From the sequence record MK327930.1: a DNA stretch of 64,000 nt; one strand, given 5' to 3'. This document shows, in pieces, positions 1 through 64,000 of the stretch. Source of the DNA: Escherichia phage EdH4. The notes beneath the pieces were generated by a model. The model did not search any database. It was not told the origin of the DNA and saw only the letters and a list, made by a program, of their open reading frames with translations. How positions within the stretch are numbered: position 1 is the first letter of the stretch; the number at the start of each line of letters is the position of its first letter. The position numbers and the translations under genes were made by a program.

Positions 1-479
1 GGCGGACGGAATGGGAATACTTCTCATTCTTATAACAATTCTCAAATATCGAGGCAGTGAGGCAAATTAATAGGTGAGGCCGTTCACATAGTGGCACAAC
101 ATTTGCAATCTATTTTGTGTGGGGGAATGAGAATACCTATCATTGTGAGAACTGTTATCATTACGGGCAATTTAACATAATACCCATTATGCGCACCACT
201 GGCGATACATACAGGGATTGATAACATGGGTTACTGTTTACGCACATAACAATTATATTTCTTACTATTTGTGTGGGATATAGTTAGCAGCCGATAGATT
301 AGATATTAACCTGCAGACTTCTGACCGTCCAGACGTCTAAACGCCCACACACCAAGGATTATACATACACTCCTGAATGTAAACAGGGCCGCAAAAATGC
401 TACCATACAAGCTTGTAAATTTTTCATGCAGCACTTGACAAAGAGGAGAAAAACTTGTCTGACATAATGTGACCTAACT

Positions 480-590
480 GACACAACATGACACTTTTAC
501 ACACCTATTAGTTTACACACTGGATTGTTTACATTTCTGATTGTTCACATGCTAACCATTTATATGATTGACTGTTTACACACCGATAAT
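480..590. repeat. Five spaced copies of a (T)GTTTACACA-like motif
   Basis: ttttacacacc, gtttacacac, gtttacattt, gttcacatgc, gtttacacacc at 15-25 bp spacing; resembles DnaA-box or iteron arrays. Confidence 0.5.
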
Positions 591-592
591 CA

Positions 593-843
593 GCCATGCC
601 ATTCGTTTGCATGACAATAATTATACATGACAATAATCGCACTGATTATAATTAGCATGACATAATATAAAAGCAGGGCAACTATTAGCAGATCTATAGT
701 TGCCTTGCTTGTTATGTCATGATTAACTAAATACAAGGCAACTATGATCTGATTAATAGTTTGCAGACAAACTATCACGGGGGTGATGGTTACTGCTTTT
801 ATATTATGTCGCGACTCCGTCGCGCCATGCCATTCGTTTGCAT
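593..843. repeat. 20-bp direct repeat GCCATGCCATTCGTTTGCAT (593-612, 824-843) flanking CATGACA(A)TAAT repeats and GGCAACTAT/ATAGTTGCC palindromes
   Basis: Exact 20-mer twice; 9-bp inverted repeat ggcaactat-N10-atagttgcc at about 677-704 plus further copies; operator-like or origin-like. Confidence 0.55.
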
Positions 844-1460
844 AGTTGCCTTATTGTTACGAATAAAACAATTGCATTGTTAATGATTTCTTATCTTTCT
901 CTTAGTCATCTAATGATTCCAGTCAGTATAGTAATGTACAGTAAACATTAGACGACTAAAGATTTCTCTGTTTATTATAACTCACCGTTATAATTTCGAG
1001 CTGTTTACGAAAAATGTTGACATCCTAGCCGATTTATGTTATGCAGTTTACACGAATAATTATTTTATGCAGGTATTGACTATTCCGTTATTCTATGGTT
1101 GGAATAAATACTTAGCAGGCTATAGACTGGTGAGCGTACGTAAATTCTGAGATCTGGCGGCTATAGTTATACTCGATTTTTCACGTAGAACACGCTTTTG
1201 TGGTTATGTAAGTGCATGACTTATAAAGATTTTTAGTTGTTGACAAGATATTGGAGATGTGCATCAGGTTAAAATTTGTGCAATAGCGGCATTACGTGCA
1301 ATTTTGGAAGGTAAAACGGGTAAAAATGGCCTTGCTACCACACAATGAAAAATTATGCAATAGTTATTTTCCATGTATATTTGTACAGTGTGTGGGATTG
1401 ATGGCTCGTCAATTATTCCACTTGCCAGGTAGGGCCGTTTATGGTAGGAAAAGAGAAGAC

Positions 1461-1485
1461 AAAAAGAAAGGGGCTTTAAGCCCCT
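1461..1485 (-). terminator. Rho-independent terminator ending the minus-strand early gene cluster
   Basis: Hairpin aggggctttaagcccct preceded on plus by an A-run (T-run on minus), just downstream of the stop of CDS 1505..1768. Confidence 0.6.
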
Positions 1486-1504
1486 GACCGTTCATCTTGT
1501 TGTA

Positions 1505-1768
1505 TTATTTGTTGCTCATCCAGTTTTCCCAAGCTGCCTGATAATCTGCCTCACTACGGCGGATCTCTTCTTGTTCTTCAAGTCGGATCTCTTCTTCCAG
1601 GTACCCCAAGATGTCAGCCTTTTTGGTCTGGCGTAGCATCCAGTCATCTTTTTTGCGGGTAAAGATCTTATAAGCTTTCTCGCAAACCTCTTTTTTGCTA
1701 CCTTTCTGGACTTCCAGAACACGATAAGCCATATATTGAACTAGTTTGAGCTGGTCAAGACGTTTCAT
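1505..1768 (-). CDS. Hypothetical small early protein
   Basis: 87-aa ORF co-oriented with neighbours; followed by terminator. Confidence 0.6.
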   Translation of the reverse strand: MKRLDQLKLVQYMAYRVLEVQKGSKKEVCEKAYKIFTRKKDDWMLRQTKKADILGYLEEEIRLEEQEEIRRSEADYQAAWENWMSNK

Positions 1769-1830
1769 GATGTTTTTCCTCTTTATGTGGTTTTTGTTTA
1801 GTGGGCCTTTTGGCCCGTGTCATTATCTTA

Positions 1831-2103
1831 TTACTTACGGCGGCAGAATTCAAGAGTTTTTAATTGATAATCTTCCTCAGCCTGGAGTACAACCGCCTCG
1901 ATCATTTCGTTGGCATTGTTGAAGCCATACCCTTTAGCGAACTCATCCGCACCACCTTCGTGATCATGTTCTGCGTTCATCGCTTCCACGAAATGGAATT
2001 CAAGATTATTGAGATAAGGGCTTGATGTTCCGTCCTCTTTTTCGATGAGATCCCAAATAGCATTAAAACGTGATTCGACTTCTTGATTAATCCAGCTTGA
2101 CAT
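1831..2103 (-). CDS. Hypothetical small acidic protein
   Basis: 90-aa ORF; promoter and 5' hairpin upstream. Confidence 0.6.
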   Translation of the reverse strand: MSSWINQEVESRFNAIWDLIEKEDGTSSPYLNNLEFHFVEAMNAEHDHEGGADEFAKGYGFNNANEMIEAVVLQAEEDYQLKTLEFCRRK

Positions 2104-2157
2104 AATGTTTTCCTCTCTTCTGGTTGTTGTGTGGGCACTTTTGCCCCTTCAAGATAA

Positions 2158-2186
2158 ATGTTACCCCACCACCTGGCAGATGTCAA
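2158..2186 (-). promoter_or_regulatory. Sigma70-like promoter (TTGACA-N17-TAACAT) followed by 5' hairpin
   Basis: Minus-strand TTGACA at 2181-2186, -10 at 2158-2163; hairpin gggcacttttgcccc at about 2133-2147 precedes the RBS. Confidence 0.5.
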
Positions 2187-2211
2187 CGGTTTTTATAGTT
2201 CTTATATGACA

Positions 2212-2256
2212 GGCAGGCCCGGTGATTGTCTCCCCCCGTCGCCAGGTGCCTGCCGT
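2212..2256 (-). repeat. GC-rich repeated element, copy C (inverted relative to copies at 11401 and 11555)
   Basis: 2212-2234 is the exact reverse complement of 11555-11577 (23 nt); 2234-2256 is a near reverse complement of 11401-11422. Confidence 0.7.
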
Positions 2257-2270
2257 GTAATAAGTATAAC

Positions 2271-2300
2271 AAAAAACAGGACCATTGCAAGCCCTGTTTT
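2271..2300 (-). terminator. Putative hairpin terminator (bidirectional-looking)
   Basis: aacagg-N12-cctgtt flanked by an A-run and a T-run, downstream of CDS 2315..2506. Confidence 0.4.
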
Positions 2301-2314
2301 CTAGTTAATAAGGA

Positions 2315-2506
2315 TTATATTTTTTCGCCTATGTAGTCCGGTCGGTTTTTCTCTGTCATGCGCTTTAGCAATTCTTGCATGTTACTTATGGCTTGTAGTG
2401 TATCCTCTTCCAGACTTGAATCAACATAATCAGGATCGTCTATGACCTTTCTATGATTATGATAACGCAGTACCGCCAATACCTTTCTAACTTGTTCAAC
2501 ATTCAT
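2315..2506 (-). CDS. Hypothetical protein
   Basis: 63-aa ORF co-oriented with neighbours. Confidence 0.45.
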   Translation of the reverse strand: MNVEQVRKVLAVLRYHNHRKVIDDPDYVDSSLEEDTLQAISNMQELLKRMTEKNRPDYIGEKI

Positions 2507-2655
2507 TTTTATCGCTCTTTAAAACAAGGTGCCAACCGTTTCTAGTAGATCACTGACCACCAGGACAATACTGATCAGCACATATCTAACCATAAGGGGA
2601 AAGAGCGCCAGCGATCCCGCCACAATCCCCAAGGTAATGATTATCTTTTTCACGG

Positions 2656-2940
2656 TTAACGGTTAACGTAAGCTTTACCGTTCACGGTTATGGGTAGATC
2701 CTCCAGGTCTGGATCTTCCTTAAGGTCGCGAGCAAGCTCACCGCACCGGATACCCTCGAATCCGTAGTACTCTGTTGTACCGTCATTAAAAGTTTTAGCG
2801 GCAAGGCATAAGCGATAAGTAACCCCGATTTGATTGACGGCATGGATATCCGTTAGATCAACCTCTTTTGCCAGCTCTTTAGCCATTACAGGCGCATTAA
2901 GTCCAACAACCAGGGCAACTACTGCGATCATCTTTTTCAT
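2656..2940 (-). CDS. Small secreted protein with N-terminal signal peptide
   Basis: MKKMIAVVALVVGLNAPVMA then a polar mature region with 2 Cys; RBS gaaagagga upstream. Confidence 0.6.
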   Translation of the reverse strand: MKKMIAVVALVVGLNAPVMAKELAKEVDLTDIHAVNQIGVTYRLCLAAKTFNDGTTEYYGFEGIRCGELARDLKEDPDLEDLPITVNGKAYVNR

Positions 2941-3031
2941 TGTGTCTATCCTCTTTCTGCTACGTTTAAGGCGGCAGTAACCGCCTGTTTATGATTTATT
3001 GGTTAATTTTCAGGTATCGCTATAAATTAAA

Positions 3032-3256
3032 CTATGCTGTACGCTCAACTATAACAACGGTTTGAGGGATCTCACCTTCCACCACTATCAAGGCCTTTTT
3101 CTGCGTGATGGATATCTTTACCCGTTGCAGCGTGGCGGTGAAGTCTTTCATTTCGTCACGTGGTGTTTTAGTGCAATGCCAGATCTCAGGCTTACCTATT
3201 TGCAAGCCGCGTAAAAATTCTGTTTTACCTGTCTTATTCGTGATCATTTGATTCAC
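3032..3256 (-). CDS. Hypothetical protein
   Basis: 74-aa ORF; AAGGTGA RBS-like upstream. Confidence 0.45.
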   Translation of the reverse strand: MNQMITNKTGKTEFLRGLQIGKPEIWHCTKTPRDEMKDFTATLQRVKISITQKKALIVVEGEIPQTVVIVERTA

Positions 3257-3257
3257 C

Positions 3258-3461
3258 TTAACCGATACCGTGGGAAGATAGGATCATGTTAGCCATAGTT
3301 GCAACCACTCCAACCGATAATGCCAGGCCAACTACTACAACCGTGAAAATTTTCTCTAACATGATTCTACCCTCATTAATGGGCGTTGCCTTATTGCCCC
3401 GCCCTACGAAATACAGTCTATCAAGTAATAAACTATTGTCAAGATTTATTTTACTTCCCAA
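3258..3461 (-). CDS. Hypothetical small membrane protein (start uncertain)
   Basis: 67-aa ORF with hydrophobic C-terminal segment VVVVGLALSVGVVATMANMIL. Confidence 0.35.
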   Translation of the reverse strand: MGSKINLDNSLLLDRLYFVGRGNKATPINEGRIMLEKIFTVVVVGLALSVGVVATMANMILSSHGIG

Positions 3462-3582
3462 ACGGAAAATTCACTACCTGGCGGAATCATCTTTTTAATC
3501 TTGTTTGCTGCTGCTACCAGATCCACGGCTTGTACTGTAATAATATAACCAATTGTCGAGGCTGTTGCGTTGAAAGTTTTCA
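3446..3582 (-). CDS. Hypothetical 45-aa protein (below ORF-track cutoff)
   Basis: ATG preceded by a GAGG RBS and the ggcgggaa..ttcccgc hairpin; MKTFNATASTIGYIITVQ... Confidence 0.35.
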
Positions 3583-3663
3583 TTAAATTACCCTCATTAA
3601 TGGCGGGAAGTATTCCCGCGCTATGTAGTACACTTTACCAGATTGTTGACTGTTGTCAAACTA

Positions 3664-3846
3664 TTTTAACGATAATCATCATATGCTTTATTGACCTGGC
3701 GAATATAACATTCAAAAGCTAGATCAATAGATTTATATTCACGGATATATTCACCATAGGAAACCACATACATTTCTATAGCTTCCTCATATGCGAGGAG
3801 AATAGAATCTAAGCCTACGATCTCAGTCTTTGCAATAATAGCCATG
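3664..3846 (-). CDS. Hypothetical 59-aa protein (below ORF-track cutoff)
   Basis: ATG at about 3846 with an agagga RBS; MAIIAKTEIVGLDSILLAYEEAIEMYVVSYGEYIREYK... Confidence 0.45.
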
Positions 3847-3920
3847 ATTTTTATCCTCTTTGTGGTTGGTGGGGCTTGTTGCCCCCTTTGATTTATATTC
3901 TACAGTCTTATAAGGTCATG

Positions 3921-4154
3921 TCAACTGTTTTCAAAAAATTTTTCTGCTGTAATATTTTTCCCGGTAGGGTTCGCTACTTTCAAAATTTTATCATGCACCG
4001 GACGCCCGAAAGAATAAGATCCGTATACAGTAAACCAATAATTGCCGTCAGGCTGTACTATTACCGCCGCATATGGTACGCCTTTTTCGTTTTTGCTGAC
4101 AAAATAGATCACATTGCCATTAATAGCCTCGGCGCGTTTAATTTGTTCCATCAT
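3921..4154 (-). CDS. Hypothetical protein
   Basis: 77-aa ORF. Confidence 0.55.
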   Translation of the reverse strand: MMEQIKRAEAINGNVIYFVSKNEKGVPYAAVIVQPDGNYWFTVYGSYSFGRPVHDKILKVANPTGKNITAEKFFENS

Positions 4155-4217
4155 GATGATTCACCTATCTTTATTTTTTCATAGTTTCAGGAGGGGGCCT
4201 TTTCGGCCCCGCCAGGT

Positions 4218-4502
4218 TTATTTATTGATAGCGTGCAGCGGGAAAGGTACGCCAGGTTGATAGATAACCTTTACAACCTCATCAGGACAAAAGAAATTGC
4301 AGAACTCACCGCAATAGGCCTCATCCTCTTTCAACTCTTCATCAACATACTCAAAAAAGTAGTCGATGCTTGGATAATCTTGCCCTGGGTTATAGTCAAC
4401 CATTGTCAGGACTAGTTCAAGATCGTTGCGTAGGATATGCATACCCGCTTTTAAGTATTTTGCTTCCATTTCCACTACATCGCCAACGGTAACAATAGCC
4501 AT
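4218..4502 (-). CDS. Hypothetical acidic protein
   Basis: 94-aa ORF; promoter-like TTGCAT-N16-GATAAT upstream at about 4560-4590. Confidence 0.55.
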   Translation of the reverse strand: MAIVTVGDVVEMEAKYLKAGMHILRNDLELVLTMVDYNPGQDYPSIDYFFEYVDEELKEDEAYCGEFCNFFCPDEVVKVIYQPGVPFPLHAINK

Positions 4503-4708
4503 GGTTTTAACTCCTATCTATCCGGTTAATGATTGGAGGCCTCACCGCCCCCCGACACCCTTTATTATCCATATTGTAGGACTTGATGCAAGTACTTCTT
4601 TAAAAATTTTTTAAGCGCCTTGGGGGCCGCTGTAACGCCAAAATAATAAAGGCTATGCAACCGCATAGCCTTTATGTGATTATATCGCTGCAGGCCCTGC
4701 CAGGGGCC

Positions 4709-5059
4709 TTATTTTGCATTCTTTCCTATATTGCCGCTACGGTACCAGCGTTTACGGTGAAAATGGTAATAATCACCATCGGCATTAAACATCAGATGAT
4801 TTTCAATAACCAGCTTACGAAGGTGGGCCGGATCTTGTTCCATTCTTGCCAGATTCTGGCGGCTGTTACGTAAGCGGATAAATTCTATATTCAGGCCGTT
4901 GATTGCAGCATGGATGTCAAAGTAACCACCTTTGAGACGTTCACGCATGGCGTTAAGCTCAACACAATATACAGATTTCTCACAAATCAAGGTATTAGCC
5001 AGGGCGCGGACCTGGGCAAGGGGGTTAAGCTCATTAAGGTAATATAGTTTTACTTTCAT
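4709..5059 (-). CDS. Hypothetical protein
   Basis: 116-aa ORF. Confidence 0.6.
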   Translation of the reverse strand: MKVKLYYLNELNPLAQVRALANTLICEKSVYCVELNAMRERLKGGYFDIHAAINGLNIEFIRLRNSRQNLARMEQDPAHLRKLVIENHLMFNADGDYYHFHRKRWYRSGNIGKNAK

Positions 5060-5076
5060 AAAATCACCTGCTGAAA

Positions 5077-5376
5077 TTAGTTTGAGAAAACATCGTTCAC
5101 AATAGCGATCACAATGCCGCCCACCTTGTCACGGTCAACAATGCACAAATCACCATAGATCATGTGGTAGTCTGGATGATCTTTGACGGAATAGTCGATA
5201 AGTGTTTTCTTGTCATCCAGCTTACTAACTTCCATTCTCATAACGATATGAGAATCATCAAAGGCATTATTCCGAAAAGTCATAACCTGACCGCCAGGGC
5301 ACCCGGTGATTTCCACCTCCACGCCGTCTACGATCTGACCATCAAAGAAATAAAGATTATTAGCCTGGATAAACAT
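5077..5376 (-). CDS. Hypothetical protein (start trimmed to ATG with AAAGGAG RBS)
   Basis: Track start at 5397 is a GTG; the ATG at 5376 has a canonical RBS. Confidence 0.55.
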   Translation of the reverse strand: MFIQANNLYFFDGQIVDGVEVEITGCPGGQVMTFRNNAFDDSHIVMRMEVSKLDDKKTLIDYSVKDHPDYHMIYGDLCIVDRDKVGGIVIAIVNDVFSN

Positions 5377-5418
5377 GATCATTACTCCTTTTTGCACTGA
5401 TTATTTTAACAGGGTTTA

Positions 5419-5464
5419 AATTTACTTTATTGATGGCCCTAGAGTCAAGGCCATCTAAAAATAA
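5419..5464 (-). promoter_or_regulatory. Conserved 45-bp intergenic element, copy 1 (promoter TTGACT-N18-TAAATT with palindrome over the -35)
   Basis: tttactttattgatggccctagagtcaaggccatctaaaaataa; palindrome GATGGCC-N10-GGCCATC; near-identical to copies at 9135 and 9756. Confidence 0.5.
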
Positions 5465-5467
5465 ATT

Positions 5468-5668
5468 TTACAGGCCTACAATCTCTTTAATTCGTTTTAC
5501 TGCTGCCTCAGCGCCTTGAGGGTAAAAATTATGGTAACCAATCACGCGAGTGATACTAATCGCCGTTTGATGATCTTCATAATCACCTTTAAAGATTTCT
5601 TGACCGTCAATCAGCACGGCAATTTTTTCTTCTTTTTTGAAGTTAATAACGCGGATATTGTTGCTCAT
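5468..5668 (-). CDS. Hypothetical protein
   Basis: 66-aa ORF. Confidence 0.5.
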   Translation of the reverse strand: MSNNIRVINFKKEEKIAVLIDGQEIFKGDYEDHQTAISITRVIGYHNFYPQGAEAAVKRIKEIVGL

Positions 5669-5727
5669 TTTGTTTCTCCTTTTGGAACTTTGTCTATGCG
5701 GTGGGGAGTGTCTCCCCGTTGATTGTT

Positions 5728-5755
5728 ATTATCCATATTCTGGATCGGATTGCAA
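5728..5755 (-). promoter_or_regulatory. Sigma70-like promoter TTGCAA-N16-GATAAT followed by 5' hairpin
   Basis: Hairpin ggggagtgtctcccc at about 5703-5717 lies between the -10 and the RBS of CDS 5468..5668. Confidence 0.45.
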
Positions 5756-5912
5756 CACTCAGGGAGAAAAAAATTTGAAAAGTTAGGCCCCCATGATCGG
5801 GGGCCGTTCTTAGTTACTTACAGCGATAAAGTACATCCCTACGCCTAGCAATATTTCAAGGGCGATAATCTCAAGCCATACCATAACGCGGCGCACCTTA
5901 TCGGTGCATGGC

Positions 5913-6095
5913 TTATCCTTGGTTGTCATCGTCTCCCCCTTTCCTTCTGGTAGTAGTGACGCGATCTACAATGGCCCCCAGGAGTCCTATCACGACACAC
6001 ACCACAAGAAAAATTATCTCCGCTGTTGTTCGATCCATTGTTATAAAATTCCTCAAGATCAGGCCTGAAAATAAAGCGTTCGTTATTGAATCCAT
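5913..6095 (-). CDS. Hypothetical small membrane protein (frame choice uncertain)
   Basis: Hydrophobic stretch IIFLVVCVVIGLLGAIV; the overlapping 87-aa ORF in another frame is low-complexity and less plausible. Confidence 0.35.
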   Translation of the reverse strand: MDSITNALFSGLILRNFITMDRTTAEIIFLVVCVVIGLLGAIVDRVTTTRRKGGDDDNQG

Positions 6096-6148
6096 CCCGC
6101 CAGGCGGCTGGCTTCAAATCTTCACTAAAGGGGTTAATTAACGTGGCA

Positions 6149-6520
6149 TTATTTAAACGGCTGGTCCACATATTTTCTATTCCTCTCAAATAGGCGATCC
6201 GCCTCAGTTAAACAAATCTCATGGGCGTGATCTCTGGTTTTAGCTTCATCGAAAACCTGTTGTGCAAGGCTGCAACGTAGGGAGACTGGAAGATCACTAT
6301 AATAGGCGTTGACAAACGTTTGAGCGTCGTACAGGTCTGAAAATACTTTACCCTTTCTATTATTCCCCTTGTCAACAATTGCAAGGATAACCAATACAAT
6401 AGTTGCAACCACCCCCAGGAAAATAGATATAATAAACCATAAAAAGGCGGATCTTCCCATCTTGCCAGCGATCCAGGCGTTAAACAAGGCAACCAATACA
6501 GCCAAAATAATAAATTCCAT
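6149..6520 (-). CDS. Membrane protein (two predicted TM helices)
   Basis: Start trimmed to the ATG with an AAGAGG RBS; MEFIILAVLVALFNAWIAG...FLWFIISIFLGVVATIVLVILAIV. Confidence 0.6.
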   Translation of the reverse strand: MEFIILAVLVALFNAWIAGKMGRSAFLWFIISIFLGVVATIVLVILAIVDKGNNRKGKVFSDLYDAQTFVNAYYSDLPVSLRCSLAQQVFDEAKTRDHAHEICLTEADRLFERNRKYVDQPFK

Positions 6521-6584
6521 TCTATGTACCTCTTTTACAGTTCTGATTAACAATAAGGCGGCAAATATGCCGCCTGCTACCTGA

Positions 6585-6965
6585 TTAAAAATTATCGCCG
6601 TAAATCTTTCCGCTTTCTACCCATACCACCACGCGAGGCATACTATCCCACACGTCTTGTTTTAGATTGAGCGCGTGCAATTCTTCGGTGGTGCTCATAC
6701 CGGGCACGGGCTGATTGTATACTGCAAAACGACCGCCTGCATAATCATAGGCCAGGGTTAAATCACACTGGATCATCTTTTTGATCATGGCATTAAGCAT
6801 GGCGTTAGCCGCATATTGATCACGTTTTAAAGGCAACTCTTTGATTAGTTTGCGATAGTTTTCGATATGGTCGCACACTGTTTCACGAGGAAGATCTTTC
6901 ATATCTTCACGGAATGTAACCAGGTTAAACATAACGGTGTCAATAGCCTTGGTAGTGTTTTTCAT
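6585..6965 (-). CDS. Hypothetical protein
   Basis: 126-aa ORF; promoter and hairpin upstream. Confidence 0.6.
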   Translation of the reverse strand: MKNTTKAIDTVMFNLVTFREDMKDLPRETVCDHIENYRKLIKELPLKRDQYAANAMLNAMIKKMIQCDLTLAYDYAGGRFAVYNQPVPGMSTTEELHALNLKQDVWDSMPRVVVWVESGKIYGDNF

Positions 6966-7019
6966 GATGTTATCCTCTTTGTTTTGTGTTGGGGCAAACG
7001 TCTTGCCCCCTTGAGTTTT

Positions 7020-7047
7020 AATATAGCAGGTTTTTAGGTTATTGCAA
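7020..7047 (-). promoter_or_regulatory. Sigma70-like promoter TTGCAA-N16-TATATT followed by 5' hairpin
   Basis: Hairpin ggggcaaacgtcttgcccc at about 6991-7010 downstream of the -10. Confidence 0.45.
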
Positions 7048-7055
7048 CACTTTAT

Positions 7056-7679
7056 TTATGAAAAAGTCATCTCACCATATTCATCGACATCAAACCGCCA
7101 ATCATTGGCCTCGATAAGGCCGATCAGGTTTTCTGCGGTTAACTGTTCTAGATAGGCCTCCTCCAGGTCTACGTAAACCTTGCGGGATAGCTCCCGTACC
7201 GTCTCGGTGATCAGTTCTTCCAGGTCTTCCACTTTGTTTTCTTGTTTGGCGGTCAGATCTAGCCAAGTGGTATCAATGTACCCGCTTACAGTGTTTTCAT
7301 GGCTGTAATGGCTGTACTTGTCGCGTTCAACACTGGCTGATAACTCGCCATCGTGCATTGTGCCGAACAAGTGACGAATTGATCGGAACTTGGTCAGGGC
7401 CTTTACTTTACGCAAAAATTTTTCTAAATCCACGTTTTCAGCACTGATTGACGCGCCGTCACCCTGGCACCAAAAGCCTGACCAATGTACTTCGGTATCT
7501 TCAAGGCCATACTCTGGAAAAACATATTCTTTATAGTATTCAATTACACTTTCTGCAAAAAAGTTATCCCCGCTGTGTTCTTCTCTTTCGCGGACCATTT
7601 CAACGGCTTTTTCTTTTTGTTCGTCGGTCAGCACGTCGAAAGATAAATTGTAACCTGCGGTAATGTTAACGGTGGTCAT
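7056..7679 (-). CDS. Hypothetical acidic protein
   Basis: 207-aa ORF with AGGAG RBS; motif HWSGFWCQGDGASI; no family confidently recognised. Confidence 0.65.
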   Translation of the reverse strand: MTTVNITAGYNLSFDVLTDEQKEKAVEMVREREEHSGDNFFAESVIEYYKEYVFPEYGLEDTEVHWSGFWCQGDGASISAENVDLEKFLRKVKALTKFRSIRHLFGTMHDGELSASVERDKYSHYSHENTVSGYIDTTWLDLTAKQENKVEDLEELITETVRELSRKVYVDLEEAYLEQLTAENLIGLIEANDWRFDVDEYGEMTFS

Positions 7680-7736
7680 GATATTTTCTCCTATTTTCTT
7701 TGTTAGTGGCGGGAAGTTTTCCCGCCTGTGTGTTTA

Positions 7737-7764
7737 AGTATACTTATTGAGGCTTACTTGTCAA
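7737..7764 (-). promoter_or_regulatory. Sigma70-like promoter TTGACA-N16-TATACT followed by 5' hairpin
   Basis: Hairpin ggcgggaagttttcccgcc at 7708-7726 sits 10 nt after the -10. Confidence 0.55.
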
Positions 7765-8014
7765 CACTATTTTTTAAATTATTGTGGCGCAAAATGTTTA
7801 AAATCTCCTCAACGTCATCAACACGGCGGCAATTTTTAAACGCTACCAATTGCCCCATGATTTTAATCACTGGGCGGCCTTGCCAGTGCCCCTGAAGAAA
7901 GCGCGCCCTGACTTTATCGGTGGAACTATCACGCCACCAAATAGCCTTGTTGTTGCAGTAGTAAAAATTATTCAGGATAACATCAACTTTATCAAAATTT
8001 TTTAATTTACGCAT
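7754..8014 (-). CDS. Hypothetical protein
   Basis: 86-aa ORF. Confidence 0.6.
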   Translation of the reverse strand: MRKLKNFDKVDVILNNFYYCNNKAIWWRDSSTDKVRARFLQGHWQGRPVIKIMGQLVAFKNCRRVDDVEEILNILRHNNLKNSVDK

Positions 8015-8046
8015 GGCGTTTACTCCTTTCTCTCTTTGATGTGGTT

Positions 8047-8074
8047 AGTATAGCTAACCTGTTGACGATGTCAA
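8047..8074 (-). promoter_or_regulatory. Sigma70-like promoter TTGACA-N16-TATACT
   Basis: Upstream of CDS 7754..8014, followed by an aaggag RBS. Confidence 0.5.
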
Positions 8075-8231
8075 TGATATTTTTAACGCCATGAAACGGC
8101 CCTGGGCGATGTTTTCAGGTTAAAGGGGCGATTGCATAGGTGGGGGCCTTTTTGGCGCTTACAGGGCCAACCAGGGGCGCTATTCGTAGGATAGAAATAA
8201 AAAGCCCCGCACAATGGCGGGGCGCTGGTTG

Positions 8232-8429
8232 TTATTTGTCTTTATGGCGGTATCGTTCTGCCTGTCGTTCACGTTCCAAAAGTAGGCCGGGCAATTTACG
8301 ATCATAATGATTACGCCAGATCTTCCCAAACCTTTTTGGCTTATTCAGTTTATTGTTACGCTGGCGGCGTTCTGGCAGCTCTTCGGAATCATGAGGGCGC
8401 TTTACAATTTTCTCGAAATTAATTTTCAT
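8232..8429 (-). CDS. Small basic protein (possible nucleic-acid binding)
   Basis: Start trimmed to MKINFEK; rich in R/K (PERRQRNNKLNKPKRFGKIWRNHYDRK). Confidence 0.5.
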   Translation of the reverse strand: MKINFEKIVKRPHDSEELPERRQRNNKLNKPKRFGKIWRNHYDRKLPGLLLERERQAERYRHKDK

Positions 8430-8772
8430 ATATTCCCCCCTTGCTAACTTCAATATTGGCCTGAATAGCCCGGATACGGCGCTTTATAACTTCCTGATCT
8501 GTGTGGTCGTATCCCCAAAAGTCTACAATTTTTGCGCCACCCGCCTCCAGGCGGTATAGTGTTTCCTGCATTTTGTAAGCCGGGATCGGTCGCGGTGTTA
8601 CTTGGTCACCTTCTTTATTTTTATACTTTATAATATAATCTTCGTTATCGTTGAATGCCCAAAATGGATATTCTGCAAGGGCGGTACTTCCTCTTTCCTT
8701 TTTATCCTGGATCTTATTTACAATTAAAGCCGTAGCAATAGCGCCAATAATAAAACTTGCCCCGCTGATCAT
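8419..8772 (-). CDS. Membrane-anchored protein (N-terminal TM helix)
   Basis: MISGASFIIGAIATALIVNKIQ then a soluble domain. Confidence 0.6.
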   Translation of the reverse strand: MISGASFIIGAIATALIVNKIQDKKERGSTALAEYPFWAFNDNEDYIIKYKNKEGDQVTPRPIPAYKMQETLYRLEAGGAKIVDFWGYDHTDQEVIKRRIRAIQANIEVSKGGIYEN

Positions 8773-8846
8773 GTACTTTCTCCTTTCATGGTGTTAATAA
8801 ATTATCTTTATAGATGGCCCTGCAACCAGGACCACCGAAAAAATAA

Positions 8847-9092
8847 CTATTTCACAATGCCTACAAAACAGATCCCGCCTTCACCTATATAAGCAATATC
8901 GGTCACTTTATAACTTGTCAAGATCTGCTTATTTAGTTCATTAATAAAATCGGTCATTGCGTTGGTGTAGTTGTCTTCCGTGTCTAAGGCATAATCCCAG
9001 GTGTACACCTTTTTACGTCCGAAGCCTTTTACCATGATACGGGCGCTTTTGGTGTTGGTAGGGGCATAATATTTGGTGATTAGTGCTGCCAT
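8847..9092 (-). CDS. Hypothetical protein
   Basis: 81-aa ORF. Confidence 0.6.
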   Translation of the reverse strand: MAALITKYYAPTNTKSARIMVKGFGRKKVYTWDYALDTEDNYTNAMTDFINELNKQILTSYKVTDIAYIGEGGICFVGIVK

Positions 9093-9134
9093 GGTTTTAA
9101 CTCCTATGCATTAGTTCAGTGTTAACAGTATAAA

Positions 9135-9179
9135 GTTTACTTTATTGATGGCCCTGGTGTCAAGGCCATCTAAAAATAA
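9135..9179 (-). promoter_or_regulatory. Conserved 45-bp intergenic element, copy 2 (promoter TTGACA-N18-TAAACT with palindrome over the -35)
   Basis: gtttactttattgatggccctggtgtcaaggccatctaaaaataa; identical to the copy at 9756. Confidence 0.5.
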
Positions 9180-9181
9180 GC

Positions 9182-9523
9182 TTACTCGTTTTCTTCCAGC
9201 TCCGCAAGCTCTTCTTTTGCTTCTTCTAACTCTGTCTGTAATTCCTGGTATTCTTCATCGTCCTCAATATCCAGGCTGTCGATGTAGTCGCTAAATCCGC
9301 AGCGGTAAGCGATAGGATCTAGCTCCTTGAGGATACGCGACGGAAGAAAAGAAATGTTTCCGATCATAATTTCGCCGTAGATCTCGTCTAACCATTCATC
9401 ATAGTTTTCGTCGTACTTGTCCTCGTCGATTTCAAAGTTATCGATCTTATTCTCAAGGTCTGCGATCTGTTTTTTCAGTTCAGCGATCTGCATAGCTTTT
9501 TCTGAGGCGGTCATAGTAGTCAT
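9182..9523 (-). CDS. Acidic coiled-coil protein
   Basis: 113-aa ORF; heptad-like QIAELKKQIADLENKIDNFEID and an acidic C-terminus. Confidence 0.6.
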   Translation of the reverse strand: MTTMTASEKAMQIAELKKQIADLENKIDNFEIDEDKYDENYDEWLDEIYGEIMIGNISFLPSRILKELDPIAYRCGFSDYIDSLDIEDDEEYQELQTELEEAKEELAELEENE

Positions 9524-9574
9524 GGTGTTTTTCTCCTTTTGTGTGTTCTGGGAAGTTTTCCCGTTTATGTGCTT

Positions 9575-9602
9575 ATTATATCGATTTAAGTTAGCTTGTC
9601 AA
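9575..9602 (-). promoter_or_regulatory. Sigma70 consensus promoter TTGACA-N16-TATAAT followed by 5' hairpin
   Basis: Hairpin gggaagttttccc at about 9550-9563. Confidence 0.55.
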
Positions 9603-9722
9603 TTAAAAGTTTAAGAAAAATTTTGCGACACCGTTGGCGCTACCCATCAACATTTGCGCCAGGATGTACCCAATGATGCAAACGATGATGGTTACCTTTG
9701 TGTGCTGGCGTGTAGTGCTCAT
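9603..9722 (-). CDS. Small hydrophobic protein, 39 aa (below ORF-track cutoff)
   Basis: Strong RBS aaaggagg then ATG; MSTTRQHTKVTIIVCIIGYILAQMLMGSANGVAKFFLNF. Confidence 0.45.
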   Translation of the reverse strand: MSTTRQHTKVTIIVCIIGYILAQMLMGSANGVAKFFLNF

Positions 9723-9755
9723 CTTTAAGCCTCCTTTTCCGCTCAACTGTGGTTA

Positions 9756-9800
9756 GTTTACTTTATTGATGGCCCTGGTGTCAAGGCCATCTAAAAATAA
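9756..9800 (-). promoter_or_regulatory. Conserved 45-bp intergenic element, copy 3
   Basis: Identical to copy 2; upstream of the small CDS 9603..9722. Confidence 0.5.
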
Positions 9801-9802
9801 AC

Positions 9803-10198
9803 TCAATAAGTTTTTAGTACTTTCCCGTCCAATCTGTCAAGCTGGATCTCGATAGCTGCAGAAAACCTATTGTAAACCACATCGCCCAGGGAGTCCAGCC
9901 AATCTATGACGTTATATACCTGCTCTTTATTCTTGCAAGTCCGGATCCGTTTCATTACGTAAGACGGATCAATATTAGCGCTCTCGTTGTTGTGGTCCTG
10001 CGCCTGGCCTGCTGCGCTAGTTATAGATTTTACAACCACCTGAAAGGGCTTTAAGGTGCCTTTTGCGTTCATCTCACGCGCTTTTGCGGCGCGGTTGTTA
10101 TATGTTACACAACGGCGGCAAATGTTGACCAAATGCATATCAATAATTTTTTCATCGTTTGCCAGTTCGTTCATGATGCGGCGTACGTTCTTATTCAT
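9803..10198 (-). CDS. Hypothetical protein
   Basis: 131-aa ORF. Confidence 0.6.
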   Translation of the reverse strand: MNKNVRRIMNELANDEKIIDMHLVNICRRCVTYNNRAAKAREMNAKGTLKPFQVVVKSITSAAGQAQDHNNESANIDPSYVMKRIRTCKNKEQVYNVIDWLDSLGDVVYNRFSAAIEIQLDRLDGKVLKTY

Positions 10199-10246
10199 GA
10201 TCTTTTTCCTTTGTGCTGGCGGGAAACATTCCCGCCTTTTGTGTCT

Positions 10247-10274
10247 AGTTTACTTAAATTTTGCAGCGTGTCAA
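10247..10274 (-). promoter_or_regulatory. Sigma70-like promoter TTGACA-N16-TAAACT followed by 5' hairpin
   Basis: Hairpin ggcgggaaacattcccgcc at about 10219-10237. Confidence 0.55.
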
Positions 10275-10280
10275 TGATTT

Positions 10281-10679
10281 TTATTCGTGGGCGCATGTTA
10301 CAATGTGTTTTTTATAGCCCAGGTGGTCAGCAAGTGCCGACAAAAACTCTTCTTCGTAGATCCAGCCGTCGGCAGTGATCCCCATAGCATTTAATGCGCT
10401 CTCAAGTGCTGCGTTAGCTTTATCGTAACCGTGACCGCTCGCCTTGCCGCCAGTATAACCGTACTTATTGTTCTTGTTGTCGTGAATCCAAAACACGCAG
10501 TAGTGAGTGTTCCCGCTGGCGGCGGCATAATACCGGATCTCAGCTACTTCGTGCAAATTATTGTCATCGTCCAGGCCCACCAGATTATAAGCCTTGTAAA
10601 ATCCACGATCACGGCGGCAGTTCTTGACATCAGAAAAAGAAAAGTCTGCATTATCAAAATTAAAGGTAGTGGTTTTCAT
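10281..10679 (-). CDS. Hypothetical protein
   Basis: 132-aa ORF. Confidence 0.6.
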   Translation of the reverse strand: MKTTTFNFDNADFSFSDVKNCRRDRGFYKAYNLVGLDDDNNLHEVAEIRYYAAASGNTHYCVFWIHDNKNNKYGYTGGKASGHGYDKANAALESALNAMGITADGWIYEEEFLSALADHLGYKKHIVTCAHE

Positions 10680-10711
10680 GATTTTATCCTCTTAGTGTCT
10701 TTTGTGCTTTT

Positions 10712-10740
10712 AGTGTATTTGGTGTCGGACTGTATGTCAA
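10712..10740 (-). promoter_or_regulatory. Sigma70-like promoter TTGACA-N17-TACACT
   Basis: Upstream of CDS 10281..10679. Confidence 0.45.
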
Positions 10741-10743
10741 TAC

Positions 10744-11019
10744 TTATTTTTTATTAAACCAGTGGTTGATCTGACCTTTTGTCAGGGCGCAACGATTAAG
10801 CTGTTGCAGGGTATAGCTATGACCGCGACGAAATTTATAAAGGCCTTGCCCGTTGTTGATGGTTACATCCACCCGGCAAATCACTTGATTGGTGACCACC
10901 TGGCGAGTGTTGCGACGTACTTTGATCCCGTATGCGTTCATAAATTTATCCTCTTTACTGGTTAGTGCGGTGTTGTTCACCTTGTAGGGTAATAATACCA
11001 TGATTAACCTTGTTGTCAA
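10744..11019 (-). CDS. Hypothetical protein
   Basis: 91-aa ORF. Confidence 0.55.
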   Translation of the reverse strand: MTTRLIMVLLPYKVNNTALTSKEDKFMNAYGIKVRRNTRQVVTNQVICRVDVTINNGQGLYKFRRGHSYTLQQLNRCALTKGQINHWFNKK

Positions 11020-11022
11020 CGA

Positions 11023-11196
11023 CTATTTTAAATTATTTTTATGATAGAATCCACCTGCCGCCCCCCGCCAGGTTAACCACCATTTTTCGTACTCTTCTTT
11101 ATGTTCCAACGCTCCCGCCATAGCCTTTTCAACCAGGGCGATAGCCTCAGAGTCATTAATAGCTACATTTTCCAGGGGGATCATATTACCTTTCAT
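11023..11196 (-). CDS. Hypothetical 57-aa protein (below ORF-track cutoff)
   Basis: RBS gaggagg then ATG; MKGNMIPLENVAINDSEAIALVEKAMAGALEHKEEYEKWW... Confidence 0.45.
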   Translation of the reverse strand: MKGNMIPLENVAINDSEAIALVEKAMAGALEHKEEYEKWWLTWRGAAGGFYHKNNLK

Positions 11197-11354
11197 TTTT
11201 GTACCTCCTCTTCAATTGTTACCTATCCTGTAGCATAGGCCCACCAGGTTTACAAGCCTTCATTCTCCCCTACCTGGTCAGTTAGGTCCTGCCAGGCTGG
11301 CCCCGCCAGGTTGCAGCGGTTAGCGCATCAGGTTAGAAAAATTTTTTGAAAAGT

Positions 11355-11383
11355 GTTGACAGCGGCCCCGCCAGGTGGCACAA
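11355..11383 (+). promoter_or_regulatory. Plus-strand sigma70-like promoter TTGACA-N17-CACAAT pointing into a non-coding region
   Basis: No plus-strand ORF downstream; the GC-rich element begins about 18 nt after the -10. Confidence 0.45.
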
Positions 11384-11400
11384 TATACCTATCGAAAGGA

Positions 11401-11437
11401 CGGCAGGCACCGGTGACGGGGGAGACAACCACCGGGG
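11401..11437 (+). repeat. GC-rich repeated element, copy A
   Basis: cggcaggcaccggtgacgggggagacaaccaccgggg; related to copies at 11555 and 2212. Confidence 0.6.
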
Positions 11438-11500
11438 ATGGGCGCTGCATAAAATGAGAACGGTTATCATTATCATTTAAAAATTTATGCAAAAAAATCC

Positions 11501-11531
11501 TTGCTTTCTTTGTCCTGTGTGATACTATAAT
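11501..11531 (+). promoter_or_regulatory. Plus-strand promoter TTGCTT-N16-TACTATAAT
   Basis: Transcribes toward the AT-rich iteron region; no ORF downstream. Confidence 0.45.
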
Positions 11532-11554
11532 AACAAGCCGGGGCAACAGGGGCC

Positions 11555-11577
11555 GGGAGACAATCACCGGGCCTGCC
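11555..11577 (+). repeat. GC-rich repeated element, copy B
   Basis: gggagacaatcaccgggcctgcc; exact reverse complement of 2212-2234. Confidence 0.7.
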
Positions 11578-11699
11578 CGTTATTCTGCAAACGAGAATGA
11601 TTATCATTCAAAATTCTAAATGAGAACTCCTAGCATTTAATAAATTTAATTAGCACGCTAATTACCCTCCGTAACAATTTACTATAAAATAGTATCCAC

Positions 11700-12190
11700 T
11701 AAAATATTCCCATATAGAAATTTTAAAAATCCATTTCTGAAAACGAAAAATCGATTTCGTCCCCAAAAATTTCAGGTTGAGAGCCGGAACGATTTCCAGA
11801 AAATCCGATTCAGAAAACGAAAAACAGATCGAGTACTGAGAAATTTATCGAGAAAAATTTTCAGAAAATCCAAGCCCTGAAATGAAAAGTAGATCGAGTA
11901 CCTGGAAAGCTGCACCGCAACTTCAAGATAGCGGTTAGATTGTTACCATAGAAGGTCAAGGGTAAGTGGAGGAAGTTCTAGTAGAGAGAGGTTAGCATGT
12001 GTGGGAAATCTATAATGGTGGCCTGGAATATGGTGCAAACGATAGGATGAGTTATTCAGCTTGTCGCGCCTACTCTGAAAAATCCATTTTAGTTTTCGAT
12101 CCATTTTCTGATTTTCTAAGAATTTTAAAATATCCAGCCCGGTGAAATATCAAAAGGAGGAAATCCATTTTAGAAATCCCCCTTATACTT
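11700..12190. repeat. AT-rich non-coding region with iteron-like direct repeats (candidate replication origin)
   Basis: Three copies of a unit agaaaatcc-N-cagaaaacgaaaa-N-agatcgagtac at about 11720-11905, plus aaaatccatttt copies at about 12075-12180; no ORF on either strand. Confidence 0.5.
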
Positions 12191-12213
12191 GATATGCCAG
12201 GAATTTTCAAGTA

Positions 12214-12543
12214 TCAGTTGTCTTTGTTTTTAGGTTTGTACATGCGCAGAGGTATGGTCTTTGTAACATTCCATTTCCTCAACCCTTCCCAGCTCCAGTT
12301 GTGGGCGTGGTATCCGGTTATGCATGCACTACTGGAGTGATCGTAAGCATAAGAGAACGCTAAGCGCACCAGGTGGGGCCAGTCCTTCCATGGTTGTGGA
12401 CCGTAAGCTTTTCTCCAACACCGACACAAACTAAATGTCTCAAGGATAGGAAGGATAACAAACCCATACACTGTCACCAAAATAGCCAGTGCAATGATTG
12501 TCAGGAATACATACCCTGCAGTTGAAATGATGATCTCTGTCAT
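12214..12543 (-). CDS. Membrane protein
   Basis: 109-aa ORF with N-terminal TM helix IISTAGYVFLTIIALAILVTVYGFVILPIL. Confidence 0.55.
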   Translation of the reverse strand: MTEIIISTAGYVFLTIIALAILVTVYGFVILPILETFSLCRCWRKAYGPQPWKDWPHLVRLAFSYAYDHSSSACITGYHAHNWSWEGLRKWNVTKTIPLRMYKPKNKDN

Positions 12544-12737
12544 TTGTCCTCCCCTTTCTTACGAATATAGATGTGAGATCCTGCCTGTATATAAATTTCT
12601 CGACCATCTTCTGCAAAGATATGAAATACACGATCACCTTCGTACTCGATACGAGATATTTTCATAATGGTCTTTCCACCTGGGATACGGATCTCGTCCC
12701 CCACAGCGATGTTCCATGCAGATTTAAGCTTAAACAT
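12540..12737 (-). CDS. Hypothetical protein (start trimmed to an internal Met)
   Basis: The track ORF overlaps the upstream gene by 74 nt; the internal ATG removes the overlap. Confidence 0.45.
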   Translation of the reverse strand: MFKLKSAWNIAVGDEIRIPGGKTIMKISRIEYEGDRVFHIFAEDGREIYIQAGSHIYIRKKGEDK

Positions 12738-12975
12738 CTGCACCTTCCTTTGGGAGCTCGAACTCTGGCATAGCCATATACGCCACAACAGGGTTGTAAT
12801 CAAAGTAGAAATGACCGTTAATTATCCCAGTTTTGTGAGCATAGTCACCAGATCCTGCAAGAACAACCTCGCAAACTCCGAAATCAACCTTGCCATTCTC
12901 ATCTGCCATGGCTACAATATACTTTCCTAGAGGCATGTTTTTAACGCCGTCTACAAATGTCCACCCTTTGTTCAT
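12730..12975 (-). CDS. Hypothetical protein
   Basis: 81-aa ORF. Confidence 0.5.
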   Translation of the reverse strand: MNKGWTFVDGVKNMPLGKYIVAMADENGKVDFGVCEVVLAGSGDYAHKTGIINGHFYFDYNPVVAYMAMPEFELPKEGADV

Positions 12976-12996
12976 AACTTTATCTCCTGGACTTTC

Positions 12997-13329
12997 TTAA
13001 GGTAACCAGTAAACAATTTCGCCTTTCAGTTCCATGTCGTTACCGACATAGATTTTCCAGCCATCCATTTTAGCCACTGCAGGAGTGAAGTCCGAAGAAC
13101 CACTAACCTCTTTCCAAGTCCCGTAGTCAGGTTGCCAGATATAGAATCCACCTTCCTTGTCCCATGCTCCATATACCACATCGAGCAGGTTGCCCATTGC
13201 AACAATAGTAGGCCGTGGGAATAATACATCTACAGATGCACCACAATTTCTGGTAGATTTTAAATTACAATCCCAAAAGATGTCTGCCAGTGTGGCGGCA
13301 ATAGCTTTACGTCTTTCCAATGTTACCAT
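12997..13329 (-). CDS. Hypothetical protein
   Basis: 110-aa ORF. Confidence 0.55.
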   Translation of the reverse strand: MVTLERRKAIAATLADIFWDCNLKSTRNCGASVDVLFPRPTIVAMGNLLDVVYGAWDKEGGFYIWQPDYGTWKEVSGSSDFTPAVAKMDGWKIYVGNDMELKGEIVYWLP

Positions 13330-13339
13330 GGCACGATAC

Positions 13340-13531
13340 TCACTTGTTGTTAAGAAGTTCTAAAACTTTCTGTTTTACTTTGTCAAGGTCTGTGGATTCA
13401 AAAACTGTACGATATCCCCAACTTTGCCCATAGGAGTGACTGCAATCCCCGTAGCACCATTGCTCAATTTGATAGTATTCAAGGAACGGGTGCTGTCTAA
13501 CTATGATACCATCCCGGTTAAAAATTACCAT
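13340..13531 (-). CDS. Hypothetical protein
   Basis: 63-aa ORF. Confidence 0.5.
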   Translation of the reverse strand: MVIFNRDGIIVRQHPFLEYYQIEQWCYGDCSHSYGQSWGYRTVFESTDLDKVKQKVLELLNNK

Positions 13532-13594
13532 AATACATCACCCTCTGTTAGTTTATGCGTATATTATACACTGCAGTTTTCAGATGTCAACCTC

Positions 13595-13789
13595 TTACAG
13601 ATTGCTCCAATACAATCGGCATTTACATTTTGGGCAATGAGGTTCTTTTATGTAGTAACCGTCAGTCTTTGGAACACTTTTTGGTGCAGTTTTAAGATTG
13701 TACCTGGTAAAACATCGGAAGCAGGTTACCTCTCCCACCTGTTGATCGTTGATCCACTCACCGGAGTAAAGTTCTTTCTTGTTTCTCAT
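13595..13789 (-). CDS. Small zinc-ribbon protein (CxxC...CxxC)
   Basis: Start trimmed to ATG with a GGGAGAG RBS; CFRCF...CPKCKC. Confidence 0.45.
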   Translation of the reverse strand: MRNKKELYSGEWINDQQVGEVTCFRCFTRYNLKTAPKSVPKTDGYYIKEPHCPKCKCRLYWSNL

Positions 13790-14015
13790 AATTCTCTCCC
13801 AAATCCTCTGCAATCTTATACCAAAATCTCCAGCCAGAAAGCACATGGGAACACTTTGAGGATTGAATCTTTACTTGGCTCGGAAGTTCTTTTTCCGTAT
13901 GGTAGGTAGAAATACCCTCCTGCAGATTCGAATATAGCTCCTTCGGTTGTATCTACCACAGCAAGAATTAAGATTTTAGTCTCCACAGTGCTCTCCTCTC
14001 TTAGTTGTCGTGGAA

Positions 14016-14044
14016 ACTATATCACCTCAGAAGATGGTCGTCAA
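14016..14044 (-). promoter_or_regulatory. Sigma70-like promoter TTGACG-N17-TATAGT
   Basis: Immediately downstream of the macrodomain gene stop. Confidence 0.4.
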
Positions 14045-14499
14045 CACTTTTTGTACTCCACCACGACAATATCTATGTCGAAAGTGGCAAGGTTAATAAC
14101 GTCCTCTACGTGTTCCCACTTCAAACCGCCTATGCCGCACCCGATCTTAGGGATGTAGAATGGTAAAGTCGATCCGCTGAATACTTCATTGACTAGCTCA
14201 AAGCCTTTCAGGATTGAGAAATACTCAGCATTAGGTCCTGGGTAGAACTGGGTATATAGATTGATTCCGTAGACAATACCTATCGGAGATAAGTGCTCCC
14301 ATCGGGAGAACGCACCCAGTTTACTTAGGCAACCGTATCTAGTCTCTTTGTCGGCTGACAGTGCTTGAGGAAACTCACGGGCAATCTGTTTTGCTATACC
14401 CTTGCCCATTGTGTGGAAGCAGTTACAACCGTGGATCAGGTGACCAGCACCGCTCTTAAAAAGGGAGATTAAATCTCCCTCTACAGTATCAATAATCAC
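14041..14499 (-). CDS. Macrodomain protein, TARG1/OARD1-like (putative ADP-ribose hydrolase)
   Basis: GAGHLIHGCNCFHTMGKGIAKQIAREF and PKIGCGIGGLKWEHVEDVI match recalled TARG1 blocks (LAHCISEDCRMGAGIA; MPRIGCGLDRLQWENV); start trimmed to a GTG overlapping the upstream stop. Confidence 0.6.
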   Translation of the reverse strand: MIIDTVEGDLISLFKSGAGHLIHGCNCFHTMGKGIAKQIAREFPQALSADKETRYGCLSKLGAFSRWEHLSPIGIVYGINLYTQFYPGPNAEYFSILKGFELVNEVFSGSTLPFYIPKIGCGIGGLKWEHVEDVINLATFDIDIVVVEYKKC

Positions 14500-14914
14500 G
14501 GTAAGCCAGCTCCTCTTCCGCAATTTCAAAAAACTCAGTCCAGCACTGTGGCATATTGGAGTTACCGAAGTGGCTTTCATAGTAAAGGTTCTTACCGCTA
14601 GGAAGGTAGAAATCTGTTACCTCATAAAATCCACAATCGTCGCACTCACCTTCTTCAAACTTGGCCTTAACCTTAATACCGAGGAAGGTGAAAAGTTTAT
14701 GGACATCTTCAGTTTCGAACTCCCAGGGAATGTTGTTTTCCGCATCGGTGTAGAACTGGATCAGCAGACCATTGTCCAGTTTACCAAAATACTCTGTGAA
14801 GTAACTTCCTTCCCAGAAATCTTTATGACAAATAATATCCATGCGTTTGCCCATAATAATGGTGTGAGCGTTTTGGGCATCGTCACGAATCAGTTTTGGC
14901 ATTTCATAGATCAT
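14489..14914 (-). CDS. Hypothetical protein
   Basis: 141-aa ORF, translationally coupled to the macrodomain gene. Confidence 0.55.
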   Translation of the reverse strand: MIYEMPKLIRDDAQNAHTIIMGKRMDIICHKDFWEGSYFTEYFGKLDNGLLIQFYTDAENNIPWEFETEDVHKLFTFLGIKVKAKFEEGECDDCGFYEVTDFYLPSGKNLYYESHFGNSNMPQCWTEFFEIAEEELAYRDY

Positions 14915-14982
14915 CTTAGTTCTCCGGGTTCAACAGGTGGTGGTGCTACAGGAAGATCATAAAACATGGCTATCACAGTCTC

Positions 14983-15180
14983 TTACACAGGAATTGCTTC
15001 AAATAGACCGTTATCTATACCGTCCTTCAGATAGAGATTATATTCTATATCGGTATCTGTATAAAGGGCAGCATCCAGCATTCTATCTGTGAGTCCATCC
15101 ATCGGGTGGAGAAACCACCACCCACGCCAGTCAAAGTAACAGCCTGGTGCATCTTCTCTTACACGGATTCGATAAATCAT
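14983..15180 (-). CDS. Hypothetical protein
   Basis: 65-aa ORF. Confidence 0.45.
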   Translation of the reverse strand: MIYRIRVREDAPGCYFDWRGWWFLHPMDGLTDRMLDAALYTDTDIEYNLYLKDGIDNGLFEAIPV

Positions 15181-15276
15181 GGGCAGTGGCCTCCTGTTAG
15201 TTATACATCCCAGTTTTCTTCGTTCATCACGTCCTCCCGTTCTATGAAGTTATAATTGCACACCTTTCAATCCGTG

Positions 15277-15693
15277 TCAACAGAAAACTTCAACAAATTC
15301 TTCCACAGTTTTAATGTCGTGGGAAAAAGGTTTACGGCTATAACGGGCAATAGCACTATCAACCACCGCCCGGTACTCCAAATCTTCAGAATATTTCATG
15401 AAGCATTGTAGCGTCTCTGGGCAGATAGCTAAATAGCTCCACCACCCCTCTTCAGATTGGTAGTCGAATCCCATACTCTCCAACCATGAAGCATATACGT
15501 CTGCACCCTCAAGCCAGTGAGTGTTTTCATCCAGGAACTTGTTAACAGACATGTGGGCTTCCAAGCATTTATCCAACTCTTTTCCGTTAACCAGCCACGC
15601 ACTGACCGTGGCGCATCCAAGGTCTACAGATTGAGTTGACAGGTTGTATTGGTCATAGTTCTCAGGCTTAACAATGATATCTTCTAATGTCAT
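15277..15693 (-). CDS. Hypothetical protein
   Basis: 138-aa ORF with a GGAG RBS. Confidence 0.55.
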   Translation of the reverse strand: MTLEDIIVKPENYDQYNLSTQSVDLGCATVSAWLVNGKELDKCLEAHMSVNKFLDENTHWLEGADVYASWLESMGFDYQSEEGWWSYLAICPETLQCFMKYSEDLEYRAVVDSAIARYSRKPFSHDIKTVEEFVEVFC

Positions 15694-15712
15694 TTTTCAG
15701 ATCTCCTTATAC

Positions 15713-15740
15713 AAAAATGCCCCACCCTTTCGGGCAGGGC
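15713..15740 (-). terminator. Rho-independent terminator after the SSB-like gene
   Basis: Hairpin gccccaccctttcgggcagggc plus T-run on minus; the same 22-nt hairpin recurs at 25850-25871. Confidence 0.65.
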
Positions 15741-15755
15741 TATGTTAACTAAATG

Positions 15756-16982
15756 TTAAAATGGGATGTCATCATCAAAGACGTACTGTGCTGGATTCTG
15801 ATCCATCGGGTCATCTTCCTCATCATTTACAGGAGGGGCGTCTACAGTGTTTTGCTGTGGAGCGGCTTCCTGTTTGGCAGCTTGAGGTTCTTGATGGTCA
15901 GTGGACTCAGCACCGTTCTTGATCCAATCGTACAACGGCTCAGCCAGATTAGTCAAGACATCTTTTGCTTCTGCAGTAATTGCCACTGCAAAATCATCAA
16001 CTTTCGTTTTCTTGTCAATACGGCGACAAGCGTTCAACACCGCATTACCGACACTGGCACCTACTTCATCTTCAGTTCGGTTGGTGGCTTGAGCATACTC
16101 TTTCTTAAGCTCAATGGTGACTACGTGCAGTGTTTTAGCCACGCCCAGTGGGTCGTCTACCTTAAACCCGCGATCCAGGATGATCTGCAACGCATTGATG
16201 CTATGCCCCGTTTCCACACCGATAGGGTCGTAAGAGGATTTACGCTTGCCACCAGAGCCTTGAGTGCCGTTCTCTGCCTTAGGAGGATAGGCCTTGAAAC
16301 CACTGATAATGTTTCCGGTGTCTTTGTCAACAATGGCTGCAACACGACCACCTACCACCAGGTCTTTAAGCTGCTCATCAGTTACAACCATAGCACCTTC
16401 GCCAATCTTGTGGTCATTAACAGTAACCACGTTGCCAACAATCTGAGTCACATCACCATAGATGCGTAAAACGTCCTGATTGGCATTCTGCTGAGGTTTC
16501 TGCTTCTGGCCTTGTGATTGTGCACCTTGTTGCTGTTTTTGCTGCTGAGTCGCTGCTGGAGCCTCTCCTGCACCCAGCTTAACCATCTTAGCCAGTGAGC
16601 CCTTGTAATAGGTCTTACCGTTATGCTCGTTTGCCTTCAAAGGTATATTTACGATCCATCCTGGCGTTACGGTTTCCCACTTGTCATCAATCTTAACAGA
16701 GACAGAGTCTTGATGACCTGGTTTAAGCAGCTTATCACCCATGCTGATCCAGACTTCTTCACCACCTTGAAGCAGGTTATCAGAGGAATCCAGTTCAGAA
16801 ATCAGTAAAGAGATGGTGTGGCTGGATTCAATTTTCTTACCTTGCCACACAGTGGTTTTAATACCTGTTGTAGGATCAGCACCTTTGATAGGCTTGATGC
16901 TAACACGTTTAATCATGCCGTGAGCCAGTAAAACAGTTTCACGCGGATTCATTGGGTTAGCGAATTGTTGAATAACGCTCAT
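15756..16982 (-). CDS. Single-stranded DNA-binding-like protein with SSB-type acidic C-terminal tail
   Basis: C-terminus ...DDDIPF is identical to the E. coli SSB tip; Q-rich linker QQQKQQQGAQSQGQKQKPQQ; 408 aa. Confidence 0.6.
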   Translation of the reverse strand: MSVIQQFANPMNPRETVLLAHGMIKRVSIKPIKGADPTTGIKTTVWQGKKIESSHTISLLISELDSSDNLLQGGEEVWISMGDKLLKPGHQDSVSVKIDDKWETVTPGWIVNIPLKANEHNGKTYYKGSLAKMVKLGAGEAPAATQQQKQQQGAQSQGQKQKPQQNANQDVLRIYGDVTQIVGNVVTVNDHKIGEGAMVVTDEQLKDLVVGGRVAAIVDKDTGNIISGFKAYPPKAENGTQGSGGKRKSSYDPIGVETGHSINALQIILDRGFKVDDPLGVAKTLHVVTIELKKEYAQATNRTEDEVGASVGNAVLNACRRIDKKTKVDDFAVAITAEAKDVLTNLAEPLYDWIKNGAESTDHQEPQAAKQEAAPQQNTVDAPPVNDEEDDPMDQNPAQYVFDDDIPF

Positions 16983-17347
16983 TATTTGTCTCCTTGTTCT
17001 TCGTTAGTGCTTGCCGTGTGTGCGAACCCTGCTTGAATTAATTTGTCCTGAACTTGAGCCAACAGGCCCATTGCAAAACTTGTAGTCCCAGAGAGGGCCA
17101 TCAGCATATCTCGTTGTTGAGCTACCCAACCTAAGGCATAGTCCAAACGACGATATTTTTCTTCTTCACGCAAAGCTTGGAATAATTGTTCAGCCTCTGG
17201 CTGTTGTGTAAGCTCCTGAAGTCTTCCCATGAAAGAAGAAAGCACTAGCAGAAGAGACACTTGATCTTTACTTAACCCTAAGAAAAATTCTTGAGGTTGT
17301 TCTTGCTCGTTCATCGCAACCGACGTTTGATCGTTCATTTGTTCCAT
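16982..17347 (-). CDS. Hypothetical protein
   Basis: 121-aa ORF, start overlaps the upstream stop. Confidence 0.55.
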   Translation of the reverse strand: MEQMNDQTSVAMNEQEQPQEFFLGLSKDQVSLLLVLSSFMGRLQELTQQPEAEQLFQALREEEKYRRLDYALGWVAQQRDMLMALSGTTSFAMGLLAQVQDKLIQAGFAHTASTNEEQGDK

Positions 17348-17430
17348 TATGGAATCTCCGATTTTATTTGAACAACATAGAAGGAGACACTATTTTAGCA
17401 TCCCCTTCTGTAAATTACAATAGGTATTTG

Positions 17431-17676
17431 TTAGCCAATCACTTCGAAAGTTCCCCAATTCCCGTCCAGCAGGCAGGTGATCGGATCCCCATCGTCGTCA
17501 AAGATTTCAAAGTTTTCAGCATCCAGGATGTGGCCCTCGAACACAATACTTTCGTCGCCACCACCAGAAATAACAGCGTATTCCTTACCTTGAGTCAAGT
17601 TTTGACACCCTTTGCCACCAAAACCTACTTCAACACAACGTACTTTCTGTCCTGCGCGAGCAACTACTTCAGTCAT
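17431..17676 (-). CDS. Hypothetical protein
   Basis: 81-aa ORF. Confidence 0.5.
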   Translation of the reverse strand: MTEVVARAGQKVRCVEVGFGGKGCQNLTQGKEYAVISGGGDESIVFEGHILDAENFEIFDDDGDPITCLLDGNWGTFEVIG

Positions 17677-17693
17677 CTTAAGGTCTCCTGATA

Positions 17694-18014
17694 TTAATCG
17701 TCAAGTTCAAAATAGATTTTAACAGCTTCATCAAAGATTGGAATCCCGATGTTGTTGATAAGCTGCCAAACTACCATATCTTTACCTGGGTCTGGGAGAA
17801 TGTCAACCTTTCTCCATGCGCTGTATATCCAGTTTGGACCACCTTCTGCACTAACTGGCAGATTTTCACCAGCCTCCTGCAGATACTTATACAGCAAAAG
17901 ATATTCTGGATACTCTAGAACACTGTCCTCTGTAGTATATAGCAGTTCACGGTATACTTTTAAGAACCCTGCTGGGGTGATGTTTTCAGTCTTCATTTGC
18001 TGCTTCTCCTGCAT
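17694..18014 (-). CDS. Hypothetical protein
   Basis: 106-aa ORF. Confidence 0.5.
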   Translation of the reverse strand: MQEKQQMKTENITPAGFLKVYRELLYTTEDSVLEYPEYLLLYKYLQEAGENLPVSAEGGPNWIYSAWRKVDILPDPGKDMVVWQLINNIGIPIFDEAVKIYFELDD

Positions 18015-18375
18015 TCATCAGATCTGCCATAGCGTCACCCACGAAGAGAACAACCACATCGTTGACCGCGTCAGCATCATCTTTGTTGACGTTGCTGAAT
18101 TTAGGACACACAGCAATAATCATATAGACACCGTTACCAACCTGAACTGTCCGTGTGGTGCACATCATGGCGGTATTTGTGCCATCTTTGAAGGCGAAGC
18201 CTTGAAGACGCTCCTCTAAAGTGTTACCGGTAGATTTCAGAAGCGCCAGCTCGTCCAAGGCATAGATGATATCTCCGGAAGTTAGTGTTGCCTTGCCATC
18301 AGACACCATAATCACTCCATCAGCACCGTCAAGCTTAGAGGCTTCAAAGATATCGATATCCCAAATATTTTTCAT
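17986..18375 (-). CDS. Hypothetical protein
   Basis: 129-aa ORF. Confidence 0.55.
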   Translation of the reverse strand: MKNIWDIDIFEASKLDGADGVIMVSDGKATLTSGDIIYALDELALLKSTGNTLEERLQGFAFKDGTNTAMMCTTRTVQVGNGVYMIIAVCPKFSNVNKDDADAVNDVVVLFVGDAMADLMNAGEAANED

Positions 18376-18692
18376 TACTCTTCCTCGTCTAAGGAGTTGA
18401 AGATTTCACCGAAGTATTCTAAGACTTCTAGCTCCCGTGTGGTGCAGAAAACACAGTCACCGTTGTCATCCTCGATAACGGCCTCTTTACCCAGTACATC
18501 TACTTCAAGTTTATCGTTCAACAGGACGGCCCCTGTGTAAACTTTGTCAGCTGTGCAGTCCCGAAAAGCAGAGTCCTTCTCTAGATAGTCTGGCTTAACC
18601 TTGGCTTTAATTCGTTGATATTGTTTGGTCATTGCTGTGGTCCCCTTTCGTTTTGATAGGACCATTGTATTAGGTCCTATCGCTGTTGTCAA
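18375..18692 (-). CDS. Small Cys-containing protein, paralogue family 1 (member a)
   Basis: Shares AF(R/K)DCT...D(N/E)GD(C/S)V(F/W)CT with the adjacent gene. Confidence 0.55.
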   Translation of the reverse strand: MTTAIGPNTMVLSKRKGTTAMTKQYQRIKAKVKPDYLEKDSAFRDCTADKVYTGAVLLNDKLEVDVLGKEAVIEDDNGDCVFCTTRELEVLEYFGEIFNSLDEEE

Positions 18693-18695
18693 GTA

Positions 18696-18950
18696 TTAAT
18701 GTTCAGTTTTTACAAAAACTACTTCGTTAACAGTGCACCAGACAGAGTCTCCTTCATCATCTTTAAAGGTAAGGCACTGTGCTGAGTTTTCCAGCTCATC
18801 AAGCTCTTCTTGTGATAGAGGGGCCCCTTCTTCCAAAAGGGCTTTTACCAAAGGGTTCTCACAAAACTCTGCTTCATAAGTAGCGCCAAGTGTGCAATCT
18901 TTAAAAGCTCGGTCGTTTGCAACGCATTCTGGTTTCAACATGATTTTCAT
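18696..18950 (-). CDS. Small Cys-containing protein, paralogue family 1 (member b)
   Basis: Paralogue of CDS 18375..18692. Confidence 0.55.
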   Translation of the reverse strand: MKIMLKPECVANDRAFKDCTLGATYEAEFCENPLVKALLEEGAPLSQEELDELENSAQCLTFKDDEGDSVWCTVNEVVFVKTEH

Positions 18951-19026
18951 CTTAGAGGTCTCCTTAATTATTTAACAATCAATACTCTGTTTGTGAGGAG
19001 TATCTTACATCTAACCTTACTTCTTG

Positions 19027-19425
19027 TCAACGACTATTTTCAATCATCCACCAAGGATCAAGGTAGGTTTGTTGACTTTTTGCCCACTGGCAAACATCTT
19101 CGTACATCTGAACTTCGTTTTCAGTCAGTTCACGAATAGGCTCATCTATACCCTCATTTTTGTGGTAATCCCAGTCGGCATCGATTTCCCACAACCATGA
19201 CTTGTTGTCACCACGCTTACGCACACAGAAGTCACCGGGACGGCCTGCCAATGCATTTAAGAACTCATTCTCCGCTCGCTCCTGAAGAATACTAAGGAGC
19301 AAAACGTTGGAGCATGACCGTAAAATATGCTTCAGCTCACAATCATCAATCTCAACTTCAATACGTTGTTTGACTGTGTGGGTACCTTTTACTAACATCC
19401 TACCTCCTCTAAACGAACTCTGCAA
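19027..19425 (-). CDS. Hypothetical protein
   Basis: 132-aa ORF. Confidence 0.5.
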   Translation of the reverse strand: MQSSFRGGRMLVKGTHTVKQRIEVEIDDCELKHILRSCSNVLLLSILQERAENEFLNALAGRPGDFCVRKRGDNKSWLWEIDADWDYHKNEGIDEPIRELTENEVQMYEDVCQWAKSQQTYLDPWWMIENSR

Positions 19426-19603
19426 GAGTTGTGTTGTTCACTGCACCGCAGTAAATGGAGTATCCCAGCCCATTAGAGTGCAGAAACCACGGCGTGCCGA
19501 AATTATCTTTCACGTAGACATCACCGTTGCTTGTAAAGGGCCAATATTCTTCACCAAGGGTGAAATACCTACTCATACCCTCAGCCAGATACTTTACTTT
19601 CAT
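19409..19603 (-). CDS. Small protein, paralogue family 2 (member a)
   Basis: Motif G-x-(P/I)-W-F-(L/I)-(S)-H shared with the next two genes. Confidence 0.5.
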   Translation of the reverse strand: MKVKYLAEGMSRYFTLGEEYWPFTSNGDVYVKDNFGTPWFLHSNGLGYSIYCGAVNNTTLAEFV

Positions 19604-19827
19604 AGGTCCTCTTCAACAGCTACAAACTTGGCAAGCAGGGTGGTTCCGTAGATATGATACTCACCGTTTGCCAGATGGGAGATAAACCAGGCAATCCCCT
19701 CCTCGTCTTTAATCATCTTGTTTGCACGATCTTTATCGTAATAAACCTCGTAGGTCTTTCCTTCTTTAAAGAAGGACAGGTCTGTCATCTTTTCTTCTAC
19801 AAAAGTAGCTTTAACCAAAGTTGTCAT
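19600..19827 (-). CDS. Small protein, paralogue family 2 (member b)
   Basis: EEGIAWFISHLANGEYHIYG; overlapping stop/start with its neighbours. Confidence 0.5.
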   Translation of the reverse strand: MTTLVKATFVEEKMTDLSFFKEGKTYEVYYDKDRANKMIKDEEGIAWFISHLANGEYHIYGTTLLAKFVAVEEDL

Positions 19828-20198
19828 TGATCGGTCTCCTTCTTGTTAAGTCTGAATACTGCAATAATAGCATTCCCAAGGTGCAGTGTCAAATCATTTC
19901 CAAGATACCACAACATTCCACGGTCATCTTTAATGAAAGGGTAACAATCCGGTGCCTTCCAGACATTGTACACCTTGCCAACCTGAAAGAAATCAGGCCC
20001 TGTTGGGATTTTGGTGCCAGGCCACACTTGAGATACCTGAACACACTCCACCTGCATAATAACAGGGATAGTCATGGATGTAAATGTTTTTGTTGGTTCT
20101 ACTACCATAAAAGTCTCCTCTTTACTCAACAACACTTCCATGTGTTGATAGTTTACATTAGTGACAATCACCCCAATTACGACCACACAAGTATTCAC
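19824..20198 (-). CDS. Small protein, paralogue family 2 (member c, longer)
   Basis: C-terminal DDRGMLWYLGNDLTLHLGN resembles the two preceding genes. Confidence 0.5.
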   Translation of the reverse strand: MNTCVVVIGVIVTNVNYQHMEVLLSKEETFMVVEPTKTFTSMTIPVIMQVECVQVSQVWPGTKIPTGPDFFQVGKVYNVWKAPDCYPFIKDDRGMLWYLGNDLTLHLGNAIIAVFRLNKKETDQ

Positions 20199-22935
20199 CT
20201 GTGATCTGGAACGGGACTCCCATCATTTTAGAAGCTTGCCAGAAGCAATGCACCACCATTTCACCCACAGGGCTCCAGATAAGTTCAAGCTTTCCGTCAT
20301 CGTTCAGGATAGGATCGTACACCGTGTTTCCGTCTCTGTCAACCACTTCGTTTCCGTCCTCATCCTTGCGTGCCTTTTTGTACTTATGACCGTCGAACAC
20401 ATGAAGTTTGGCTTCCTGCTCTGCCTTAAATGCTTCCAGTTCTTCAATTGTGTCGAAGGTGTACACAGTCTTATACTTCGGTGTGTCAGGCACTTGAAGC
20501 TGATATTCGTCATGGTAATAGATAATACGGCGAACACCTTCATCGTACCACCCACGCTTCACCATTTGGTGGTGCATGAGTATCCCAACTAAGTCACACA
20601 ACGATGCACCACCATTTTGTTGGTATGCATTAAGTAAAGAGTGTTTAGATCGGGTCCAGATGGCATGACCATCAAAAGAGTAGATAAACTTCTTACCCGT
20701 TGCTTCCCAGAATTTCTCCAGATCTTCTTTACGCCCCTTAAGACCGGGGTTGGCATCCCAAAGTGCATCGATTACCCTTTGTCCCAACTCTGGAGAGATA
20801 TCCAGCATGTCTGCAACTTTATCTTTTTGTGCCCCGTACATAACCCCATACGTGATAGGTTTACCGTCGTTACGAGACACCTCTCTACCTGCTACTTTTG
20901 TATATGCCTCAGCATTGTTTTGGTGTGCGTCCCCGTTACTTACAACATCGTAATACAGGCCGTTGTCGAACTCAAAGGCACCCCAAGCCCCGATAAGCTG
21001 CTCTAAGTTGGACCCGTCAATACCGATCTCAAAGTATCCTGGAGGAACACCCCACAGACTACGCATCTCTTTACCCATAACCACTTTAGGAGATGGTTTA
21101 GGCATGTTTGCACAAATACTGTGTTTCTGTCGGGAAGTGTTTGTTAATCCAGAACTTTTAGCAGGAAGCTTATGGTCAATCTTCAAACGTGGGTGATTAA
21201 GAAGACCAGTATCAACCTTATCCTCCTTGATTGGATCAAGGACCGATCTGCGGTTTCGCAATGATAACCACAAGACGATATCTTTAGCCATCTCTCCGTT
21301 CAATTTTTCAAGATTTGGGCATAGGTGTCCAAACGTATCTTTCAGTTGCGGAGAAGTAATAAGTGCCCTGGCTTTTCTACGTATTTTCCCGAACACTTCC
21401 TTTTTAATCCTTTCGGAGTTAGGAAAGCTTCGGAACTTGTGCACGGTTGTCTGAAACTTAGCATCAGTTTTGTTCCAGAAGTTGATAATCAGGTCACAAT
21501 ACTCTGACTCTAAAAGCTCGTCCATGTATGCATATACTCGTGCATCAACATCTGCATCAGGTAGAGCTTTCTTCTTGCTGTCTTTAGTTACATCCTTAGT
21601 TCTCCACATTGTCGGAAGCCAACCAGCACTGATCAGGTATCGCTTAATGTCGTCCTGATTGCTGATTTTCATAGGTATCTTGCAGTCAGGCATTCGCTTC
21701 TGCTGTAGATCACTTATTGCCTGATCCATCAGCTCTTTAGGTAAAGGTTGTGGTGTGGAAGTGCCCTTAATATAGCCTCTCAAGAAAGCAGCCATCTTAT
21801 CAGGGTCTTTGCAGCCCATCTCTTCACACCATTTTATCCCCATCTTACTGACATCTCCTGTGGAGGTAAATGCTCGCTTAGGTGGGGCTTTGAAATCTAA
21901 AGCGCTCATGTCCACAGGATAGCCAAGCTTATCTTTTAACCATTTCCAACCATTATTGGAGATTGTCCCATCTTGGTTAAACGGCTTTTCAGGGAACTTG
22001 GGCCGCTGAGATATTGACAACTCTTTTAAAGGGAGTTGAGGTTCAACACGATCAGCGATCTCTTTCATCCACGCATCGCAACGGTCACGTAAAGCAATAG
22101 CCCCATCTATGTCGAAATACACACCCTGACGGGCCTGCAGCTCCATCAGGAAGTGCTGCAGCATGCCTCGGCGTAATGCGTTCTTCCAGGTGATCTTCTT
22201 GAACCCTTTCGGCTTCTCTTTGGCAGGATCGTACATAAAGTTCTGCATGTCAGATTTGCCGTAGAATACACCTTTTGATTCCGCTACCAGCTCTTTCCAG
22301 AGCAGCTCCTGGATGATAACGTCCTCGAATACACGATCCACATACTTCCACAACGGAAGATCGCGCCAGTCATCAATTTGAACTTTCTGGTTACCAAGTG
22401 CGTAGCCCCATGCCATAAGGCCGTGAGGACCAACAGGCTGCATTTTCTTAGTAACCGGGTTGAATACGGAGTCAGGACAACCTTTTGGTAAAGGGCGATC
22501 AGGCCATAAGATTCGGCTCATCGCCAACGTATCAAACAGGTTAACCTGGTGGTCGTTGATAGTCCCCATGCATTTAGGATCACGGAACATATCAAAATGA
22601 ATACCGGATAATCTTTCCATCAGCATAAAGTCATAACTGTAGCAGTTATGGCAGTTCAAAGCTGTTGGTGACCAGTCGGAATTGCCTGTGAGCCAACCTT
22701 CCAACTCCGAAAAATCTGCTATGCGAACTTCAAAATCTTTATAAAGAGTTTTCTTTGCCAGAATGAAGTTCTTAGCCTTTTCTATATCCTCCTCGGAGTA
22801 GTGTGTGCGGTCATTTAGAGGAAGGAACAGCATAAAACGGTTCTTATTCAGCTCTTTAAACAGACCGCAGTGATAATAAAGATCTGGGTCTTCCAGCAAA
22901 CCGGATGACTCAAAATCGAAAGACCACATGCTCAT
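20158..22935 (-). CDS. DNA polymerase, family A, with 3'-5' exonuclease domain
   Basis: Exo I FDFESSG; motif A DGSNLEQLI; motif B RNDGKPITYGVMYGAQ; motif C YYHDEYQL; 925 aa. Confidence 0.9.
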   Translation of the reverse strand: MSMWSFDFESSGLLEDPDLYYHCGLFKELNKNRFMLFLPLNDRTHYSEEDIEKAKNFILAKKTLYKDFEVRIADFSELEGWLTGNSDWSPTALNCHNCYSYDFMLMERLSGIHFDMFRDPKCMGTINDHQVNLFDTLAMSRILWPDRPLPKGCPDSVFNPVTKKMQPVGPHGLMAWGYALGNQKVQIDDWRDLPLWKYVDRVFEDVIIQELLWKELVAESKGVFYGKSDMQNFMYDPAKEKPKGFKKITWKNALRRGMLQHFLMELQARQGVYFDIDGAIALRDRCDAWMKEIADRVEPQLPLKELSISQRPKFPEKPFNQDGTISNNGWKWLKDKLGYPVDMSALDFKAPPKRAFTSTGDVSKMGIKWCEEMGCKDPDKMAAFLRGYIKGTSTPQPLPKELMDQAISDLQQKRMPDCKIPMKISNQDDIKRYLISAGWLPTMWRTKDVTKDSKKKALPDADVDARVYAYMDELLESEYCDLIINFWNKTDAKFQTTVHKFRSFPNSERIKKEVFGKIRRKARALITSPQLKDTFGHLCPNLEKLNGEMAKDIVLWLSLRNRRSVLDPIKEDKVDTGLLNHPRLKIDHKLPAKSSGLTNTSRQKHSICANMPKPSPKVVMGKEMRSLWGVPPGYFEIGIDGSNLEQLIGAWGAFEFDNGLYYDVVSNGDAHQNNAEAYTKVAGREVSRNDGKPITYGVMYGAQKDKVADMLDISPELGQRVIDALWDANPGLKGRKEDLEKFWEATGKKFIYSFDGHAIWTRSKHSLLNAYQQNGGASLCDLVGILMHHQMVKRGWYDEGVRRIIYYHDEYQLQVPDTPKYKTVYTFDTIEELEAFKAEQEAKLHVFDGHKYKKARKDEDGNEVVDRDGNTVYDPILNDDGKLELIWSPVGEMVVHCFWQASKMMGVPFQITGEYLCGRNWGDCH

Positions 22936-22993
22936 ATACAGTTCTCCTTAAAGGGGAGGCGGTTGTACTACCCCTCCCACTCTTGGTTAAACA

Positions 22994-25072
22994 TTAAAAA
23001 GGCGTTTCATCGTCCTCAAAACCAGGGACAGGGTCAGAGGATGGATCATCGTACTGTAGGTCTTCTTGTGTGTCAACAGGCTTAACAGTAGGAGTTACAA
23101 CCTTATCAGCCACAACCTTGCCCATAGGTGTTTCTACAACTGCATGCTCCTGATCCTCAAACATAGCCTGGGGTCTCCAAACAACCTCCCCACCTTCTCC
23201 GTCTGTAAACATCTGCATTTCTTTGTCCCAGTACCAATTACTGGCATCATGGAACTTACCTGTATGCGGATCCATAACTAAAGTGTCAGCAATACCTAAA
23301 GTTTTTGCTGGACGGTTTTTAAGACCTACCAGACGGACACGTCCACGAGAACGATCCACCATTTCTTCGGCCTCGACACCTATGACTACCCAACTCAACT
23401 GTTCAAGCCCAGCCGATCCTCGCAAATTCTCTTTTCGCACAGGATACCAGAAAGGTAATGGGTTACCATCCTTGTCCTTAGGGGGCACAATCTCTGTACG
23501 TTTGAGGTGAGCGATCACCAAGATAAACACGTTAAACTGCTTACAAAACGCAGCCAGTTGGGTCATAGCCATGTCCAGTTCTTTTCGCTCATCCTTAACA
23601 TTAAGCCCTGAAATTACCATGGACAGGTGATCCAGCACAATATAACGACAATGGTACAGGCAAACCATTTGCTTAAGCTTGGTAATCAACTCGTCCACTG
23701 GAATAGACCCGAAATGTTTGAACACTTTGATTTTTCCAGCTTTTGCCCATGATTGGTGAATCTCTGCGTGTTCTTGATCAGTTAAAAACTGGCTAGGATC
23801 TTCAACAAACTCTTTAACATCAAACCCTAACTGGTTTGCATACAAGGAGTTAATTGCTTCCTCTGGGTCCTCCTCAAGATGAATCATGCATAGACGATCA
23901 TCCTCTTCGTAATCATCAGCCTTTGGACATGTCGGGTCCATTAGGTATCTTGCAATACAGTGTTCCAGTTTTTTAGCTACAGTTGTTTTACCGCCCCCTG
24001 ATGGACCTGTAAGCATTACGAGTGTCCCTTTGTGCAAGCCTTTTAGCATTTTTTGCAGTTTTGGGAACTCTGCGCTGATATCTACCCCGTTGGAAGTCTT
24101 TTTCCGCAAAGATTCGATAGAGAAGTCTTCTAAATCCGATACAGCATCCGGTACATACTTAACAGGATGCCGGAACATGTTTACAATATCTTCCAGCTTT
24201 TTAGCCTTCAGCATGTCACGGATATCTTTTACACCGTCAGGATCGTTTACTTCACCAGGGTACTCTACGTGGTAAACGTTATCAGCCATCAAAAATGCTG
24301 CGATATTGTGCGTAGCCTCAACACCTTTAATGACGTGTTTTTGCTTCTCTACCTCGTTAGCTGCATCGTTATCCATTGCCAGCACAACTGTTCCATAGCT
24401 ACGGATAAACTTCTCATTGTTTGCAAAAGTATCTACTGCGTTTGCACATCCACAGTTAATTCCAACAAAAGGTAGGCAGGGTTTTCCTGCCAGATCACCA
24501 CCGTTGATAACTGCATCGATCCCGTCCTGTACCTCTTTAGCCCACTGCTTCACCTTTGCCGGGGCTTTAGCGTTGGTGAGAATCCCTTTTACTTGTATCT
24601 GATATGCAGCCTGCCATGCTGCAATAACATCACCTTCTCCCTCGCAAACGTTAATCTGCTTACGGTTGTTGGAAGATGCACACAGCTTTTGCCCAAACAT
24701 CTGGGAGTTAGCCTTTACTATGCCAACAACGGAGAAATGGCCCCTTTGCTCTTTAGGAATCGTCCAGTCACGCTTTTTGAAACCTGACAGATTTCCGTAG
24801 CGGTCGTAATATGGGAAATATGTTGCAGTGACTGTCACACCGTCTTCTTGGGACAATGCTGATCGCACACCAAAATATTGTGCAGCCATCAGACCGATAT
24901 TTTGTTGTGGGACAGGGACAATTTTAGTATTTTCTAAAACAGTCTCTACAGTTTCAACTTCTTTTTCATCACGATAGTCTCGTTTCACACTCCCCCCACT
25001 TTTATACTTAGTTGCTTTCGGGTTTGGCTCACCGAAACGGTTGTATGCAGATGCCATAAATTTACTTCCCAT
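22994..25072 (-). CDS. Bifunctional primase-helicase (TOPRIM plus DnaB-like helicase)
   Basis: TOPRIM CEGEGD and VLAMDNDAAN; Walker A GPSGGGKT; acidic C-terminal tail ...FEDDETPF. Confidence 0.85.
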   Translation of the reverse strand: MGSKFMASAYNRFGEPNPKATKYKSGGSVKRDYRDEKEVETVETVLENTKIVPVPQQNIGLMAAQYFGVRSALSQEDGVTVTATYFPYYDRYGNLSGFKKRDWTIPKEQRGHFSVVGIVKANSQMFGQKLCASSNNRKQINVCEGEGDVIAAWQAAYQIQVKGILTNAKAPAKVKQWAKEVQDGIDAVINGGDLAGKPCLPFVGINCGCANAVDTFANNEKFIRSYGTVVLAMDNDAANEVEKQKHVIKGVEATHNIAAFLMADNVYHVEYPGEVNDPDGVKDIRDMLKAKKLEDIVNMFRHPVKYVPDAVSDLEDFSIESLRKKTSNGVDISAEFPKLQKMLKGLHKGTLVMLTGPSGGGKTTVAKKLEHCIARYLMDPTCPKADDYEEDDRLCMIHLEEDPEEAINSLYANQLGFDVKEFVEDPSQFLTDQEHAEIHQSWAKAGKIKVFKHFGSIPVDELITKLKQMVCLYHCRYIVLDHLSMVISGLNVKDERKELDMAMTQLAAFCKQFNVFILVIAHLKRTEIVPPKDKDGNPLPFWYPVRKENLRGSAGLEQLSWVVIGVEAEEMVDRSRGRVRLVGLKNRPAKTLGIADTLVMDPHTGKFHDASNWYWDKEMQMFTDGEGGEVVWRPQAMFEDQEHAVVETPMGKVVADKVVTPTVKPVDTQEDLQYDDPSSDPVPGFEDDETPF

Positions 25073-25826
25073 TAATTCTGCTCCTTACTACAGGCTCGTT
25101 TGCTAAGAATACGGCTTTTGCCCAGCCACGTGGTGTGAGACTTCGAATCATCTTCGTTCTTGCACTCTTTCCACCCAGCTTGGCGTGTTGCATAGAATAC
25201 CCGCTAACCGCGTCAACTATTTGCGGGACAGGTTTTGTGGGCGGGATTATAAATCCATTACCTATCCAGCCGCAAGTTATTTTTGGATAGGCATCACGTG
25301 GAGCTATAAATTCAGGAAACCAAGGGTTTACATCATCCTCCGGTAAATACCCACCATAGTCAGAAGGATGAAAACGGTAATCAGGTTTGCGCCACAGTGT
25401 GGACATAACACCCACAGGATTCTCTACATGCCACGGGCAATCGTAAATCTCTCCCAGCTCTTCCGCAACCCGAGCATCCTTTACGGCATTAATTTGGATC
25501 AGAGGGTCCTTAGCCAGCTTTTTCTTAAAATGTGCAGCACCTGATACCGCTAAATGCGTGCACGGAGGAAATGCAAGAATAAAGTCTGGAGCTGGGTACA
25601 TGCAAAAAGTTTCCTGAGGGAACCATGGGTCAATCCAATAATCCACATAGTGAATGTTGGGATGATCGGTTATAACCTCTGCATAACTGCCGTGATCAGC
25701 GCCTTCTGCATTAAAGCACAGGCACAGGTACCCAGCTTTTGCCCAGTCAATGACTGCACCACCAGACCCGTCAAATAGACTCCACACAACACCTTTGTGG
25801 TAGTGTTCTTTGTAGATAAATTTCAA
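25062..25826 (-). CDS. Putative DNA (cytosine-5)-methyltransferase-like protein
   Basis: Motif I SLFDGSGG; motif IV FPPCTHLAVSG; motif VI HVENPVG; start trimmed to a TTG with an AGGAG RBS because the track start lies inside the terminator hairpin. Confidence 0.5.
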   Translation of the reverse strand: MKFIYKEHYHKGVVWSLFDGSGGAVIDWAKAGYLCLCFNAEGADHGSYAEVITDHPNIHYVDYWIDPWFPQETFCMYPAPDFILAFPPCTHLAVSGAAHFKKKLAKDPLIQINAVKDARVAEELGEIYDCPWHVENPVGVMSTLWRKPDYRFHPSDYGGYLPEDDVNPWFPEFIAPRDAYPKITCGWIGNGFIIPPTKPVPQIVDAVSGYSMQHAKLGGKSARTKMIRSLTPRGWAKAVFLANEPVVRSRINGK

Positions 25827-25844
25827 TTTGCTGTCTCCTAATGC

Positions 25845-25871
25845 AAAAAGCCCCACCCTTTCGGGCAGGGC
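25845..25871 (-). terminator. Rho-independent terminator (same hairpin as 15719-15740)
   Basis: gccccaccctttcgggcagggc plus T-run on minus. Confidence 0.65.
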
Positions 25872-25877
25872 CTAGTG

Positions 25878-26360
25878 TTAAACCCGGATACCTATTGTAT
25901 ACTCGGTGGATACCAATGTCAAATCTAAATTTAAAATTTCTTGCATCTCATAATATGCGTCCAGGGTGAGATACATTTCCCCATCCTTTTCTACATACTT
26001 GTCAAGGTGTTTGAGGCACTTTGGATAACTATTAAGGGCAGCCTTTAGGCACTCAAACTCTGTGCTGTTGATGAATCCTTCCATCTTGGCTACCCGTTCT
26101 GGGGTAACGATAGCACTGTAGTGAGATTTAGCTTCCTGAATGCAATGGGTCCAAGCATCAACTTTCTCTTCGAAAAGTCCGAAGAACTTCTTTTTGGTGA
26201 GCTTCAGATTCTTTAAGTGCTTAAGCACTCGGTTGCCGATCACAGATACATCACGAAACTTAAAGATCACTTTGTCAATATCCTCGCGGCCTATTTTTAC
26301 AAAGCAAGCCTCGCACATTTCAGGAGAGGCATATCCTACTTTCCACATAAAATCTGACAT
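25878..26360 (-). CDS. Hypothetical protein
   Basis: 160-aa ORF. Confidence 0.55.
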   Translation of the reverse strand: MSDFMWKVGYASPEMCEACFVKIGREDIDKVIFKFRDVSVIGNRVLKHLKNLKLTKKKFFGLFEEKVDAWTHCIQEAKSHYSAIVTPERVAKMEGFINSTEFECLKAALNSYPKCLKHLDKYVEKDGEMYLTLDAYYEMQEILNLDLTLVSTEYTIGIRV

Positions 26361-26372
26361 AACACTCTCTCC

Positions 26373-26768
26373 TTATTCCTGAAAAGCAACGATATCATAT
26401 GCACTTACCAATGATTCCGGTGAAGAATGACTCCAGTCCAGGTTATCAGAGTATCCAGCGTGCTGTGCACCGCTACGTAGTTTGTATTTTACCCACTTAC
26501 CTGGTGCAGGGTTTTCACCACCTTCCCATGCTTCCCAGTCTTCTGACAGGCCGTCCTGAGAGCAGTCATCCACTTCACTGATAATCTTAGGGTTTGGCAC
26601 CAAGATCCCTGCAGGCTCCTCCTTCCGGATAAGTGTCCACACAGCGTAGGTGTCTGAGCAGGCGCATGATAGCAAAGTATATCCACTATTTAGAACTTCT
26701 GCAAGCTCTTTTTCAGCATCTTCCAATTTGGTTAAGTGGTATTGGATAATCTTCACACCTGTAATCAT
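26373..26768 (-). CDS. Hypothetical protein
   Basis: 131-aa ORF. Confidence 0.55.
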   Translation of the reverse strand: MITGVKIIQYHLTKLEDAEKELAEVLNSGYTLLSCACSDTYAVWTLIRKEEPAGILVPNPKIISEVDDCSQDGLSEDWEAWEGGENPAPGKWVKYKLRSGAQHAGYSDNLDWSHSSPESLVSAYDIVAFQE

Positions 26769-27112
26769 CAGAAACCTCCCACTTCTTCAGCAAATGCAGC
26801 TGCTGTCGTCGCTGCATCCAGATAGGACTCTAGTTCACGGACTGCACGTTTGTAAATTGAGTGGCGCATATCGTTTGGCAATTGGTGGAAGTCCACCTCT
26901 TCACCGTTGTGGTAAACATGCACATCGGTAATTTGTCTAAATCCGTAATAGTCAACATCAGAATCACGGCACTCTGGGTCTGGCAACTGGACAACTGCCT
27001 GAGCTTCCACAGTGAACATATCGTCAAGTTCGAAATCGATTTCAAAAGTGTATGGTTTATAACGTTTCATCATTTGATTGTACTCTTTATTGGTCAGACT
27101 TATCTTTCGCAA
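26768..27112 (-). CDS. Hypothetical protein
   Basis: 114-aa ORF. Confidence 0.55.
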   Translation of the reverse strand: MRKISLTNKEYNQMMKRYKPYTFEIDFELDDMFTVEAQAVVQLPDPECRDSDVDYYGFRQITDVHVYHNGEEVDFHQLPNDMRHSIYKRAVRELESYLDAATTAAAFAEEVGGF

Positions 27113-28412
27113 TTAAGGTCGGGGTAAGTTTGTAATAGCGGAAGCCACCACCACCTTCCCAGTTTACAGACTTAGAAATACCACCTTGATCTTCACCATC
27201 GATCACTTTTTCCAAGCGCGGAATAATATGGGTATGACAATGATCACCTATCTCGATTGAGATCCAACGTCTTTTCATCTTGTGAGCTACAGCAGCAGTA
27301 GTTCCCGAACCACCGAATGAATCCAATACCAAATCGCCTTCTCGCGTACACATTTCGAAAATTCGCTTCAAAAGCGCTTCTGGTTTTTTCCCATTTTTGA
27401 AACTAACGCCACCTTCATTTGCTATTCCATTCCAACTAATGTCTGTCCAAACATCAGTTATTAGTTCCGCAGGTTGCATATCACCGTCAATTTCCAAAAG
27501 CCTGTTGGAGTAAAAGACCATTTGCCTACCATTTACGATATAAAATCCTTCAACATCTTCATTTGGATGTACATAAACCTTATCCCTATCTTTCTTTGAC
27601 TTCTCGATAGTTTCTTTTCTCTTTACTTTAGCACCACCGCCGATTGCAACAGATTGAAATACACGTTCTGCATTATCAATTGCGAATTGTGCTAATTCAT
27701 CATCGAATGTATCAGGCAGTTTTTTCTTGGCCTCTTTTGCATCTTTATAGCCATTGGCCTTTGCAAACGCATCGGCAATACCGCACCACGTCCAATTTTT
27801 ATAATGGTCATCCGGGTTTAATAGGTATTTGTTATATCCTGTATCATACCCTTTAGGTATATAGATTTTGTTAAGCGGTTTCTGGGTGCGATCTTTTGCA
27901 TATACAAGCAAAAAGTTTGCTGTGGAGAAAACTGTGGCTCCTGTTGCCTTAAATCCCGAAGGGGAATTTGTGGTCATCGATATGGTATTTAACTGATTTG
28001 CACGACCAAAAATCTCGTCCATCAAAACTTTTAAATACGCCATTTCGCAATCATCTAAGTGAACGAATATTACCCCATCATCACTTAGAAGATTACGAAT
28101 TATTTCTAACCTATCCCTCATTAAGCCCAGCCAAATGGAATGCTCAAGGCTATCATCGTAGTGCTCAAAAGCCCTTCCAGTATTGAATGGTGGGTCTATG
28201 TAAACACACTTCACTTTGCCTGCATACTCTTGCTCTAGCGCCTTCAATGCTAATAAGTTATCTCCAAAAATCAGTTTATTATCAAAAATATCGTTTTCGG
28301 TCACTTTCTGGCTGTGGTAAGACTTGCTAGAATCTTCTAACAAAATGTGCGGCTCTAACTTTTTGCGCTCGTTTTTACCTATCCAGGTTAGTTCTAATTT
28401 GGTTTTACTCAT
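27087..28412 (-). CDS. DNA methyltransferase, beta-class (N6-adenine or N4-cytosine), Mod-like, apparently orphan
   Basis: Motif IV VYIDPPFNTG precedes motif I DSFGGSGTTAAVA (beta-class order); no restriction subunit nearby. Confidence 0.8.
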   Translation of the reverse strand: MSKTKLELTWIGKNERKKLEPHILLEDSSKSYHSQKVTENDIFDNKLIFGDNLLALKALEQEYAGKVKCVYIDPPFNTGRAFEHYDDSLEHSIWLGLMRDRLEIIRNLLSDDGVIFVHLDDCEMAYLKVLMDEIFGRANQLNTISMTTNSPSGFKATGATVFSTANFLLVYAKDRTQKPLNKIYIPKGYDTGYNKYLLNPDDHYKNWTWCGIADAFAKANGYKDAKEAKKKLPDTFDDELAQFAIDNAERVFQSVAIGGGAKVKRKETIEKSKKDRDKVYVHPNEDVEGFYIVNGRQMVFYSNRLLEIDGDMQPAELITDVWTDISWNGIANEGGVSFKNGKKPEALLKRIFEMCTREGDLVLDSFGGSGTTAAVAHKMKRRWISIEIGDHCHTHIIPRLEKVIDGEDQGGISKSVNWEGGGGFRYYKLTPTLIAKDKSDQ

Positions 28413-28473
28413 CGTTTGGTGCTCTCCTTAGTTTTTGTGGGGAGGAGTGCCTCCCCTTTATACTCACATCTTA

Positions 28474-28815
28474 CTACTCAAGGTCTTCAGAGTCAAGCTC
28501 AAAAAGAATCAAACTGTGCATACCTGCAGAGAGATTAACACACCCTGCAACAATAAGGGTTTGATAGTAAGGTTCAGCACCCTCAATGTCTTCGTTAAAA
28601 TCCACAACAAGGTAGTCACCTTTGTTAAAGGTGTATTTGTCCGATGTAAACGCAAAACCTGCCCAGTCCCCTACTGCAGGATCTTTATCAGTCACCTTTG
28701 TCAGCAGTAGATCTTTTTCACGAGATCTTTTAGTAAAATCGTGAATCACAACATCCTTCTCTTCAGGAGTTGGATTGCCACACACGTAGTTAACTATATT
28801 TCTCCACAAACTCAT
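28474..28815 (-). CDS. Hypothetical protein
   Basis: 113-aa ORF. Confidence 0.55.
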   Translation of the reverse strand: MSLWRNIVNYVCGNPTPEEKDVVIHDFTKRSREKDLLLTKVTDKDPAVGDWAGFAFTSDKYTFNKGDYLVVDFNEDIEGAEPYYQTLIVAGCVNLSAGMHSLILFELDSEDLE

Positions 28816-30182
28816 ACGTCCCCCTCTTCTGCTCTGGTTTCAAAATCTTTCCTGACAATTTTGTCTAAGTCAGGAAAGGTTGTATTGTAAAACTCTACTA
28901 CTCGCGGGTCAACAATAATGTCAACTTCTCTTAGTGGACGCAACAAGTTTATTCCTTGTATTGTCTTAACTCGACTCAAAGCAACATACGTCATCCCAGG
29001 AGAGAAAGCTCCGTTCTTTCCAAGGTCCAGGTTGTAACAATCTAGCGTAAGTCCTTGACTTTTATGAGATGTTACGGCGTACCCAGATTTCAGAGGGAGT
29101 TGCTTGTATGATCCAATCACTACCCTCTCTATAAACTTCTCCATCTTCCTTTCTGCAATGTTGTATCTTTGAGATGGCTTATACTCGTTATTCTCCCACA
29201 ACCTTTGTTCTATGTCAACCTGTGTTCCATCTTCAAGCTCCACCACCACCGCCTTGTTCTTAAATTTAACAATTGTGGCACGTGTTCCGTTAACATAATA
29301 AGGTACTTTGTGCGTCGGGTCAACATCGTTGGCGGTTATCATAACTTTCATGCCAATTTTCAACTTCATCTCCTGCTCAACTGGCAAGGTGGAGGGAAAC
29401 TTACCCTTCATTTCACCAGTGTATACCTTCTCTGGGGCGTTGATGGCATCATAGAACCTTCTGTTCACTTCCTCTGCTTGTTTGTTGGTGGCGCAAATTG
29501 TGATAGCGTCTGTTGGTACACCTCCTTTGTAACAGCGAGCATTAAGTTCTGCTACAACCTCTTTTATACGACGACCCTCACGAACACAGTTGAGCATTGT
29601 AGCAAATCGAATAGACTCCTGTCGGAACTGATCTATTAGGGCTATGTTGTGGAGGTCAAGCTCTTTCCAAGATTCGGTATAGCAACACAAGTCCGTATGG
29701 TAGAAGTTGAAGTAGGCTTCCTTCTCCATAGAAGAGACAACAGGAGGTGCCTGGTAAAAATCGCCAAACAATATGACCTGTATGCCTCCGAAAGGTTTGT
29801 CATTTTTTCGAAGGAAGCGGAGTTTCCTATCCATCTCTATAAACTTATCAGCACGGATCATAGAGATTTCATCGATAATTAGGATGGTAAATGCCTTGCT
29901 CTTCAAAGGCTTTGCTGTTTTTGCCCTTATTGCGGTCCAGTCTGACTCCATGCTCACACCTGCTGCAAGATCGAAGGTTCGGTGTGCTGTTGCTCCATTA
30001 ACGTTTAAAGCGGCTACCCCTGTCGGGGCAACCGTTATGCAAGAGTCTCCATACATTGACTGGATCATGTTGATGAGGTACGTCTTCCCACAACCTGCGG
30101 GTCCTGAAACGAAGACATTCTCACCGCTCATGATTGCAACGAGGGCAGCATCTGTGCCTACATCATACTGCCCTTTTTCCAT
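28812..30182 (-). CDS. Dda/RecD/Pif1-like superfamily 1 DNA helicase
   Basis: Walker A VSGPAGCGKT; IIDEISMI; AVTSHKSQGLTLD. Confidence 0.8.
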   Translation of the reverse strand: MEKGQYDVGTDAALVAIMSGENVFVSGPAGCGKTYLINMIQSMYGDSCITVAPTGVAALNVNGATAHRTFDLAAGVSMESDWTAIRAKTAKPLKSKAFTILIIDEISMIRADKFIEMDRKLRFLRKNDKPFGGIQVILFGDFYQAPPVVSSMEKEAYFNFYHTDLCCYTESWKELDLHNIALIDQFRQESIRFATMLNCVREGRRIKEVVAELNARCYKGGVPTDAITICATNKQAEEVNRRFYDAINAPEKVYTGEMKGKFPSTLPVEQEMKLKIGMKVMITANDVDPTHKVPYYVNGTRATIVKFKNKAVVVELEDGTQVDIEQRLWENNEYKPSQRYNIAERKMEKFIERVVIGSYKQLPLKSGYAVTSHKSQGLTLDCYNLDLGKNGAFSPGMTYVALSRVKTIQGINLLRPLREVDIIVDPRVVEFYNTTFPDLDKIVRKDFETRAEEGDV

Positions 30183-31387
30183 TACGCCTCCTCGTAAAGA
30201 ATGTCGATAGTGTTACCATCACGGTCAACCACGTATTCAATCGGATCGCCATCTTTGCGTGATTCCGGTGCTGCTACGATTTCGTAGCGGCATGCACGGC
30301 ACTTAGCACTGTTGTGTTGGTATGGCACACTAACCACATCCGCAGGGTCAACCATAACCATCATTACGGTGCCATAGCCCGCTGCATACTCTTTGCTGGC
30401 GCAGTGCAGGCCATAAGAACACGCAGCTTCCGGATCATCTTCTACAAAGTTACGAGGCATGGATACAAAAGCACCCTGGTATTGTGGAACTTTACCGCTG
30501 TGCCAATCCACCCACTTGCTTCCGTTAAACTGAACCCCCTTATAGCAAATGATTCGACCATCTTCTGCAACCTGGATGTCATTAGCCTGCATGAAATCGT
30601 AGAGCATGTTCACAGATTTTGCAGACGGGTTGCGTAGCAGACGGACAAGGAATTTAACATATCGGTCGTCCAGTGTTCCATCTATATAATCTTCCTCAAT
30701 TTTCTTTGCAATGGTAGATTGCATCTCTACACCGTAGTAATAGAGCTTACCATCTTTCATAATCAGGTTGTCTGCAAGTGTAGTGAACTCATTCTTGCGT
30801 TCCAACCAGACAAGGATTTCACCAATTGCCTCGTCATATTCCTGAACAGAGATATGGTCGAAGACTTTCTGGTAAACTTCCTCACTTTCGCTGCGGCGAA
30901 TTTCAAAAATGCCTTCGTTGCAGGTGATCTGGAGGAGTTCCCCACAAATAACCACCAAAGGCTCGATGTTTCGAGTCTGTTGCTGAGACACACTGCTCAC
31001 CACCTCCAGCACCGGATCTTTGACTTCTACTAAAGGTTCTTCTGACTTGATTGCCACCCCAGTGAACCCCACACCGTGAACAACACACAGTGGGTATACC
31101 ACGCCCCAACGTTTAACGGAACCTTCACCTAAATCTAAGATCATAGCGTACTTACCGTTATCTTCCAGACCGTATCGAAATAAACGGGCCTCTTCGCGGG
31201 TTTCAAAATCCTCACGGGTGTAGCAGACGCTGTCACGGTCAGGATCGAACAACTCTGGGGCACCAACTGCCAGTGTCCAGGTTGTGTCGCCTTTCTCAAT
31301 GGCACATGTGAAACCCTTCTTCTCAAGTTCTGCACGGCGGTCTCGTGCTTCTTTACGGGTTTTGAAATGTTCGTAGATGAAAATCAT
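30182..31387 (-). CDS. rIIB: rIIB-like protein
   Basis: C-terminal half matches recalled T4 rIIB blocks (NPSAKSVNMLYDFMQANDIQVAEDG; SYGLHCASKEY; VDPADVVSVPYQHNSAKCRACRYE); about 100-aa N-terminal extension. Confidence 0.7.
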   Translation of the reverse strand: MIFIYEHFKTRKEARDRRAELEKKGFTCAIEKGDTTWTLAVGAPELFDPDRDSVCYTREDFETREEARLFRYGLEDNGKYAMILDLGEGSVKRWGVVYPLCVVHGVGFTGVAIKSEEPLVEVKDPVLEVVSSVSQQQTRNIEPLVVICGELLQITCNEGIFEIRRSESEEVYQKVFDHISVQEYDEAIGEILVWLERKNEFTTLADNLIMKDGKLYYYGVEMQSTIAKKIEEDYIDGTLDDRYVKFLVRLLRNPSAKSVNMLYDFMQANDIQVAEDGRIICYKGVQFNGSKWVDWHSGKVPQYQGAFVSMPRNFVEDDPEAACSYGLHCASKEYAAGYGTVMMVMVDPADVVSVPYQHNSAKCRACRYEIVAAPESRKDGDPIEYVVDRDGNTIDILYEEA

Positions 31388-31397
31388 CTTGGTCTCC

Positions 31398-33380
31398 TTA
31401 TTTGATGTTATTCTTTGTATCGATCAGCTCACGGTATTCAATCATAGCAGGGGTGTCCCAATATTTCAAGCCCACATGCTTCAAAAGTGGATATTTCTTT
31501 TCCAATCTTGCAATATAGGCCTTCCCGCACTTAACCCGGTTGGCGATTAAGATTTTGGCACGATGATTTAGCTCACTGTGCTTCCACGCGGTGTTACCTT
31601 CCCACTTGTGGAAATGTGGCCGATAATTTCCAAAATCCTGCATGGGGATAATTTTCCCTAATTGTCTATACAAGCTGTCATATGAAGTTTCATTTGCTGC
31701 GCGAGTCAGTAAGAATTTCCAAGCATCCTCTTTCAACAAATGTTCCACATTCTTCTCTGTAACATACTGGCAATCAGGATCAGTCCAAAGCAGACGAGAT
31801 TCTGATACCAAGTACAGATCTTCACCTTCAGGAATCTGGAGTGCAGCACGCACACGGTCATAATTTTGCTGGTAGATGTTACTCAGCTGTCCCAGCCAAC
31901 AACTTCCACGTTGGATATCACCCTCATAAGGAATGCAGTGCTTAATCTTCTTGAACTCTGCCTTAGTAATACGTTCACGACGGAAGTAACCATCCTTCTC
32001 AAGCTTTTTAACCCAATAACCTGGCTCGTAATGAGTTTTTGTTTCACCTTTCTTCGCAGGTCGGCGAGGGAGCTCTGATAACAATTTGACAGTATCTGCA
32101 AAGAACGGATGGTGTGCCGCCTCTTTAAACTCTTTCACCAGATCCGTGTTCCGGCAATAGAAAACGTTGCGTCCGGTGATTTCGCTTAAGTAGTTACACT
32201 TATTTCGGTTATATTTACCATCTCCGTCGTTAAATACAAGGTATACACCTCGTAAGAACTCCGACTTTCCGTAACGAGCATAGCCTATGCGGCCTTTATT
32301 TAAGCCGCCAGCGAAAATTTCACAATCGCCTAAGTCGCCAAGCCCTGTTTCTTCCCAACGGTTCCACATAAAGTTTTTGCCGAAGATGTGTCCGAACACT
32401 CCACTATTCTTCATCATTTCACGTGCTTCTGCGGAGGTTTTTGCCGTCTCCAGTTCTGCAATAACTTCTGCCCCGCGAAGACGTATACCTTCTTTGACAA
32501 AGGCCTCCAGGCGATCCTGGAATCCACCGTCGTCATGGCCCTCTATGGTCCATTCACGCCCAGGGTTAATATTGCAATCCCCAATAGGAATTTCCACGCA
32601 GATTGCAGGGTAATCGGTCAATGTCTCCAGGAACTTGGAGCGGTAAGGTTGGTGACCCATCACAACACGGCTCTCATCAGAACTGGTATAACCTTTCAGG
32701 ATGGTCATTTTCCAGCCATCCTTCTCGTAATGATACTGTGCCTCAACCTTGTCACCTTCTAACATCTTACTGGTCATAGGATCGGTGACGATGAACGGAA
32801 ACTTCGCATAGCGTAAGCACGATGCAATAGCAGTGCGATATTTCAGGACATGCTCTTTCTTAACATGGAACTGAACTTTTACCCCGTTGTGCTCTTCAGT
32901 CTTCCGCTCACGGATCTTGGTAACGTTTGGGATACCCTGATCCAAGAACAATAGATATGTGCTTTCAACACCATTGTGCACACTGATAACATCGAAAGTG
33001 TCCACCATACTGAACGGAGCCTTTGAACCAACACCTTTATTACCTACCAGAGCGTTGCTGTTGCGCTTGGTTGACTCCCCGAGATTCATGAAAGTGTTGC
33101 GGACCATCTCTTCTGACATGCCCAATCCAACGTCCTGCACAAAGAAGTATGGTTCAAGGTCTGTAGGAGAGTGAATGATGATCGGTACATCACCCCGTCC
33201 AGACTCAACATGGGAGTCCACAGCATTGAAGATTGGTTCACGGCAGCTTGCCAGCACCTTATCTTCGTAAATCCCTTTAATGATTAGCCCAAAAGTCTCT
33301 TTGTTCAGAGAAATTGAGCCCCTGGTGACCTCCATATTTCCGGTCAGCACTGCTTTAGTTTCATTACTGTTTACAATCAT
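31398..33380 (-). CDS. rIIA: rIIA-like protein (GHKL-type ATPase fold)
   Basis: Bergerat motifs REPIFNAVDSH, VQDVGLGMS, GNKGVGSKAPFSMVDTF parallel the T4 rIIA N-terminus. Confidence 0.75.
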   Translation of the reverse strand: MIVNSNETKAVLTGNMEVTRGSISLNKETFGLIIKGIYEDKVLASCREPIFNAVDSHVESGRGDVPIIIHSPTDLEPYFFVQDVGLGMSEEMVRNTFMNLGESTKRNSNALVGNKGVGSKAPFSMVDTFDVISVHNGVESTYLLFLDQGIPNVTKIRERKTEEHNGVKVQFHVKKEHVLKYRTAIASCLRYAKFPFIVTDPMTSKMLEGDKVEAQYHYEKDGWKMTILKGYTSSDESRVVMGHQPYRSKFLETLTDYPAICVEIPIGDCNINPGREWTIEGHDDGGFQDRLEAFVKEGIRLRGAEVIAELETAKTSAEAREMMKNSGVFGHIFGKNFMWNRWEETGLGDLGDCEIFAGGLNKGRIGYARYGKSEFLRGVYLVFNDGDGKYNRNKCNYLSEITGRNVFYCRNTDLVKEFKEAAHHPFFADTVKLLSELPRRPAKKGETKTHYEPGYWVKKLEKDGYFRRERITKAEFKKIKHCIPYEGDIQRGSCWLGQLSNIYQQNYDRVRAALQIPEGEDLYLVSESRLLWTDPDCQYVTEKNVEHLLKEDAWKFLLTRAANETSYDSLYRQLGKIIPMQDFGNYRPHFHKWEGNTAWKHSELNHRAKILIANRVKCGKAYIARLEKKYPLLKHVGLKYWDTPAMIEYRELIDTKNNIK

Positions 33381-33877
33381 TTATTGCGCTCCTTGTAGTA
33401 GATATGGCTCCCGAATTGAGCTGTCCTCTGCATCTTTTTTGCCCATTTCGGTCGTACTTTGGTTGTATGGTAGTGTGTTGCTCCACCTGTTATGTCCATA
33501 GCCATGTATGCAACATGGTTGTTATTATAGACCTTTAGAAGCATCTTTGCAAGACTTTTAGCGTGATCCCATGAATCTTTTTCTGTCACCTTAAAAGTTT
33601 TGCCGTGGTTTGTCCACGAAAACTGGTTAGGTTGGTAGACAATCTTTCTTATAGTGTCTGGGTATTTAGGGTGGGATTTCCTGTTTAGTGTGGCAAACCC
33701 AGATGCCAGCATACCCATCGTGCCATCTCCTCTAGCTTCCCTGTAGATATTGCATGCCAGAATGTTTTCCTTAGTATCTGATGGCTTGCAAGTATGATAT
33801 ACTTTTTGTTTTGGTGCTGCAACAACAGGCAGCGATAAAAGTGCGCTCAAAATAATAGCAAAGATCTTAATTTTCAC
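33377..33877 (-). CDS. Cell-wall hydrolase, SleB-like, with N-terminal signal peptide
   Basis: MKIKIFAIILSALLSLPVVAAPKQ then the YREARGDG hydrolase motif. Confidence 0.7.
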   Translation of the reverse strand: MKIKIFAIILSALLSLPVVAAPKQKVYHTCKPSDTKENILACNIYREARGDGTMGMLASGFATLNRKSHPKYPDTIRKIVYQPNQFSWTNHGKTFKVTEKDSWDHAKSLAKMLLKVYNNNHVAYMAMDITGGATHYHTTKVRPKWAKKMQRTAQFGSHIYYKERNK

Positions 33878-33891
33878 AATGACTCCAAATA

Positions 33892-33914
33892 GAAAATCCC
33901 CGCCGAAGCGGGGG
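33892..33914 (-). terminator. Rho-independent terminator
   Basis: Hairpin ccccgccgaagcggggg plus T-run on minus; the same hairpin type recurs at 60333. Confidence 0.6.
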
Positions 33915-33926
33915 AGGTCTTAGAAA

Positions 33927-34307
33927 TTAATCGTAGTGTGCCAAAATCTCTCCATCGTTGCAAGTTCCCTCTACAAAGTTATGAAGATTCATGCACTCAT
34001 CTTGATAGAAGAATTTACCGCTTTTCAGCCGTAGGCCAAACAACTCCGCATCTCCACGATGGCAAGCCTCTACAAGTTCATAGATTTCATACGGCAACTC
34101 TCCGTCGTCATGGAAGAATCCAGCCTTATCGTTGACATAAATGAAGAAATAATCACTGCTATCGCAAGCGTCCAATATTTTAAACCAGACTTCATCTACA
34201 TCTTTTTCTCGGATATCGATCACGCAAGTGGAGCTGCATTCGTACTCCTTCTCCGGCTCCTCGGTCAATACCACCAGGTAGTTTCCCCGCTTACCTACTT
34301 TAGCCAT
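33927..34307 (-). CDS. Hypothetical acidic protein
   Basis: 126-aa ORF. Confidence 0.55.
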   Translation of the reverse strand: MAKVGKRGNYLVVLTEEPEKEYECSSTCVIDIREKDVDEVWFKILDACDSSDYFFIYVNDKAGFFHDDGELPYEIYELVEACHRGDAELFGLRLKSGKFFYQDECMNLHNFVEGTCNDGEILAHYD

Positions 34308-34318
34308 ACAACCCCCCC

Positions 34319-35503
34319 TTAAGCTTTAGCCAAAATGGCGCTAAACTCTTCACCAAACTCTTTTACAATCTTCATCAGGTTTGGGTATGCTTTGATCAGC
34401 TGAGCAACAATCTTGTCACGCCCTTTACCGATAAGCAAGGCATTTCCTAAGGCATTAGGTTTCATCATCGCCATAAAGACTGAGAATACAAAATCTCGGT
34501 TCTCGTCCTTGAAGTTTTCCCAAAGGAAATCGAGGAAGTTTGCCACGCAGCTGACAAGATCTTCGTCTGAGATACTTGCATTTTCCATCATATTGCGAAT
34601 AGCGATACAACCTTCAGATCCAAGAATCCACAAAATGTCTGGCTGCTTAGGACCTACGTATTCTTTGCAGCCACCTGCCATAATCCGACCGATTTCCGGT
34701 AAATTACGTTTCTTGGTGTGGTAAGTCCAGATCTCTACCGCTGCAGTGTGACCAATAGCACCTTGTAGAAGAACACGGGCCATAGCGTCAGAAATAATAC
34801 CGCTGTCAAAATCGTGCAAGATGTCAGATGCAGCAACCCAAGATCGTGGTGTGGCAAAAGATGGACAATTAATCTCAGCCATAGCCTCATAATTATCAAT
34901 AGCTGATGGAACTCTTTTCAGATACCCAATTACAGAGGAGTGAACCCCGTTGAGGAATGCGTAGTCCTCAATAAACACCTCTGCATTGCTTGTAACCTCT
35001 ACAATGATAAAACGGTTAGCCAGAGGGGCTTCGAGCGCCGAAAGAACCGCACCATCTGTAGAACGGTTACCCGCAGCCACAAAAACAGAACCCTTAGGGA
35101 ATGCATAGGTGCCGCACTTGTGGTCAAGCATAATTTGCATTGCAACCTTTTGCAGGTAGTTATCTGCATGAGTGAGCTCATCCAGAAAGATAATTCCGCT
35201 CCAGTCAGGATCCGCAGGCCAAAATTCTGGAATTGCAAACACTGTACGTGTAGTTCCATCCGCTTCTACAGGGATAGGTAGCCCAGATAAGTCGGCAGGA
35301 TCTTTATCTGACAGTCGCACGTCAACAAGGTTGTCATCTCGCTCACCGAACATATTATCAGCGATCTGCTTCATCACCTGGCTTTTACCCACACCCATTG
35401 GTCCCAAAATTAGGACAGATCGGCTATGACGTTGGGCAAACTGAATAATAGCTGGCAACTCACGGACAGTGATTTGACCACTTTCGAATACGTTTCTTGA
35501 CAT
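34319..35503 (-). CDS. MoxR-like AAA+ ATPase
   Basis: Walker A GPMGVGKS; Walker B IIFLDELTHA. Confidence 0.75.
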   Translation of the reverse strand: MSRNVFESGQITVRELPAIIQFAQRHSRSVLILGPMGVGKSQVMKQIADNMFGERDDNLVDVRLSDKDPADLSGLPIPVEADGTTRTVFAIPEFWPADPDWSGIIFLDELTHADNYLQKVAMQIMLDHKCGTYAFPKGSVFVAAGNRSTDGAVLSALEAPLANRFIIVEVTSNAEVFIEDYAFLNGVHSSVIGYLKRVPSAIDNYEAMAEINCPSFATPRSWVAASDILHDFDSGIISDAMARVLLQGAIGHTAAVEIWTYHTKKRNLPEIGRIMAGGCKEYVGPKQPDILWILGSEGCIAIRNMMENASISDEDLVSCVANFLDFLWENFKDENRDFVFSVFMAMMKPNALGNALLIGKGRDKIVAQLIKAYPNLMKIVKEFGEEFSAILAKA

Positions 35504-35772
35504 TAGTAAAAGTCCTCTACTTGTGTGTAAGTGTTTTCAAAGTTTTCCAAAACAGATATCACATCGAATCTGTCAATATCATACGTGACTCTCCAGTTGT
35601 ACGCAACCCTTTCTGCTGTTGCCTCTTCTGGCGCTAGTCGTCTGCTGGCATAAAAGAGTGTTGGAGTACACTTTCTTGCTTGCCCTCTAACTTTCCCATA
35701 ATAATATCTGTGAATATCTTTGTCAAAATTTAACTCTTTTTCTGCACGAAGTTCATATTGCTGGTATAACAT
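35503..35772 (-). CDS. Hypothetical protein
   Basis: 89-aa ORF. Confidence 0.5.
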   Translation of the reverse strand: MLYQQYELRAEKELNFDKDIHRYYYGKVRGQARKCTPTLFYASRRLAPEEATAERVAYNWRVTYDIDRFDVISVLENFENTYTQVEDFY

Positions 35773-35816
35773 CTCTACTACTCCTTAAGCGGCATCCTTG
35801 CCGCCATTCCTGCCCA

Positions 35817-36197
35817 CTAAAATGCAGTCCGAATCCAGACAAGGTTCTTATCTGCCCAATCATAGAGGCAAGTCATTGCACTATTGAATTGCTCACACGG
35901 AGGATAATCTTCTTCCATCTGGCGCATAGCAGAGCCTTGTGGGTAAAGCTCCCGTGCTGCAAACCACGCATCGTAGTCATCCACGGTATCGAAGTAGTAT
36001 ACAACATCCTCCAACTCAGGATCGAACTTTGAACTATCAGGATCCAGTTGTTCAGGGAACTTGGAGCGTAACTTGCCAGCCACAATACTTGCCAACTCGC
36101 TAACATGCTTATTGTCCCACTCCACTAGCTTCCCGTCTTCAGTGATGCGTCCTAACCACTGATCATGAAGGTCAACTGTTGTCTTCCACTGAGCCAT
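35817..36197 (-). CDS. Hypothetical protein
   Basis: 126-aa ORF. Confidence 0.55.
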   Translation of the reverse strand: MAQWKTTVDLHDQWLGRITEDGKLVEWDNKHVSELASIVAGKLRSKFPEQLDPDSSKFDPELEDVVYYFDTVDDYDAWFAARELYPQGSAMRQMEEDYPPCEQFNSAMTCLYDWADKNLVWIRTAF

Positions 36198-36199
36198 TA

Positions 36200-36457
36200 T
36201 CAGTCCACCTCTTCTTCTCGTTGTAGTTCAAGATACCCGTAGGTCTGGACATCTTGAAGGGTGTGGAACTCCCCCTCTGCCGCTAAGGCACGAACAACTT
36301 GGCACAAAACCTTATGAGGAACTTCATCCAAACCTAGATTCAGTGCAGGAAACACCTTATCTAAGTCAACAAAATAAACGAACTGTAGCTCACCAGCTTC
36401 AAAAGGTGTATCTTCAATAAACATCTTCTCGGCATTAGTCAAGATCTGCACTTTCAT
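36200..36457 (-). CDS. Hypothetical protein
   Basis: 85-aa ORF. Confidence 0.5.
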   Translation of the reverse strand: MKVQILTNAEKMFIEDTPFEAGELQFVYFVDLDKVFPALNLGLDEVPHKVLCQVVRALAAEGEFHTLQDVQTYGYLELQREEEVD

Positions 36458-36813
36458 TATTCTACCTCCTCTTCTTTTTCTTCGGCATTAGTTTCATGGC
36501 TACTCCACTCGGGAGTTTCCACCTCGATAGTAAACTCACGCACTACACGGTAATTGCCCATGAAGCGCTCTACTTCGTCAAGGCTTATGGAGAGGCCATT
36601 GGCAACCAGGTCTGCAGCACCCTCTTCTACCAGGTAGTCCAGATTGGCTTCCAGAGCCTCAGGTTCAAACCCTGTCAATGCAATAAGATAACCTTCCCCT
36701 TCATCAGGGAGGACAATACAGCCCAATTGATTTTCTTTAAAAAGGCAGTGACCATCATTATTGATTGGGTGTTCATTGCAGTAAATAGCTGCACGATAAG
36801 TAACTTTAGACAT
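36457..36813 (-). CDS. Hypothetical acidic protein (start trimmed to MSKVTYRA...)
   Basis: RBS TAAGGAGA 8 nt before the ATG; the track's first 7 codons translate the RBS. Confidence 0.55.
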   Translation of the reverse strand: MSKVTYRAAIYCNEHPINNDGHCLFKENQLGCIVLPDEGEGYLIALTGFEPEALEANLDYLVEEGAADLVANGLSISLDEVERFMGNYRVVREFTIEVETPEWSSHETNAEEKEEEVE

Positions 36814-36819
36814 CGGTAA
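36790..36819 (-). repeat. 29-bp inverted repeat, copy 1 (covers start codon and first 7 codons)
   Basis: taccgatgtctaaagttacttatcgtgca; exact copy on the plus strand at 38651-38680. Confidence 0.8.
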
Positions 36820-36826
36820 GGTCTCC

Positions 36827-37105
36827 TTAGGCAATTGTCATTTTACATTCTTGAAATTTTAACACAAGACGGTGATTGTGTCTAGTGTCTAAAAATATTT
36901 TTTCAACCATCAGGCACACGGTATAACCGTCCATCTTGTTGACAACAAAATCTCCAGGATGAGGGAGGATGTCTCCCGGATTGGGGAAACATAGTCCACT
37001 CAGAAAGGCATCGTCAGTGGTGGACTTAATAGATTTCCACACACTGTCTGCCTGAACATGTTCACCGACGTAATATACATTACCACACGCCTTCATCATA
37101 GTCAA
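36827..37105 (-). CDS. Hypothetical protein
   Basis: 92-aa ORF. Confidence 0.5.
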   Translation of the reverse strand: MTMMKACGNVYYVGEHVQADSVWKSIKSTTDDAFLSGLCFPNPGDILPHPGDFVVNKMDGYTVCLMVEKIFLDTRHNHRLVLKFQECKMTIA

Positions 37106-38001
37106 ACCCTCGCATAAATTAAACTTGTATCAGTATACTTCTTTAATGGGTAAATATCCTGTCCATAGATGCAATCATTAAACACCTCATCTACCCAAAG
37201 GCTACACTTATATCCCATCATTTCTAAAACACCCATCTCTTCTTCGGTAAACTTATCACCGCTCTTGCAAGATGTCAATACCTCATTCTGAACTCTTGCT
37301 ACCTCGAAGCGGTTATTGGCAATATCGCTATTGGCGATCAAATACTCACCTAGAGGGTGTGCGGCATTAAAGATGCACAGTGGACGGCTGACGTAATAGT
37401 CTCCAGGTGTATAAAAATTGTTGAGGTCTTTCACTAGAACATTCTTATCAGTCACTTCATTTATAACATCATGCATATCGCACATCTTTATATGTTTGAG
37501 GATTCCATCCCCCATCACAAAATAAAAACTTGCTGAGACACTTTCGGCATAGATCCTACTAGATCCGTTGTAGTTGTATTTTACTCGGATGCTAACGGGG
37601 GTTTTTCCTGTCGCGTTAGCCATCATCCAAAGAAATGGCAGCTCATACTTCTCCTCTGAGGAAACAAAAGGTGAGGTAGCCAGAGATCGAAAACCTCCAG
37701 AGAAGTTGAAAGTTACAGAACCGCTCCGGCGGTATGATACCGCGTATTCTACTTTTATATCGACATACCCATTGGAATAGGTGTGTCCTTCATTATCTAA
37801 ATATGTCCACTTATCAGACCCAGATACCAATCTACGCTCAATAACCTTCATCACTATAGGAATTAATGGGTTGGTACAAACCGCTTTTGAAGTAGCTTTA
37901 TCATCTAAAGCCTCGTAAATTGCAGAAAGGATGTCCCCAGCTGAAAGATTGGTTGTTATGTCCTGTTTCCACCGCGTACTAAAACTGTTAAGATTTGCCA
38001 T
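37102..38001 (-). CDS. Hypothetical protein
   Basis: 299-aa ORF, first gene of the minus-strand operon. Confidence 0.6.
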   Translation of the reverse strand: MANLNSFSTRWKQDITTNLSAGDILSAIYEALDDKATSKAVCTNPLIPIVMKVIERRLVSGSDKWTYLDNEGHTYSNGYVDIKVEYAVSYRRSGSVTFNFSGGFRSLATSPFVSSEEKYELPFLWMMANATGKTPVSIRVKYNYNGSSRIYAESVSASFYFVMGDGILKHIKMCDMHDVINEVTDKNVLVKDLNNFYTPGDYYVSRPLCIFNAAHPLGEYLIANSDIANNRFEVARVQNEVLTSCKSGDKFTEEEMGVLEMMGYKCSLWVDEVFNDCIYGQDIYPLKKYTDTSLIYARV

Positions 38002-38083
38002 AAGTAAGTGCTCCTATGTTAGTTTTCTTTCGAATGGGTGCACTATATTGTGGAGTTAGAGTAAAGTCAACACGTTTTTGATG

Positions 38084-38112
38084 TTGACATCTGTTGAGAC
38101 AATTGATACGAT
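38084..38112 (+). promoter_or_regulatory. Sigma70-like promoter TTGACA-N17-TACGAT for the plus-strand cluster
   Basis: The track's TTG/ATG start at 38078 lies inside this promoter. Confidence 0.5.
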
Positions 38113-38143
38113 TTCTTCACTTACAGAGCACGAGAGACGACTC

Positions 38144-39121
38144 ATGAATCTTGAAAAATATTATACACCAGAAGAGTTAGAGCGCTTGCTCAAAAAATAT
38201 AGACGCAAACAGAATAACGCACGGAAACGAGATATAGAGTTCGACCTGTCATGGGAAGAATACCTCCTATTTGGTAAAAAACTTTTAGGAGATGGAGTAT
38301 GCGACTATACCCTTATACCTTTTGACATGCACACAGATGAAAACGGGCTGGGGAATCCTTTCTACCCATCTCTGGAGCGGATAGATGATGAAGGTCCTTA
38401 TGCGGTTGATAACTGTTGTGTGGTGGGATTGAGATGCAACTCTCTAAAGGACTGTCTGGTAGATAAAAAGACTGCAGTCTTGATTAAAGACGAAACTGAT
38501 CGAAAAATTGTCCAGCAGATGATGCTCCACCTGAGCGAAGAGCGTATGGAGAAATTGAAAGGTGATTATACTTTTGAAGATTTCATCTTGCAATATGGAA
38601 CGGAAGAGGATAAACTAGCACTCTTTGACGAAGAAGAGGAGGAAGATATGCTACCGATGTCTAAAGTTACTTATCGTGCACCCAAGAAGCACATTTCCGA
38701 CATTGTAAACGAGCCTATCACAGAAGAGATTGAAGAAATGACGCAACAGGTGCATGAAGAGGAAAAAGAGACTCAGGAGGTCGAAGAGGAGCTTACAGAA
38801 GAGGTTCCTCCACTACCTGATGATGTTGAGATTGCCAAAGCTTACACTTTCTATTGTCAAACGTTCTACGATGTAGGTATGAAAGTTGATCTGTCGTTCA
38901 GCCAATTTAAGAGTTCGTATATTCGCAAATGCTGTGCTTTAACTGGTGAACGTCTTGGAGCTGGACTTAAACCCCTGTTGGTGACCGACTGGAATAAAGG
39001 TTTCACTAAAGGAAACTTTATGGTAGTATCTCCAATTATGGAGAAAGCTATGACAGATCTTATGAAGACCACCCGCATGACAATGACCGAGTTGGCAGGT
39101 ATTTTCAAACACGTTAAATAA
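38144..39121 (+). CDS. Hypothetical protein with Cys-rich N-terminal half and acidic C-terminal half
   Basis: Start trimmed to the ATG downstream of the promoter; contains in-frame copy 2 of the 29-bp repeat. Confidence 0.55.
   Translation: MNLEKYYTPEELERLLKKYRRKQNNARKRDIEFDLSWEEYLLFGKKLLGDGVCDYTLIPFDMHTDENGLGNPFYPSLERIDDEGPYAVDNCCVVGLRCNSLKDCLVDKKTAVLIKDETDRKIVQQMMLHLSEERMEKLKGDYTFEDFILQYGTEEDKLALFDEEEEEDMLPMSKVTYRAPKKHISDIVNEPITEEIEEMTQQVHEEEKETQEVEEELTEEVPPLPDDVEIAKAYTFYCQTFYDVGMKVDLSFSQFKSSYIRKCCALTGERLGAGLKPLLVTDWNKGFTKGNFMVVSPIMEKAMTDLMKTTRMTMTELAGIFKHVK
38651..38680 (+). repeat. 29-bp inverted repeat, copy 2 (in-frame LPMSKVTYRA inside CDS 38144..39121)
   Basis: Exact match to the reverse complement of 36790-36819. 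Confidence 0.8.
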
Positions 39122-39154
39122 TGACAGGGGCCAATGGCCCATTCTGGAGTTTTA

Positions 39155-40615
39155 ATGGATAGCAGAAGTTCAGAAATCATTGCCTCACAGAAAGATGATG
39201 CCCTGAGAATGTTGCAGGCTGCACGTATGTATCTCCTTGAAAAGCTGCCGTTTTATGGCACACTACTGTCAGGGTTGCAGTTCGTAGAAAACCACACATG
39301 GTGCTCCACCATGGCAACCGACCATAAACGCATCTACTACAGCCCTGAGTTCATTATGGGGTTGGCGGATGAGCGTAAAACCATTCTTAAAGCATCTCTG
39401 ACTGACAAGCAGTTTGAGATGGCTGAGGTTTTCTATTCCCCAAAATCTGTGAAAGAGGTGGCCTTTCTTCTGTCACATGAGGTGGGGCATATTATCTGTG
39501 ATCATCTGGTCCGTGGTAAAAGCTTTGAGCCGGAACTGTTCAATATTGCTTGTGATCACGTTATCAACACAGGTCTTGTGGTTGACTTTAGCAAGCCTCC
39601 TTGTGTTTTCTTCCCAAAGGGGAAAAGCACTGAGTTCGTAAAAGGTAAGCCTTTTGGCTTCTTAGCTAGTTGCTACTGCGACATGAAGTTTCATGGATGG
39701 ATTGCTGAGAACGTCTATGCAGTTCTTGATAAGCAAAGAGATCAGAATAACGGTAAAAGTAAGAGCGGCAAAGGTGAGAATTCTCAAGGAGATAAGCGAC
39801 AAACCGATGATCACATGAGCGGCAACGGTGGCACCAGCGATGATCTTGGAAAGGCTATGGGGTATGATCAGCCACAACCTGTAATCAGCCAATCTGATAA
39901 AGATCAGGCCATGCAGGACTCTGGTGATATGCTGGAGGCAGCAATGCAAGCGTCCGGAGGCCGTTGCCCTGAGGCGGTGCGTGAGTTTGTCAAGAACAGA
40001 GGTAAGCCTGTAATCAACTATATAGACATCATTAAGCAACGTATGTTGTCTAAAAGAAAGGCCGAACTGACCTACAGAAAACCTGGTCGCCGATCTGGGT
40101 CTTTGACCAGCACAATGCGAAAAGTTGGGGCTATAAACAAGAACCAGCACGTTATTGTTCCTGGTCGTAATCCGGAAAACACTATAGATATTGTGGTGGC
40201 TTTAGACGTTTCTGGCTCGATCTCTCAAAGAACTTTAAAGAAAATGTTCAATGAAATCACCGGATTGTGCAATCTGTATAAAGAGTTTAAGGTTACAATG
40301 TTCTGTTGGTCAACTGAGGTTGGAGAGGTTAAAGTATACACTCGCGGCAACATAGACGAGATGGTCAACTATGAGGTCCACTCAACATGGGGCACAACAG
40401 CTGCTTGCGTGTTCGAGTATCTGGATGCCAACATACCTAATGCAAAAGATGTCATCGTCCTGACCGACCTATACTTTGAGCATAACTTTGAACAAAAGGT
40501 TGTTGACAACAAGTGGAAAAAGTACGATACTCTATGGGTCCTCACTGAGGGGTATAATAAAAATTATATCCCGAGCTTTGGGAAAACTGTGGAATTAATC
40601 GAGTACGCTAAGTAA
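39155..40615 (+). CDS. Zinc metallopeptidase-like plus von Willebrand factor A domain protein
   Basis: HExxH in LLSHEVGHIICDH; VWA MIDAS motif VVALDVSGS; start trimmed to the ATG with a GGAG RBS. Confidence 0.7.
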   Translation: MDSRSSEIIASQKDDALRMLQAARMYLLEKLPFYGTLLSGLQFVENHTWCSTMATDHKRIYYSPEFIMGLADERKTILKASLTDKQFEMAEVFYSPKSVKEVAFLLSHEVGHIICDHLVRGKSFEPELFNIACDHVINTGLVVDFSKPPCVFFPKGKSTEFVKGKPFGFLASCYCDMKFHGWIAENVYAVLDKQRDQNNGKSKSGKGENSQGDKRQTDDHMSGNGGTSDDLGKAMGYDQPQPVISQSDKDQAMQDSGDMLEAAMQASGGRCPEAVREFVKNRGKPVINYIDIIKQRMLSKRKAELTYRKPGRRSGSLTSTMRKVGAINKNQHVIVPGRNPENTIDIVVALDVSGSISQRTLKKMFNEITGLCNLYKEFKVTMFCWSTEVGEVKVYTRGNIDEMVNYEVHSTWGTTAACVFEYLDANIPNAKDVIVLTDLYFEHNFEQKVVDNKWKKYDTLWVLTEGYNKNYIPSFGKTVELIEYAK

Positions 40616-40630
40616 GAGAGGAGGTTATTT

Positions 40631-40894
40631 ATGGCAACAGAGTTAAAATTTGCATCAAACCGTAAAACTAAGAAGTATCTGTCCTCAGTAGCTCCAGGCA
40701 CTGTGGTGATGTTTGTTGATGAACTTGGGGATGTGAATACAGCACTTGTTGTAAAATCACATCCTGCAAACATATATGTTGGGGTATTTGACCTGTTCAG
40801 AAAGGTGTTTGTAGAACTGCCTCACAGTTTGGTTGTTACAGAAATGGATGCCTGCATAGAAATTCTTGGCGAAGTTATGGTGGAGGAACAATAA
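40631..40894 (+). CDS. Small protein, tandem paralogue family 3 (member 1 of 4)
   Basis: 87 aa; shares the pattern K..F..G.VV...D...V.K.....VF.L..........VTE.D..I.ILGE with the next three genes. Confidence 0.6.
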   Translation: MATELKFASNRKTKKYLSSVAPGTVVMFVDELGDVNTALVVKSHPANIYVGVFDLFRKVFVELPHSLVVTEMDACIEILGEVMVEEQ

Positions 40895-41157
40895 TGGCTA
40901 CCAGCATTGTATTCAATTCTAAGGTGAAGAACAAAAAGCGTGCAGACAGTTTTCCGTGTGGGACCGTGGTAAGTTGCGACGGAGACGGCATTCAAAACAT
41001 AGTTATGATTGTCAAAACAGGAGAACATTGTGTGTGGGGGTTCGATTTAGAAAATAATGAGTTGTACGATCTGCCGCCAAACATGAAAGTTACAGAGCTT
41101 GACACCAAAATTACCATCCTTGGAGAGACAAGCTATTCAAAAGAAGGAGGAGAATAA
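40894..41157 (+). CDS. Small protein, tandem paralogue family 3 (member 2)
   Basis: 87 aa; TAATG overlap with the previous gene. Confidence 0.6.
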   Translation: MATSIVFNSKVKNKKRADSFPCGTVVSCDGDGIQNIVMIVKTGEHCVWGFDLENNELYDLPPNMKVTELDTKITILGETSYSKEGGE

Positions 41158-41420
41158 TGACCACAAAAATCACTATCGCAGAACCGAAAGCTAACACTCA
41201 GCCTATCGAAAAGTTTAAGTGCGGTGAGGTGGTAACATTCACACCAGATAATGAAGATGCTAAGATTTTCGCAATGGTCACAGCTGAGTGGATGTGTGAC
41301 AACACCACACAGGTTCTGCGTTTTGACACCTACCTTACAGATGAAATCAGGAACGATAAGATCGTGACTGGTGTAGATACTGAAATTATTTTCTACAAGA
41401 GCTTTTTAGAGGGTTTCTAA
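41157..41420 (+). CDS. Small protein, tandem paralogue family 3 (member 3)
   Basis: 87 aa; TAATG overlap with the previous gene. Confidence 0.6.
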   Translation: MTTKITIAEPKANTQPIEKFKCGEVVTFTPDNEDAKIFAMVTAEWMCDNTTQVLRFDTYLTDEIRNDKIVTGVDTEIIFYKSFLEGF

Positions 41421-41421
41421 T

Positions 41422-41658
41422 ATGGCGAAAATTCGTAAATTATCCAACAATCAGGTTGTTAAAGATTTTGAACCCGGGGAGATTCTGTATGTTCGTGATG
41501 CAGATGACGAAGGAGAAGATCTTGTTATGCTGCTAGGACACGCTGCTGAGGACGGATGCATCCAGGCTGTTTTTCTTGAAACAGCTATGGTGCACTGGAT
41601 AGAGCTGGACATGAAAGCACGAAAACCTAAAGCAGAAATCCTGATTTACGAAGATTAA
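41422..41658 (+). CDS. Small protein, tandem paralogue family 3 (member 4, divergent)
   Basis: 78 aa; conserved FEPGEILYV...VFLETAMVHWIELD. Confidence 0.55.
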   Translation: MAKIRKLSNNQVVKDFEPGEILYVRDADDEGEDLVMLLGHAAEDGCIQAVFLETAMVHWIELDMKARKPKAEILIYED

Positions 41659-41674
41659 CAAAAAGGAGAGAGCC

Positions 41675-42124
41675 GTGTTGAGCAAACGTGAATGCGACAG
41701 CATTAGCCTGAATTCTTATAAGAAACAATGGTTTGGGGTAGAAGTTTGCCGACTGCGGCTAGGCTCCTACCTGAACTTCGTTTATTACGAGAGCGACAGT
41801 CGTATCGTTTCTTATGAAGTGTTCTACACTAAGAACACATTCGAACTGCGCCGTAAAGTAGAGGGAGGGAGAACTACCACCCAGAATAATTGGGAAACTA
41901 TTCTGCCTCCAGATGTTATAGGAAGTCCCCTGAATGTATCTGAAGATGAAAATCTTATGGTTCATGCTATGATGGGACTTGACAGCTTAGAGCTGGCGAT
42001 CTATGATATGTCCATCGAAGCAGTTAAGCTGGACTACATCGAAAACACTTTAGAGGAAGGTATCAAGAAGTTTCTCAGTGAGAAATTAAAAGATCACTTT
42101 CATAAGGAGCTATACCTGTTATGA
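41675..42124 (+). CDS. Hypothetical protein
   Basis: GTG start with an AGGAGAG RBS; 149 aa. Confidence 0.55.
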   Translation: MLSKRECDSISLNSYKKQWFGVEVCRLRLGSYLNFVYYESDSRIVSYEVFYTKNTFELRRKVEGGRTTTQNNWETILPPDVIGSPLNVSEDENLMVHAMMGLDSLELAIYDMSIEAVKLDYIENTLEEGIKKFLSEKLKDHFHKELYLL

Positions 42125-42366
42125 AGACCCGTAAAGAACGTAACAAAATTTTACCTGGAGCTCTCGAACACCTGATGAAGTGCAGATCTATTTGGCACTC
42201 TGCCAAGGAAGGGCAGAAGGTGGTTGTGGTTAGTGACAATACCAACCCGTTTGGAGATTATACCACCATGATGGCCCCATATGTCCGTGATGGCGTTGTA
42301 GAAGTGGTCCCTTACAACGGTTTGCATGAACGGCACTTTGAAAGCACTTTGCTAGTGGAGCTATAG
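42121..42366 (+). CDS. Hypothetical protein
   Basis: 81-aa ORF, overlapping stop/start. Confidence 0.5.
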   Translation: MKTRKERNKILPGALEHLMKCRSIWHSAKEGQKVVVVSDNTNPFGDYTTMMAPYVRDGVVEVVPYNGLHERHFESTLLVEL

Positions 42367-42368
42367 TC

Positions 42369-42935
42369 ATGGCGGTCAATGTGGCTTACAACACAGGAAA
42401 GCTTGACAGAGACATTGGGTGTCTTGTCCTTTCAGATACAGAAGAGTATTGGGGTTATGGGTTGCTGTCAGACCCACACCCGAGCAACCTTGTATCAACA
42501 GTGCTATACCGCTACGACCCTGTGCCAACGGTACACGACAAAGACATTCACGACCTTCGGATCAAGTGTCTGGAAGATCTGCTGAACAATGGTTGCAACG
42601 ATCTGCGGGTAGCCAAGGAGAAGCTTACAAACATTCACAAAGAGGAAGTGATGAGTACCCTCAGTAAAAGATCAGTGCACAAAAAGATGATGCTGATCTT
42701 TGCAATGGGTATCTACATGGATGGGTATAAGGGAGGGGATCCGATCCTCAAGCTTCGCTGCCCGACACTGTGGGAAAGAGTGGTTGACAGTAAGGACGGG
42801 ACTGCCCTGCTCGAACTCCACACTGCAGGTTGGATTTGGCGGTATGTAGACGGATACCCTCTGTGGGCATGTGGACCTGGGGAATTTGTTGACAGACCTA
42901 GCGCGGTGGTGGACTTACTATTGCAGTTTGAATAA
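42369..42935 (+). CDS. Hypothetical protein
   Basis: 188-aa ORF. Confidence 0.55.
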   Translation: MAVNVAYNTGKLDRDIGCLVLSDTEEYWGYGLLSDPHPSNLVSTVLYRYDPVPTVHDKDIHDLRIKCLEDLLNNGCNDLRVAKEKLTNIHKEEVMSTLSKRSVHKKMMLIFAMGIYMDGYKGGDPILKLRCPTLWERVVDSKDGTALLELHTAGWIWRYVDGYPLWACGPGEFVDRPSAVVDLLLQFE

Positions 42936-42992
42936 AAAGGTGAGTTATAAGGTATTCATACACCTACCAACAATACAACAGGAGAGACTAAG

Positions 42993-43268
42993 ATGACGAA
43001 AGAAGAGGCCGACGTATTAGATTTTGCACTAGAGGCTACGCAGGAGGCTTTGGTGTTAGCTTGGAAAATGAACCAGCGTGCTGCAGAATGCAACCGCCGC
43101 ATCAATGAGATCTTGGGCATGTCTATGTATGATTTCACCATGCATGCAGGAGAGATTCCTGAATTAACTGCCGAGATGAATGATCTTGACGATAAAATTA
43201 ATATCATTCTGAAGACAGCAGAAACAACTCACCAAACCGCCCGTAAATTTATCAACGAGAAGGTGTGA
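42993..43268 (+). CDS. Hypothetical protein
   Basis: 91-aa ORF. Confidence 0.5.
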   Translation: MTKEEADVLDFALEATQEALVLAWKMNQRAAECNRRINEILGMSMYDFTMHAGEIPELTAEMNDLDDKINIILKTAETTHQTARKFINEKV

Positions 43269-43735
43269 ATATGGACTACAGCTACTGCGGGGAAGAAGTC
43301 CCTTTTAATTACAGCAATCTTACCACGAGCAATCCATATGAGACTCGCCACGGCACGCACATCATTGCCATCGACTTTGATGGAACGTTTAATGCGAGCC
43401 CTTTCATCTTCTCCAGCCTGATCAGGGATCTGAAGAAGGAGGGGTGGACAGTCTACCTTGTGACTTTCCGATTCATTACTCAAGACAATGTAGACATTGA
43501 GTATTGGCGCAAGGAGCTCGATGTTGGTGTGTTCTACACAGGTGGTGTTCAGAAGGCAGCCTACCTGGCGCAGTTTGATATCTACCCAGATATCTGGGTT
43601 GATGATTCTCCGGCATGTATTCCGGCTAAGAATCAGTTAGAGTTTGCAATGAAGGAGATTGAGTATAAGTCTGAGGCTAAGCGGAACGGATGGCCCTTTA
43701 TTATTGAAGATTACCCAGATCCTGAACCGGAGTAA
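43265..43735 (+). CDS. HAD-superfamily phosphatase (5'-nucleotidase-like)
   Basis: HAD motif I IIAIDFDGTF; motif IV-like VDDSP. Confidence 0.6.
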   Translation: MNMDYSYCGEEVPFNYSNLTTSNPYETRHGTHIIAIDFDGTFNASPFIFSSLIRDLKKEGWTVYLVTFRFITQDNVDIEYWRKELDVGVFYTGGVQKAAYLAQFDIYPDIWVDDSPACIPAKNQLEFAMKEIEYKSEAKRNGWPFIIEDYPDPEPE

Positions 43736-43740
43736 GAGCC

Positions 43741-43911
43741 ATGAGGCGAAGATATCATTACCTGATGTGGAAGTTATATCAAAATGCTGCCAAAGCCTAT
43801 CATATCATGTTTGGCAATGACGATCACTACATCATGTTACATCTCACCGCTATTGAGCATCACAATGAGTGGATTCATGCAATCGTGGCAGGTGATAAAG
43901 ACTTTAAGTAA
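43741..43911 (+). CDS. Hypothetical 56-aa protein (below ORF-track cutoff)
   Basis: GGAG RBS then ATG; MRRRYHYLMWKLYQNAAKAYHIMFG... Confidence 0.35.
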   Translation: MRRRYHYLMWKLYQNAAKAYHIMFGNDDHYIMLHLTAIEHHNEWIHAIVAGDKDFK

Positions 43912-43961
43912 AGTATACCTCAAAAACGTATAGTGCGGCTTTCTAGACGGAGACTGATTAA

Positions 43962-44342
43962 ATGTGCAAGTGTAAATCCTATAATTGGAAAGTGAAAGGT
44001 GCCAAGCATCCAAATGTTATCGTTGATGTGCCTAAAAATCTTCGTGACGGCAAAAAACGTGTGTGCCTTGATAAGTGTATGGCTAAGCCTATCATGAGTT
44101 TGTGGGCAGCAGGTTTGAAAACGCTAAACTGCTGCTGTGGTCATAACAAAGATATTCCAAGCATCATTATCCCAGAAGATGCAGATCCTAAAGCTTATGC
44201 CAAAATACTGACCCGCTATCCCAGCACCTTCCTGATCGGAAAATGGTGTCACGATGAACTCCAATGGTGGATAGCCTATGGTAGTATAGGCACTACTTTT
44301 GGCTTCCCAGCTTTGTCAGAGCGCTATGTCAAAGTGTCATAA
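43962..44342 (+). CDS. Cys-rich protein
   Basis: 126 aa; CKCK...CLDKC...CCCGH; followed by hairpin aggcctcaaacgaggcct. Confidence 0.55.
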   Translation: MCKCKSYNWKVKGAKHPNVIVDVPKNLRDGKKRVCLDKCMAKPIMSLWAAGLKTLNCCCGHNKDIPSIIIPEDADPKAYAKILTRYPSTFLIGKWCHDELQWWIAYGSIGTTFGFPALSERYVKVS

Positions 44343-44446
44343 TAGAATTTAAGGCCTCAAACGAGGCCTGTGCCTTCATAAATTTCTCCACCCTGTGCGA
44401 TTGCCTTCCTGAATAAAATACCCTCTCAGATCTCTTAAAATTAAGC

Positions 44447-44475
44447 TTGACACCACCACCAGATCTATATATAAT
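44447..44475 (+). promoter_or_regulatory. Sigma70 consensus promoter TTGACA-N17-TATAAT
   Basis: Perfect -35 and -10; the track's TTG start at 44447 is the -35 hexamer. Confidence 0.6.
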
Positions 44476-44503
44476 TCTCACCAACCAAACAGAGGAGATC
44501 GTC

Positions 44504-44911
44504 ATGGATAATCTTGCAGATGTAAATGTCGAAATTGTTAAACTAAAGTTCTTGGGCTTTCGAGACCCTTATTCTTTAACAGCCATACTAATGGATACTC
44601 ACTTCACACCAGGTAAAGAGTACACTGCCTTCCGTTATATTTGCGGAGATCACGAATCAGCTTACAGTGTGAATACAAACCTCGGCGAGGGATATTTCAT
44701 CAGAGATATCACAGATCACTTGTGGGGTATGTGGGAGTTGGTGGAGGAAGAGAATAAATCCCTTCCTAAAGAGATTTGGGTGCACACCTTCCACACAGGT
44801 AAGTTTGGAGGTACGGAACATAAGTCTATCCACTATGATGAAGAAAGTGCCATCAAACAACAAGCTGTGCTTGGTGGATCTATAGAAAAATTTGTTAAAT
44901 GCGAGGACTGA
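44504..44911 (+). CDS. Hypothetical protein (start moved to the ATG with an AGAGGAG RBS)
   Basis: MDNLADVNVEIVKLKF...; 135 aa. Confidence 0.55.
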   Translation: MDNLADVNVEIVKLKFLGFRDPYSLTAILMDTHFTPGKEYTAFRYICGDHESAYSVNTNLGEGYFIRDITDHLWGMWELVEEENKSLPKEIWVHTFHTGKFGGTEHKSIHYDEESAIKQQAVLGGSIEKFVKCED

Positions 44912-44914
44912 GAA

Positions 44915-45115
44915 ATGGCTGATTTTTGTAAAGATTGCTCTGAAGAGTTGTTTGGCTTTGACTGCAAAGATTTGGAAGGTCTGATCACTGAGGATCAGTG
45001 GAAGGAAGGCTATGCAGCACCTGTTATTTGTGAAGGTTGTGGCTATACCTATGTTGACCATAAAGGTAAGCGCGTCAAGCCGTCTGAAGATGGGGCATGT
45101 TGGGAGTATTACTAA
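44915..45115 (+). CDS. Small zinc-ribbon protein
   Basis: CKDC...CEGCG...C; 66 aa. Confidence 0.5.
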   Translation: MADFCKDCSEELFGFDCKDLEGLITEDQWKEGYAAPVICEGCGYTYVDHKGKRVKPSEDGACWEYY

Positions 45116-45117
45116 CT

Positions 45118-45150
45118 ATAAAAAGAAAGGGGCCGTTTGGCCCCTTTTTA
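45118..45150. terminator. Bidirectional rho-independent terminator between convergent gene blocks
   Basis: aaaagaaaggggccgtttggcccctttttattt: hairpin flanked by an A-run and a T-run. Confidence 0.75.
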
Positions 45151-45162
45151 TTTACCCCCTTG

Positions 45163-48100
45163 TTAACGAGAAAAGGTTGCGTAGGCTTCTAGACGATACT
45201 GCTGGTCACCAGGGAACATAACACCTATAGAGGCTGTCCCTAGAATCCTGCCTTCCTTTCCAGACTCCATTCTGAACCCTACCCATCCTGAACTCCTTGC
45301 AGCCTCGATGTTGTCGCTATACCCGAAAGTGGCAAGATCGTCAACACCAGCCCCAAACAGCAACTGAAGCTGACTTCTCGGAAGCCCTATAATTTCAGGA
45401 ATATACGCACCAAAGTACACCATCTGCCCTACCTTAGGACCGCTGCCGTACTCCATCGGTTTGCTTGTAGAGAAAGTCTTCATACCAGAAGTACCTGCCG
45501 GATTAGGGTATGCCCCGTTTGTTGCTGTACCTATCCACATTCTCCACTGTGGTGCCATCTGTTTGACAGTAAAAGATGTTGAAGACGTTTTGCGCCCTGC
45601 ATCATCAGTAACTACAAACTTTATGGTGACATTCCCAGTAGCTTTAAATGTTACCAGCCCTGTGGCAGCATCCACTGTTGCAATGTTGGTATTACTACTT
45701 TCCCAAGTCTTTCTAATACCGGATACGTTGGAAGGGGTAATAGAAGGTTCCTGCATCTGCAGTTTACCACCCACAATCCCTATGCCGTTACCTGGATTAT
45801 ACAGCACACCAACCTCGTCTACAATGTTCCCTGCTTTGAGACTATACTTCCTTGAGAAGTTGTAGGTTCCGTTATAAGTGTGTGTCCCTGAGAAGGTGAC
45901 ATCTGCCTTCCCGTAAGAGATGCAAACCAAAGCATACTTCCTGTCAGGCAACGTTTCTCCAGTCTCTGGGTGAGTTTTACCTACCTGGAACACACTCGGG
46001 TCAGTAGAGTCGTGACTATCACTAACGGCGCTTGGACCGCCCATCAACTGTGACAAACAATTCCTTACCCATGTCCAGTTATTATCGCTGGAGAAGTCCA
46101 CAGTCAAATCAAACACAACCCACTCATTTGGCTTCCACACAGGTGTTGTAATGGACTTGCCTACACCACCTCCTTGGAGTGTTGCCGACTGTTCAGTGAT
46201 CAGGGCCGCATAGGCCAGAGTTCCTAAACTCAGAGTCTGGCTTGCTGTCCTCACTACCTTAGAATCAGCATCTGTGAAGTTGTTGATGATTTGGAATGTG
46301 CCATAAGTGTTTTTACAGGTAATTCTGGCGTTCAGTGTGTCAATCTTCCTCACATCTGCCATAGCAGTGTTAGACACAGAGAAGTCAGAAGCTTTAGCTG
46401 AGTTTGCCGCAACAGCAGGATCAACGTTAAGAGTTGCGTTGAACTGACAGGCAGGGGTAACCAGCAGCTTGTTATCACCTATTTGCTTCCATGAAATACT
46501 TTGGACAGGTAGATTCCATTTAATACCTGAGAAAACTTTAGCAACCCTTGGCCCCAAAGCTCCAGTCCTGTTGTCTTTACAGCACATAGACATAGTGATC
46601 GTTGACGGAGTTGCCTGACCGAACAATTCCTGTGCTTTTGCAGAGGACATAGTGTAGAAATTGTCCTTAACAAACTCATCAGCGGCTAAAGATCCGTCAG
46701 CCCTCCACCACTGCACCTGGTACCCGGTCTTATCCCAGCCACCGACCTGCTTCAGGTCTTCCCAGGAGATTTCCAGATCCCCAGTGGTAGGGTTGATTGC
46801 AGCAGCTCCTGGTGTTCCAGAGGACCATAATGGGATATCGAACCACGCTGGTTTAGCAGACTGCACTGCACTAGGCCCTATTGCAGCAGCAAGTTGCTGG
46901 CCCATCAATACACGAGCATCTTTCACCAGACCCCACTCGATCATGGACCCGGAGTAACCTTCTTTCTTGTAGGCTGAGGATCCGTTCAAATGGATGAGTC
47001 GGCTTGTGCCAAAGTTATATGCTCCACCACCGTTGTCGTCTGCAAAATTGTATATAACCCTATCTCTGATATCTTTCCATGCTCTACCGCCAATCTCGTA
47101 GTCATGGTCATAACATCTTTGCAATGTTGTCCAGCAAATGATCGCCATCCTTCTGCCGTCACTAAAGCCAAAGGCCTGATCGTTAAGCTCTCTCCACAAG
47201 TAGCAGTTAGTGGTCCACATAGCTCTGTGAATGTTGAACCAATTTATAGACCTGGCTGCATTGTTGTAGGCGGTGCCTTCTAGCGTAGGCCACACTGCAT
47301 TAACCAGCATATCCTCTGTCCCTGCGTCTATCAGGAATCCTCTCACTTTCTTACCCATTCCTATCCTATCCTTGGCAATCCATGAGCCGAACAATTTCAG
47401 TTTAGGACCGATTACGGCATCCTCTGGATGCTCAAGAGAGACATACTTCAAGTATACTGTAGGATCACCGTAGGTGCCATCACAAACAGCTTTGTGCATG
47501 TTTTCACCAAGGTCCAGACGGATACCTGTGAGAGTTTTGGTATCATCTGTGAACTTATCTGTCAAATCAAACTCGTACCACCACCACCCGGCTCCAAGTA
47601 AAACTTTCTTACAGCGCTTGGAGTCTGTGTCGGAGATTCTTTTATCCCCTGCATATGGTGAGTCTGCAAACTGGTAGTGCAGAGCAACTTCAAAAGGATG
47701 TGTGGATGTTCCGTTTTCTGCAAGAACTTGCTTCCCGATCAGATCGCATTTAATAATCATCACGACACGTCTGTATCCATTGGCAACTGGAACGTCGAAC
47801 GGATACCTCGCACCATCCATATTCGCATGCAAAGCTGCGAAATTTATGTATGGGTCAACAGCGTTACCTAAAGTTTCAGGCCCTGGGATCATCTTGTACT
47901 TCTTGACCTGTCCCATAATATAGTCGCTGCCGTAGGTTGCAGCCTCGAAGCAAGAGCCGCTGTCAGGCAGTTCAGCAGGCCCCCAAAAGTATGCTCCGTA
48001 ACAATTATAGAACCATTTGTTAGGGTCGTAGTTATTCTTGAAGGTCTGAACCTCGTTGGCCTGTTTTGTCAAGAAAACCTGCGTATCTGTAAAGATTGCA

Positions 48101-50799
48101 GGATTTACCCTTGCCTGACGCGGAGGGTAACCTGTAGTTTGGTTAAACCACAAATTACAAGAGTAATCCCTCATATAGTCATAATCAGAGTATTTGTTTG
48201 CATCCTCGTTCCAACACATGTTCAGGTTGGTACCGCCCATGCATACAATATATTCTGCGACATACTTATCACTTCTGGTAGGAATACCTATGAACCATCT
48301 GTTAACAGGTTCATCCCAAGCTGTGCGCTCATCTTTAACGCAGATAGCAATCCAGTCATGTGTTCCTGTTTTCTTGCACACATCCCGCTTCATACCATAG
48401 TAGAACTCTTTAGTATTCGGCTCAGGTGCATTTATCAGGTAACTCCATGCCTGATTTGCATAAGTTCCATTGGTGCGTGGATCATGATCAAAGGCATACA
48501 TGATGATCCTTTCCCCACCAAGATGTTCGCCAAGAGTAACTTTGACATTCACATCGCCGTAACCATTGCGAACAACATCCATATTGTCAATAGATATACC
48601 TCTGGGAGTGTAGGCAATCTTCAGTGAGTTATCCTCACTAGTGCCACCAAGTGTAATCCCTATGTTGTTTGTTGTCCCATCGGCATATCTTACTGTAGCT
48701 TCCCAGCGTATTCCGAAATATCCTACATCATGGCTGACAATTTTCAGTGTACGAGCGCCAGGGTGAGGTTTTCCAGGATCAGGCCAAGGGTCTGGGTGTT
48801 CGTGGACAGTCAACGACGTTCCGTTTTGCTCGTTAACCTGCAACATTTTACCACCTCTGCCGTTAGGGTTGAACTCCCATACGGCCTGTGTCTGCACCAA
48901 GTTGTTGTAGGTATTTCGTCTCTGATCATAAATCTCTTGGGTAACATCATAAGTGACTGATCCAGCATCCATTCTGTGGAGTCGGACCATATACGATGTA
49001 TCCCCTTCTACTGCAGGCTGAGTCCCATTCAGTCCGAAGTATACAGTATCGTTAACATGGAACTGCTTGTTTCTACCAACGGTATGCCACTTGCCGTTGG
49101 ACGGATACGCAGGAACTATGGTGTTCCAGTTCAAAGTCCTTGTTGTGTGAGTTCTGCCTGTGCCATGCTTGTCATGATAGGTTATTTTTACAGAGTACAG
49201 GCCACGTCTGTTAACATTTCTGTTATACTGGGTAACAACAACTTCATTGGCCCCGCCGTGGTTCCAGTTGGTGGAGAATTGGTAATTTGCATCTGTAACA
49301 ACCGTACCTGCAGCATTCACCAGTTCAATCTTGTCAATGATGAACGTAGCTCCCTCTGGCTGAGGCTTCAATTTCATCTTGACCGTGTCACCAATGTAGA
49401 TATTGCTAACACTGCTAACACCATTAACGTCGAAAATATCATCAACGCCCCAACTGTCTACTGGGACATTTTTATACCAATTCTCAGGAACCTCTGTGAA
49501 CCCCTGACTATTAAGTCTGCCGCCAAACAGGTTATTAGAGCCTGTAAAACTTCCCCTTGGGATACCTGACCACCAAAGTTTACCATTAACAACAGTAAAG
49601 GTCCCTAAGAAACCTTCTCTGTGGATGCCTTGGAAATAAACACTCTCTGTCCAGCTGACTGGCAGGCGTTGCTCAACATATTTAGCTGTAGCAAGAGCTT
49701 GATAGTGGATAAAATCGGCCCTAGGACTATTGTTTGCAGATTGTGCACCAATATCATTACATAAGTTGCGAGAGAACCCACGATACTGCTTAGTGCCATT
49801 ATTGAAGAAAATGCCACTTGTGCCGTACCCACGAGCCATCATTACCTCATGGGTGTAGGTGATATTCAGTTCCCGCCATGTATCATCTCCCCAAATGTTT
49901 TGACCATAAAATACGTTAACAAGCTGCTGGTCATCGGGTCTATGCATCCTCTGTGTAGCAATTACTGCCCCGTTAGGACCACACATAAACCCTTTCCACT
50001 CCTCATCTGCAGGAATGCCCCTCAAATCGTTACGAGTAATCTGCACAGGAGGCCAAACAAGGTCGTTTCTACTGTTATTTCTCAGAAAGTCGTATCCAGC
50101 AATCCAGAAACCCCTAGGACCACCGAAAATAACAGAGTTGTCATGCACCTCACAGTTGATGCTTGGGTTTTTCCAAGGGCCTGTTTCAGGATCTTCCGAT
50201 GTCTCACCAATCTTTACAGGGGTTGCATGCTGATTTTTATCTACATGCAAAGATCCGTAGGTGTTGTTACCAGATCCATACAGGTTAAGTATGCCAGCAC
50301 CTTCTGCCTCTGCAATAACCCAGACAGTGTTGTTAATACCGCCCATCACCTCAATAAGGCGTTCTGGGTGGGTGTCAAGGTGCAATCCTTTAACAATCTG
50401 CTCTGGGAGTGGTGTCCACTCGTTTACGCAAACATCATTACCGCCTGCCGCAGTGGATCCGATAAGACCTGCAGTGCAGCCGATGTAGAAAAACTGGTTA
50501 TCAAAAGTCCGGATCACAAACGCGCGGTCTGCTCTCCACACATGATCAACATTCCAGGCTGTTTCGCTCGGATAGTTTATAGGGCTACGATCCCCAGTGC
50601 GGCACTCTCCGAACTTGTTATAGCCAGTAATATTAAGCTGACCATCATCAAAAAGTATAGCTAAGCTATTTACATAGGATACTGTGTTGCTTGTACCATC
50701 ACTGTTGTCTATTGGGTATGACAGAACAGCAAGTTCCTTAATTCCACCCCTCTTATCGAGGAAATGACGACCAAGTTTTAGCAAAGGGATTGGAAGCAT
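45163..50799 (-). CDS. Very large tail fibre or host-range protein with C-terminal Ig-like (BIG2-type) domain
   Basis: 1878 aa; C-terminal NVSGIRKTWESSNTNIATVDAATGLVTFKATGNVTIKFVVTDDAGRKTSSTSFTV resembles a bacterial Ig-like fold; last gene of the tail module. Confidence 0.6.
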   Translation of the reverse strand: MLPIPLLKLGRHFLDKRGGIKELAVLSYPIDNSDGTSNTVSYVNSLAILFDDGQLNITGYNKFGECRTGDRSPINYPSETAWNVDHVWRADRAFVIRTFDNQFFYIGCTAGLIGSTAAGGNDVCVNEWTPLPEQIVKGLHLDTHPERLIEVMGGINNTVWVIAEAEGAGILNLYGSGNNTYGSLHVDKNQHATPVKIGETSEDPETGPWKNPSINCEVHDNSVIFGGPRGFWIAGYDFLRNNSRNDLVWPPVQITRNDLRGIPADEEWKGFMCGPNGAVIATQRMHRPDDQQLVNVFYGQNIWGDDTWRELNITYTHEVMMARGYGTSGIFFNNGTKQYRGFSRNLCNDIGAQSANNSPRADFIHYQALATAKYVEQRLPVSWTESVYFQGIHREGFLGTFTVVNGKLWWSGIPRGSFTGSNNLFGGRLNSQGFTEVPENWYKNVPVDSWGVDDIFDVNGVSSVSNIYIGDTVKMKLKPQPEGATFIIDKIELVNAAGTVVTDANYQFSTNWNHGGANEVVVTQYNRNVNRRGLYSVKITYHDKHGTGRTHTTRTLNWNTIVPAYPSNGKWHTVGRNKQFHVNDTVYFGLNGTQPAVEGDTSYMVRLHRMDAGSVTYDVTQEIYDQRRNTYNNLVQTQAVWEFNPNGRGGKMLQVNEQNGTSLTVHEHPDPWPDPGKPHPGARTLKIVSHDVGYFGIRWEATVRYADGTTNNIGITLGGTSEDNSLKIAYTPRGISIDNMDVVRNGYGDVNVKVTLGEHLGGERIIMYAFDHDPRTNGTYANQAWSYLINAPEPNTKEFYYGMKRDVCKKTGTHDWIAICVKDERTAWDEPVNRWFIGIPTRSDKYVAEYIVCMGGTNLNMCWNEDANKYSDYDYMRDYSCNLWFNQTTGYPPRQARVNPAIFTDTQVFLTKQANEVQTFKNNYDPNKWFYNCYGAYFWGPAELPDSGSCFEAATYGSDYIMGQVKKYKMIPGPETLGNAVDPYINFAALHANMDGARYPFDVPVANGYRRVVMIIKCDLIGKQVLAENGTSTHPFEVALHYQFADSPYAGDKRISDTDSKRCKKVLLGAGWWWYEFDLTDKFTDDTKTLTGIRLDLGENMHKAVCDGTYGDPTVYLKYVSLEHPEDAVIGPKLKLFGSWIAKDRIGMGKKVRGFLIDAGTEDMLVNAVWPTLEGTAYNNAARSINWFNIHRAMWTTNCYLWRELNDQAFGFSDGRRMAIICWTTLQRCYDHDYEIGGRAWKDIRDRVIYNFADDNGGGAYNFGTSRLIHLNGSSAYKKEGYSGSMIEWGLVKDARVLMGQQLAAAIGPSAVQSAKPAWFDIPLWSSGTPGAAAINPTTGDLEISWEDLKQVGGWDKTGYQVQWWRADGSLAADEFVKDNFYTMSSAKAQELFGQATPSTITMSMCCKDNRTGALGPRVAKVFSGIKWNLPVQSISWKQIGDNKLLVTPACQFNATLNVDPAVAANSAKASDFSVSNTAMADVRKIDTLNARITCKNTYGTFQIINNFTDADSKVVRTASQTLSLGTLAYAALITEQSATLQGGGVGKSITTPVWKPNEWVVFDLTVDFSSDNNWTWVRNCLSQLMGGPSAVSDSHDSTDPSVFQVGKTHPETGETLPDRKYALVCISYGKADVTFSGTHTYNGTYNFSRKYSLKAGNIVDEVGVLYNPGNGIGIVGGKLQMQEPSITPSNVSGIRKTWESSNTNIATVDAATGLVTFKATGNVTIKFVVTDDAGRKTSSTSFTVKQMAPQWRMWIGTATNGAYPNPAGTSGMKTFSTSKPMEYGSGPKVGQMVYFGAYIPEIIGLPRSQLQLLFGAGVDDLATFGYSDNIEAARSSGWVGFRMESGKEGRILGTASIGVMFPGDQQYRLEAYATFSR

Positions 50800-50810
50800 T
50801 GTGTTCTCCA

Positions 50811-50840
50811 GATAAGAAAACCGCCCCGTCAGGAGCGGTT
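50811..50840 (-). terminator. Putative terminator between the 581-aa fibre gene and the 1878-aa gene
   Basis: aaccgc-N10-gcggtt hairpin followed by T-rich sequence on minus. Confidence 0.45.
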
Positions 50841-50847
50841 AGATATA

Positions 50848-52593
50848 TTAACGTTGTGCAATTACTACGTCTACGATATCACCAACACCACAATACGTTA
50901 ATTGCAGCAAGGTAACACTGTTAGCCTTGTTGTTAATAACAGGTGTTGCCGACAGGATAGCATACTTATCGTGCAAAGTCACGTTGTGACCTACAGCATC
51001 CTGAATTACATAGATAACCGCAGTGAATGGATAAGGTTTATCTTCCGCTGATGTCCCAGGCCACTGCCCTATTGTAAAATCCCCTTTAGCGTGGACAACA
51101 TACATACTGGCCTGCCCGTTAGGTGTCCATGTCCCACTGGACGCGTCAACCTCCTCTAAATCGAAATCTACCTTCCCTGCGTGGAAAGTAGGGGCAGTGA
51201 TGGTTTTACCAGCCTCAATTTCTTGAGAGGTGGTTATCTTACCACTGGAGTTAATGCCATTACAAACAAAGTTGACATTAGAGAAGTCTGGCAGCCACCC
51301 GGTCACTGTGCCGGATATTTCAAGATTGTGAAGGTGGGTGGTGCCAGTCCCTGCGGCGTTTAAACTAACATCTCCATTTACCTGCAAGTTTCTGGTAATG
51401 TTGCAGTTTTCAGAGTTTGCAGTTGTTGCAGTTAAAGTGGTGGTGGTCAGCTCGGTAATTGTACCTCTATTGGCTGTAAGCCCTTCTCCTTCAAAAGTTG
51501 CACGCTCATTGACTCTTAGAGTATTCAGAGCTATATTTTGGATAGAGGCTGTACCTCGAATAACTACAGACCCGCCAACCTCCAAATCGCCATTTATCAA
51601 TGCATCACCCGTGCTTTCAATATAGCTAGGGTAGATCATGGTGCCATCGACAGAGTATGTTATCCCTGTAACGGTACCTGTCACCTCAAGGTTCTTAACC
51701 CTGGTGGTCCCATCGACCTGCAATGTCGGTTCGGTTGCTGCCTTCATGGCATTACCACGAATGTACACGTAGTCAAAAAAGTTATTACCTAGACCATCAA
51801 AATGCACATCGTTATTATTAGCCACTGGTTTCCCAGAAGTTATAGTGTCAGCTATAATCCTGTGGGTGGACACTTCATGAGGTTGCAGCTCTGTGCTTCT
51901 CCAGTCTGCATGCTTAGGATCGCTCCACGCAAAAGTAAGTGTAGAAGTATTTGCCGTGAGGATTAGATTCCTGAAGCGTGCAGTAGAATCTGCTCCATTA
52001 ACAGGCCCATGTAAGGTGAGGGTGCCACCGACTATGGTGTTAGCGAGTTCTGTAAGACCTTTTACCACCAAAGACCCTACAGTAACTTTCATCCCCTCCA
52101 TGGCTTTAAATATACTATCAACATAGTCAACAACAAACTCTGTGTTTGCTATGGACTCTGACTTATCGTCCATTGGAGGTGTAGGTACTCGCGGGTCACC
52201 TTCGAACCTCGGGCTGTTAAGTTTTGCGTAGTATTTTGCCATTACTGCAGAGTCGGTATATAATCTCCAGTTTGGAGATTGTGAAGGATCTGCTGGCATT
52301 CTAACCGGGTTAGATTTTGATGCTGCGGGAGCGTACCACCACTGAGGACCTGTATCCCCCTTAAACTCATACAGCTGGTTAAAAACTGTTGTGGATGCAC
52401 CATACGCCCAAGGGATCGGTGGCGTTTTAAAATAAAGGGTGTCAAGCATGGCTTTTCGTACCGTAGGGATGGTGGTCCCATCCTCTACGACAACTTCATC
52501 CACAGCGTTACCGTTGACAATCAGGTGCAAACGTTCAGAATCAACAATTACTTGATCTACCGCCTGCTCAAAGCTTGTCATGTCTTGCGCCAT
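50848..52593 (-). CDS. Tail fibre protein with beta-helix-like repeats
   Basis: 581 aa; Thr/Gly/Asn-rich repeats (TLQVDGTTRVKNLEVTGTVTGITYSVDG...). Confidence 0.6.
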   Translation of the reverse strand: MAQDMTSFEQAVDQVIVDSERLHLIVNGNAVDEVVVEDGTTIPTVRKAMLDTLYFKTPPIPWAYGASTTVFNQLYEFKGDTGPQWWYAPAASKSNPVRMPADPSQSPNWRLYTDSAVMAKYYAKLNSPRFEGDPRVPTPPMDDKSESIANTEFVVDYVDSIFKAMEGMKVTVGSLVVKGLTELANTIVGGTLTLHGPVNGADSTARFRNLILTANTSTLTFAWSDPKHADWRSTELQPHEVSTHRIIADTITSGKPVANNNDVHFDGLGNNFFDYVYIRGNAMKAATEPTLQVDGTTRVKNLEVTGTVTGITYSVDGTMIYPSYIESTGDALINGDLEVGGSVVIRGTASIQNIALNTLRVNERATFEGEGLTANRGTITELTTTTLTATTANSENCNITRNLQVNGDVSLNAAGTGTTHLHNLEISGTVTGWLPDFSNVNFVCNGINSSGKITTSQEIEAGKTITAPTFHAGKVDFDLEEVDASSGTWTPNGQASMYVVHAKGDFTIGQWPGTSAEDKPYPFTAVIYVIQDAVGHNVTLHDKYAILSATPVINNKANSVTLLQLTYCGVGDIVDVVIAQR

Positions 52594-52602
52594 GATTTCT
52601 CC

Positions 52603-52869
52603 TTAAGCTTTTTGCTCTTCGTTTTTAACGTGGTCAGGGTGCTGGCAACCCCACCGGAGCGAGATGAATTTGCTAATAAGCTGGGGGCAAGCTACTGAAG
52701 GCGCGTATATCCACGCATACCATTCAGGAAGCGTATCATTATACCCCATATGAATAAACACCCCAGTCATCACCGCCATGCCTATGTTCGACCATAGCTT
52801 AGATTGGGACACTTTCGTAGGGTCATCAGATGCCGCAACCAGTCCCCATAAAAACTGAGTTAGTTTCAT
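52603..52869 (-). CDS. Small membrane protein embedded in the tail-fibre module
   Basis: 88 aa; hydrophobic segments LWGLVAA and IGMAVMTGVFIHM. Confidence 0.5.
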   Translation of the reverse strand: MKLTQFLWGLVAASDDPTKVSQSKLWSNIGMAVMTGVFIHMGYNDTLPEWYAWIYAPSVACPQLISKFISLRWGCQHPDHVKNEEQKA

Positions 52870-52880
52870 TTACCCTCTTT

Positions 52881-53927
52881 TTAAGCATAAGATATAGTGA
52901 TCCATTGACCATTTACAAGTTTTTGGATAGCACCTGTCCAGTAATCACCTTGATAAGGGTGTTTATAAGCGTAGTTGCCAGAGCACATCACATGTCCAGG
53001 GTAGACTCTTGACTCTCTGTAGGTGGTTTTGAAACGGTTTGCTATCCTTACATCGTCAACCCCTCTGCTGGGCATAGGGATAGTAAGGTTACCACTACTG
53101 TCTGCGCTGTTACCGTTTACCCTGCGGACCACGTTTCTTCCACCAACGGTTGCATATTGGCCTCTAACGGTTTCATCGTTACAATCAACTCTTCCACCTA
53201 TTTGAGCGCTTCCGCAGGATTGTTGTCCGTTAACAGTGGCTCTTGGTATCGTGACCGCATTGGCATTTGCAGAGGAACTTTTTGCATCGTTGCATTCAAG
53301 ATTTCCTTGGATAGCTAGTCTTGCACGGTTGGCAGTTATAGCATTGAGCTTCATAGCCGAAAACACAGGCTGCCCACCAGAAGGTTGAAATCTCCAACGG
53401 AACCCGTCTATTTGGTGAGAAGGATCATCAAGGTCTGTGCCGTCAGCACCACCGATGTTGTCCATAATCCAGAAATCCATCGTCGTCTTGTCTGGCGTTA
53501 TGGTGGTATATATTGCCGCACTGTCTGTTGACGCAGATGCAAACTCGATTCTTTGAAGACCTAAAGTTTGAGTCTGAGTCATTATGTCTCCGGACTTGTC
53601 AATATATAGATCGTCCATTTCTTCAGGCGAGTATACATTGAGAACTTGACGTGCAGCAGCTTTGTCTGGAACGTCTGCTAGATTATTAGTGACCCTTAAG
53701 AATCTATTATCCCATCCTGGGACAACATCTTCTGTTAAATGCTTTAACCACGCAGAAAGCATGTGAAGTTCAAAGTTAACAACTTCACATGCCACTCTTT
53801 GTGTCATATCCCAACCTTTCAATCTCTCTTCTTTTTTTGGTTGAGACTTATTCAACTCTCCCGTATTTTCAAGCACAACATCCTGATTGGCCCAAATATC
53901 AAGAGGGATAACTGGTTTAGTCATCAC
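52881..53927 (-). CDS. Receptor-binding tail fibre protein, paralogue B
   Basis: 348 aa; conserved N-terminus (KPVIPLDIWANQD) and C-terminus (QKLVNGQWITISYA) shared with CDS 54939..55979; centre divergent. Confidence 0.65.
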   Translation of the reverse strand: MMTKPVIPLDIWANQDVVLENTGELNKSQPKKEERLKGWDMTQRVACEVVNFELHMLSAWLKHLTEDVVPGWDNRFLRVTNNLADVPDKAAARQVLNVYSPEEMDDLYIDKSGDIMTQTQTLGLQRIEFASASTDSAAIYTTITPDKTTMDFWIMDNIGGADGTDLDDPSHQIDGFRWRFQPSGGQPVFSAMKLNAITANRARLAIQGNLECNDAKSSSANANAVTIPRATVNGQQSCGSAQIGGRVDCNDETVRGQYATVGGRNVVRRVNGNSADSSGNLTIPMPSRGVDDVRIANRFKTTYRESRVYPGHVMCSGNYAYKHPYQGDYWTGAIQKLVNGQWITISYA

Positions 53928-54013
53928 GTTCTCCTGAGAAAATTCCTTAGGACTATTTTAACACTTTAGGGAACAAAATGCAAGAACGGAGTCCTTTCCG
54001 TTCTGACCTTTGT

Positions 54014-54328
54014 TTACCTTTTACTATGCTCTACGAGCATGTGCAAAATCTTTTGTACATCGGCTCTGATGCCGGAGACATCTGTCCTGACATCCTGCTT
54101 AAGGTCGTTAATATCGGCCTCTAGCTTGCTTAACCGGGTCTCTATAACGGAATCAAGTTTATCTTTTGTAACCATACTGTTTTTCACTAAGATGAGGTCT
54201 TTCTCCAGCTCATCCAACCTCTTGGAAATGCCTTTCCATTTGGTGTGCCACTGGTTGAAAGCCCATACACAGATCGGGACAACGGTACCCATGCAGATAC
54301 CGTACAATGCCGCCAAATCCAACTCCAC
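54014..54328 (-). CDS. Small membrane-anchored coiled-coil protein
   Basis: 104 aa; TM helix LAALYGICMGTVVPICVWAF then coiled coil. Confidence 0.5.
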   Translation of the reverse strand: MELDLAALYGICMGTVVPICVWAFNQWHTKWKGISKRLDELEKDLILVKNSMVTKDKLDSVIETRLSKLEADINDLKQDVRTDVSGIRADVQKILHMLVEHSKR

Positions 54329-54339
54329 AACACCTCCTC

Positions 54340-54924
54340 TTAGAGGGTAGGTCGCTCCGGGAAGAAAATGTCAGGGGCTTTAGATGTATCTATTTCAAGA
54401 AGTTTTACCCTGTACATTTTCAAATCTCTGATGTTACGTTTCTGGTCATCAGTAAGATCATATTCAAGGTCAATCATGTCTTGATAGGCACCAATTCTAG
54501 CAGTAGCCCAAGCAAGTTCTGTCTCTATGACACCCTCTGCCTGTTGAACAAAGAATTCATTGTCTGTGACAAATTCATCACCAACTAAACGCAAAGCGTC
54601 GTGGTGAAGCATAATGTTTTCTGGTACCTCTTCTTTTTTGGCGATAACCACACGAAGACCTGGAGCAGGCCATAAGGCATCAGGTTCTTCTGTAGATGTC
54701 TTAAGAATTCCCTTCTCGTCAACAAGTAGGAAGATACACCCTGGATTTTCTTGTCGTAATGTTCGTGACTGCACATACCAATCACCATCATCATTACGTA
54801 AAAAATACCCAGTGTATGCGGTGTAATCCTCGACCTCTTGAGGGGTCAGCTCCTTGGTTTCCTTATTGGAGTGGTATTCGCCAGATCCCGGTTGGTAAAG
54901 TTTAAACTCTTGAAGTATTTTCAT
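54340..54924 (-). CDS. Tail fibre assembly chaperone (Tfa-like)
   Basis: 194 aa; C-terminus YRVKLLEIDTSKAPDIFFPERP matches the lambda Tfa / P2 gpG C-terminal signature. Confidence 0.7.
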   Translation of the reverse strand: MKILQEFKLYQPGSGEYHSNKETKELTPQEVEDYTAYTGYFLRNDDGDWYVQSRTLRQENPGCIFLLVDEKGILKTSTEEPDALWPAPGLRVVIAKKEEVPENIMLHHDALRLVGDEFVTDNEFFVQQAEGVIETELAWATARIGAYQDMIDLEYDLTDDQKRNIRDLKMYRVKLLEIDTSKAPDIFFPERPTL

Positions 54925-54938
54925 GCTAGTCCTCCGAT

Positions 54939-55979
54939 CTATGCATAATTAACAGTGATCCATTGACCATTTACAAGTTTTTGTAAAGGTCCTGCCCAGT
55001 AGGTTGAACCACGCATCTCTTTTTTGTCACCGAAATGCCAGCCTGTGACAACGTATCCGTTGCGGATTGGGGATTCAGAAACGCCGTCCACAAGTCTTGC
55101 ACCGATTCTGATGTCTTGCACACCTGTCTGCGGGATAGTGATCGTTACATCACCGTTACCGTTAGCCGTCACTCCATTCACGGAGCGCACCACATTTCTG
55201 TTACCGACAACACAGTGCTGGCTTCTTACAACCATACTGTCACAACTTGCACCACCATTAACATATACTGACCCAGCCGTCAACTGACTGGCCACATTAC
55301 AGTTGGTGAATGTTGCTGTATTGCTGATAGTAAGGTTATTGCACCTCATGTTATCGACAACTTCAACATTGCCTACCACTTTCAACAGCGCACGATTAGC
55401 CGTGATCGCGTTAAGGTACATCAAAGTGAACTCTGGATTAATATCCGGCTGAGTTGGCTGGAATCTCCAACGAAACGCATCTACTGTAGATGTACCACCA
55501 TCATCAAACGACCCGGTATTATCACTTAGCCCAAAGTCGAGGGTTGTCTTATCTGGGCCAATAGTTGTCTCTATCCAAGCCTTATCTGTCTCGGCAGCTT
55601 TAAAGTTGATACGTTGCAACCCCAAGGGGCCTGTCATTGTATCACCTGTAACTTTTACATACCTGGCGTCTGCCTCTTCCTTAGTGATAATCCCAAGGTT
55701 TCTACGGGCAACAGGAATGTTCAAAAGATCGCTCAAGTTATTATCACGTACCAGATAACGGCCTTCTTGAGCTGGGATCTGCTCGTCAGCAATGTATTTT
55801 GCCCAAGTCCCGAGCATATTGAAAATATAGTTAAGTTCTTCACATGAGGGCTTTTGACCAAGATCCCAACCTTTTCTCCACAAATCATCAATCGGGCGTA
55901 GCCTGTTCTGTCTGTGGGTGTTAGGCAGAACCTGATCCTCCTCTGCCCAAATCTCTAATGGAAAACTAGGTTTTGACAT
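54939..55979 (-). CDS. Receptor-binding tail fibre protein, paralogue A
   Basis: 346 aa; C-terminus PLQKLVNGQWITVNYA resembles the P2 gpH tip; followed by Tfa. Confidence 0.65.
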   Translation of the reverse strand: MSKPSFPLEIWAEEDQVLPNTHRQNRLRPIDDLWRKGWDLGQKPSCEELNYIFNMLGTWAKYIADEQIPAQEGRYLVRDNNLSDLLNIPVARRNLGIITKEEADARYVKVTGDTMTGPLGLQRINFKAAETDKAWIETTIGPDKTTLDFGLSDNTGSFDDGGTSTVDAFRWRFQPTQPDINPEFTLMYLNAITANRALLKVVGNVEVVDNMRCNNLTISNTATFTNCNVASQLTAGSVYVNGGASCDSMVVRSQHCVVGNRNVVRSVNGVTANGNGDVTITIPQTGVQDIRIGARLVDGVSESPIRNGYVVTGWHFGDKKEMRGSTYWAGPLQKLVNGQWITVNYA

Positions 55980-55991
55980 TTTATCTCCTGA

Positions 55992-58064
55992 TTATGAGAA
56001 GTCTGGCGGGACAACATCTTCTACATACCCTTTCAGAGCAACCTGCCCCATATGAAGCACGGTAGAATCTCTAGCGGTAACAGTGATGCTGTCAGACATT
56101 ACTTGCGGGTATGCCCACACATACTGTTTTACCTCAGGATATCTATACTCTATAGTTGCCATGTTTCCGCAAATACATCTCCATAAAAATTCTTGGTAAT
56201 TCCTGGTTGGGTCGTAACCATATACCGGAGCAAGCTCTTTACTAGGAACGAACCCTGCAAGGTATTGTATTTCAGACGGTTGCCAACCTAACTTAACGAT
56301 AGGTATGTTTACAGACTCTTTTGCCTTTTCAATACCTCCCTGCATCACCCAATCGTAGCACTCGGTGCAGAAGAAATCAAGAGCACCTGCTTCCTTTTTA
56401 TATTGGTCAGCAAGGTTAAGCTTTTGCGTAAGCTCGGTTTCCATAATGGTTGGGAAAAACAGCAGAGCTGTCATCTGAGCTGATGCAGCGTGTGCCTTTA
56501 TTGCCTTTGAAATAGCCGCAATACGAGCGCCAAGCTTACCACGACAAAATGCTACATACTTATCGTAAACACCGCCAGTTTTAGGATCGTCAATAGTCCC
56601 AATATCTAATGCATACTCGCCTGTCTCATCATAAAACGCCTGTTTTGTAGGGTAATCATAAATACAAGGTCTACGAGTATCGGTATTGTACCACCACCAC
56701 GGTTCACCAACCTGCATAATCACTGGCAGGTTGTTTCTCATAGCGGCTGATGCAAAATTCTTAAATACTGCAGTAAGGAAATTCATACCCTCTTCAATGG
56801 TTGGAGACAGGAGGTAGCTACAAGGTGTATACCCTGTTTTAGCGTAGTTATCGTTCCAGTCTCTTTGGGTCCATTCCAACGGGCAGGCATCGCTGAAAAG
56901 CTCAAAACTTACAGATTGCATAACGTCGAAGTTATGTCGTTTGGCATTGTACATAAAATCATCATGCCATTTATAAGCTGCAGCGTTTAGCGCTCCTGTT
57001 CTGTTTATAGACCATTGGGTTCCTGACCATGTGTAGTCATAATAATGACTCATACCAACATAATGGTTTATGGTTCCGGTATAGCCCAGACGCTTGATAT
57101 TGTTCAACACCCTTAAAGGAGACACGTTCCACATATCGTCATATGCGGTGCAGATCCCAACATCGTGCTCTCTCACCTGGATATTGTTAAGTTGCATCAT
57201 TTTCCAGCCTGTGTCTGGCTGAAGCAGATCTAGGCGCAACTCACACTCTACATTTTCCGTTCTCGGGTCTGTGCTATTACTTACCCAGTCTTTAGGCATA
57301 AGCGGTATTAAAATCCTTCTCACCTGCCGAGGATCAACACCCATCATGTTGTTGTTCTGATCCATCCCGACGCAGTCCTCAAAATCAATATGAATTTCTG
57401 CAACATTCTTATCCTCTGAGATGCTGACAGCATATTGAGCTAAAGGAACATAGATGATTGTGCCATCAACAAGGTCTACAGTCATAATCATCTTTTCAGG
57501 AGTGGAGAAGTTGCTGGCGTTGGTTATTGACATTCTGAACCAAAGCTTGGTGTTTCTCATCTCATAGTGATCATCAAACCCAATACCGAAATGGTCATAC
57601 TTGTCAACTGTTTCCCAAATGCACCCAGCCATACCTCCATATGTTCTTGACACTAAACGGTTAATACAACAGTTGTTATCTGCAACAATACAGGTACTTT
57701 CAGTCTGCTGAGTGGTTGTAACCCAATATCTTGGGTGAAACATTCTCTCCTCAACAGTATCCCAAGATATCCTGTCAAGATTCTCATCTGAAACTATTGT
57801 ACATTTCGCCCTTTGTGTTCCAATCATCACCCCTTGAGATTTTGATGAAAACTCCATAAAGAAGCTTCTTGGCAACCTGTTGGGTAATTTGTCAACAATT
57901 TCCACGGGGATCTCAATACTGGTTGCCCCAACTGGGATAGTTACATCGCCCTCAACATGATCATAATCCCTACCAGGAACGGCAGTATCCTGAACTGTTC
58001 GGTAATGAAACCGTGCAGCCATTGTAGAGTAATCACGGTAAGGTTTAAAAACAGCTGTTGCCAT
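55992..58064 (-). CDS. Tail-associated structural protein (possible carbohydrate-active domain)
   Basis: 690 aa; N-terminal beta-sandwich-like segment then a large Trp/Tyr-rich domain; no confident family. Confidence 0.55.
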   Translation of the reverse strand: MATAVFKPYRDYSTMAARFHYRTVQDTAVPGRDYDHVEGDVTIPVGATSIEIPVEIVDKLPNRLPRSFFMEFSSKSQGVMIGTQRAKCTIVSDENLDRISWDTVEERMFHPRYWVTTTQQTESTCIVADNNCCINRLVSRTYGGMAGCIWETVDKYDHFGIGFDDHYEMRNTKLWFRMSITNASNFSTPEKMIMTVDLVDGTIIYVPLAQYAVSISEDKNVAEIHIDFEDCVGMDQNNNMMGVDPRQVRRILIPLMPKDWVSNSTDPRTENVECELRLDLLQPDTGWKMMQLNNIQVREHDVGICTAYDDMWNVSPLRVLNNIKRLGYTGTINHYVGMSHYYDYTWSGTQWSINRTGALNAAAYKWHDDFMYNAKRHNFDVMQSVSFELFSDACPLEWTQRDWNDNYAKTGYTPCSYLLSPTIEEGMNFLTAVFKNFASAAMRNNLPVIMQVGEPWWWYNTDTRRPCIYDYPTKQAFYDETGEYALDIGTIDDPKTGGVYDKYVAFCRGKLGARIAAISKAIKAHAASAQMTALLFFPTIMETELTQKLNLADQYKKEAGALDFFCTECYDWVMQGGIEKAKESVNIPIVKLGWQPSEIQYLAGFVPSKELAPVYGYDPTRNYQEFLWRCICGNMATIEYRYPEVKQYVWAYPQVMSDSITVTARDSTVLHMGQVALKGYVEDVVPPDFS

Positions 58065-58750
58065 TAACCCTCCTGTCTAGTTGCGTTTACTGTAATACTT
58101 TCACAATAAATGGTTGTGGTGTCCCAATCAGGTCTTACGTCAGGAACATACAGCAAAGTAGCCAGCCCACCAACTCCAAACTGGTTTTCTTCCCATACTG
58201 ATCCGAAGCCAAGAGCTGTAGAGTCCCCTTCAAAACCAAAAGCTTGCCCTTGCGATTCTGTAAGACGCAAATGACAAGGCAATGGTAGCATATCTAAGAT
58301 CTGATCGATAGACTGCAATATGTCAAAGCAAGTTTTTCTAATATTTATGTCAAACCTGAAGTTGTCTCCTTTCCACGTATCGAAATTGTCTCTTCCGAAC
58401 AATTGTCGCAAGGTGGAGATGACATCTTCGCGAGTCCCGCCCCTTGATGCTGCGGCCTGCTGAATAATTAGTGTGGCACGAAAATCAGCATCTGAAAGTC
58501 CATTCCTAAGAATACCAAGTTGATTACCAACTTCGTCAAGGTATCTTCCGCTGGCATTGTTAAGCAATCTTCCTTCAGCCAAACCTACCAGCATCTTATC
58601 AACATCCTCCAACCTTTTAAGGTATACGGTTAAGAATGTGACTAAATTAACCTTCTCAGCCAGAAAATCTCCAGGCAGGTAGTCAAGACCTCCCTGAACA
58701 AAATCTGGCAGAGTGTGGATGTGGTTAACATCCGACTTAATCTCTGCCAT
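58064..58750 (-). CDS. Putative baseplate or tail-fibre-associated protein
   Basis: 228 aa; position equivalent to P2 gpI after a baseplate-J-like gene; sequence similarity not confirmed. Confidence 0.5.
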   Translation of the reverse strand: MAEIKSDVNHIHTLPDFVQGGLDYLPGDFLAEKVNLVTFLTVYLKRLEDVDKMLVGLAEGRLLNNASGRYLDEVGNQLGILRNGLSDADFRATLIIQQAAASRGGTREDVISTLRQLFGRDNFDTWKGDNFRFDINIRKTCFDILQSIDQILDMLPLPCHLRLTESQGQAFGFEGDSTALGFGSVWEENQFGVGGLATLLYVPDVRPDWDTTTIYCESITVNATRQEG

Positions 58751-58761
58751 ATCTCGCCGCC

Positions 58762-60252
58762 TTAAATAGTTTGTTGGAAAGTTATATTACTTTCGTCGAG
58801 GTCAAACACCTCAGTCATGTTCGCAACAATATCGTTTGTAGTGTAAGCTTCATCAGAAGCTCCTACGGATTTAACTTGAATTACCAGTCTATTAAATCTG
58901 CCTATTGACACAGCAGCAGATGCAGCACCTACCAATTGGATATTATACAACGTATCTGCAACATCCAGTCCGTTAACAACCTGCAAAAGAGCCTCTATAA
59001 TGGCATCTTTTTCGGTTGTGGAAAGCGCAGCACCGGAGTAGGTAATTCTCATATCCAGGCGGTAGGTATTTGCCTTGGAGTAATAAATTCTTTCAGTCTG
59101 ACCGTCAGATGTAGTGACATCGTAGAAAATATTACCATAAGTCCTGTTCGTACAGGCTATAGTTTGGTAAAGTGCCTGGCAGATATCCTCTGTTGCACCA
59201 CCAAACACCACCACTTGAAACTTATAAGGTGGTATACCTTTCGCATCCGTTTTATCGGTGTTGTTAGAGAACACTCTTACTTTCTCAACACCTTTCACCT
59301 CGCTTACAGCGCTAAGAATTGCAGGACGGGTAGCCTTAGATGTTAACTGTTTTGTGCTGGAAGCTCTTAAGCGATACTCTGAGTCTTTCTCAACATCCCT
59401 GCCCTCATTGAATCTTTCTCTGTTGGTAAGCTTGATAAATCCACTGGGAGTAGGTGACATTGTTGTCACGGTTTCTGCCTCTCTTGACAGCTCACCAGCC
59501 TCGTTAGCGATAACATCCAAGGTGATAGTTCTTTCCCCTACAATCGGGGATACTCTGAAATCTACCCTGCTATTAAGTCCAACTTGATCAAGATTTGAAT
59601 TGTACCCTATCCACAACGTTCCTGTCAACATATCGATCTGAATCAAATCGTCGTTCAACAGAGTTGTATTATCGACAATGAATTGCTTAATCTCTCCGTA
59701 AAAGCTTGGCAGATCAGAAGAGTCCAGAGCCTTATCTGTTAAAACCAGACTTTTTGTTTTGATACTTCCATCTGTCTGGTTGGTAATTTGAAAGTTGTAT
59801 TTACCAATCCTTAGGTCTGGAGCATTTATTCTGTGAGCAATAAGATTCCCTGCTACTTGCACATCATTGCTAAGAACAAAGTTGCCACTATCCAACGTAT
59901 AAGTTTTGGAATCGTAAATCATATTGTACGGCACAGTTGTGTTGATCGTCAACTGGCAGGTACCTGATGATTTAGAACGGCCTCTTCGGTAAATACCTCG
60001 TCTTCCAAGAAGTTCGTCTAGGTAAATACCTTCTGCCCCATACAGCGTTTGTGATGCGTACACAGATGCTGCCATAAGAATAAGTTGATACTCTCGCTCG
60101 TTGAAAATAGTGGTCAGCTTATCTGCAACGGAGTTACTTTGTACGTTGAAGTTTTCGCCAAAAGCACGGATCAGGCTTTGCTTAGTTTCAACGATTAGGT
60201 CATTTAGGGTTGGTATAACGAAACCAGCCTCTGTCAATCCATACTTAGCCAC
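58762..60252 (-). CDS. Baseplate J-like protein
   Basis: 496 aa; block VEKDSEYRLRASSTKQLTSKATRPAILSAVSEVKGVEKVRV parallels recalled P2 gpJ ESDTDYRLRIQQAF...GRVADISV. Confidence 0.55.
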   Translation of the reverse strand: MAKYGLTEAGFVIPTLNDLIVETKQSLIRAFGENFNVQSNSVADKLTTIFNEREYQLILMAASVYASQTLYGAEGIYLDELLGRRGIYRRGRSKSSGTCQLTINTTVPYNMIYDSKTYTLDSGNFVLSNDVQVAGNLIAHRINAPDLRIGKYNFQITNQTDGSIKTKSLVLTDKALDSSDLPSFYGEIKQFIVDNTTLLNDDLIQIDMLTGTLWIGYNSNLDQVGLNSRVDFRVSPIVGERTITLDVIANEAGELSREAETVTTMSPTPSGFIKLTNRERFNEGRDVEKDSEYRLRASSTKQLTSKATRPAILSAVSEVKGVEKVRVFSNNTDKTDAKGIPPYKFQVVVFGGATEDICQALYQTIACTNRTYGNIFYDVTTSDGQTERIYYSKANTYRLDMRITYSGAALSTTEKDAIIEALLQVVNGLDVADTLYNIQLVGAASAAVSIGRFNRLVIQVKSVGASDEAYTTNDIVANMTEVFDLDESNITFQQTI

Positions 60253-60322
60253 GTCACTCCTCCGGTATGAAAATCTCTACAAGGTATTTTACCAAATTTT
60301 GTAACAATAGTCAATCTGAGCA

Positions 60323-60348
60323 TAAAAATAAACCCCGCCGAAGCGGGG
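60323..60348 (-). terminator. Rho-independent terminator after the J-like gene
   Basis: Hairpin ccccgccgaagcgggg with T-run on minus. Confidence 0.6.
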
Positions 60349-60357
60349 CTTTAAAGA

Positions 60358-63300
60358 TTAGTCGTGAGACTCGTTCCAAGGTCCCTGGAAGCTTGAGTTA
60401 GAACGACTAACGATCACAGTGGGACAGGAGATTGTGACACCTGTCACGCTCGACGTTGACCACGGTGTGTAAATCTCGATAACAATGTCTATAGTTTGTT
60501 CACCCAGACCTGTTATCCCTACCGCACACATGCCGTTGTTGTCGTTAAAATACTTCTTGCCAGCAAGGATCTGATGACCAGCTATCCATGCATTCAGTTG
60601 GGAGCTGGCAAGAGTACCATTCAGTTTAAAGAAGAATGTTACGTTCTTACCCTGACCTGAAACGTTATCTACGTATCTCCACCTCCAACGGCAAACCCTT
60701 TGCTGGGAGTTATATACTGGAGCACAATCTCCGTAAGTCCTGTGTGCAACAATCGCACCTTCGAACTGGTTAGCACGGATAACAGAAGCTTCTACACGAC
60801 CACGGAAGGTACCTCCGGTTGCATCTATGGTGCCTCTAAAGCTACCATTATTGGCATAAACATCACCACGGAAGGTACCACTGGTGGCGTTAACTGCCCC
60901 TGTGAAGTTACCAGAACTGGCGTTGATGTTGCCTTTCACCCACACATCCATAAATTGGGCGTGCCCGTTCTTGTTAATATACCAACCGTATTTATGGTAC
61001 CCGTTGCCATCGTAGTTGTTTGACGAAATTTCTTGTGCGATCTTGGCAGAGGAGATCGTGCCATTCTCTATAAAAGCGTCTTTCAAGAACGCTTGGTTGT
61101 TCTTGATTGCGAAAGCAAGGGTTGCTGTTCCATTTCCAGGGTTGTATACCGCAAAATTGTTTGCACTAACCATGAAGTAGGATTGAACTTGTCCTCCAGA
61201 CCCCTCCATGCCCAGCTGGATACCTGCAACATACTTATTCCCTGCAGAGTCTACCTGAATCTTAGCTCCCCACTGAGCATCTATTTTACCCTCAAGTGTT
61301 GTTACAGCTTTAGAGGTATTAGATACTGTAGCCCTGAGCTCATCAATATTACCCATTTCGTCAACAATTTCTTGTTTTGCAGAGGTAAGTTCTTGACGGA
61401 TCGCTGCGGCTGTATTATTAACAAGATCAACTGTTGTACTATTAGTTTCTTGAATAGATGCTTGCAGATTGGCAACCTCTTTCTGCACATCATCTTCCAG
61501 CTTGGTGATCTTCCCTGTAGCTGCCACCAGATCCTGCTTAATAGCTTCCGTTGTCTTATTTAGCAGATCGGTTGTTGCCTTGTTGGTTTCTTGAATAGAG
61601 GAGTTAAGTTTGCTCTCAGTATTCTTCAACTCTTCCCGCAGAGTACCTTGAGTTGCAGTTATTTGCTCACTCAATGCTTGAGTTTTACGATTAACAAGAT
61701 CAACGGTTGATCTATTTGTTGTCTCGATTAGTGACCCAAGCCTACCAGACTCTGCTGCAAGTTTATCGTCAAAGGATTGCTGAGCTGCTACCAGCTTACT
61801 GTTAAGGGCAGAAATTTCTCCATTAACCCCTGTAAATTTTTCTGTCGTCTCTCTGACAACACCCTCTATTGTATCCCCAAGCTCTTCAAAAATGCTAGTA
61901 ACACGGTCATTGACTGCACCAACATTTTTATCCATTTCCTTGACTGCATTATCAAGATTGGCGGTAAGCTCTTTATAAGTCTCTGTCTTTTTGAACTCAG
62001 CATCAATCTGTGGCATAAGATCTTCTATGGATGTGTAACAGCGGGCTGCACACTCCACAAAAGCAGATGAACCAAAAGCATTTGTTGTCCTGATATACCA
62101 GTAATAAATCTTATCGTTCTGCAGACCTTCAGATGTCCAAGTTGAACCAACACCCATACGAGTGGCTTTTGAAGTAACGGTTGCATCACTGGTATCTGGC
62201 AATCTTGTCATCCCAGATGTCCAAAAGTCGTACTGGGTGCTTACACTTGCTAAATCCCTACTATGCGGAATCAAGGTGATAGCAAAGTATCCTTGCTTAA
62301 CCTCTACAGAAACCGGAGCTTCAGGTGCCTGAATGTTAAACTCACAGTACGCTTCTGGAGATACACCACCTTTATAAGATGTTGCAACCACGGTTGCTGT
62401 GTATGACCCTTTGGTCAAACCTTCTACTCTGACAAACTGCTCAACTGTCTGTGCTGTCCAAACAATCTCTCCGTTCTTTCTTACCTGCACAATATTTTGA
62501 GCGTAAGTCCCAACGTTGTCCCAAGCCAAAACACCGTGAGTTACTTCCCCAGCTTGGAGAACGGAGTATCTGAAGTTTTGCGGCTGAGCTACACCGGACG
62601 GGGATATCGGAATATCTACATCACCGGAATCCGGAAGTTGCCCTGTGGCATCATTCCACTCTTTAGCATCTTGACGAAGTTTTACCTTGACACCGCCCTT
62701 TTTGGTGAACTCCCATTCAAGAACCCTCATTTCTTGGCCCACTATACCAATACTTGGGAGGTCCATTGTAACGTAACGACCAGGTTTAAATTTGAAACCT
62801 CGCATATTGCAGGTGACTTCAATAATCCTGCCAGCTCTGGCACGTCTTAGGAAGATTGCAGAAACACGCTGAGCTTGATAAGGACTGGTAACAAAGCGAT
62901 AGTCTATATCGATTATCTTTCTTTCTCCATCCTTCTCTATCCACTCTGGGACAAACACTGATGGGAAATCTGTTTCAGAATACCCTTTGGTAGGACTGGT
63001 GAATCTGCCAGTTATTGTGTTGGATCTTTTGTCAAATGAGGCTTCCGGATAGATCTTGACCTCACCACAGACACAATCCTCACTCAGTGTCATTGTTGCC
63101 GGGCCATAGTATGCACCAACCAGCAAACCATACTTACCAGCTACATAGCTGAGATCTGCACCACAAGCTTTCAGCATTTCTGCCATAATGCTTGCTGGGG
63201 CCTCATCCATGTCAAACTCACCGTTAATGGTGTAACGTCGCTCACTGGTTCCGTCAGCGTTTTTTACCGCCTCGTCGCATATGTTGGCAGCCTCCTTGAA

Positions 63301-63957
63301 GGACTCCCAGTTAATGGTTTCGTCAGGACATTTAAGGTACGTTCTTAAATAGTCTAGGATCACCAAGGCCGCGTTATTGGTATACACCTCTTTACTGATA
63401 CGAGGATCATAGCATTTTTTACCAACCTTGACAAGTGTAACGTTTGGCAACCCAAAAGGAAACTTGTTAGGGTCAAACCTGAAGCTGGCACGTAGCCAAC
63501 TGATCCCTCTACCTATCATGTCGGGTGACCATGATGGGCAGTGTGCACCCATGAAAGGATCAGATGTTTTTCTGTCGTTATGTAGCTCCCACGATACCAG
63601 ATCTCCATACGAGGAAATAGGATTACCGTCGATAAGTATATCTTCTATACCTTCCAGAGGGTGATTGGCAAGAACAATAGCACAATGGAGGGTTCTGTCG
63701 CTATCCTGCTCCAAAAACGCAAGCAATCCGGATGTGCGTGTCTTCCCATACACTACAGAGCAGGGTGCAGCAGAAGATCTGAGAAGCTTTTGTCTATCTT
63801 GCTGACTTCTGTAAGATTTGTTGCCCTCAAAAATCTTATCCAGAGTTCTGGTGGTAACAGTGTTCAGGCTGTCAGCCAGAGCTGCCTTGGATGCGTTCCA
63901 GTCATAACTTGAAGATCTTGCAGAAGCAACGATGTTATCAATCATTGCAATTGGCAT
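60358..63957 (-). CDS. Central tail fibre / host-specificity protein, lambda gpJ-like
   Basis: 1199 aa; VEVKQGYFAITLIPH, IYYWYIRTTNAFGSSAFVE, NKYVAGIQLGMEGS and C-terminal fibre repeats align to recalled lambda J blocks. Confidence 0.85.
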   Translation of the reverse strand: MPIAMIDNIVASARSSSYDWNASKAALADSLNTVTTRTLDKIFEGNKSYRSQQDRQKLLRSSAAPCSVVYGKTRTSGLLAFLEQDSDRTLHCAIVLANHPLEGIEDILIDGNPISSYGDLVSWELHNDRKTSDPFMGAHCPSWSPDMIGRGISWLRASFRFDPNKFPFGLPNVTLVKVGKKCYDPRISKEVYTNNAALVILDYLRTYLKCPDETINWESFKEAANICDEAVKNADGTSERRYTINGEFDMDEAPASIMAEMLKACGADLSYVAGKYGLLVGAYYGPATMTLSEDCVCGEVKIYPEASFDKRSNTITGRFTSPTKGYSETDFPSVFVPEWIEKDGERKIIDIDYRFVTSPYQAQRVSAIFLRRARAGRIIEVTCNMRGFKFKPGRYVTMDLPSIGIVGQEMRVLEWEFTKKGGVKVKLRQDAKEWNDATGQLPDSGDVDIPISPSGVAQPQNFRYSVLQAGEVTHGVLAWDNVGTYAQNIVQVRKNGEIVWTAQTVEQFVRVEGLTKGSYTATVVATSYKGGVSPEAYCEFNIQAPEAPVSVEVKQGYFAITLIPHSRDLASVSTQYDFWTSGMTRLPDTSDATVTSKATRMGVGSTWTSEGLQNDKIYYWYIRTTNAFGSSAFVECAARCYTSIEDLMPQIDAEFKKTETYKELTANLDNAVKEMDKNVGAVNDRVTSIFEELGDTIEGVVRETTEKFTGVNGEISALNSKLVAAQQSFDDKLAAESGRLGSLIETTNRSTVDLVNRKTQALSEQITATQGTLREELKNTESKLNSSIQETNKATTDLLNKTTEAIKQDLVAATGKITKLEDDVQKEVANLQASIQETNSTTVDLVNNTAAAIRQELTSAKQEIVDEMGNIDELRATVSNTSKAVTTLEGKIDAQWGAKIQVDSAGNKYVAGIQLGMEGSGGQVQSYFMVSANNFAVYNPGNGTATLAFAIKNNQAFLKDAFIENGTISSAKIAQEISSNNYDGNGYHKYGWYINKNGHAQFMDVWVKGNINASSGNFTGAVNATSGTFRGDVYANNGSFRGTIDATGGTFRGRVEASVIRANQFEGAIVAHRTYGDCAPVYNSQQRVCRWRWRYVDNVSGQGKNVTFFFKLNGTLASSQLNAWIAGHQILAGKKYFNDNNGMCAVGITGLGEQTIDIVIEIYTPWSTSSVTGVTISCPTVIVSRSNSSFQGPWNESHD
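61320..62010 (-). repeat. Internal tandem repeats encoding a coiled-coil stalk inside the J-like gene
   Basis: Repeated peptide IQETN(K/S)(A/T)TTDL(L/V)N(K/N)T(T/A)(E/A)AI(K/R)Q(D/E)L and repeated nucleotide blocks (ttggtttcttgaatag...). Confidence 0.55.
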
Positions 63958-64000
63958 TAATACCTCCAGACATCAACAACTATAGAATCTTTCATGTCGA
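63957..64000 (-). CDS. 3' end of the upstream tail gene (partial, truncated by the window edge)
   Basis: Open frame ending ...DMKDSIVVDVWRY with TAATG overlap onto the J start. Confidence 0.4.
   Translation of the reverse strand, partial: DMKDSIVVDVWRY

What the first reader, a model, noticed from the sequence alone, without database searches (positions are those of the whole stretch)
52603..54328. Small membrane proteins embedded in the receptor-binding module
An 88-aa hydrophobic protein (52603..52869) and a 104-aa protein with one TM helix and a long coiled coil (54014..54328) lie between the fibre genes. Small membrane proteins beside receptor-binding genes are classically receptor-masking or superinfection-exclusion factors (as in the T5 llp-oad arrangement). 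The TM-plus-coiled-coil architecture would also fit an i-spanin-like lysis protein.
Basis: inference. Interest (0 to 1): 0.45.

Follow-up and report, generated by a model that had tools for sequence, protein, structure and literature searches.

The report
Probable lysis membrane proteins among fibre genes
Two small, highly conserved genes sitting between the tail-fibre genes of this rV5-like coliphage are real, but they look less like receptor-masking or spanin proteins than like inner-membrane lysis-control proteins related to the phage Mu "releasin", making them candidates for the holin function that has never been found in this phage group.

Summary
The window is a Vequintavirus (rV5-like, 98-99% identical). 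The two ORFs are rV5 gp29 (88 aa) and gp31 (104 aa). Both are real genes: they have Shine-Dalgarno sites, dN/dS is 0.03 or lower, and homologues exist from Aeromonas to Escherichia phages.

- **gp31:** one N-terminal TM helix, predicted N-out/C-in, followed by a cytoplasmic helical domain. Its invariant MVTKDK motif matches the trimeric beta-layer coiled-coil motif.
- **gp29:** only weakly hydrophobic.

Receptor masking of the T5 Llp type is not supported. The receptors are glycans, neither protein has a lipobox, almost nothing of gp31 faces the periplasm, the predicted promoters are late, and there is no co-variation with the fibres. The i-spanin reading is rejected: the topology is opposite, no o-spanin ORF is present, and rV5 carries canonical spanins elsewhere.

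The best reading is that these are remnants of an ancestral three-gene membrane cassette (gp31, a 4-TM protein, gp29) that acts in lysis.
- gp31 has the build of Mu gp25 releasin (DUF2730) and a moderate profile similarity to it (hhalign 85%).
- Remote family members lie next to endolysins or spanins, or in the Mu gp25 slot.
- gp29 weakly resembles DUF2644, which sits between the endolysin and DUF2730 in Mu-like prophages.

No holin is known for these phages. All of this evidence is computational. Confidence is about 0.45.

The parts
54014..54328 (-). gp31 homologue, 104 aa, GTG start. A single-pass membrane protein with a helical cytoplasmic domain. It is the last gene of the predicted late unit gp36-gp31, directly after the tail-fibre assembly gene.
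54257..54316 (-). gp31 transmembrane segment, residues 5-24. The N-terminus is acidic (MELD) and the C-side junction is basic (TKWKGISKR), which predicts N-out/C-in.
   Evidence: KD 1.9; across 54 family members the N-side charge averages -1.26 and the C-side +0.26, with C>N in 43 and C<N in 2.
54158..54175 (-). gp31 residues 52-57 (MVTKDK), with the invariant Thr54. The motif matches the beta-layer consensus [aliphatic]-A/V-T-K-[polar]-x of trimeric alpha/beta coiled coils.
   Evidence: conservation; helix break at 52-54; best PDB hits 5APW/5APX, motif aligned; PMC4786415
52603..52869 (-). gp29 homologue, 88 aa. A small, weakly hydrophobic protein with a charged C-terminal tail, and the most conserved protein in the cluster.
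52747..52806 (-). gp29 residues 22-41, the single 20-residue helix and candidate membrane segment (LWSNIGMAVMTGVFIHMGY).
53983..54004 (-). Hairpin 10 nt after the gp31 stop codon. It is terminator-like with a weak T tract.
53940..53976 (-). Match to rV5 predicted late promoter P030 (core TGTTAAAATA at 53954-53963), upstream of gp30-gp29-gp28. It is conserved in relatives whose fibre and gp31 proteins are only about 50% identical.
54340..54924 (-). gp32, tail-fibre assembly protein (Caudo_TAP), immediately upstream of gp31.
52881..53927 (-). gp30, a second short-fibre paralogue (43% identical to gp33). It occupies the position where other genera carry a 146-157 aa 4-TM gene between the gp31-like and gp29-like genes.
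50819..50840 (-). Terminator after gp28 (rV5 t028), marking the end of the gp30-gp29-gp28 unit.

Best explanation
gp31 and gp29 are the two surviving genes of an old three-gene inner-membrane cassette (gp31-like, a 4-TM protein, gp29-like). In this phage group the cassette follows the short-fibre chaperone gene and is expressed late with the tail genes.

The cassette most likely acts at the membrane step of host lysis, not in adsorption.
- **gp31** inserts with its N-terminus out and its roughly 80-residue helical domain in the cytoplasm. It probably forms a parallel trimer through a coiled coil interrupted by a beta-layer. This is the same build as the phage Mu gp25 releasin (DUF2730).
- **gp29** is a small partner with one or two weakly hydrophobic helices and a charged cytoplasmic tail, resembling a class II holin or antiholin (DUF2644-like).

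Together they would control when the soluble lambda-R-type endolysin, encoded far away, gets across the inner membrane. That would supply the holin or holin-regulator function that has not been identified in rV5-like phages.

What is shown: the genes are real and conserved, and their architecture, predicted topology, synteny, remote profile similarity and contexts in other lineages are as described. What is inferred: the oligomeric state, late expression, and any role in lysis.
For: 1. **Same build as Mu gp25.** Both are about 100 aa, with a roughly 4-residue acidic periplasmic N-terminus, an N-terminal TMD, a basic junction and a helical cytoplasmic domain.
2. **Profile-profile similarity.** hhalign of 54 gp31-family sequences against 8 DUF2730 sequences gives Prob 84.8%, P 6.6e-6 and score 36.4, collinear from end to end. 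A heptad-block permutation null with the TM region kept fixed has mean 24.3 and maximum 32.9 (0 of 150 reach the real score). The cross-family control scores 9-13.
3. **Contexts of remote members.** A HMMER profile of the family searched against 1.84 billion proteins finds 48 clusters. Of 12 remote members whose contigs were read:
   - P0131 overlaps the start of a soluble Amidase_3 endolysin, which is followed by an Rz-like spanin. P0131 is the only TM protein upstream.
   - P0135 is followed by a 2-TMD 80-aa protein and then an Rz-like spanin.
   - P0141 lies two genes after a Peptidase_M15 endolysin.
   - P0148 sits in a Mu-like transposable phage exactly in the gp25 slot (Mor, P0148, a gp26-like gene, Gp27).

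4. **gp29 and DUF2644.** A gp29 homologue is named DUF2644 in nr. In Pasteurellaceae Mu-like prophages DUF2644 sits right after the endolysin and, in 59 of 95 loci, within about 0.4 kb upstream of DUF2730. hhalign of gp29 against DUF2644 scores 22.0, against a shuffle null of 11.2 +/- 2.7 (1 of 150 reach it) and a cross control of 12.8.
5. **No holin is known.** None has been identified in rV5 or LL12. The main endolysin is soluble and so needs one. The authors of phi92-like BME3 independently nominated its 81-aa gp29 homologue as a class II holin.
6. **Late expression.** Predicted late promoters serve both genes.
7. **Precedent.** In T4 the holin gene t directly follows the fibre chaperone gene 38.
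8. **Not seen in the virion.** No gp29 or gp31 peptides appear in the rV5 virion MS data, and the phi92 homologues gp144 and gp149 are not among the components modelled in the cryo-EM structure.
Against: - hmmscan does not place gp31, its homologues or remote members in DUF2730, nor gp29 in DUF2644.
- The hhalign signals are moderate (85%) and weak (12%). They could reflect convergence of a TM helix, a coiled coil and a helix break.
- Mu gp25 acts on a SAR endolysin and is not a holin. rV5's main endolysin has no SAR domain.
- About five of the 12 remote contexts are again at the end of tail-fibre clusters, one is in a replication region, and two are uninformative.
- gp29's hydrophobic segment is below the usual TM threshold in this phage.
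- rV5 has other holin candidates, gp129 and gp90.
- Both AF2 models are low-confidence (pLDDT 58-59).
- There are no expression or genetic data.
Confidence: 0.45

Rival explanations
1. They are membrane-associated morphogenesis factors. gp31, and perhaps gp29, would help fold, trimerise or attach the neighbouring short fibres. gp31's trimeric coiled coil would serve as a membrane-tethered template or chaperone, analogous to small coiled-coil fibre chaperones such as T4 gp57A (recalled from memory).
For: - gp31-like genes sit directly after the fibre and Tfa genes throughout Vequintavirinae, Stephanstirmvirinae and Plateaulakevirus, and in several remote metagenomic relatives.
- The beta-layer trimer motif is typical of phage fibres.
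- One GenBank record annotates gp29 as a fibre assembly protein.
- Both genes are co-expressed late with the fibres, by prediction.
Against: - The fibre already has a dedicated Caudo_TAP chaperone.
- A conserved TM anchor has no known role in fibre assembly.
- Other family members lie in lysis cassettes or the Mu gp25 slot, with no fibre gene nearby.
- In phi92-like phages the gp29 homologue follows a different spike gene and precedes the wedge gene.
- The position after fibre genes is also where holins lie in T4.
Confidence: 0.15
2. They are superinfection-exclusion proteins that act at the inner membrane. They would block DNA entry by secondary phages, like T4 Imm or P22 SieA, rather than mask a receptor.
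For:
- PHROG files gp29 under 'moron, auxiliary metabolic gene and host takeover', with no functional evidence behind that label.
Against: - The promoters are predicted to be late, whereas exclusion needs early expression.
- gp31 exposes about 4 residues to the periplasm.
- The receptors are glycans, so nothing can be masked in the Llp or Cor manner.
- There is no lipobox.
- Strong purifying selection and conservation across hosts fit a core function rather than an arms-race moron.
- PADLOC was not searched, so nothing can be said about matches to defence models.
Confidence: 0.1
3. gp31 is an i-spanin-like protein that bridges the inner and outer membranes at the last step of lysis.
For: It has an N-terminal TMD followed by a coiled coil and is about 100 aa long.
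Against: - The topology is predicted to be N-out/C-in. The phage's real i-spanin (rV5 gp67) shows the opposite charge pattern (N +2, post-TMD -2).
- rV5 has an overlapping pair, gp66 (lipobox LLCGC) and gp67, next to the terminase gene. LL12 has the same pair, annotated by the CPT.
- No lipobox ORF on the coding strand lies within or next to gp31.
Confidence: 0.02

Closest known systems
Phage Mu gp25 'releasin' (Pfam DUF2730; Chamblee et al. 2022, PMC9239132)
   Same: - About 100 aa, with a roughly 4-residue periplasmic N-terminus, an N-terminal TMD, N-out/C-in topology, a basic junction and a helical, acidic cytoplasmic domain.
- Collinear profile similarity (hhalign 85%).
- Late gene.
- One member of the gp31 family occupies the gp25 slot in a Mu-like phage.
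   Different: - gp31 is not recognised by the Pfam model.
- It is found in large virulent myophages, inside the fibre cluster and far from the endolysin.
- The main endolysin here is soluble, not SAR.
- gp31's central motif is a canonical beta-layer (MVTKDK), whereas DUF2730 has (L/I)P(T/G)xxD(L/V).
DUF2644 small membrane proteins of Mu-like Pasteurellaceae prophages
   Same: - Both are 75-90 aa, with a short polar N-terminus carrying the K/R-x-S-x-T motif, a hydrophobic helix, a PE(W/L) turn, a second helix and a charged tail.
- Both are paired within about 0.5 kb with a DUF2730-type gene.
   Different: - The similarity is weak (hhalign 12%, score 22).
- The DUF2644 helices are much more hydrophobic (KD 2.3-2.7 against 1.05-1.3).
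- DUF2644 itself has no demonstrated function.
T4 holin gene t, positioned after fibre chaperone gene 38 (and T7 gene 17.5 after fibre gene 17, recalled from memory)
   Same: A late lysis membrane-protein gene placed directly after the tail-fibre or chaperone gene and far from the endolysin gene.
   Different: - T4 T is 218 aa and N-in/C-out, with a large periplasmic domain.
- There is no sequence relationship to it.
T5 Llp / phi80 Cor receptor-masking proteins
   Same: Small genes beside the receptor-binding genes.
   Different: - Llp is an outer-membrane lipoprotein that blocks the protein receptor FhuA (established knowledge).
- Here there is no lipobox, the proteins lie in the inner membrane with a cytoplasmic bulk, the receptors are glycans, and the promoters are late.
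Two-component spanins (lambda Rz/Rz1; rV5 gp67/gp66)
   Same: A TMD followed by a coiled coil, in a protein of about 100-130 aa.
   Different: The topology is opposite, there is no o-spanin partner, and the phage already has its own spanin pair.
Beta-layer (alpha/beta) trimeric coiled coils, including the DUF1640 membrane proteins (Hartmann et al. 2016, PMC4786415)
   Same: - The [aliphatic]-A/V-T-K-[polar] motif interrupts a heptad coiled coil.
- Like DUF1640 proteins, gp31 is an integral membrane protein with this motif in its stalk.
   Different: - Only the motif is shared. No family-level homology was tested.
- The trimeric state of gp31 is inferred, not shown.

Membership tests
DUF2730 / Mu gp25 releasin | About 100 aa, with an N-terminal TMD in N-out/C-in topology and a helical cytoplasmic domain | tested here: met
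   compared
DUF2730 / Mu gp25 releasin | Match to Pfam PF10805 above the gathering score | tested here: not met
   There is no hit for gp31, for 3 divergent homologues or for 39 remote members. The positive controls hit: Mu gp25 at 2.5e-13 and Pasteurella ORF18 at 2.5e-27.
DUF2730 / Mu gp25 releasin | Profile-profile homology | tested here: inconclusive
   hhalign gives Prob 70-85%, P 4e-5 to 7e-6. The score exceeds the reversed, column-shuffled and heptad-block nulls (z about 3), but the Prob value falls short of the ~95% conventionally taken as confident homology.
DUF2730 / Mu gp25 releasin | [quoted passage not shown] | tested here: not met
   In this phage gp31 lies in the fibre cluster and the endolysin is about 49 kb away in rV5 coordinates. 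Remote relatives do meet this feature.
DUF2730 / Mu gp25 releasin | Partner SAR endolysin whose release depends on it | tested here: not met
   rV5 gp89 is lambda-R-like with no N-terminal hydrophobic segment. The SleB-like hydrolase at window 33377-33877 has a strongly hydrophobic signal or anchor, which was not resolved. Functional dependence is not testable here.
Holin (class II-like), for gp29 | A small protein with one or more true TMDs and a charged C-terminal tail | tested here: inconclusive
   The charged tail is present. The best hydrophobic window scores 1.05-1.27 in this phage and 1.6-2.0 in some homologues.
Holin (class II-like), for gp29 | Late expression, lethal hole formation triggered by energy poisons, and a requirement for endolysin release | not testable with these tools
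   Only a predicted late promoter is available.
DUF2644 | Match to Pfam PF10841, or profile homology | tested here: inconclusive
   hmmscan finds no hit. hhalign gives Prob 12% and score 22.0, against a null of 11.2 +/- 2.7 (1 of 150 reach it). One nr record carries the name.
i-spanin | N-in/C-out topology with a periplasmic coiled coil | tested here: not met
   The positive-inside analysis gives the opposite orientation in 43 of 54 family members. The real i-spanin control behaves as expected.
i-spanin | A cognate o-spanin lipoprotein gene, embedded, overlapping or adjacent | tested here: not met
   No lipobox ORF lies on the coding strand in 52400-54500. The genuine pair is elsewhere in rV5.
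Llp/Cor-type receptor-masking exclusion protein | A lipoprotein or periplasm-exposed protein that binds an outer-membrane protein receptor | tested here: not met
   There is no signal peptide or lipobox. The receptors are ECA and an LPS-core glucose.
Llp/Cor-type receptor-masking exclusion protein | Allelic co-variation with the cognate receptor-binding protein | tested here: not met
   gp29 is 80-100% identical where the fibres are 49-73% identical. The cassette is kept across phages of Escherichia, Salmonella, Klebsiella, Cronobacter, Pectobacterium and Aeromonas.
Beta-layer trimeric coiled coil | The motif [aliphatic]-A/V-T-K-[polar]-[DE] interrupting the heptads | tested here: met
   The motif is invariant or nearly invariant in the family alignments. 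It aligns to MATKDD in 5APW and 5APX. The consensus comes from PMC4786415. The trimeric state itself is not testable here.

The most novel reading that the evidence does not exclude
The gp31 family (at least 48 clusters at 50% identity, none covered by Pfam) is an unrecognised, widespread class of single-pass, N-out/C-in lysis proteins with a trimeric alpha/beta coiled coil. It would be evolutionarily tied to the Mu releasin, and in rV5-, phi92- and PVP-SE1-like phages it would be, alone or with gp29, the long-missing holin or lysis timer. That would extend the releasin/DUF2730 kind beyond transposable phages and to phages with soluble endolysins.
Probability: 0.25. Interest if true: 0.65.

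Novelty: new variant of a known kind. Interest (0 to 1): 0.42.

Why it matters
rV5-, phi92- and PVP-SE1-like myophages are among the most frequently isolated coliphages and Salmonella phages considered for therapy, yet their lysis system is incomplete on paper. The endolysin and spanins are known, but no holin is.

If gp31 and gp29 control the membrane step of lysis, that gap would close. It would also show that releasin-like proteins are not confined to transposable phages and can work with soluble endolysins. And it would give a simple handle (two small genes) for engineering lysis timing.

There is a practical gain for annotation too. These genes are currently labelled variously as 'tail fiber protein', 'lipoprotein', 'large surface anchored protein' or 'tail fiber assembly protein'.

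Tried and rejected
- **Family scans.** Pfam, PHROG and NCBIfam scans of gp29, gp31 and their homologues gave only family-internal PHROGs and generic coiled-coil noise.
- **Pairwise comparison.** BLASTP and single-sequence hhalign of gp31 against Mu gp25 were marginal (E 0.04 and 0.016). A DUF2730 profile had to be built from six further Mu-like phages.
- **Widening DUF2644.** Attempts to add diversity failed. All 108 loci from genome and viral collections are at least 70% identical Pasteurellaceae prophages, so that comparison stays weak.
- **Other proteins tested.** The 4-TM gene of other genera has no relative in this window and no similarity to Mu gp19. The 80-aa 2-TMD protein next to a remote gp31 relative is not related to gp29.
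- **Structure prediction.** The AF2 models of both proteins were low-confidence. Fold searches were therefore not run, since they would be meaningless.
- **Proteomics.** The rV5 virion MS tables contain none of six expected tryptic peptides. This is weak negative evidence only.
- **Literature.**
  - The PVP-SE1 and phi92 primary papers are not held.
  - The O177 'proteomics' paper is in silico only.
  - A search for Vequintavirus holin or transcriptome work gave nothing usable.
- **Not done.** PADLOC was not searched.
Full report
**What the window is.** The 2.1-kb region around the finding is 98-99% identical to more than 100 Vequintavirus genomes, including rV5, Murica, LL12 and the BASEL Bas55-59 phages. 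Transcription on the minus strand runs from high to low coordinates. The gene order is:
- baseplate J (58762-60252)
- gp35 (58064-58750)
- gp34 (55992-58064)
- short fibre gp33 (54939-55979)
- Caudo_TAP chaperone gp32 (54340-54924)
- the 104-aa ORF, gp31 (54014-54328)
- short-fibre paralogue gp30 (52881-53927)
- the 88-aa ORF, gp29 (52603-52869)
- fibre gp28 (50848-52593)
- the 1878-aa fibre gp27 (45163-50799)

**Checking the observation.**
- Each has a strong Shine-Dalgarno site.
- Against a 95-97% relative, gp31 has dN/dS 0.028 and gp29 has dN = 0 at dS = 0.20. gp29 stays 80% identical in a lineage where the fibres have dropped to 49-73%.
- tblastn finds gp29 relatives in 368 phage records and gp31 relatives in 223. 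They span Vequintavirinae, Stephanstirmvirinae (phi92, phAPEC8) and Aeromonas Plateaulakevirus.

gp31 is as described. It has one clear TM segment at residues 5-24 (KD 1.9) followed by long helices.

gp29 is less 'hydrophobic' than stated. Its best 19-residue window scores 1.05, and the rV5 authors' TMHMM/Phobius scan did not flag it. Homologues in other genera reach 1.6-2.0.

**Synteny.** In Seunavirus (PVP-SE1), Certrevirus (CR9), Mydovirus-like phages, Aeromonas phage 2L372D and many metagenomic relatives the order is:

short fibre, Tfa, gp31-like, a 146-157-aa 4-TM protein, gp29-like, next fibre.

The 4-TM gene overlaps the gp31-like stop codon by 4 nt. Vequintavirus, and a related gut lineage whose gp31 is about 50% and gp29 about 80% identical to the window's, have replaced the 4-TM gene with a second short-fibre paralogue, gp30, which is 43% identical to gp33. 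phi92- and phAPEC8-like phages have no 4-TM gene at this locus. They keep the gp31-like gene after Tfa and have the gp29-like gene in front of the baseplate wedge gene. The two ORFs are therefore what remains of an old three-gene membrane cassette, not independent insertions beside a receptor-binding gene.

*Receptor masking of the T5 Llp type:*
- The receptors of these phages are ECA and an LPS-core glucose, not an outer-membrane protein (PMC8594841).
- Neither protein has a signal peptide or lipobox.
- By the positive-inside rule gp31 is N-out/C-in, with about four residues in the periplasm. Across 54 family members the N-side charge averages -1.26 and the C-side +0.26, with C>N in 43 and C<N in 2.
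- The rV5 authors predicted late promoters upstream of gp36 (P036) and in the gp31-gp30 gap (P030). The P030 motif is present here at 53940-53976 and is conserved in diverged relatives.
- The proteins do not co-vary with the fibres.

*i-spanin:*
- rV5 has a canonical overlapping pair next to the terminase gene. gp66 carries the lipobox LLCGC, and gp67 has a basic N-terminus, a TMD and a coiled coil. The LL12 announcement annotates the same pair.
- gp31's charge pattern is the reverse of gp67's.
- No lipobox ORF exists on the coding strand in or beside gp31. The only lipobox-like pattern lies in an antisense shadow ORF.

**What gp31 looks like.** Its build matches that of phage Mu gp25, the 'releasin'. 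Mu gp25 is 99 aa, with four periplasmic residues, an N-terminal TMD, N-out/C-in topology and a 73-aa cytoplasmic domain. It is required to release Mu's SAR endolysin from the membrane (PMC9239132).

The evidence for and against a family relationship is mixed:
- HMMER does not place gp31 or its relatives in Pfam DUF2730.
- Pairwise scores against Mu gp25 are marginal.
- A profile of 54 gp31-family sequences against a profile of 8 DUF2730 proteins from Mu-like phages gives hhalign Prob 84.8%, P 6.6e-6 and score 36.4, collinear over the whole length.
- A permutation of heptad blocks that keeps the TM region in place gives mean 24.3, sd 3.8 and maximum 32.9, so 0 of 150 reach the real score.
- For the smaller 28-sequence alignment (real score 32.1, Prob 70%), reversed profiles score 20-21 and column shuffles average 10.4.

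I read this as probable but unproven remote homology.

Independently, the family's invariant central motif (MVTKDK here, YATKAE in phi92) fits the beta-layer consensus [aliphatic]-A-T-K-[polar]-[DE] of trimeric alpha/beta coiled coils. The best PDB matches of the family profile are the GCN4-MATKDD(IAN)-GCN4 trimers 5APW and 5APX, with the motif aligned. The AF2 monomer breaks its helix exactly there. The cytoplasmic domain is thus probably a parallel trimer, which is an inference. The same motif is also a caveat: part of the DUF2730 similarity could be convergent.

**Context in other lineages.** A HMMER profile search of 1.84 billion representative proteins found 48 clusters. Almost all are 100-115 aa with the same TMD-helix-VT(K)xxL-helix plan. 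I read the contigs of 12 remote members and typed their neighbours.
- **Lysis settings (four members):**
  - P0131 overlaps by 4 nt the start of a soluble Amidase_3 endolysin, which is followed by an Rz-like spanin. P0131 is the only TM protein upstream, so it occupies the classical holin position.
  - P0135 is followed by an 80-aa 2-TMD protein and then an Rz-like spanin.
  - P0141 lies two genes after a Peptidase_M15 endolysin.
  - P0148 sits in a Mu-like transposable phage between Mor and the gp26-like and Gp27 genes, exactly where Mu has gp25. It also scores hhalign 64% against DUF2730.
- **End of tail-fibre clusters (about five members):** as in rV5.
- **Replication region:** one member.
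- **Uninformative:** two members.

A position after fibre genes does not argue against a lysis role. In T4 the holin gene t directly follows fibre-chaperone gene 38.

**What gp29 looks like.** The family has a conserved core and a variable, charged C-terminal tail that is sometimes extended. The core pattern is:

K-x-S-x-T-K-x-W-x-x-x-G-x-x-x-M-T, then P-E-W, then L-R-W-G.

One homologue is labelled DUF2644 in nr, so I looked for that family. I found it in Pasteurella Mu-like phage AFS-2018a as the 75-aa gene immediately after the amidase endolysin. It is followed by DUF2681 and then DUF2730. Among 95 Pasteurellaceae prophage loci, 59 have a DUF2730 gene within 1.5 kb downstream (median gap 375 nt) and 67 have the amidase directly upstream.

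hhalign of gp29 against DUF2644 is weak:
- Prob 12%, score 22.0.
- The column-shuffle null is 11.2 +/- 2.7, and 1 of 150 shuffles reach the real score.
- The reversed profile scores 9.9.
- The alignment is collinear, including the PE(W/L) turn.
- The cross-pairings are lower: gp29 against DUF2730 scores 12.8, and gp31 against DUF2644 scores 9.0.

The authors of phi92-like BME3 independently nominated their 81-aa gp29 homologue as a class II holin, on topology prediction alone.

**Putting it together.** rV5-like phages have a soluble lambda-R-type endolysin and spanins, but no identified holin. The two ORFs have these properties:
- They are core genes under strong constraint.
- They are predicted to be late.
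- They are inner-membrane proteins with their bulk in the cytoplasm.
- Their peptides are absent from the rV5 virion MS tables, and their phi92 counterparts gp144 and gp149 are not among the proteins modelled in the cryo-EM structure.
- Each resembles, one moderately and one weakly, a different member of a gene pair that co-occurs in Mu-type lysis cassettes.
- Relatives of gp31 sit beside endolysins and spanins in unrelated phages.

The most economical explanation is that they act at the membrane step of lysis, as a holin, holin partner or releasin-like factor.

I put this at about 0.45, for these reasons:
- The homology signals are sub-threshold.
- Mu gp25 is not itself a holin and works on SAR endolysins.
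- gp29's membrane segment is weak in this phage.
- rV5 has other holin candidates, gp129 and gp90.
- Nothing has been tested experimentally.

The rivals are a membrane-tethered fibre-assembly role (0.15), inner-membrane superinfection exclusion (0.10) and i-spanin (0.02). The remaining probability goes to functions not yet imagined.

**Novelty and score.** The ORFs themselves are long known as hypothetical proteins. What is new is:
- the recognition of the ancestral three-gene cassette;
- the releasin-like architecture and beta-layer trimer motif of gp31;
- the lysis-cassette contexts of remote relatives;
- the DUF2644/DUF2730 parallel.

If correct, this would be a new variant of a known kind, namely releasin- or holin-type lysis proteins outside transposable phages. 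It is directly testable with two small knock-outs. Interest is 0.42.

Noticed in passing
window 54158-54175 (-), gp31 residues 52-57: The invariant MVTKDK motif (YATKAE in phi92-type homologues) matches the beta-layer motif of trimeric alpha/beta coiled coils. The best PDB hits of the family profile are the GCN4-MATKDD constructs 5APW and 5APX. The same profile also hits 700-1250-aa proteins with 3-10 repeated stretches (P0109, P0117, P0128).
   Followed up: partly
window 53940-54004 (-), the gp31-gp30 intergenic gap: A hairpin (53983-54004) lies right after the gp31 stop codon. It is followed by the rV5 'late promoter' motif TGTTAAAATA (53954-53963). The TTGCAT-17 nt-TAAAAT arrangement is conserved in relatives whose fibre and gp31 proteins are only about 50% identical, which suggests a transcription boundary inside the fibre cluster.
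   Followed up: partly
window 52881-53927 (-): gp30 is a second short-fibre paralogue, 43% identical to gp33, with no chaperone gene of its own. It sits exactly where other genera carry a 4-TM membrane-protein gene. This looks like a gene replacement within the cassette.
   Followed up: partly
window 33377-33877 (-): A SleB-like cell-wall hydrolase (rV5 gp2) next to rIIA begins with MKIKIFAIILSALLSLPVVAA, which is a signal peptide or signal anchor. It is a secreted or membrane-tethered second muralytic enzyme, and its relation to lysis control is unknown.
   Followed up: no
window 40631-41658 (+): Four abutting small ORFs of 87, 87, 87 and 78 aa. The first two are 39% identical (E 6e-12), and the last two are weakly similar (E 1.6e-4). 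This is a tandem paralogue family of unknown function in the plus-strand early block.
   Followed up: partly
GenBank records MG0656xx: Between 16 and 21 records named 'Campylobacter phage' are at least 98% identical to this E. coli Vequintavirus region. They are probably mislabelled or contaminant genomes.
   Followed up: no
L004 9933-10274 (phage BME3); phi92 gp149: The gp31-like protein of phi92-type phages is annotated 'lipoprotein' (also PHROG 15210), yet the BME3 sequence checked contains no cysteine. gp31 itself is variously annotated 'tail fiber protein' or 'large surface anchored protein'. These labels look like misannotations.
   Followed up: yes
L068 2738-3669 (Pasteurella phage AFS-2018a) and 95 Pasteurellaceae prophage loci: Mu-like prophages carry a conserved run of amidase, DUF2644, DUF2681 and DUF2730. 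No function has been assigned to DUF2644 or DUF2681, although they occupy the holin and spanin positions.
   Followed up: partly
L011 2110-2316 (rV5 gp90, outside the window): A 68-aa protein with an N-terminal hydrophobic, Cys-containing segment lies directly after the rV5 endolysin and has its own sigma-70-type promoter. It is another unassigned candidate lysis or envelope protein.
   Followed up: no

What the first reader, a model, noticed from the sequence alone, without database searches (positions are those of the whole stretch)
52881..55979. Duplicated receptor-binding fibre genes with conserved termini and divergent cores, one Tfa chaperone between them
CDS 54939..55979 and 52881..53927 are paralogues of about 347 aa that align end to end. 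Their N-termini (virion attachment) and C-termini (...LVNGQWIT(V/I)(N/S)YA, P2 gpH-like tip) are conserved, while the centre is divergent. A lambda-Tfa/P2-gpG-like chaperone (YRVKLLEIDTSKAPDIFFPERP) follows the first. Two alternative receptor-binding proteins suggest dual receptor specificity or host-range expansion.
Basis: partly seen in the sequence, partly recalled or inferred. Interest (0 to 1): 0.6.

Follow-up and report, generated by a model that had tools for sequence, protein, structure and literature searches.

The report
Two paralogous short tail fibres, rV5-type phage
The window is from an rV5-like E. coli phage, and the two similar genes are its already described pair of short tail fibre genes with one shared assembly chaperone, so the finding is real but was published in 2013 and 2021.

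Summary
54939-55979(-) and 52881-53924(-) encode full-length paralogues (43% identity, E 7e-95).

The window is a Vequintavirus, 99.4% identical to rV5-type phages. The genes are rV5 gp33, gp32, gp31 and gp30. Kropinski 2013 reported the pair and proposed two LPS chemotypes. Maffei 2021 called them two paralogous short tail fibres with a Mu GpS/GpU-like chaperone. The feature is already known.

"Conserved termini, divergent core" is only partly right. The best-conserved block is central (aa 111-200). The divergent patches are aa 41-100, 205-250 and 291-325.

- The duplication is confined to Vequintavirus. Copy B sits where sister genera carry a 157-aa membrane protein, behind its own late-promoter motif.
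- Both copies are intact in about 115 genomes and three deep clades.
- Copy A keeps the ancestral docking motif and the phi92 gp147-type tip. Copy B has lost the RPIDDLW motif and has a different tip.
- In one metagenomic clade both copies carry the same tip, so dual specificity is not universal.

Dual receptor use remains plausible but untested.

The parts
54939..55979 (-). STF-A, 346 aa: short tail fibre, orthologue of rV5 gp33. It keeps the ancestral N-terminal docking motif (RPIDDLWRKGWD) and the phi92-gp147-type tip.
   Evidence: phrog_4465, 1.8e-171; 9cuy 1.4e-19; 5yvq 1.7e-6
54340..54924 (-). Tail fibre assembly chaperone (Tfa), 194 aa, rV5 gp32. It is the only Tfa-type gene in these genomes.
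   Evidence: PF02413, 9e-12; phrog_136, 2.2e-36; lambda Tfa 34.5% over 84 aa; one place per genome in all 12 rows listed; 247 records, 249 places overall
54014..54328 (-). 104-aa protein with an N-terminal transmembrane segment and a coiled coil (rV5 gp31). Function unknown. It is conserved directly after the Tfa in Vequintavirus, Avunavirus and Seunavirus.
   Evidence: (phrog_5345, 1.1e-48)
53983..54004 (-). Terminator-like hairpin (8-bp stem, loop AAGGAC, then TGCATTTTGT) between the 104-aa gene and STF-B. In clade L007 the loop is kept and the stem differs but still pairs.
53954..53963 (-). TGTTAAAATA, the late-promoter-like motif listed as P030 for rV5. The related TGGTAAAATA lies upstream of the wedge gene at 60285-60294.
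   Evidence: Kropinski 2013 Table S4C; TGCTAAAATA at the same place in L007 and L016
52881..53924 (-). STF-B, 347 aa: derived short-tail-fibre paralogue, orthologue of rV5 gp30. Its docking domain has diverged (QPKKEERLKGWD) and it has its own tip type (YPGHVMCSGNYAYKHPYQGDYW...).
   Evidence: (5.6e-166)
52603..52869 (-). 88-aa membrane protein (rV5 gp29) directly downstream of STF-B. It is conserved in the sister genera, where it follows a 157-aa membrane protein instead.
   Evidence: (phrog_1322, 2.7e-32)
54954..54983 (-). 30-nt tract (QKLVNGQWIT) identical in nucleotide sequence to 52896-52925 in STF-B. It lies inside a 62-nt direct repeat that is 84% identical.
52896..52925 (-). Partner copy of the 30-nt identical tract, in STF-B.
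58064..58750 (-). 228-aa baseplate wedge protein (rV5 gp35). It occupies the gene position of P2 gpI, Mu gp48 and phiTE wedge 1 (directly after the larger wedge-subunit gene), but sequence homology to them was not shown. Inferred docking partner of the fibre N-termini.
   Evidence: Inference from gene order and from published structures (PMC11972413; PMC11915804; PMC13450770). The alignment shows clear similarity only to Av-05, Seunavirus and phi92-like homologues.

Best explanation
Both genes are functional short tail fibre genes of a Vequintavirus (rV5 gp33 = copy A, gp30 = copy B). They arose by an old duplication inside that lineage.

Each protein is inferred to form a homotrimer. It has an N-terminal ~100-aa baseplate-docking domain, a conserved central beta-rich shaft, a variable distal shaft and a Mu-gpS-type C-terminal tip.

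The single lambda/Mu-type Tfa (gp32) encoded after copy A is inferred to fold both tips. By analogy with Mu, it may stay bound to them.

By analogy with phi92 fibre III (gp147) and the phiTE short fibre, the fibres hang downward from the one-per-wedge baseplate protein. They would bind the LPS core for irreversible adsorption and pass the signal to the wedge ring that starts sheath contraction.

Copy A is the conservative copy. It keeps the ancestral docking motif, the ancestral tip type and the ancestral gene position. Copy B is the derived copy. It evolves about 1.7 times faster and has lost the RPIDDLW docking motif. It has a distinct tip, sits in a slot that holds a membrane-protein gene in sister genera, and has its own late-promoter motif.

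The most likely benefit in this phage is a second LPS-core binding specificity or geometry on the same virion.

Shown here: homology, domain anatomy, copy number, conservation and gene context. Inferred: trimer state, shared chaperone, docking site and receptor.
For: - Paralogy: E 7e-95. Same PHROG family over the full length.
- Identity of the locus: 99.4% DNA identity to rV5-type phages, and the same gene order as rV5 gp36-gp27.
- N-domain homologous to the wedge-bound part of the phiTE STF.
- Tip homologous to Mu S and S'. 5yvq is the only Foldseek hit below E 0.001.
- Full-length homology to phi92 gp147, which is fibre III.
- One Tfa per genome.
- Two copies only in Vequintavirus, about 115 records; one copy in Avunavirus, Seunavirus, Mydovirus and Justusliebigvirus.
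- Both copies are intact in three deep clades. dN is 0.094 for A and 0.16 for B, with synonymous sites saturated.
- A and B are sisters in an NJ tree (63% bootstrap), with B on the long branch.
- Of 79 columns at least 90% conserved in single-copy homologues, A keeps 70 and B keeps 57. The losses are concentrated in aa 1-110 (A 38 of 43, B 26 of 43).
- Tip types.
- Promoter and hairpin before B.
- Receptor genetics for V5-like phages: PMC7229145 and PMC8594841.
Against: - No direct evidence here that both proteins are in the virion. The main text of Kropinski 2013 says gp30, gp32 and gp33 were detected by mass spectrometry. The supplementary MS table as held closes with a summary of 19 proteins. 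Three of its four parts were read and gp30, gp32 and gp33 are not among the loci seen, and a peptide search of all supplements found none of theirs.
- On K-12, loss of one LPS sugar (waaG) abolishes infection, so a second specificity is not visible there.
- In clade L016 both copies carry the same tip.
- AF2 monomer models are of low confidence (pLDDT 63 and 58), so the domain picture rests mainly on sequence homology.
- Support for A+B monophyly is only 63%.
Confidence: 0.6

Rival explanations
1. Same receptor, different mounting. The two paralogues are not alternative receptor binders. They are two architecturally distinct fibre sets that dock at different places on the baseplate or on another fibre, which raises the number or changes the geometry of LPS-core-binding fibres. 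Tip sequence is secondary and can be exchanged between the copies.
For: - The feature that separates the A and B lineages in all three clades is the N-domain. B-B identity is 55-79% and A-B is 37-40%.
- B has lost otherwise near-invariant docking residues: I30, D32, L33, W34, P44.
- In L016 both tips are 84% identical.
- V5-like phages depend on a single LPS sugar on K-12.
- B heads the transcription unit that continues into the lateral fibre genes gp29-gp27.
Against: - In this phage the tips are clearly different (44% identity), and each is strongly conserved (92-93%).
- Published structures show one fibre-docking loop per wedge (Mu gp48).
- No extra docking element was found in the wedge protein. 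Its C-terminal extension is shared with the single-copy phage Av-05.
- No structural data exist for rV5.
Confidence: 0.25
2. Simple redundancy. Both fibres compete for the same six wedge sites and bind the same LPS core sugar. The second copy only buffers against mutation or increases supply.
For: - There is almost no allelic variation in either gene among about 115 isolates (Maffei 2021).
- waaG dependence on K-12.
- The C-terminal strand motif is shared.
Against: - Redundant copies are rarely kept intact through divergence deep enough to saturate synonymous sites.
- The copies differ in tip (44%) and docking domain (37%), and each version is conserved across clades.
Confidence: 0.12
3. One copy is a decaying or unexpressed pseudogene.
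For: None was found. The only hint is one record (V18) in which copy A matches in two pieces.
Against: - Both reading frames are open in all ten genomes checked codon by codon, and full-length in about 115 records.
- dN is far below the saturated dS.
- Each copy has an RBS, and B has its own promoter motif.
Confidence: 0.02
4. Alternative expression, as in the Mu G segment: only one fibre is made per particle, through a DNA switch.
For: The tip and chaperone are homologous to Mu S/U and S'/U'.
Against: - Both genes are on the same strand.
- There are no inverted repeats in 52400-56200.
- No invertase gene appears among the annotated genes of the locus.
Confidence: 0.01

Closest known systems
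rV5 gp33 / gp32 / gp31 / gp30 (Vequintavirus short tail fibre locus; Kropinski et al. 2013; Maffei et al. 2021, S5D Fig)
   Same: It is the same locus. DNA identity to rV5-type phages is 99.4%, copy A is 99.7% identical to rV5 gp33 and copy B 95.7-99.4% to its orthologues in the rV5-type records listed. Gene order is the same and so is the P030 late-promoter motif. The paralogy (42.3% identity) and the 'two LPS chemotypes' idea are already in print.
   Different: Nothing of substance. This window is another isolate of the genus.
phi92 gp147, 'fibre III' (cryo-EM, PLoS Pathog 2026, PMC13450770)
   Same: Full-length homologue (A 27% identity, E 3e-29; B 23%, E 1e-17). The tip is 58% identical to A's. 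It lies downstream of the two wedge genes and is followed by a Tfa. It is assigned as the downward fibre bound to the wedge, proposed to carry out irreversible adsorption.
   Different: phi92-like phages have a single copy (128 records, 128 places). Here there are two, and the second has a different docking motif and tip.
Phage Mu tail fibre S with chaperone U, and the alternative S'/U' (PDB 5YVQ, 8JU3, 9KI1)
   Same: The C-terminal ~60-aa tip domain is homologous (profile E 1.1e-7 to S, 5.2e-5 to S'). The chaperone belongs to the same Tfa family. Both phages encode two fibre variants.
   Different: Mu switches between S/U and S'/U' by inverting the G segment, and each fibre has its own Tfa. 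Here both genes are co-oriented with no inverted repeats and one Tfa. The N-terminal docking domain is of the phiTE type, not detectably Mu-like.
phiTE short tail fibre (PDB 9CUY)
   Same: The N-terminal ~80-108 aa are homologous (profile E 3.3e-27). In phiTE this region forms the joint that binds the wedge-1 protein.
   Different: The phiTE fibre is 554 aa, with a coiled coil and Ig-like distal domains, and the phage is flagellotropic. Only its extreme C-terminal strand motif resembles the one here.
T4 gp12 short tail fibre
   Same: Same proposed role: LPS-core binding, irreversible adsorption and baseplate triggering. Kropinski 2013 reported HHpred similarity of gp30 and gp33 to 1PDI.
   Different: No sequence match to gp12 at E up to 1 in the PDB searches, with single sequences or with the family profile. 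T4 gp12 uses the gp57A chaperone, not a Tfa.

Membership tests
Vequintavirinae-type short tail fibre (phrog_4465; rV5 gp30/gp33, phi92 gp147) | Full-length match to the family profile | tested here: met
   A 1.8e-171 (aa 1-346) and B 5.6e-166 (aa 1-347) against phrog_4465
Vequintavirinae-type short tail fibre (phrog_4465; rV5 gp30/gp33, phi92 gp147) | N-terminal wedge-docking domain homologous to phiTE STF residues 3-92 | tested here: met
   9cuy: A 1.4e-19, B 2.1e-8; family profile 3.3e-27. B departs at 17 of 43 conserved N-domain columns.
Vequintavirinae-type short tail fibre (phrog_4465; rV5 gp30/gp33, phi92 gp147) | Gene downstream of the wedge genes and followed by a Tfa gene | tested here: inconclusive
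   Met for A: wedge, wedge, NCTSP, A, Tfa. Not met for B, which follows the 104-aa gene and is followed by an 88-aa membrane protein.
Vequintavirinae-type short tail fibre (phrog_4465; rV5 gp30/gp33, phi92 gp147) | Structural component of the virion baseplate | not testable with these tools
   The literature is partly inconsistent. The rV5 main text lists gp30, gp32 and gp33 as detected. The parts of the held MS table that were read do not list them, and a peptide search found none. phi92 gp147 was fitted into fibre III density.
Mu gpS / P2 gpH-type tail fibre tip | C-terminal domain homologous to Mu S residues ~438-503 / P2 H C-terminus | tested here: met
   Family profile vs 5yvq 1.1e-7 and vs 8ju3 5.2e-5. 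A alone 1.7e-6. B alone is not significant (E 0.055 in a small database). P2 H: A E 0.006, B 0.43.
Mu gpS / P2 gpH-type tail fibre tip | N-terminal domain of the Mu S / P2 H type that docks on gp48 / gpI | tested here: not met
   No N-terminal alignment to Mu S or P2 H. Only the NL.D...AR.NLG collar motif (aa 75-140) and the tip align.
Mu gpS / P2 gpH-type tail fibre tip | Invertible segment with a site-specific invertase giving alternative fibres (Mu, P1) | tested here: not met
   No inverted repeats in 52400-56200. Both genes are on the minus strand, and no invertase gene appears among the annotated genes of the locus.
Tail fibre assembly protein, Caudo_TAP (lambda Tfa, Mu U, P2 G) | Pfam PF02413 above the gathering score, with the conserved C-terminal helical region | tested here: met
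   45.7 bits against a cut-off of 22.1, aa 121-192. phrog_136 2.2e-36. Lambda Tfa 34.5% over 84 aa, Mu U' 7e-4, no direct BLAST hit to P2 G.
Tail fibre assembly protein, Caudo_TAP (lambda Tfa, Mu U, P2 G) | Binds and folds the cognate fibre tip | not testable with these tools
   Inference from Mu (North 2019, as summarised in PMC9608196). No multimer prediction tool was available.
T4 gp12-type short tail fibre | Sequence or fold homology to the gp12 receptor-binding domain | tested here: not met
   No gp12 chain at E up to 1 in four PDB sequence searches. None among the 50 best Foldseek hits, though the model is of low confidence.

The most novel reading that the evidence does not exclude
The pair has been retained not mainly for dual receptor specificity but for two different mountings. 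The B lineage has an anciently re-modelled baseplate-docking domain, having lost the otherwise near-invariant RPIDDLW motif in all three clades. It has its own late promoter and sits at the head of the lateral-fibre operon. Tip modules are exchangeable between the two copies: they are the same in clade L016, and a 30-nt tract is identical here. On this reading rV5-type phages would carry two structurally distinct sets of LPS-core fibres, possibly 12 rather than 6, served by one chaperone.
Probability: 0.25. Interest if true: 0.45.

Novelty: already known. Interest (0 to 1): 0.2.

Why it matters
Vequintavirus phages are among the most frequently isolated broad-host-range coliphages and are used in therapy and biocontrol cocktails. 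Which fibre performs the irreversible LPS-core step, and whether the second short fibre widens the range of core types that can be used, matters for host-range prediction and engineering. That question is open experimentally, but it has been posed in print since 2013, so this finding adds no new question. The small additions made here give concrete constructs for anyone who tests it: copy A is the conservative copy and copy B the derived one, B's docking motif is lost, and one clade carries identical tips.

Tried and rejected
1. AlphaFold2 monomer models of A and B came out at low confidence (pLDDT 62.8 and 58.0). I used only the one significant Foldseek hit (5yvq_A, E 4.5e-7) and did not search with the B model.
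2. NCBIfam gave no hits for any of the five proteins. Pfam gave none for the two fibres.
3. I tried to verify virion incorporation in the rV5 MS supplement. Its closing summary counts 19 proteins. In the three of four parts read I found no gp30, gp32 or gp33, and a peptide search of all supplements found none of their peptides. The claim therefore rests on the paper's main text only.
4. Gene conversion at the 3' end.
   - The 30-nt identical tract and three synonymous sites that co-vary between the window clade and L007 look like concerted evolution.
   - A four-taxon site test gave 203 orthology, 24 conversion-like and 26 other sites. The permutation p for the run of three was 0.16, so I report this as suggestive only.
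   - In L016 the tips are 84% identical in protein, but the same-codon fraction is at background. Any exchange there is old.
5. I looked for a second fibre-docking element in the 228-aa wedge protein. Its extra C-terminal ~15-18 aa are shared with single-copy Av-05 and track the 690-aa NCTSP protein, not the duplication.
6. I looked for a remnant of the 157-aa membrane gene that occupies B's slot in sister genera. There is none in the window.
7. A Mu-like invertible switch is ruled out: no inverted repeats.
8. My first idea was that the conserved Tfa C-terminus binds the conserved fibre C-terminus. I dropped it because in Mu the variable N-domain of the Tfa binds the fibre and the C-domain trimerises.
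Full report
**What the window is.**
The stretch 52500-56100 is 99.4% identical to rV5-type Escherichia phages. There are 116 matching records, almost all Vequintavirus. Gene order matches annotated genomes. Reading along the minus strand it is:
- baseplate wedge (58762-60252; rV5 gp36)
- 228-aa wedge protein (58064-58750; gp35)
- 690-aa Calx-beta / NCTSP TIM-barrel protein (55992-58064; gp34)
- fibre A (54939-55979; gp33)
- Tfa (54340-54924; gp32)
- 104-aa protein (54014-54328; gp31)
- fibre B (52881-53924; gp30)
- 88-aa membrane protein (52603-52869; gp29)
- 581-aa fibre (gp28)
- 1878-aa fibre (gp27)

**Check of the observation.**
A and B are real full-length paralogues. BLASTP gives 43% identity and E 7e-95, and both cover phrog_4465 end to end. 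The chaperone call is right: PF02413 scores above its gathering threshold, and the C-terminal 84 aa are 34.5% identical to lambda Tfa.

Three details need correction.
- B most likely starts at ATG 53924, as in every public annotation, not at GTG 53927.
- The identity profile is not 'conserved ends, divergent middle'. The peak is central (57-70% at aa 111-158). The troughs are at aa 41-100 (27-30%), 205-250 (23%) and about 291-325 (27-37%). Only the first ~30 and last ~25 residues are well conserved at the ends.
- A second gene, the 104-aa TM + coiled-coil protein, also lies between the paralogues.

**What the proteins are.**
- The N-terminal ~80-108 aa match the phiTE short tail fibre (PDB 9cuy). 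E-values are 1.4e-19 for A, 2e-8 for B and 3e-27 for the family profile. In phiTE exactly this part (residues 3-92) is modelled as the joint that attaches the trimer to the single-copy wedge-1 protein.
- Residues ~70-117 carry the NL.D...AR.NLG collar motif, also seen in Mu S and the P7-1 short fibre.
- The last ~60 aa match the C-terminus of Mu S (profile domain E 1.1e-7) and Mu S' (5.2e-5). 5yvq is the only significant Foldseek hit of the low-confidence model.
- Similarity to the P2 gpH C-terminus exists but is weak: A E 0.006 in an 11-sequence database, B not significant.
- Both are full-length homologues of the Justusliebigvirus protein that is 99.4% identical to phi92 gp147. A 2026 cryo-EM study assigns gp147 to 'fibre III'. 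This is the downward fibre bound to the bottom of the wedge protein, which swings on contraction and is proposed to mediate irreversible adsorption.

**Already published.**
- Kropinski et al. 2013 described gp30 and gp33 as 42.3% identical. [quoted passage not shown]
- Their Table S4 lists a late promoter P030 whose sequence is the motif found here at 53954-53963.
- Maffei et al. [quoted passage not shown] They described these as homologous to the single locus of phi92-like phages and ultimately to Mu GpS/GpU. They also noted that the two genes show no considerable allelic variation.
- Piya et al. 2020 found that the V5-like phage LL12 needs outer-core glucose I (waaG) on K-12.

The finding and its interpretation are therefore known.

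1. *Distribution.*
   - Two copies occur only in Vequintavirus, in about 115 phage records.
   - Avunavirus, Seunavirus, Mydovirus-like Klebsiella phages and Justusliebigvirus have one copy.
   - All have one Tfa.
2. *Context.*
   - In Av-05 and Seunavirus the order is fibre, Tfa, 104-aa, 157-aa multi-TM protein, 88-aa, 581-aa fibre.
   - In Vequintavirus, fibre B sits where the 157-aa gene is, and no remnant of that gene is in the window.
   - B is preceded by the only sizeable intergenic gap of the cluster. The gap holds a terminator-like hairpin and the late-promoter motif.
   - The motif recurs at the same place in two deep clades. The hairpin, seen again in L007, keeps its loop and has a different but still pairing stem.
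3. *Age and selection.*
   - Two metagenomic clades have the same architecture. In L007-9, A is 87% and B 78% identical to the window. In L016, A is 73% and B 44% identical.
   - Synonymous sites are saturated, while dN is 0.094 for A and 0.16 for B.
   - All twenty reading frames examined are open. Neither copy is a pseudogene.
4. *Asymmetry.*
   - A is closer than B to every single-copy homologue. Against Av-05 it is 48% versus 37%.
   - An NJ tree puts A and B as sisters, with 63% bootstrap and B on a long branch.
   - Of 79 columns that are at least 90% conserved in 26 single-copy homologues, A keeps 70 and B keeps 57.
   - In the docking domain, A keeps 38 of 43 such columns and B keeps 26. 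The near-invariant RPIDDLW.KGWD.GQKP motif reads QPKKEERLKGWDMTQRV in B.
5. *Tips.*
   - A's tip belongs to a type shared with Av-05, Seunavirus R7 and phi92 gp147 (57-58% identical to A; 60-85% among those proteins).
   - B's tip is 42-44% identical to that type and lacks the TGW.FG.KKE.RG signature.
   - Between the window and L007 clades, each tip is 92-93% conserved.
6. *Exchange between the copies.*
   - In L016, B has a B-type docking domain (55% to B here, 37-39% to the three A copies). Its tip, however, is 84% identical to the A tip of the same genome and only 37% to B here.
   - The simplest reading is an old tip exchange or homogenisation. The same-codon fraction in that tip is at background level.
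   - In the window the two genes share an exact 30-nt word over QKLVNGQWIT.
   - Three synonymous sites in that word co-vary between the window clade and L007.
   - A four-taxon permutation test gives only p = 0.16, so recent gene conversion is suggestive, not shown.

**How it most likely works.**
- Shown: two intact, conserved, co-oriented fibre genes with homologous docking, shaft and tip domains, one Tfa, and separate promoter motifs.
- Inferred from Mu, phiTE and phi92 structures:
  - Each product trimerises.
  - The Tfa's variable N-domain caps the tip during folding and may stay attached.
  - The N-domain trimer docks on the one-per-wedge small baseplate protein (here the 228-aa protein).
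  - The fibres bind LPS core sugars. Their movement is passed to the wedge ring, which opens and triggers sheath contraction.
- Copy A is the conservative orthologue of phi92 fibre III.
- Copy B either provides a second LPS-core specificity on the same particle (best guess, as proposed in 2013) or is mounted differently. The second reading has some support from the re-modelled docking domain and from the L016 clade with identical tips.
- Pure redundancy, a pseudogene and a Mu-like switch are progressively less likely. The last two are contradicted by the sequence.

**Caveat on virion incorporation.**
The main text of the rV5 paper lists gp30, gp32 and gp33 among proteins detected by MS. The supplementary table held in the library closes with a summary of 19 proteins. 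I read three of its four parts and did not see these three loci, and a peptide search of all supplements found none of their peptides. I could not verify that both fibres are on the particle.

**Verdict.**
This is a correct reading of a real feature, with minor inaccuracies, but the feature is already known and already interpreted the same way. The novelty class is 'already known' and interest is low. The residual interest lies in the untested question of how two short-fibre paralogues share, or do not share, six wedge sites and one chaperone.

Noticed in passing
window 54014-54328 (-); L003 6638-6952; L004 6686-7000; L006 6650-6964; L005 6555-6896: A ~104-aa protein with an N-terminal TM segment and a coiled coil (phrog_5345, function unknown) always follows the Tfa gene in Vequintavirus, Avunavirus and Seunavirus. 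phi92-like phages have a 113-aa protein of the same architecture in the same slot, annotated 'lipoprotein', with no BLAST similarity. It is a conserved but uncharacterised partner of the fibre/chaperone pair.
   Followed up: partly
L003 6949-7422 (Av-05), L004 6997-7470, L006 6961-7434, compared with window 52881-53924: Sister genera carry a 157-aa multi-pass membrane protein (phrog_7451) exactly where Vequintavirus has fibre B. tblastn finds no remnant of it in the 64-kb window.
   Followed up: yes
window 58064-58750 (-): The small wedge protein has a C-terminal extension of ~15-18 aa (…DVRPDWDTTTIYCESITVNATRQEG) shared only with Av-05. These are the phages that also encode the 690-aa Calx-beta/NCTSP (N4 gp65-like) protein between the wedge genes and the fibre. 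The extension may be the docking element for that protein.
   Followed up: partly
public records MG0656xx (e.g. MG065655, MG065674, MG065676), seen: Sixteen to twenty-one GenBank records named 'Campylobacter phage', with host Campylobacter jejuni, are 98-100% identical to E. coli Vequintavirus or Justusliebigvirus genes. The host labels look doubtful.
   Followed up: no
window 40631-41658 (+): There is a tandem array of four small genes (87, 87, 87 and 78 aa) abutting one another. The first two are clear paralogues (39% identity, E 6e-12). The last two are weakly related (E 1.6e-4). Function is unknown. They lie in the plus-strand block between the two minus-strand structural regions.
   Followed up: partly
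L016 116-1156 and 2190-3254 (ENA ERZ15185469 NODE_327): A deep Vequintavirus-like metagenomic clade has the same A-Tfa-104aa-B architecture, with a 204-aa Tfa, a 354-aa B and a 117-aa protein after B. The two fibre tips are 84% identical to each other.
   Followed up: yes
tip of A (aa 287-344) compared with ~52-kb Salmonella/Escherichia phages (BP63, UPF_BP2, JEP7 and others): The last ~58 aa of fibre A are 57-59% identical to the tail fibre C-terminus of unrelated ~52-kb phages. Within Seunavirus, R7 and GAP31 carry different tip types (41% identity). Both point to horizontal exchange of the tip module.
   Followed up: partly
PMC3606486 main text compared with Additional file 5: The rV5 paper's text names gp30, 32, 33, 36, 42, 43, 45 and 49 as detected by MS. 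The supplementary MS table as held closes with a summary of 19 proteins. The loci seen in the three of four parts read include 27, 34, 37 and 41 but none of those others.
   Followed up: yes

What the first reader, a model, noticed from the sequence alone, without database searches (positions are those of the whole stretch)
58064..63957. Mosaic tail tip: lambda gpJ-like central fibre followed by a P2-like baseplate-J, fibre and chaperone module
The 1199-aa protein aligns to recalled lambda gpJ blocks, which is a siphovirus hallmark. It is followed directly by a protein with a baseplate-J-like signature (EKDSEYRLRASS..., a wedge protein typical of myovirus baseplates), then a 228-aa protein, fibres with P2 gpH-like tips and a P2 gpG/lambda Tfa-type chaperone. 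The order mirrors the P2 J-I-H-G module, grafted downstream of a lambda-type tip.
Basis: partly seen in the sequence, partly recalled or inferred. Interest (0 to 1): 0.5.

Follow-up and report, generated by a model that had tools for sequence, protein, structure and literature searches.

The report
Siphovirus tail-tip gene inside myovirus baseplate
This stretch of an rV5-like coliphage with a contractile tail encodes its two ordinary baseplate wedge proteins, preceded by a complete lambda-J-type tail-tip protein borrowed from non-contractile-tailed phages, whose place in the virion is still unknown.

Summary
The three ORFs sit exactly at the stated coordinates, on the minus strand: 1199, 496 and 228 aa. 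The 1199-aa protein is a full gpJ-type protein, not just a fibre. It has a tail-tip hub fold, two Ig/FN3 domains, a coiled coil, the Phage_Tail_Tip domain and a C-terminal beta domain. The 496- and 228-aa proteins are the two baseplate wedge proteins, with solved homologues in phages phiTE and phi92.

The window is 98-99% identical to rV5-like myoviruses (Vequintavirus). These have a sheath and their own tube initiator, hub, spike and sheath initiator.

The foreign element is the J gene. It is the last gene of a four-gene siphovirus tail-tip cassette: Dit-like, tail protein, DUF6950, J. The cassette is collinear with Nonagvirus SE1 (39-54% identity) and a Proteus prophage. It is absent from related myoviruses and lies in the variable fibre slot upstream of the wedge genes.

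The J protein is under strong purifying selection and was detected in rV5 virions, but it has not been located in cryo-EM maps. It is most likely an accessory receptor-binding appendage rather than the tail tip. The components are already annotated; the architecture is the open question.

The parts
63957..64000 (-). 3' end (last 14 codons, ...DMKDSIVVDVWRY*) of the DUF6950 gene. This is the third gene of the siphovirus tip cassette. Its stop overlaps the J start (TAATG).
   Evidence: identical to the C-terminus of Murica gp037. Pfam DUF6950 7.1e-33.
60358..63957 (-). 1199-aa gpJ-type protein (= rV5 gp37 / Murica gp036).
62668..63786 (-). Hub region of the J-type protein (residues ~58-430), with the tail-tip hub fold of lambda gpJ and T5 pb3. 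Residues 1-57 are predicted disordered or helical.
   Evidence: AF2 mean pLDDT 78.5. Foldseek: 8iyk_F 3.5e-36, 8hqz_A 9.9e-30, 7zqp_b rmsd 4.2 A over 454 columns. 57-58% identity to Queuovirinae J proteins. Homologues carry Phage-tail_3. The protein's own Pfam hit is sub-threshold, E 0.085.
61993..62595 (-). Two Ig/FN3-like domains (residues ~455-655).
   Evidence: Pfam Ig_J 3.3e-5 (24.4 bits, below the 29-bit curated cutoff) and Ig_J_second 1.7e-30. Lambda gpJ 666-832 aligns. Beta-sandwiches in the AF2 model.
61318..61992 (-). Coiled-coil spacer (residues ~656-880) with ~45-aa protein repeats (TNxxTxDLxN at 752, 796, 843). This is the only allele-variable part, 80 aa shorter than in rV5 gp37.
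   Evidence: (helix-rich matches).
60850..61317 (-). Phage_Tail_Tip / central-fibre domain (residues ~881-1036).
   Evidence: Pfam 3.3e-38. Lambda gpJ 843-991 aligns.
60361..60849 (-). C-terminal all-beta domain (residues ~1037-1199), the presumed receptor-binding domain. Few relatives are known.
   Evidence: AF2 confidence is low and the fold search is inconclusive. Its function is inferred only from its position.
60330..60351 (-). Intrinsic-terminator-like hairpin directly after the J stop codon.
   Evidence: A terminator is annotated at the same place in Murica.
60286..60314 (-). Sigma-70-like promoter (TTGACT-17-TAAAAT, with an extended TG) upstream of the wedge operon.
   Evidence: This is a consensus match only.
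58762..60252 (-). Baseplate wedge 2 protein (equivalent to T4 gp6 / P2 gpJ / Mu gp47), two copies per wedge.
   Evidence: Pfam Baseplate_J 3.5e-9. PHROG 6. phiTE Wedge 2 9cuy_T 4.7e-159 and phi92 gp145 2.4e-56.
58064..58750 (-). Baseplate wedge 1 protein (equivalent in role to T4 gp7 / P2 gpI), one copy per wedge. It is the docking site of the short tail fibre.
   Evidence: phiTE Wedge 1 9mjn_dh 6.1e-67 and phi92 gp146 2.6e-23. PHROG 4056. Homologues hit DUF2612. phiTE structure paper.
55992..58064 (-). 690-aa Calx-beta + NCTSP_N + TIM-barrel protein, a homologue of podovirus N4 gp64. It is inserted between wedge 1 and the short tail fibre.
   Evidence: Absent at this position in Iguana and ZCKP1.
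54939..55979 (-). Short tail fibre 1 (346 aa). Its N-terminus resembles the wedge-1-binding N-terminus of the phiTE short tail fibre, and its tip resembles Mu S.
   Evidence: 9cuy_c 1.4e-19; 5yvq_A 1.7e-6. (P2 gpH tip, E 0.001).
54340..54924 (-). Tail fibre assembly chaperone (lambda Tfa / Mu U type).
   Evidence: Pfam Caudo_TAP 9e-12. Lambda Tfa 35% identity, E 6e-10.
52881..53927 (-). Short tail fibre 2 (348 aa), a paralogue of fibre 1.
   Evidence: 43% identity, E 7e-95.

Best explanation
The window comes from an rV5-like contractile-tailed phage (Vequintavirus).

Shown for the wedge genes: the 496-aa and 228-aa proteins are homologues of the two baseplate wedge proteins.

By homology to the solved phiTE and phi92 baseplates:
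- Two copies of wedge 2 and one of wedge 1 form a heterotrimer, a helical-bundle core plus a trifurcation unit. Six of these make the ring around the hub.
- The bundle contacts the sheath initiator.
- Wedge 1 holds the Mu-S-type short tail fibre, which is folded with the Tfa-type chaperone.
- Rearrangement of the fibres and the baseplate periphery triggers sheath contraction.

Shown for the 1199-aa gene: it is the terminal gene of a separately transcribed, four-gene siphovirus tail-tip cassette (Dit-like, tail protein, DUF6950, J). The cassette is shared with Queuovirinae-type and PY54-type siphoviruses. It sits in the variable fibre slot between the sheath initiator and wedge 2. The protein keeps the complete gpJ architecture and is under strong purifying selection.

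Inferred for its role: the tail axis is presumably already occupied by the phage's own hub and spike. So the J trimer, probably together with its three cassette partners, would assemble as a closed tip-like knob. That knob would be mounted on the baseplate periphery or on another fibre. It would project a coiled-coil stalk of allele-dependent length ending in a conserved beta-domain that binds a host surface structure. In short, a tail tip re-used as an accessory receptor-binding fibre.
For: Identity of the phage:
- 98-99% nucleotide identity over 8 kb to 100+ rV5-like genomes.
- Tail sheath, tube and tape measure are annotated in Murica.
- Tube initiator, spacer, hub, spike and sheath initiator are homologous to solved phiTE and phi92 chains.

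Wedge proteins:
- Sequence matches to solved chains.
- The structure papers give the 2:1 heterotrimer and the fibre docking sites.

J protein is a complete gpJ-type protein:
- Pfam and PDB sequence matches.
- AF2 model of residues 1-660, mean pLDDT 78.5.
- All top Foldseek hits are siphovirus tip hubs: lambda, T5/DT57C, T1, JBD30, Chi, RcGTA.

Cassette:
- The Proteus prophage shows TMP -> 198 aa -> 193 aa -> DUF6950 -> J.
- Pairwise identities of 32-36% with E 1e-18 to 7e-36.
- Nonagvirus SE1 is collinear, at 39-54% identity.
- The hub is 57-58% identical to Queuovirinae J proteins.
- The cassette is absent from Iguana and ZCKP1, although both keep wedge2-wedge1-fibre-chaperone.
- A terminator and a promoter-like site lie between J and wedge 2.

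Functional in rV5-like phages:
- dN/dS is 0.02-0.06 for the hub, against 0.02 for wedge 2.
- gp37 peptides, including hub peptides, were found in rV5 virions.
- Between alleles only the coiled coil varies.
Against: - No structure or labelling places the J protein in the virion. Cryo-EM of two Vequintaviruses located only three other fibres.
- The virion signal for gp37 is weak: 4 peptides, 5 spectra. gp38-40 were not among the proteins the rV5 paper names as detected.
- How a Dit/J complex would attach to a wedge or a fibre without a tail tube is unknown.
- The three partner genes lie outside the window. They are inferred from near-identical genomes; only 43 nt of the DUF6950 gene are in the window.
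- The receptor-binding role of the C-terminal domain is inferred from its position alone. The model was of low confidence and the fold search inconclusive.
Confidence: 0.68

Rival explanations
1. One reading: the J-type protein forms the real tip of the tail, as in lambda. A P2-like wedge/fibre module was then grafted behind it, giving a chimeric tail tip.
For: - The protein has the full gpJ hub fold.
- In relatives it is preceded by Dit-like, tail-protein and DUF6950 partners, as in siphoviruses.
Against: - The phage has a sheath and a complete myovirus central complex: tube initiator, spacer, hub, iron-tipped-spike homologue and sheath initiator.
- In the solved phiTE and phi92 baseplates that complex occupies the axis.
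- The tape measure gene is ~13 kb away and is followed by the myovirus hub genes, not by the cassette.
- Related myoviruses lack the cassette but keep the wedge-fibre-chaperone order.
Confidence: 0.07
2. The J complex is a virion appendage, but not at the baseplate. It could sit at the neck or collar, or at the far end of another long fibre, as a distal adhesin module.
For: - It was not found among the three fibres seen near the baseplate in Bas49 and Bas54.
- In those maps an unassigned density is attached to the head of the TC8 fibre.
- Its abundance in the proteome is low.
Against: - The gene lies inside the baseplate/fibre cluster, immediately upstream of the wedge operon.
- There is no positive evidence for a neck location.
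- The distal-end variant overlaps with the best explanation.
Confidence: 0.17
3. The cassette is a passenger, a recently acquired siphovirus remnant with no structural role in the myovirus particle.
For: - It has its own terminator-bounded transcription unit.
- It is absent from sister genera.
- Only a few peptides were detected.
Against: - It is intact in more than 100 genomes, with at least 97.7% protein identity in the hub.
- dN/dS of 0.02-0.06 equals that of the essential wedge gene.
- Hub peptides are present in purified rV5 virions.
- The start of J is translationally coupled to the DUF6950 stop.
Confidence: 0.05

Closest known systems
Escherichia phage rV5 gp37 (with gp38-gp40) and its orthologues in Vequintavirus (Murica gp036-039, CarlMeissner, nimi)
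   Same: - 83% identical overall to rV5 gp37, and about 98-99% outside the coiled coil.
- Same gene order, and 98-99% nucleotide identity across the locus.
   Different: - This allele has a coiled coil 80 aa shorter.
- The role of gp37 in the rV5 virion has not been determined.
Central tail fibre J of Queuovirinae siphoviruses (Nonagvirus SE1, 9g-like phages, Seuratvirus), of phage PY54 and of enterobacterial prophages
   Same: - Hub 57-58% identical.
- The whole Dit / tail protein / DUF6950 / J cassette is collinear, at 39-54% identity.
   Different: - There the cassette follows the tape measure gene and forms the tip of a non-contractile tail. Here it sits in a myovirus that has its own hub.
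- The SE1 protein is 879 aa. A ~95-residue stretch of this protein's coiled coil (about 718-811) has no counterpart in the tblastn alignment to SE1.
Lambda gpJ (PDB 8iyk, 8k35)
   Same: - Hub fold (Foldseek 3.5e-36).
- Ig_J_second and Phage_Tail_Tip domains at 30-31% identity.
- Same domain order.
   Different: - The hub is shorter, about 430 residues before the Ig domains against about 660 in lambda. It is undetectable by BLASTP and sub-threshold for Pfam Phage-tail_3.
- A ~220-aa coiled coil is inserted.
- The C-terminal domain is not demonstrably related to lambda's.
- The partner proteins are of a different type (DUF6950 rather than gpK/gpI).
phiTE Wedge 2 / Wedge 1 and phi92 gp145 / gp146 (PDB 9cuy, 9mjn, 21vq)
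   Same: Homologous along their full length (E 4.7e-159 and 6.1e-67 to phiTE; 2.4e-56 and 2.6e-23 to phi92). They form the canonical 2:1 wedge heterotrimer.
   Different: Neither the phiTE nor the phi92 structure paper describes a J-type tip protein in its baseplate. A different fibre gene lies upstream of wedge 2: in phi92 this is the endosialidase gp143, by gene numbering.
P2 J-I-H-G module
   Same: - Same functional order: wedge 2, wedge 1, fibre, chaperone.
- Baseplate_J membership.
- Weak similarity at the fibre tip.
   Different: - No detectable similarity to P2 gpI or to P2 gpG.
- A 690-aa gene of the N4 gp64 type interrupts the order.
- The fibre is duplicated.

Membership tests
Lambda gpJ / tail-tip hub-fibre proteins (COG4733) | N-terminal tail-tip hub domains (Pfam Phage-tail_3; gp27-like fold) | tested here: met
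   Its own Pfam hit is sub-threshold (E 0.085, 13.2 bits against a cutoff of 23). However, homologues at 40-58% identity carry PF13550. The AF2 model (mean pLDDT 78.5) matches lambda gpJ, T5 pb3 and the T1, JBD30, Chi and GTA hubs at E 1e-14 to 1e-36.
Lambda gpJ / tail-tip hub-fibre proteins (COG4733) | Ig_J / Ig_J_second domains followed by the Phage_Tail_Tip (DUF1983) domain | tested here: met
   Ig_J_second 1.7e-30, Phage_Tail_Tip 3.3e-38 and Ig_J 3.3e-5 (the last below its curated cutoff). Lambda gpJ 8iyk_J E 2.4e-27.
Lambda gpJ / tail-tip hub-fibre proteins (COG4733) | Encoded after the tape measure gene, with Dit and tip-assembly partners | tested here: inconclusive
   The partners are present in the right order in near-identical genomes. 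But the cassette is ~13 kb from the tape measure gene, which is followed by the myovirus hub genes.
Lambda gpJ / tail-tip hub-fibre proteins (COG4733) | Forms the closed tip of a non-contractile tail tube | not testable with these tools
   The phage has a contractile tail and its own hub and spike. The protein's location in the virion is unknown.
Baseplate_J (T4 gp6 / P2 gpJ / Mu gp47) | Profile match above the curated threshold | tested here: met
   PF04865 E 3.5e-9, 36.8 bits against a cutoff of 21.1. PHROG 6, baseplate wedge subunit, 1.2e-44.
Baseplate_J (T4 gp6 / P2 gpJ / Mu gp47) | Two copies per wedge heterotrimer in a contractile-tail baseplate | not testable with these tools
   Shown for the homologues phiTE Wedge 2 (E 4.7e-159) and phi92 gp145. 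Inferred here.
P2 gpI (Pfam Tail_P2_I) | Sequence or profile similarity to P2 gpI | tested here: not met
   No Tail_P2_I hit even at E<=10. BLASTP to P2 gpI E 0.19. hhalign probability 0.4%. 14 of 23 homologues hit DUF2612 instead.
P2 gpI (Pfam Tail_P2_I) | Functional position: the single-copy third subunit of the wedge heterotrimer, encoded directly after the Baseplate_J gene | tested here: met
   The gene lies immediately downstream of wedge 2. It is homologous to phiTE Wedge 1 (6.1e-67) and phi92 gp146 (2.6e-23), which occupy that position in solved baseplates.
Caudo_TAP chaperones (lambda Tfa / P2 gpG / Mu U) | Profile match, and a gene placed directly after the fibre gene | tested here: met
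   PF02413 9e-12, 45.7 bits against a cutoff of 22.1. 35% identity to lambda Tfa, E 6e-10. No BLASTP similarity to P2 gpG itself.
P2 gpH / Mu S-type fibre tip | C-terminal tip similarity | tested here: inconclusive
   Mu S 5yvq_A E 1.7e-6 over residues 286-343. P2 gpH 28% over 64 columns, E 0.001 in a single comparison. No similarity to lambda Stf.

The most novel reading that the evidence does not exclude
The four cassette proteins build an autonomous siphovirus-type tip complex: a Dit ring, the tail protein and a J trimer. A contractile-tailed phage mounts this complex, in several copies, on its baseplate periphery or on the head of another fibre, where it serves as a receptor-binding organelle. 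It could be the unassigned density seen attached to the TC8 fibre in the Bas49 and Bas54 maps. This would be a case of a tail-tip hub re-used as a fibre anchor, showing that whole tip modules can move between tail types.
Probability: 0.35. Interest if true: 0.7.

Novelty: new variant of a known kind. Interest (0 to 1): 0.45.

Why it matters
rV5-like phages are used therapeutically and have a broad host range. They carry about nine fibre-like proteins, and only three have been placed in the virion.

Recognising that one of them is a complete siphovirus tip complex, with its assembly partners, has three consequences:
- It gives a concrete, testable model for an unplaced component of the adsorption apparatus.
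- It explains why fibre-prediction pipelines fail on this protein's N-terminus.
- It documents exchange of a whole tail-tip module across the sipho/myovirus divide.

For annotation, labels such as "central tail fiber J" and "distal tail protein" in these myovirus genomes should not be read as statements about position.

Tried and rejected
- BLASTP of the whole protein against lambda gpJ found no N-terminal similarity. Pfam Phage-tail_3 was sub-threshold. The hub question was settled by homologues and by fold instead.
- A PDB sequence search with the three cassette partners concatenated found nothing.
- AF2 of the C-terminal 180 residues, from a 6-sequence alignment, gave pLDDT 54.8. Foldseek then gave only generic beta-sandwich or CBM35 hits above E 1e-3. 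Lambda and A8 gpJ receptor-binding domains appeared only at E ~0.014-0.019. This is inconclusive.
- hhalign of the wedge 1 family against P2 gpI was not significant.
- No similarity between the short tail fibre and lambda Stf.
- No DNA tandem repeats underlie the coiled-coil repeats.
- Literature searches for any discussion of the J cassette in Vequintavirus found none beyond annotation-level notes. The phi92 paper of Schwarzer et al. 2012 is not held.
- I first assumed the 1199-aa protein lacked hub domains and was only a J-like fibre. I dropped this.

Full report
**What is at the coordinates**

All genes in this part of the window are on the minus strand. ORFs of 1199 aa (63957..60358), 496 aa (60252..58762) and 228 aa (58750..58064) match the finding exactly. 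Downstream come a 690-aa ORF, a 346-aa fibre, a 194-aa chaperone, a 348-aa fibre paralogue, a 581-aa fibre and an 1878-aa Ig-like protein.

The stretch 55992-63957 is 98-99% identical at the nucleotide level to more than 100 rV5-like phages of the genus Vequintavirus, including CarlMeissner, nimi and Murica. These are myoviruses of about 137 kb.

In the annotated Murica genome the locus continues beyond the window end. In order, it holds the tail sheath, tube, chaperones, tape measure, then a central baseplate set. A PDB sequence search identifies that set as homologues of the solved phiTE and phi92 tube initiator, spacer/plug, hub, spike and sheath initiator (Pfam and PHROG).

**The wedge genes**

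The 496-aa protein passes Pfam Baseplate_J (E 3.5e-9, above the curated cutoff). The protein is homologous along its length to phiTE Wedge 2 (9cuy_T, E 4.7e-159) and phi92 gp145 (E 2.4e-56).

The 228-aa protein has no Pfam hit of its own. It matches phiTE Wedge 1 (E 6.1e-67) and phi92 gp146 (E 2.6e-23).

The phiTE and phi92 cryo-EM papers describe the arrangement (PMC11972413; PMC13450770):
- Two wedge 2 subunits and one wedge 1 subunit form the canonical helical-bundle and trifurcation heterotrimer.
- Six heterotrimers form the ring around the hub.
- The bundle contacts the sheath initiator.
- In phiTE the short tail fibre docks on wedge 1 and the long fibre on wedge 2A plus the sheath initiator.

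The 228-aa protein therefore plays the role of P2 gpI or T4 gp7. It is not a detectable member of the P2 gpI sequence family:
- no Tail_P2_I hit, even at E<=10;
- BLASTP to P2 gpI, E 0.19;
- hhalign probability 0.4%;
- 14 of 23 close homologues hit DUF2612 instead.

**The 1199-aa protein**

Sequence similarity to lambda gpJ is confined to two blocks. Residues 497-665 align to gpJ 666-832 (the Ig domains). Residues 876-1036 align to gpJ 843-991 (the Phage_Tail_Tip domain). A helix-rich insertion of about 220 residues lies between them.

I first took the N-terminus for something else, but three results show it is a genuine tip hub:
1. Proteins 40-58% identical over residues ~48-479 are "tail tip protein J-related" proteins that carry Pfam Phage-tail_3. 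The query's own hit is sub-threshold (E 0.085).
2. In the phage collection, the nearest relatives outside Vequintavirus are central tail fibre J proteins of siphoviruses. Nonagvirus, Seuratvirus and 9g-like phages are at 57-58% identity. PY54 and Serratia, Vibrio, Pseudomonas and Acinetobacter phages follow.
3. An AlphaFold2 model of residues 1-660 has mean pLDDT 78.5, with residues 1-57 and 435-454 disordered. Its top Foldseek matches in the PDB are lambda gpJ (3.5e-36), DT57C and T5 pb3, the T1, JBD30 and Chi tips, and the RcGTA megatron.

The architecture is therefore: hub (~58-430), two Ig/FN3 domains (~455-655), coiled coil (~656-880), tail-tip domain (~881-1036) and a C-terminal beta domain (~1037-1199).

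The C-terminal domain has very few relatives. Its model was of low confidence and the fold search was uninformative.

**It is the last gene of a siphovirus cassette**

In a Proteus mirabilis HK97-like prophage the gene order is tape measure, 198 aa, 193 aa, a moron, DUF6950, then J.

Murica has 196-aa (PHROG "distal tail protein"), 183-aa (PHROG "tail protein") and 141-aa (DUF6950) genes directly upstream of the J gene. They are 36%, 34% and 32% identical to their prophage counterparts (E 4e-27, 7e-36 and 1e-18). Nonagvirus SE1 shows the same four genes in the same order at 39-54% identity.

The last 43 nt of the window encode the C-terminus of the DUF6950 protein, and its stop overlaps the J start. 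The rV5 GenBank record already notes that ORFs 37-40 resemble proteins of siphovirus PY54.

**The cassette is the insertion, not the wedge module**

Related myoviruses with homologous wedge proteins share a backbone. These are Klebsiella phage Iguana (wedge 2 60% identical) and Phapecoctavirus ZCKP1 (32%). The backbone is hub, spike, sheath initiator, variable fibres, wedge 2, wedge 1, short fibre, chaperone. Neither has any of the four cassette genes.

The lambda-type element sits in the variable fibre slot.

The strongest terminator-like hairpin in the region follows the J stop codon (60351-60330). A promoter-like site (60314-60286) then precedes wedge 2. Murica also has an annotated terminator upstream of the cassette. 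The cassette is thus its own transcription unit.

**Is it functional, and where is it?**

Between the window, Murica and rV5, dN/dS is 0.02-0.06 for the hub and Ig part and 0.07-0.08 for the C-terminal part. For wedge 2 it is 0.02.

rV5 gp37, a 1279-aa allele, was detected in purified virions with four peptides, two of them from the hub. That paper also noted COG4733 and a gp27-like HHpred match.

The allele here differs from rV5 gp37 only in the coiled coil, in both length and sequence. The hub and the C-terminal domain are about 98-99% identical. This points to variable reach with a conserved target.

Cryo-EM of two Vequintaviruses located three fibres near the baseplate. It did not locate this protein, and it left a density on the TC8 fibre head unassigned (PMC12143355). 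The same paper groups a Vequintavirinae coiled-coil fibre, probably this protein's orthologue, with a Tempevirinae fibre in its class TC5. It notes an N-terminal region "common in central tail fibers".

**Most likely mechanism**

Shown: the wedge assignments, the complete gpJ architecture, the cassette and its siphovirus origin, purifying selection, and presence in virions (for rV5 gp37).

Inferred: the tail axis is presumably occupied by the phage's own hub and spike. So the J trimer, with its cassette partners, would form a tip-like knob attached peripherally or to another fibre, acting as an accessory receptor-binding appendage.

Rivals are an axial position (about 7%), a non-baseplate or distal position (about 17%) and a non-functional passenger (about 5%).

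- The 690-aa protein is not a fibre. It combines Calx-beta, NCTSP_N and a TIM barrel. It is homologous to N4 gp64, the small subunit of N4's non-contractile sheath (PMC13434306).
- The 346-aa fibre has an N-terminus like that of the phiTE short tail fibre and a Mu S-like tip. Similarity to the P2 gpH tip is only weak.
- The chaperone is of the Tfa type.

**Novelty**

The sequence and its annotations are known, and the wedge module is ordinary. What appears undiscussed in the literature I could search is that Vequintavirus carries a complete siphovirus tip cassette in addition to its own hub. I rate it a new variant of a known kind, of moderate interest.

Noticed in passing
window 55992-58064 (-): A 690-aa protein sits between wedge 1 and the short tail fibre. 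It combines Calx-beta, NCTSP_N and TIM-barrel_NCTSP domains (Pfam 4.1e-80). It is homologous to podovirus N4 gp64, the small subunit of N4's receptor-binding non-contractile sheath (9lc0_M, E 2.2e-24). It is absent at this position in Iguana and ZCKP1. Together with the N4-like deacetylase fibre reported for these phages, this suggests a second module shared with N4.
   Followed up: partly
window 61318-61992 (-): The coiled coil of the J-type protein is the only part that differs from rV5 gp37. It is 80 aa shorter, with ~45-aa protein repeats (TNxxTxDLxN) and no DNA-level tandem repeat. Fibre length seems to vary while the tip is conserved.
   Followed up: partly
window 52881-53927 and 54939-55979 (-): There are two paralogous short tail fibres (43% identity) but only one Tfa-type chaperone, placed between them. 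Sister genera have a single copy.
   Followed up: partly
GenBank records matched by window 55992-63957: About 18 records named 'Campylobacter phage' (C12, C14, D#, C15 and others; host given as C. jejuni) are 98-99% identical to these coliphages. The host label looks doubtful.
   Followed up: no
window 45163-50799 (-): An 1878-aa ORF ends the fibre cluster. Its Murica orthologue is annotated as an Ig-like domain-containing protein with an invasin/intimin cell-adhesion domain. It corresponds to rV5 gp27, detected at low level in virions. A block of genes on the opposite strand follows at ~38-45 kb, with a GC-skew switch.
   Followed up: no
L006 13045-13881 (Klebsiella phage Iguana): In Iguana the gene directly upstream of wedge 2 is a 278-aa 'tail protein' of unknown relation. 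It may occupy the slot that holds the J cassette in Vequintavirus.
   Followed up: no
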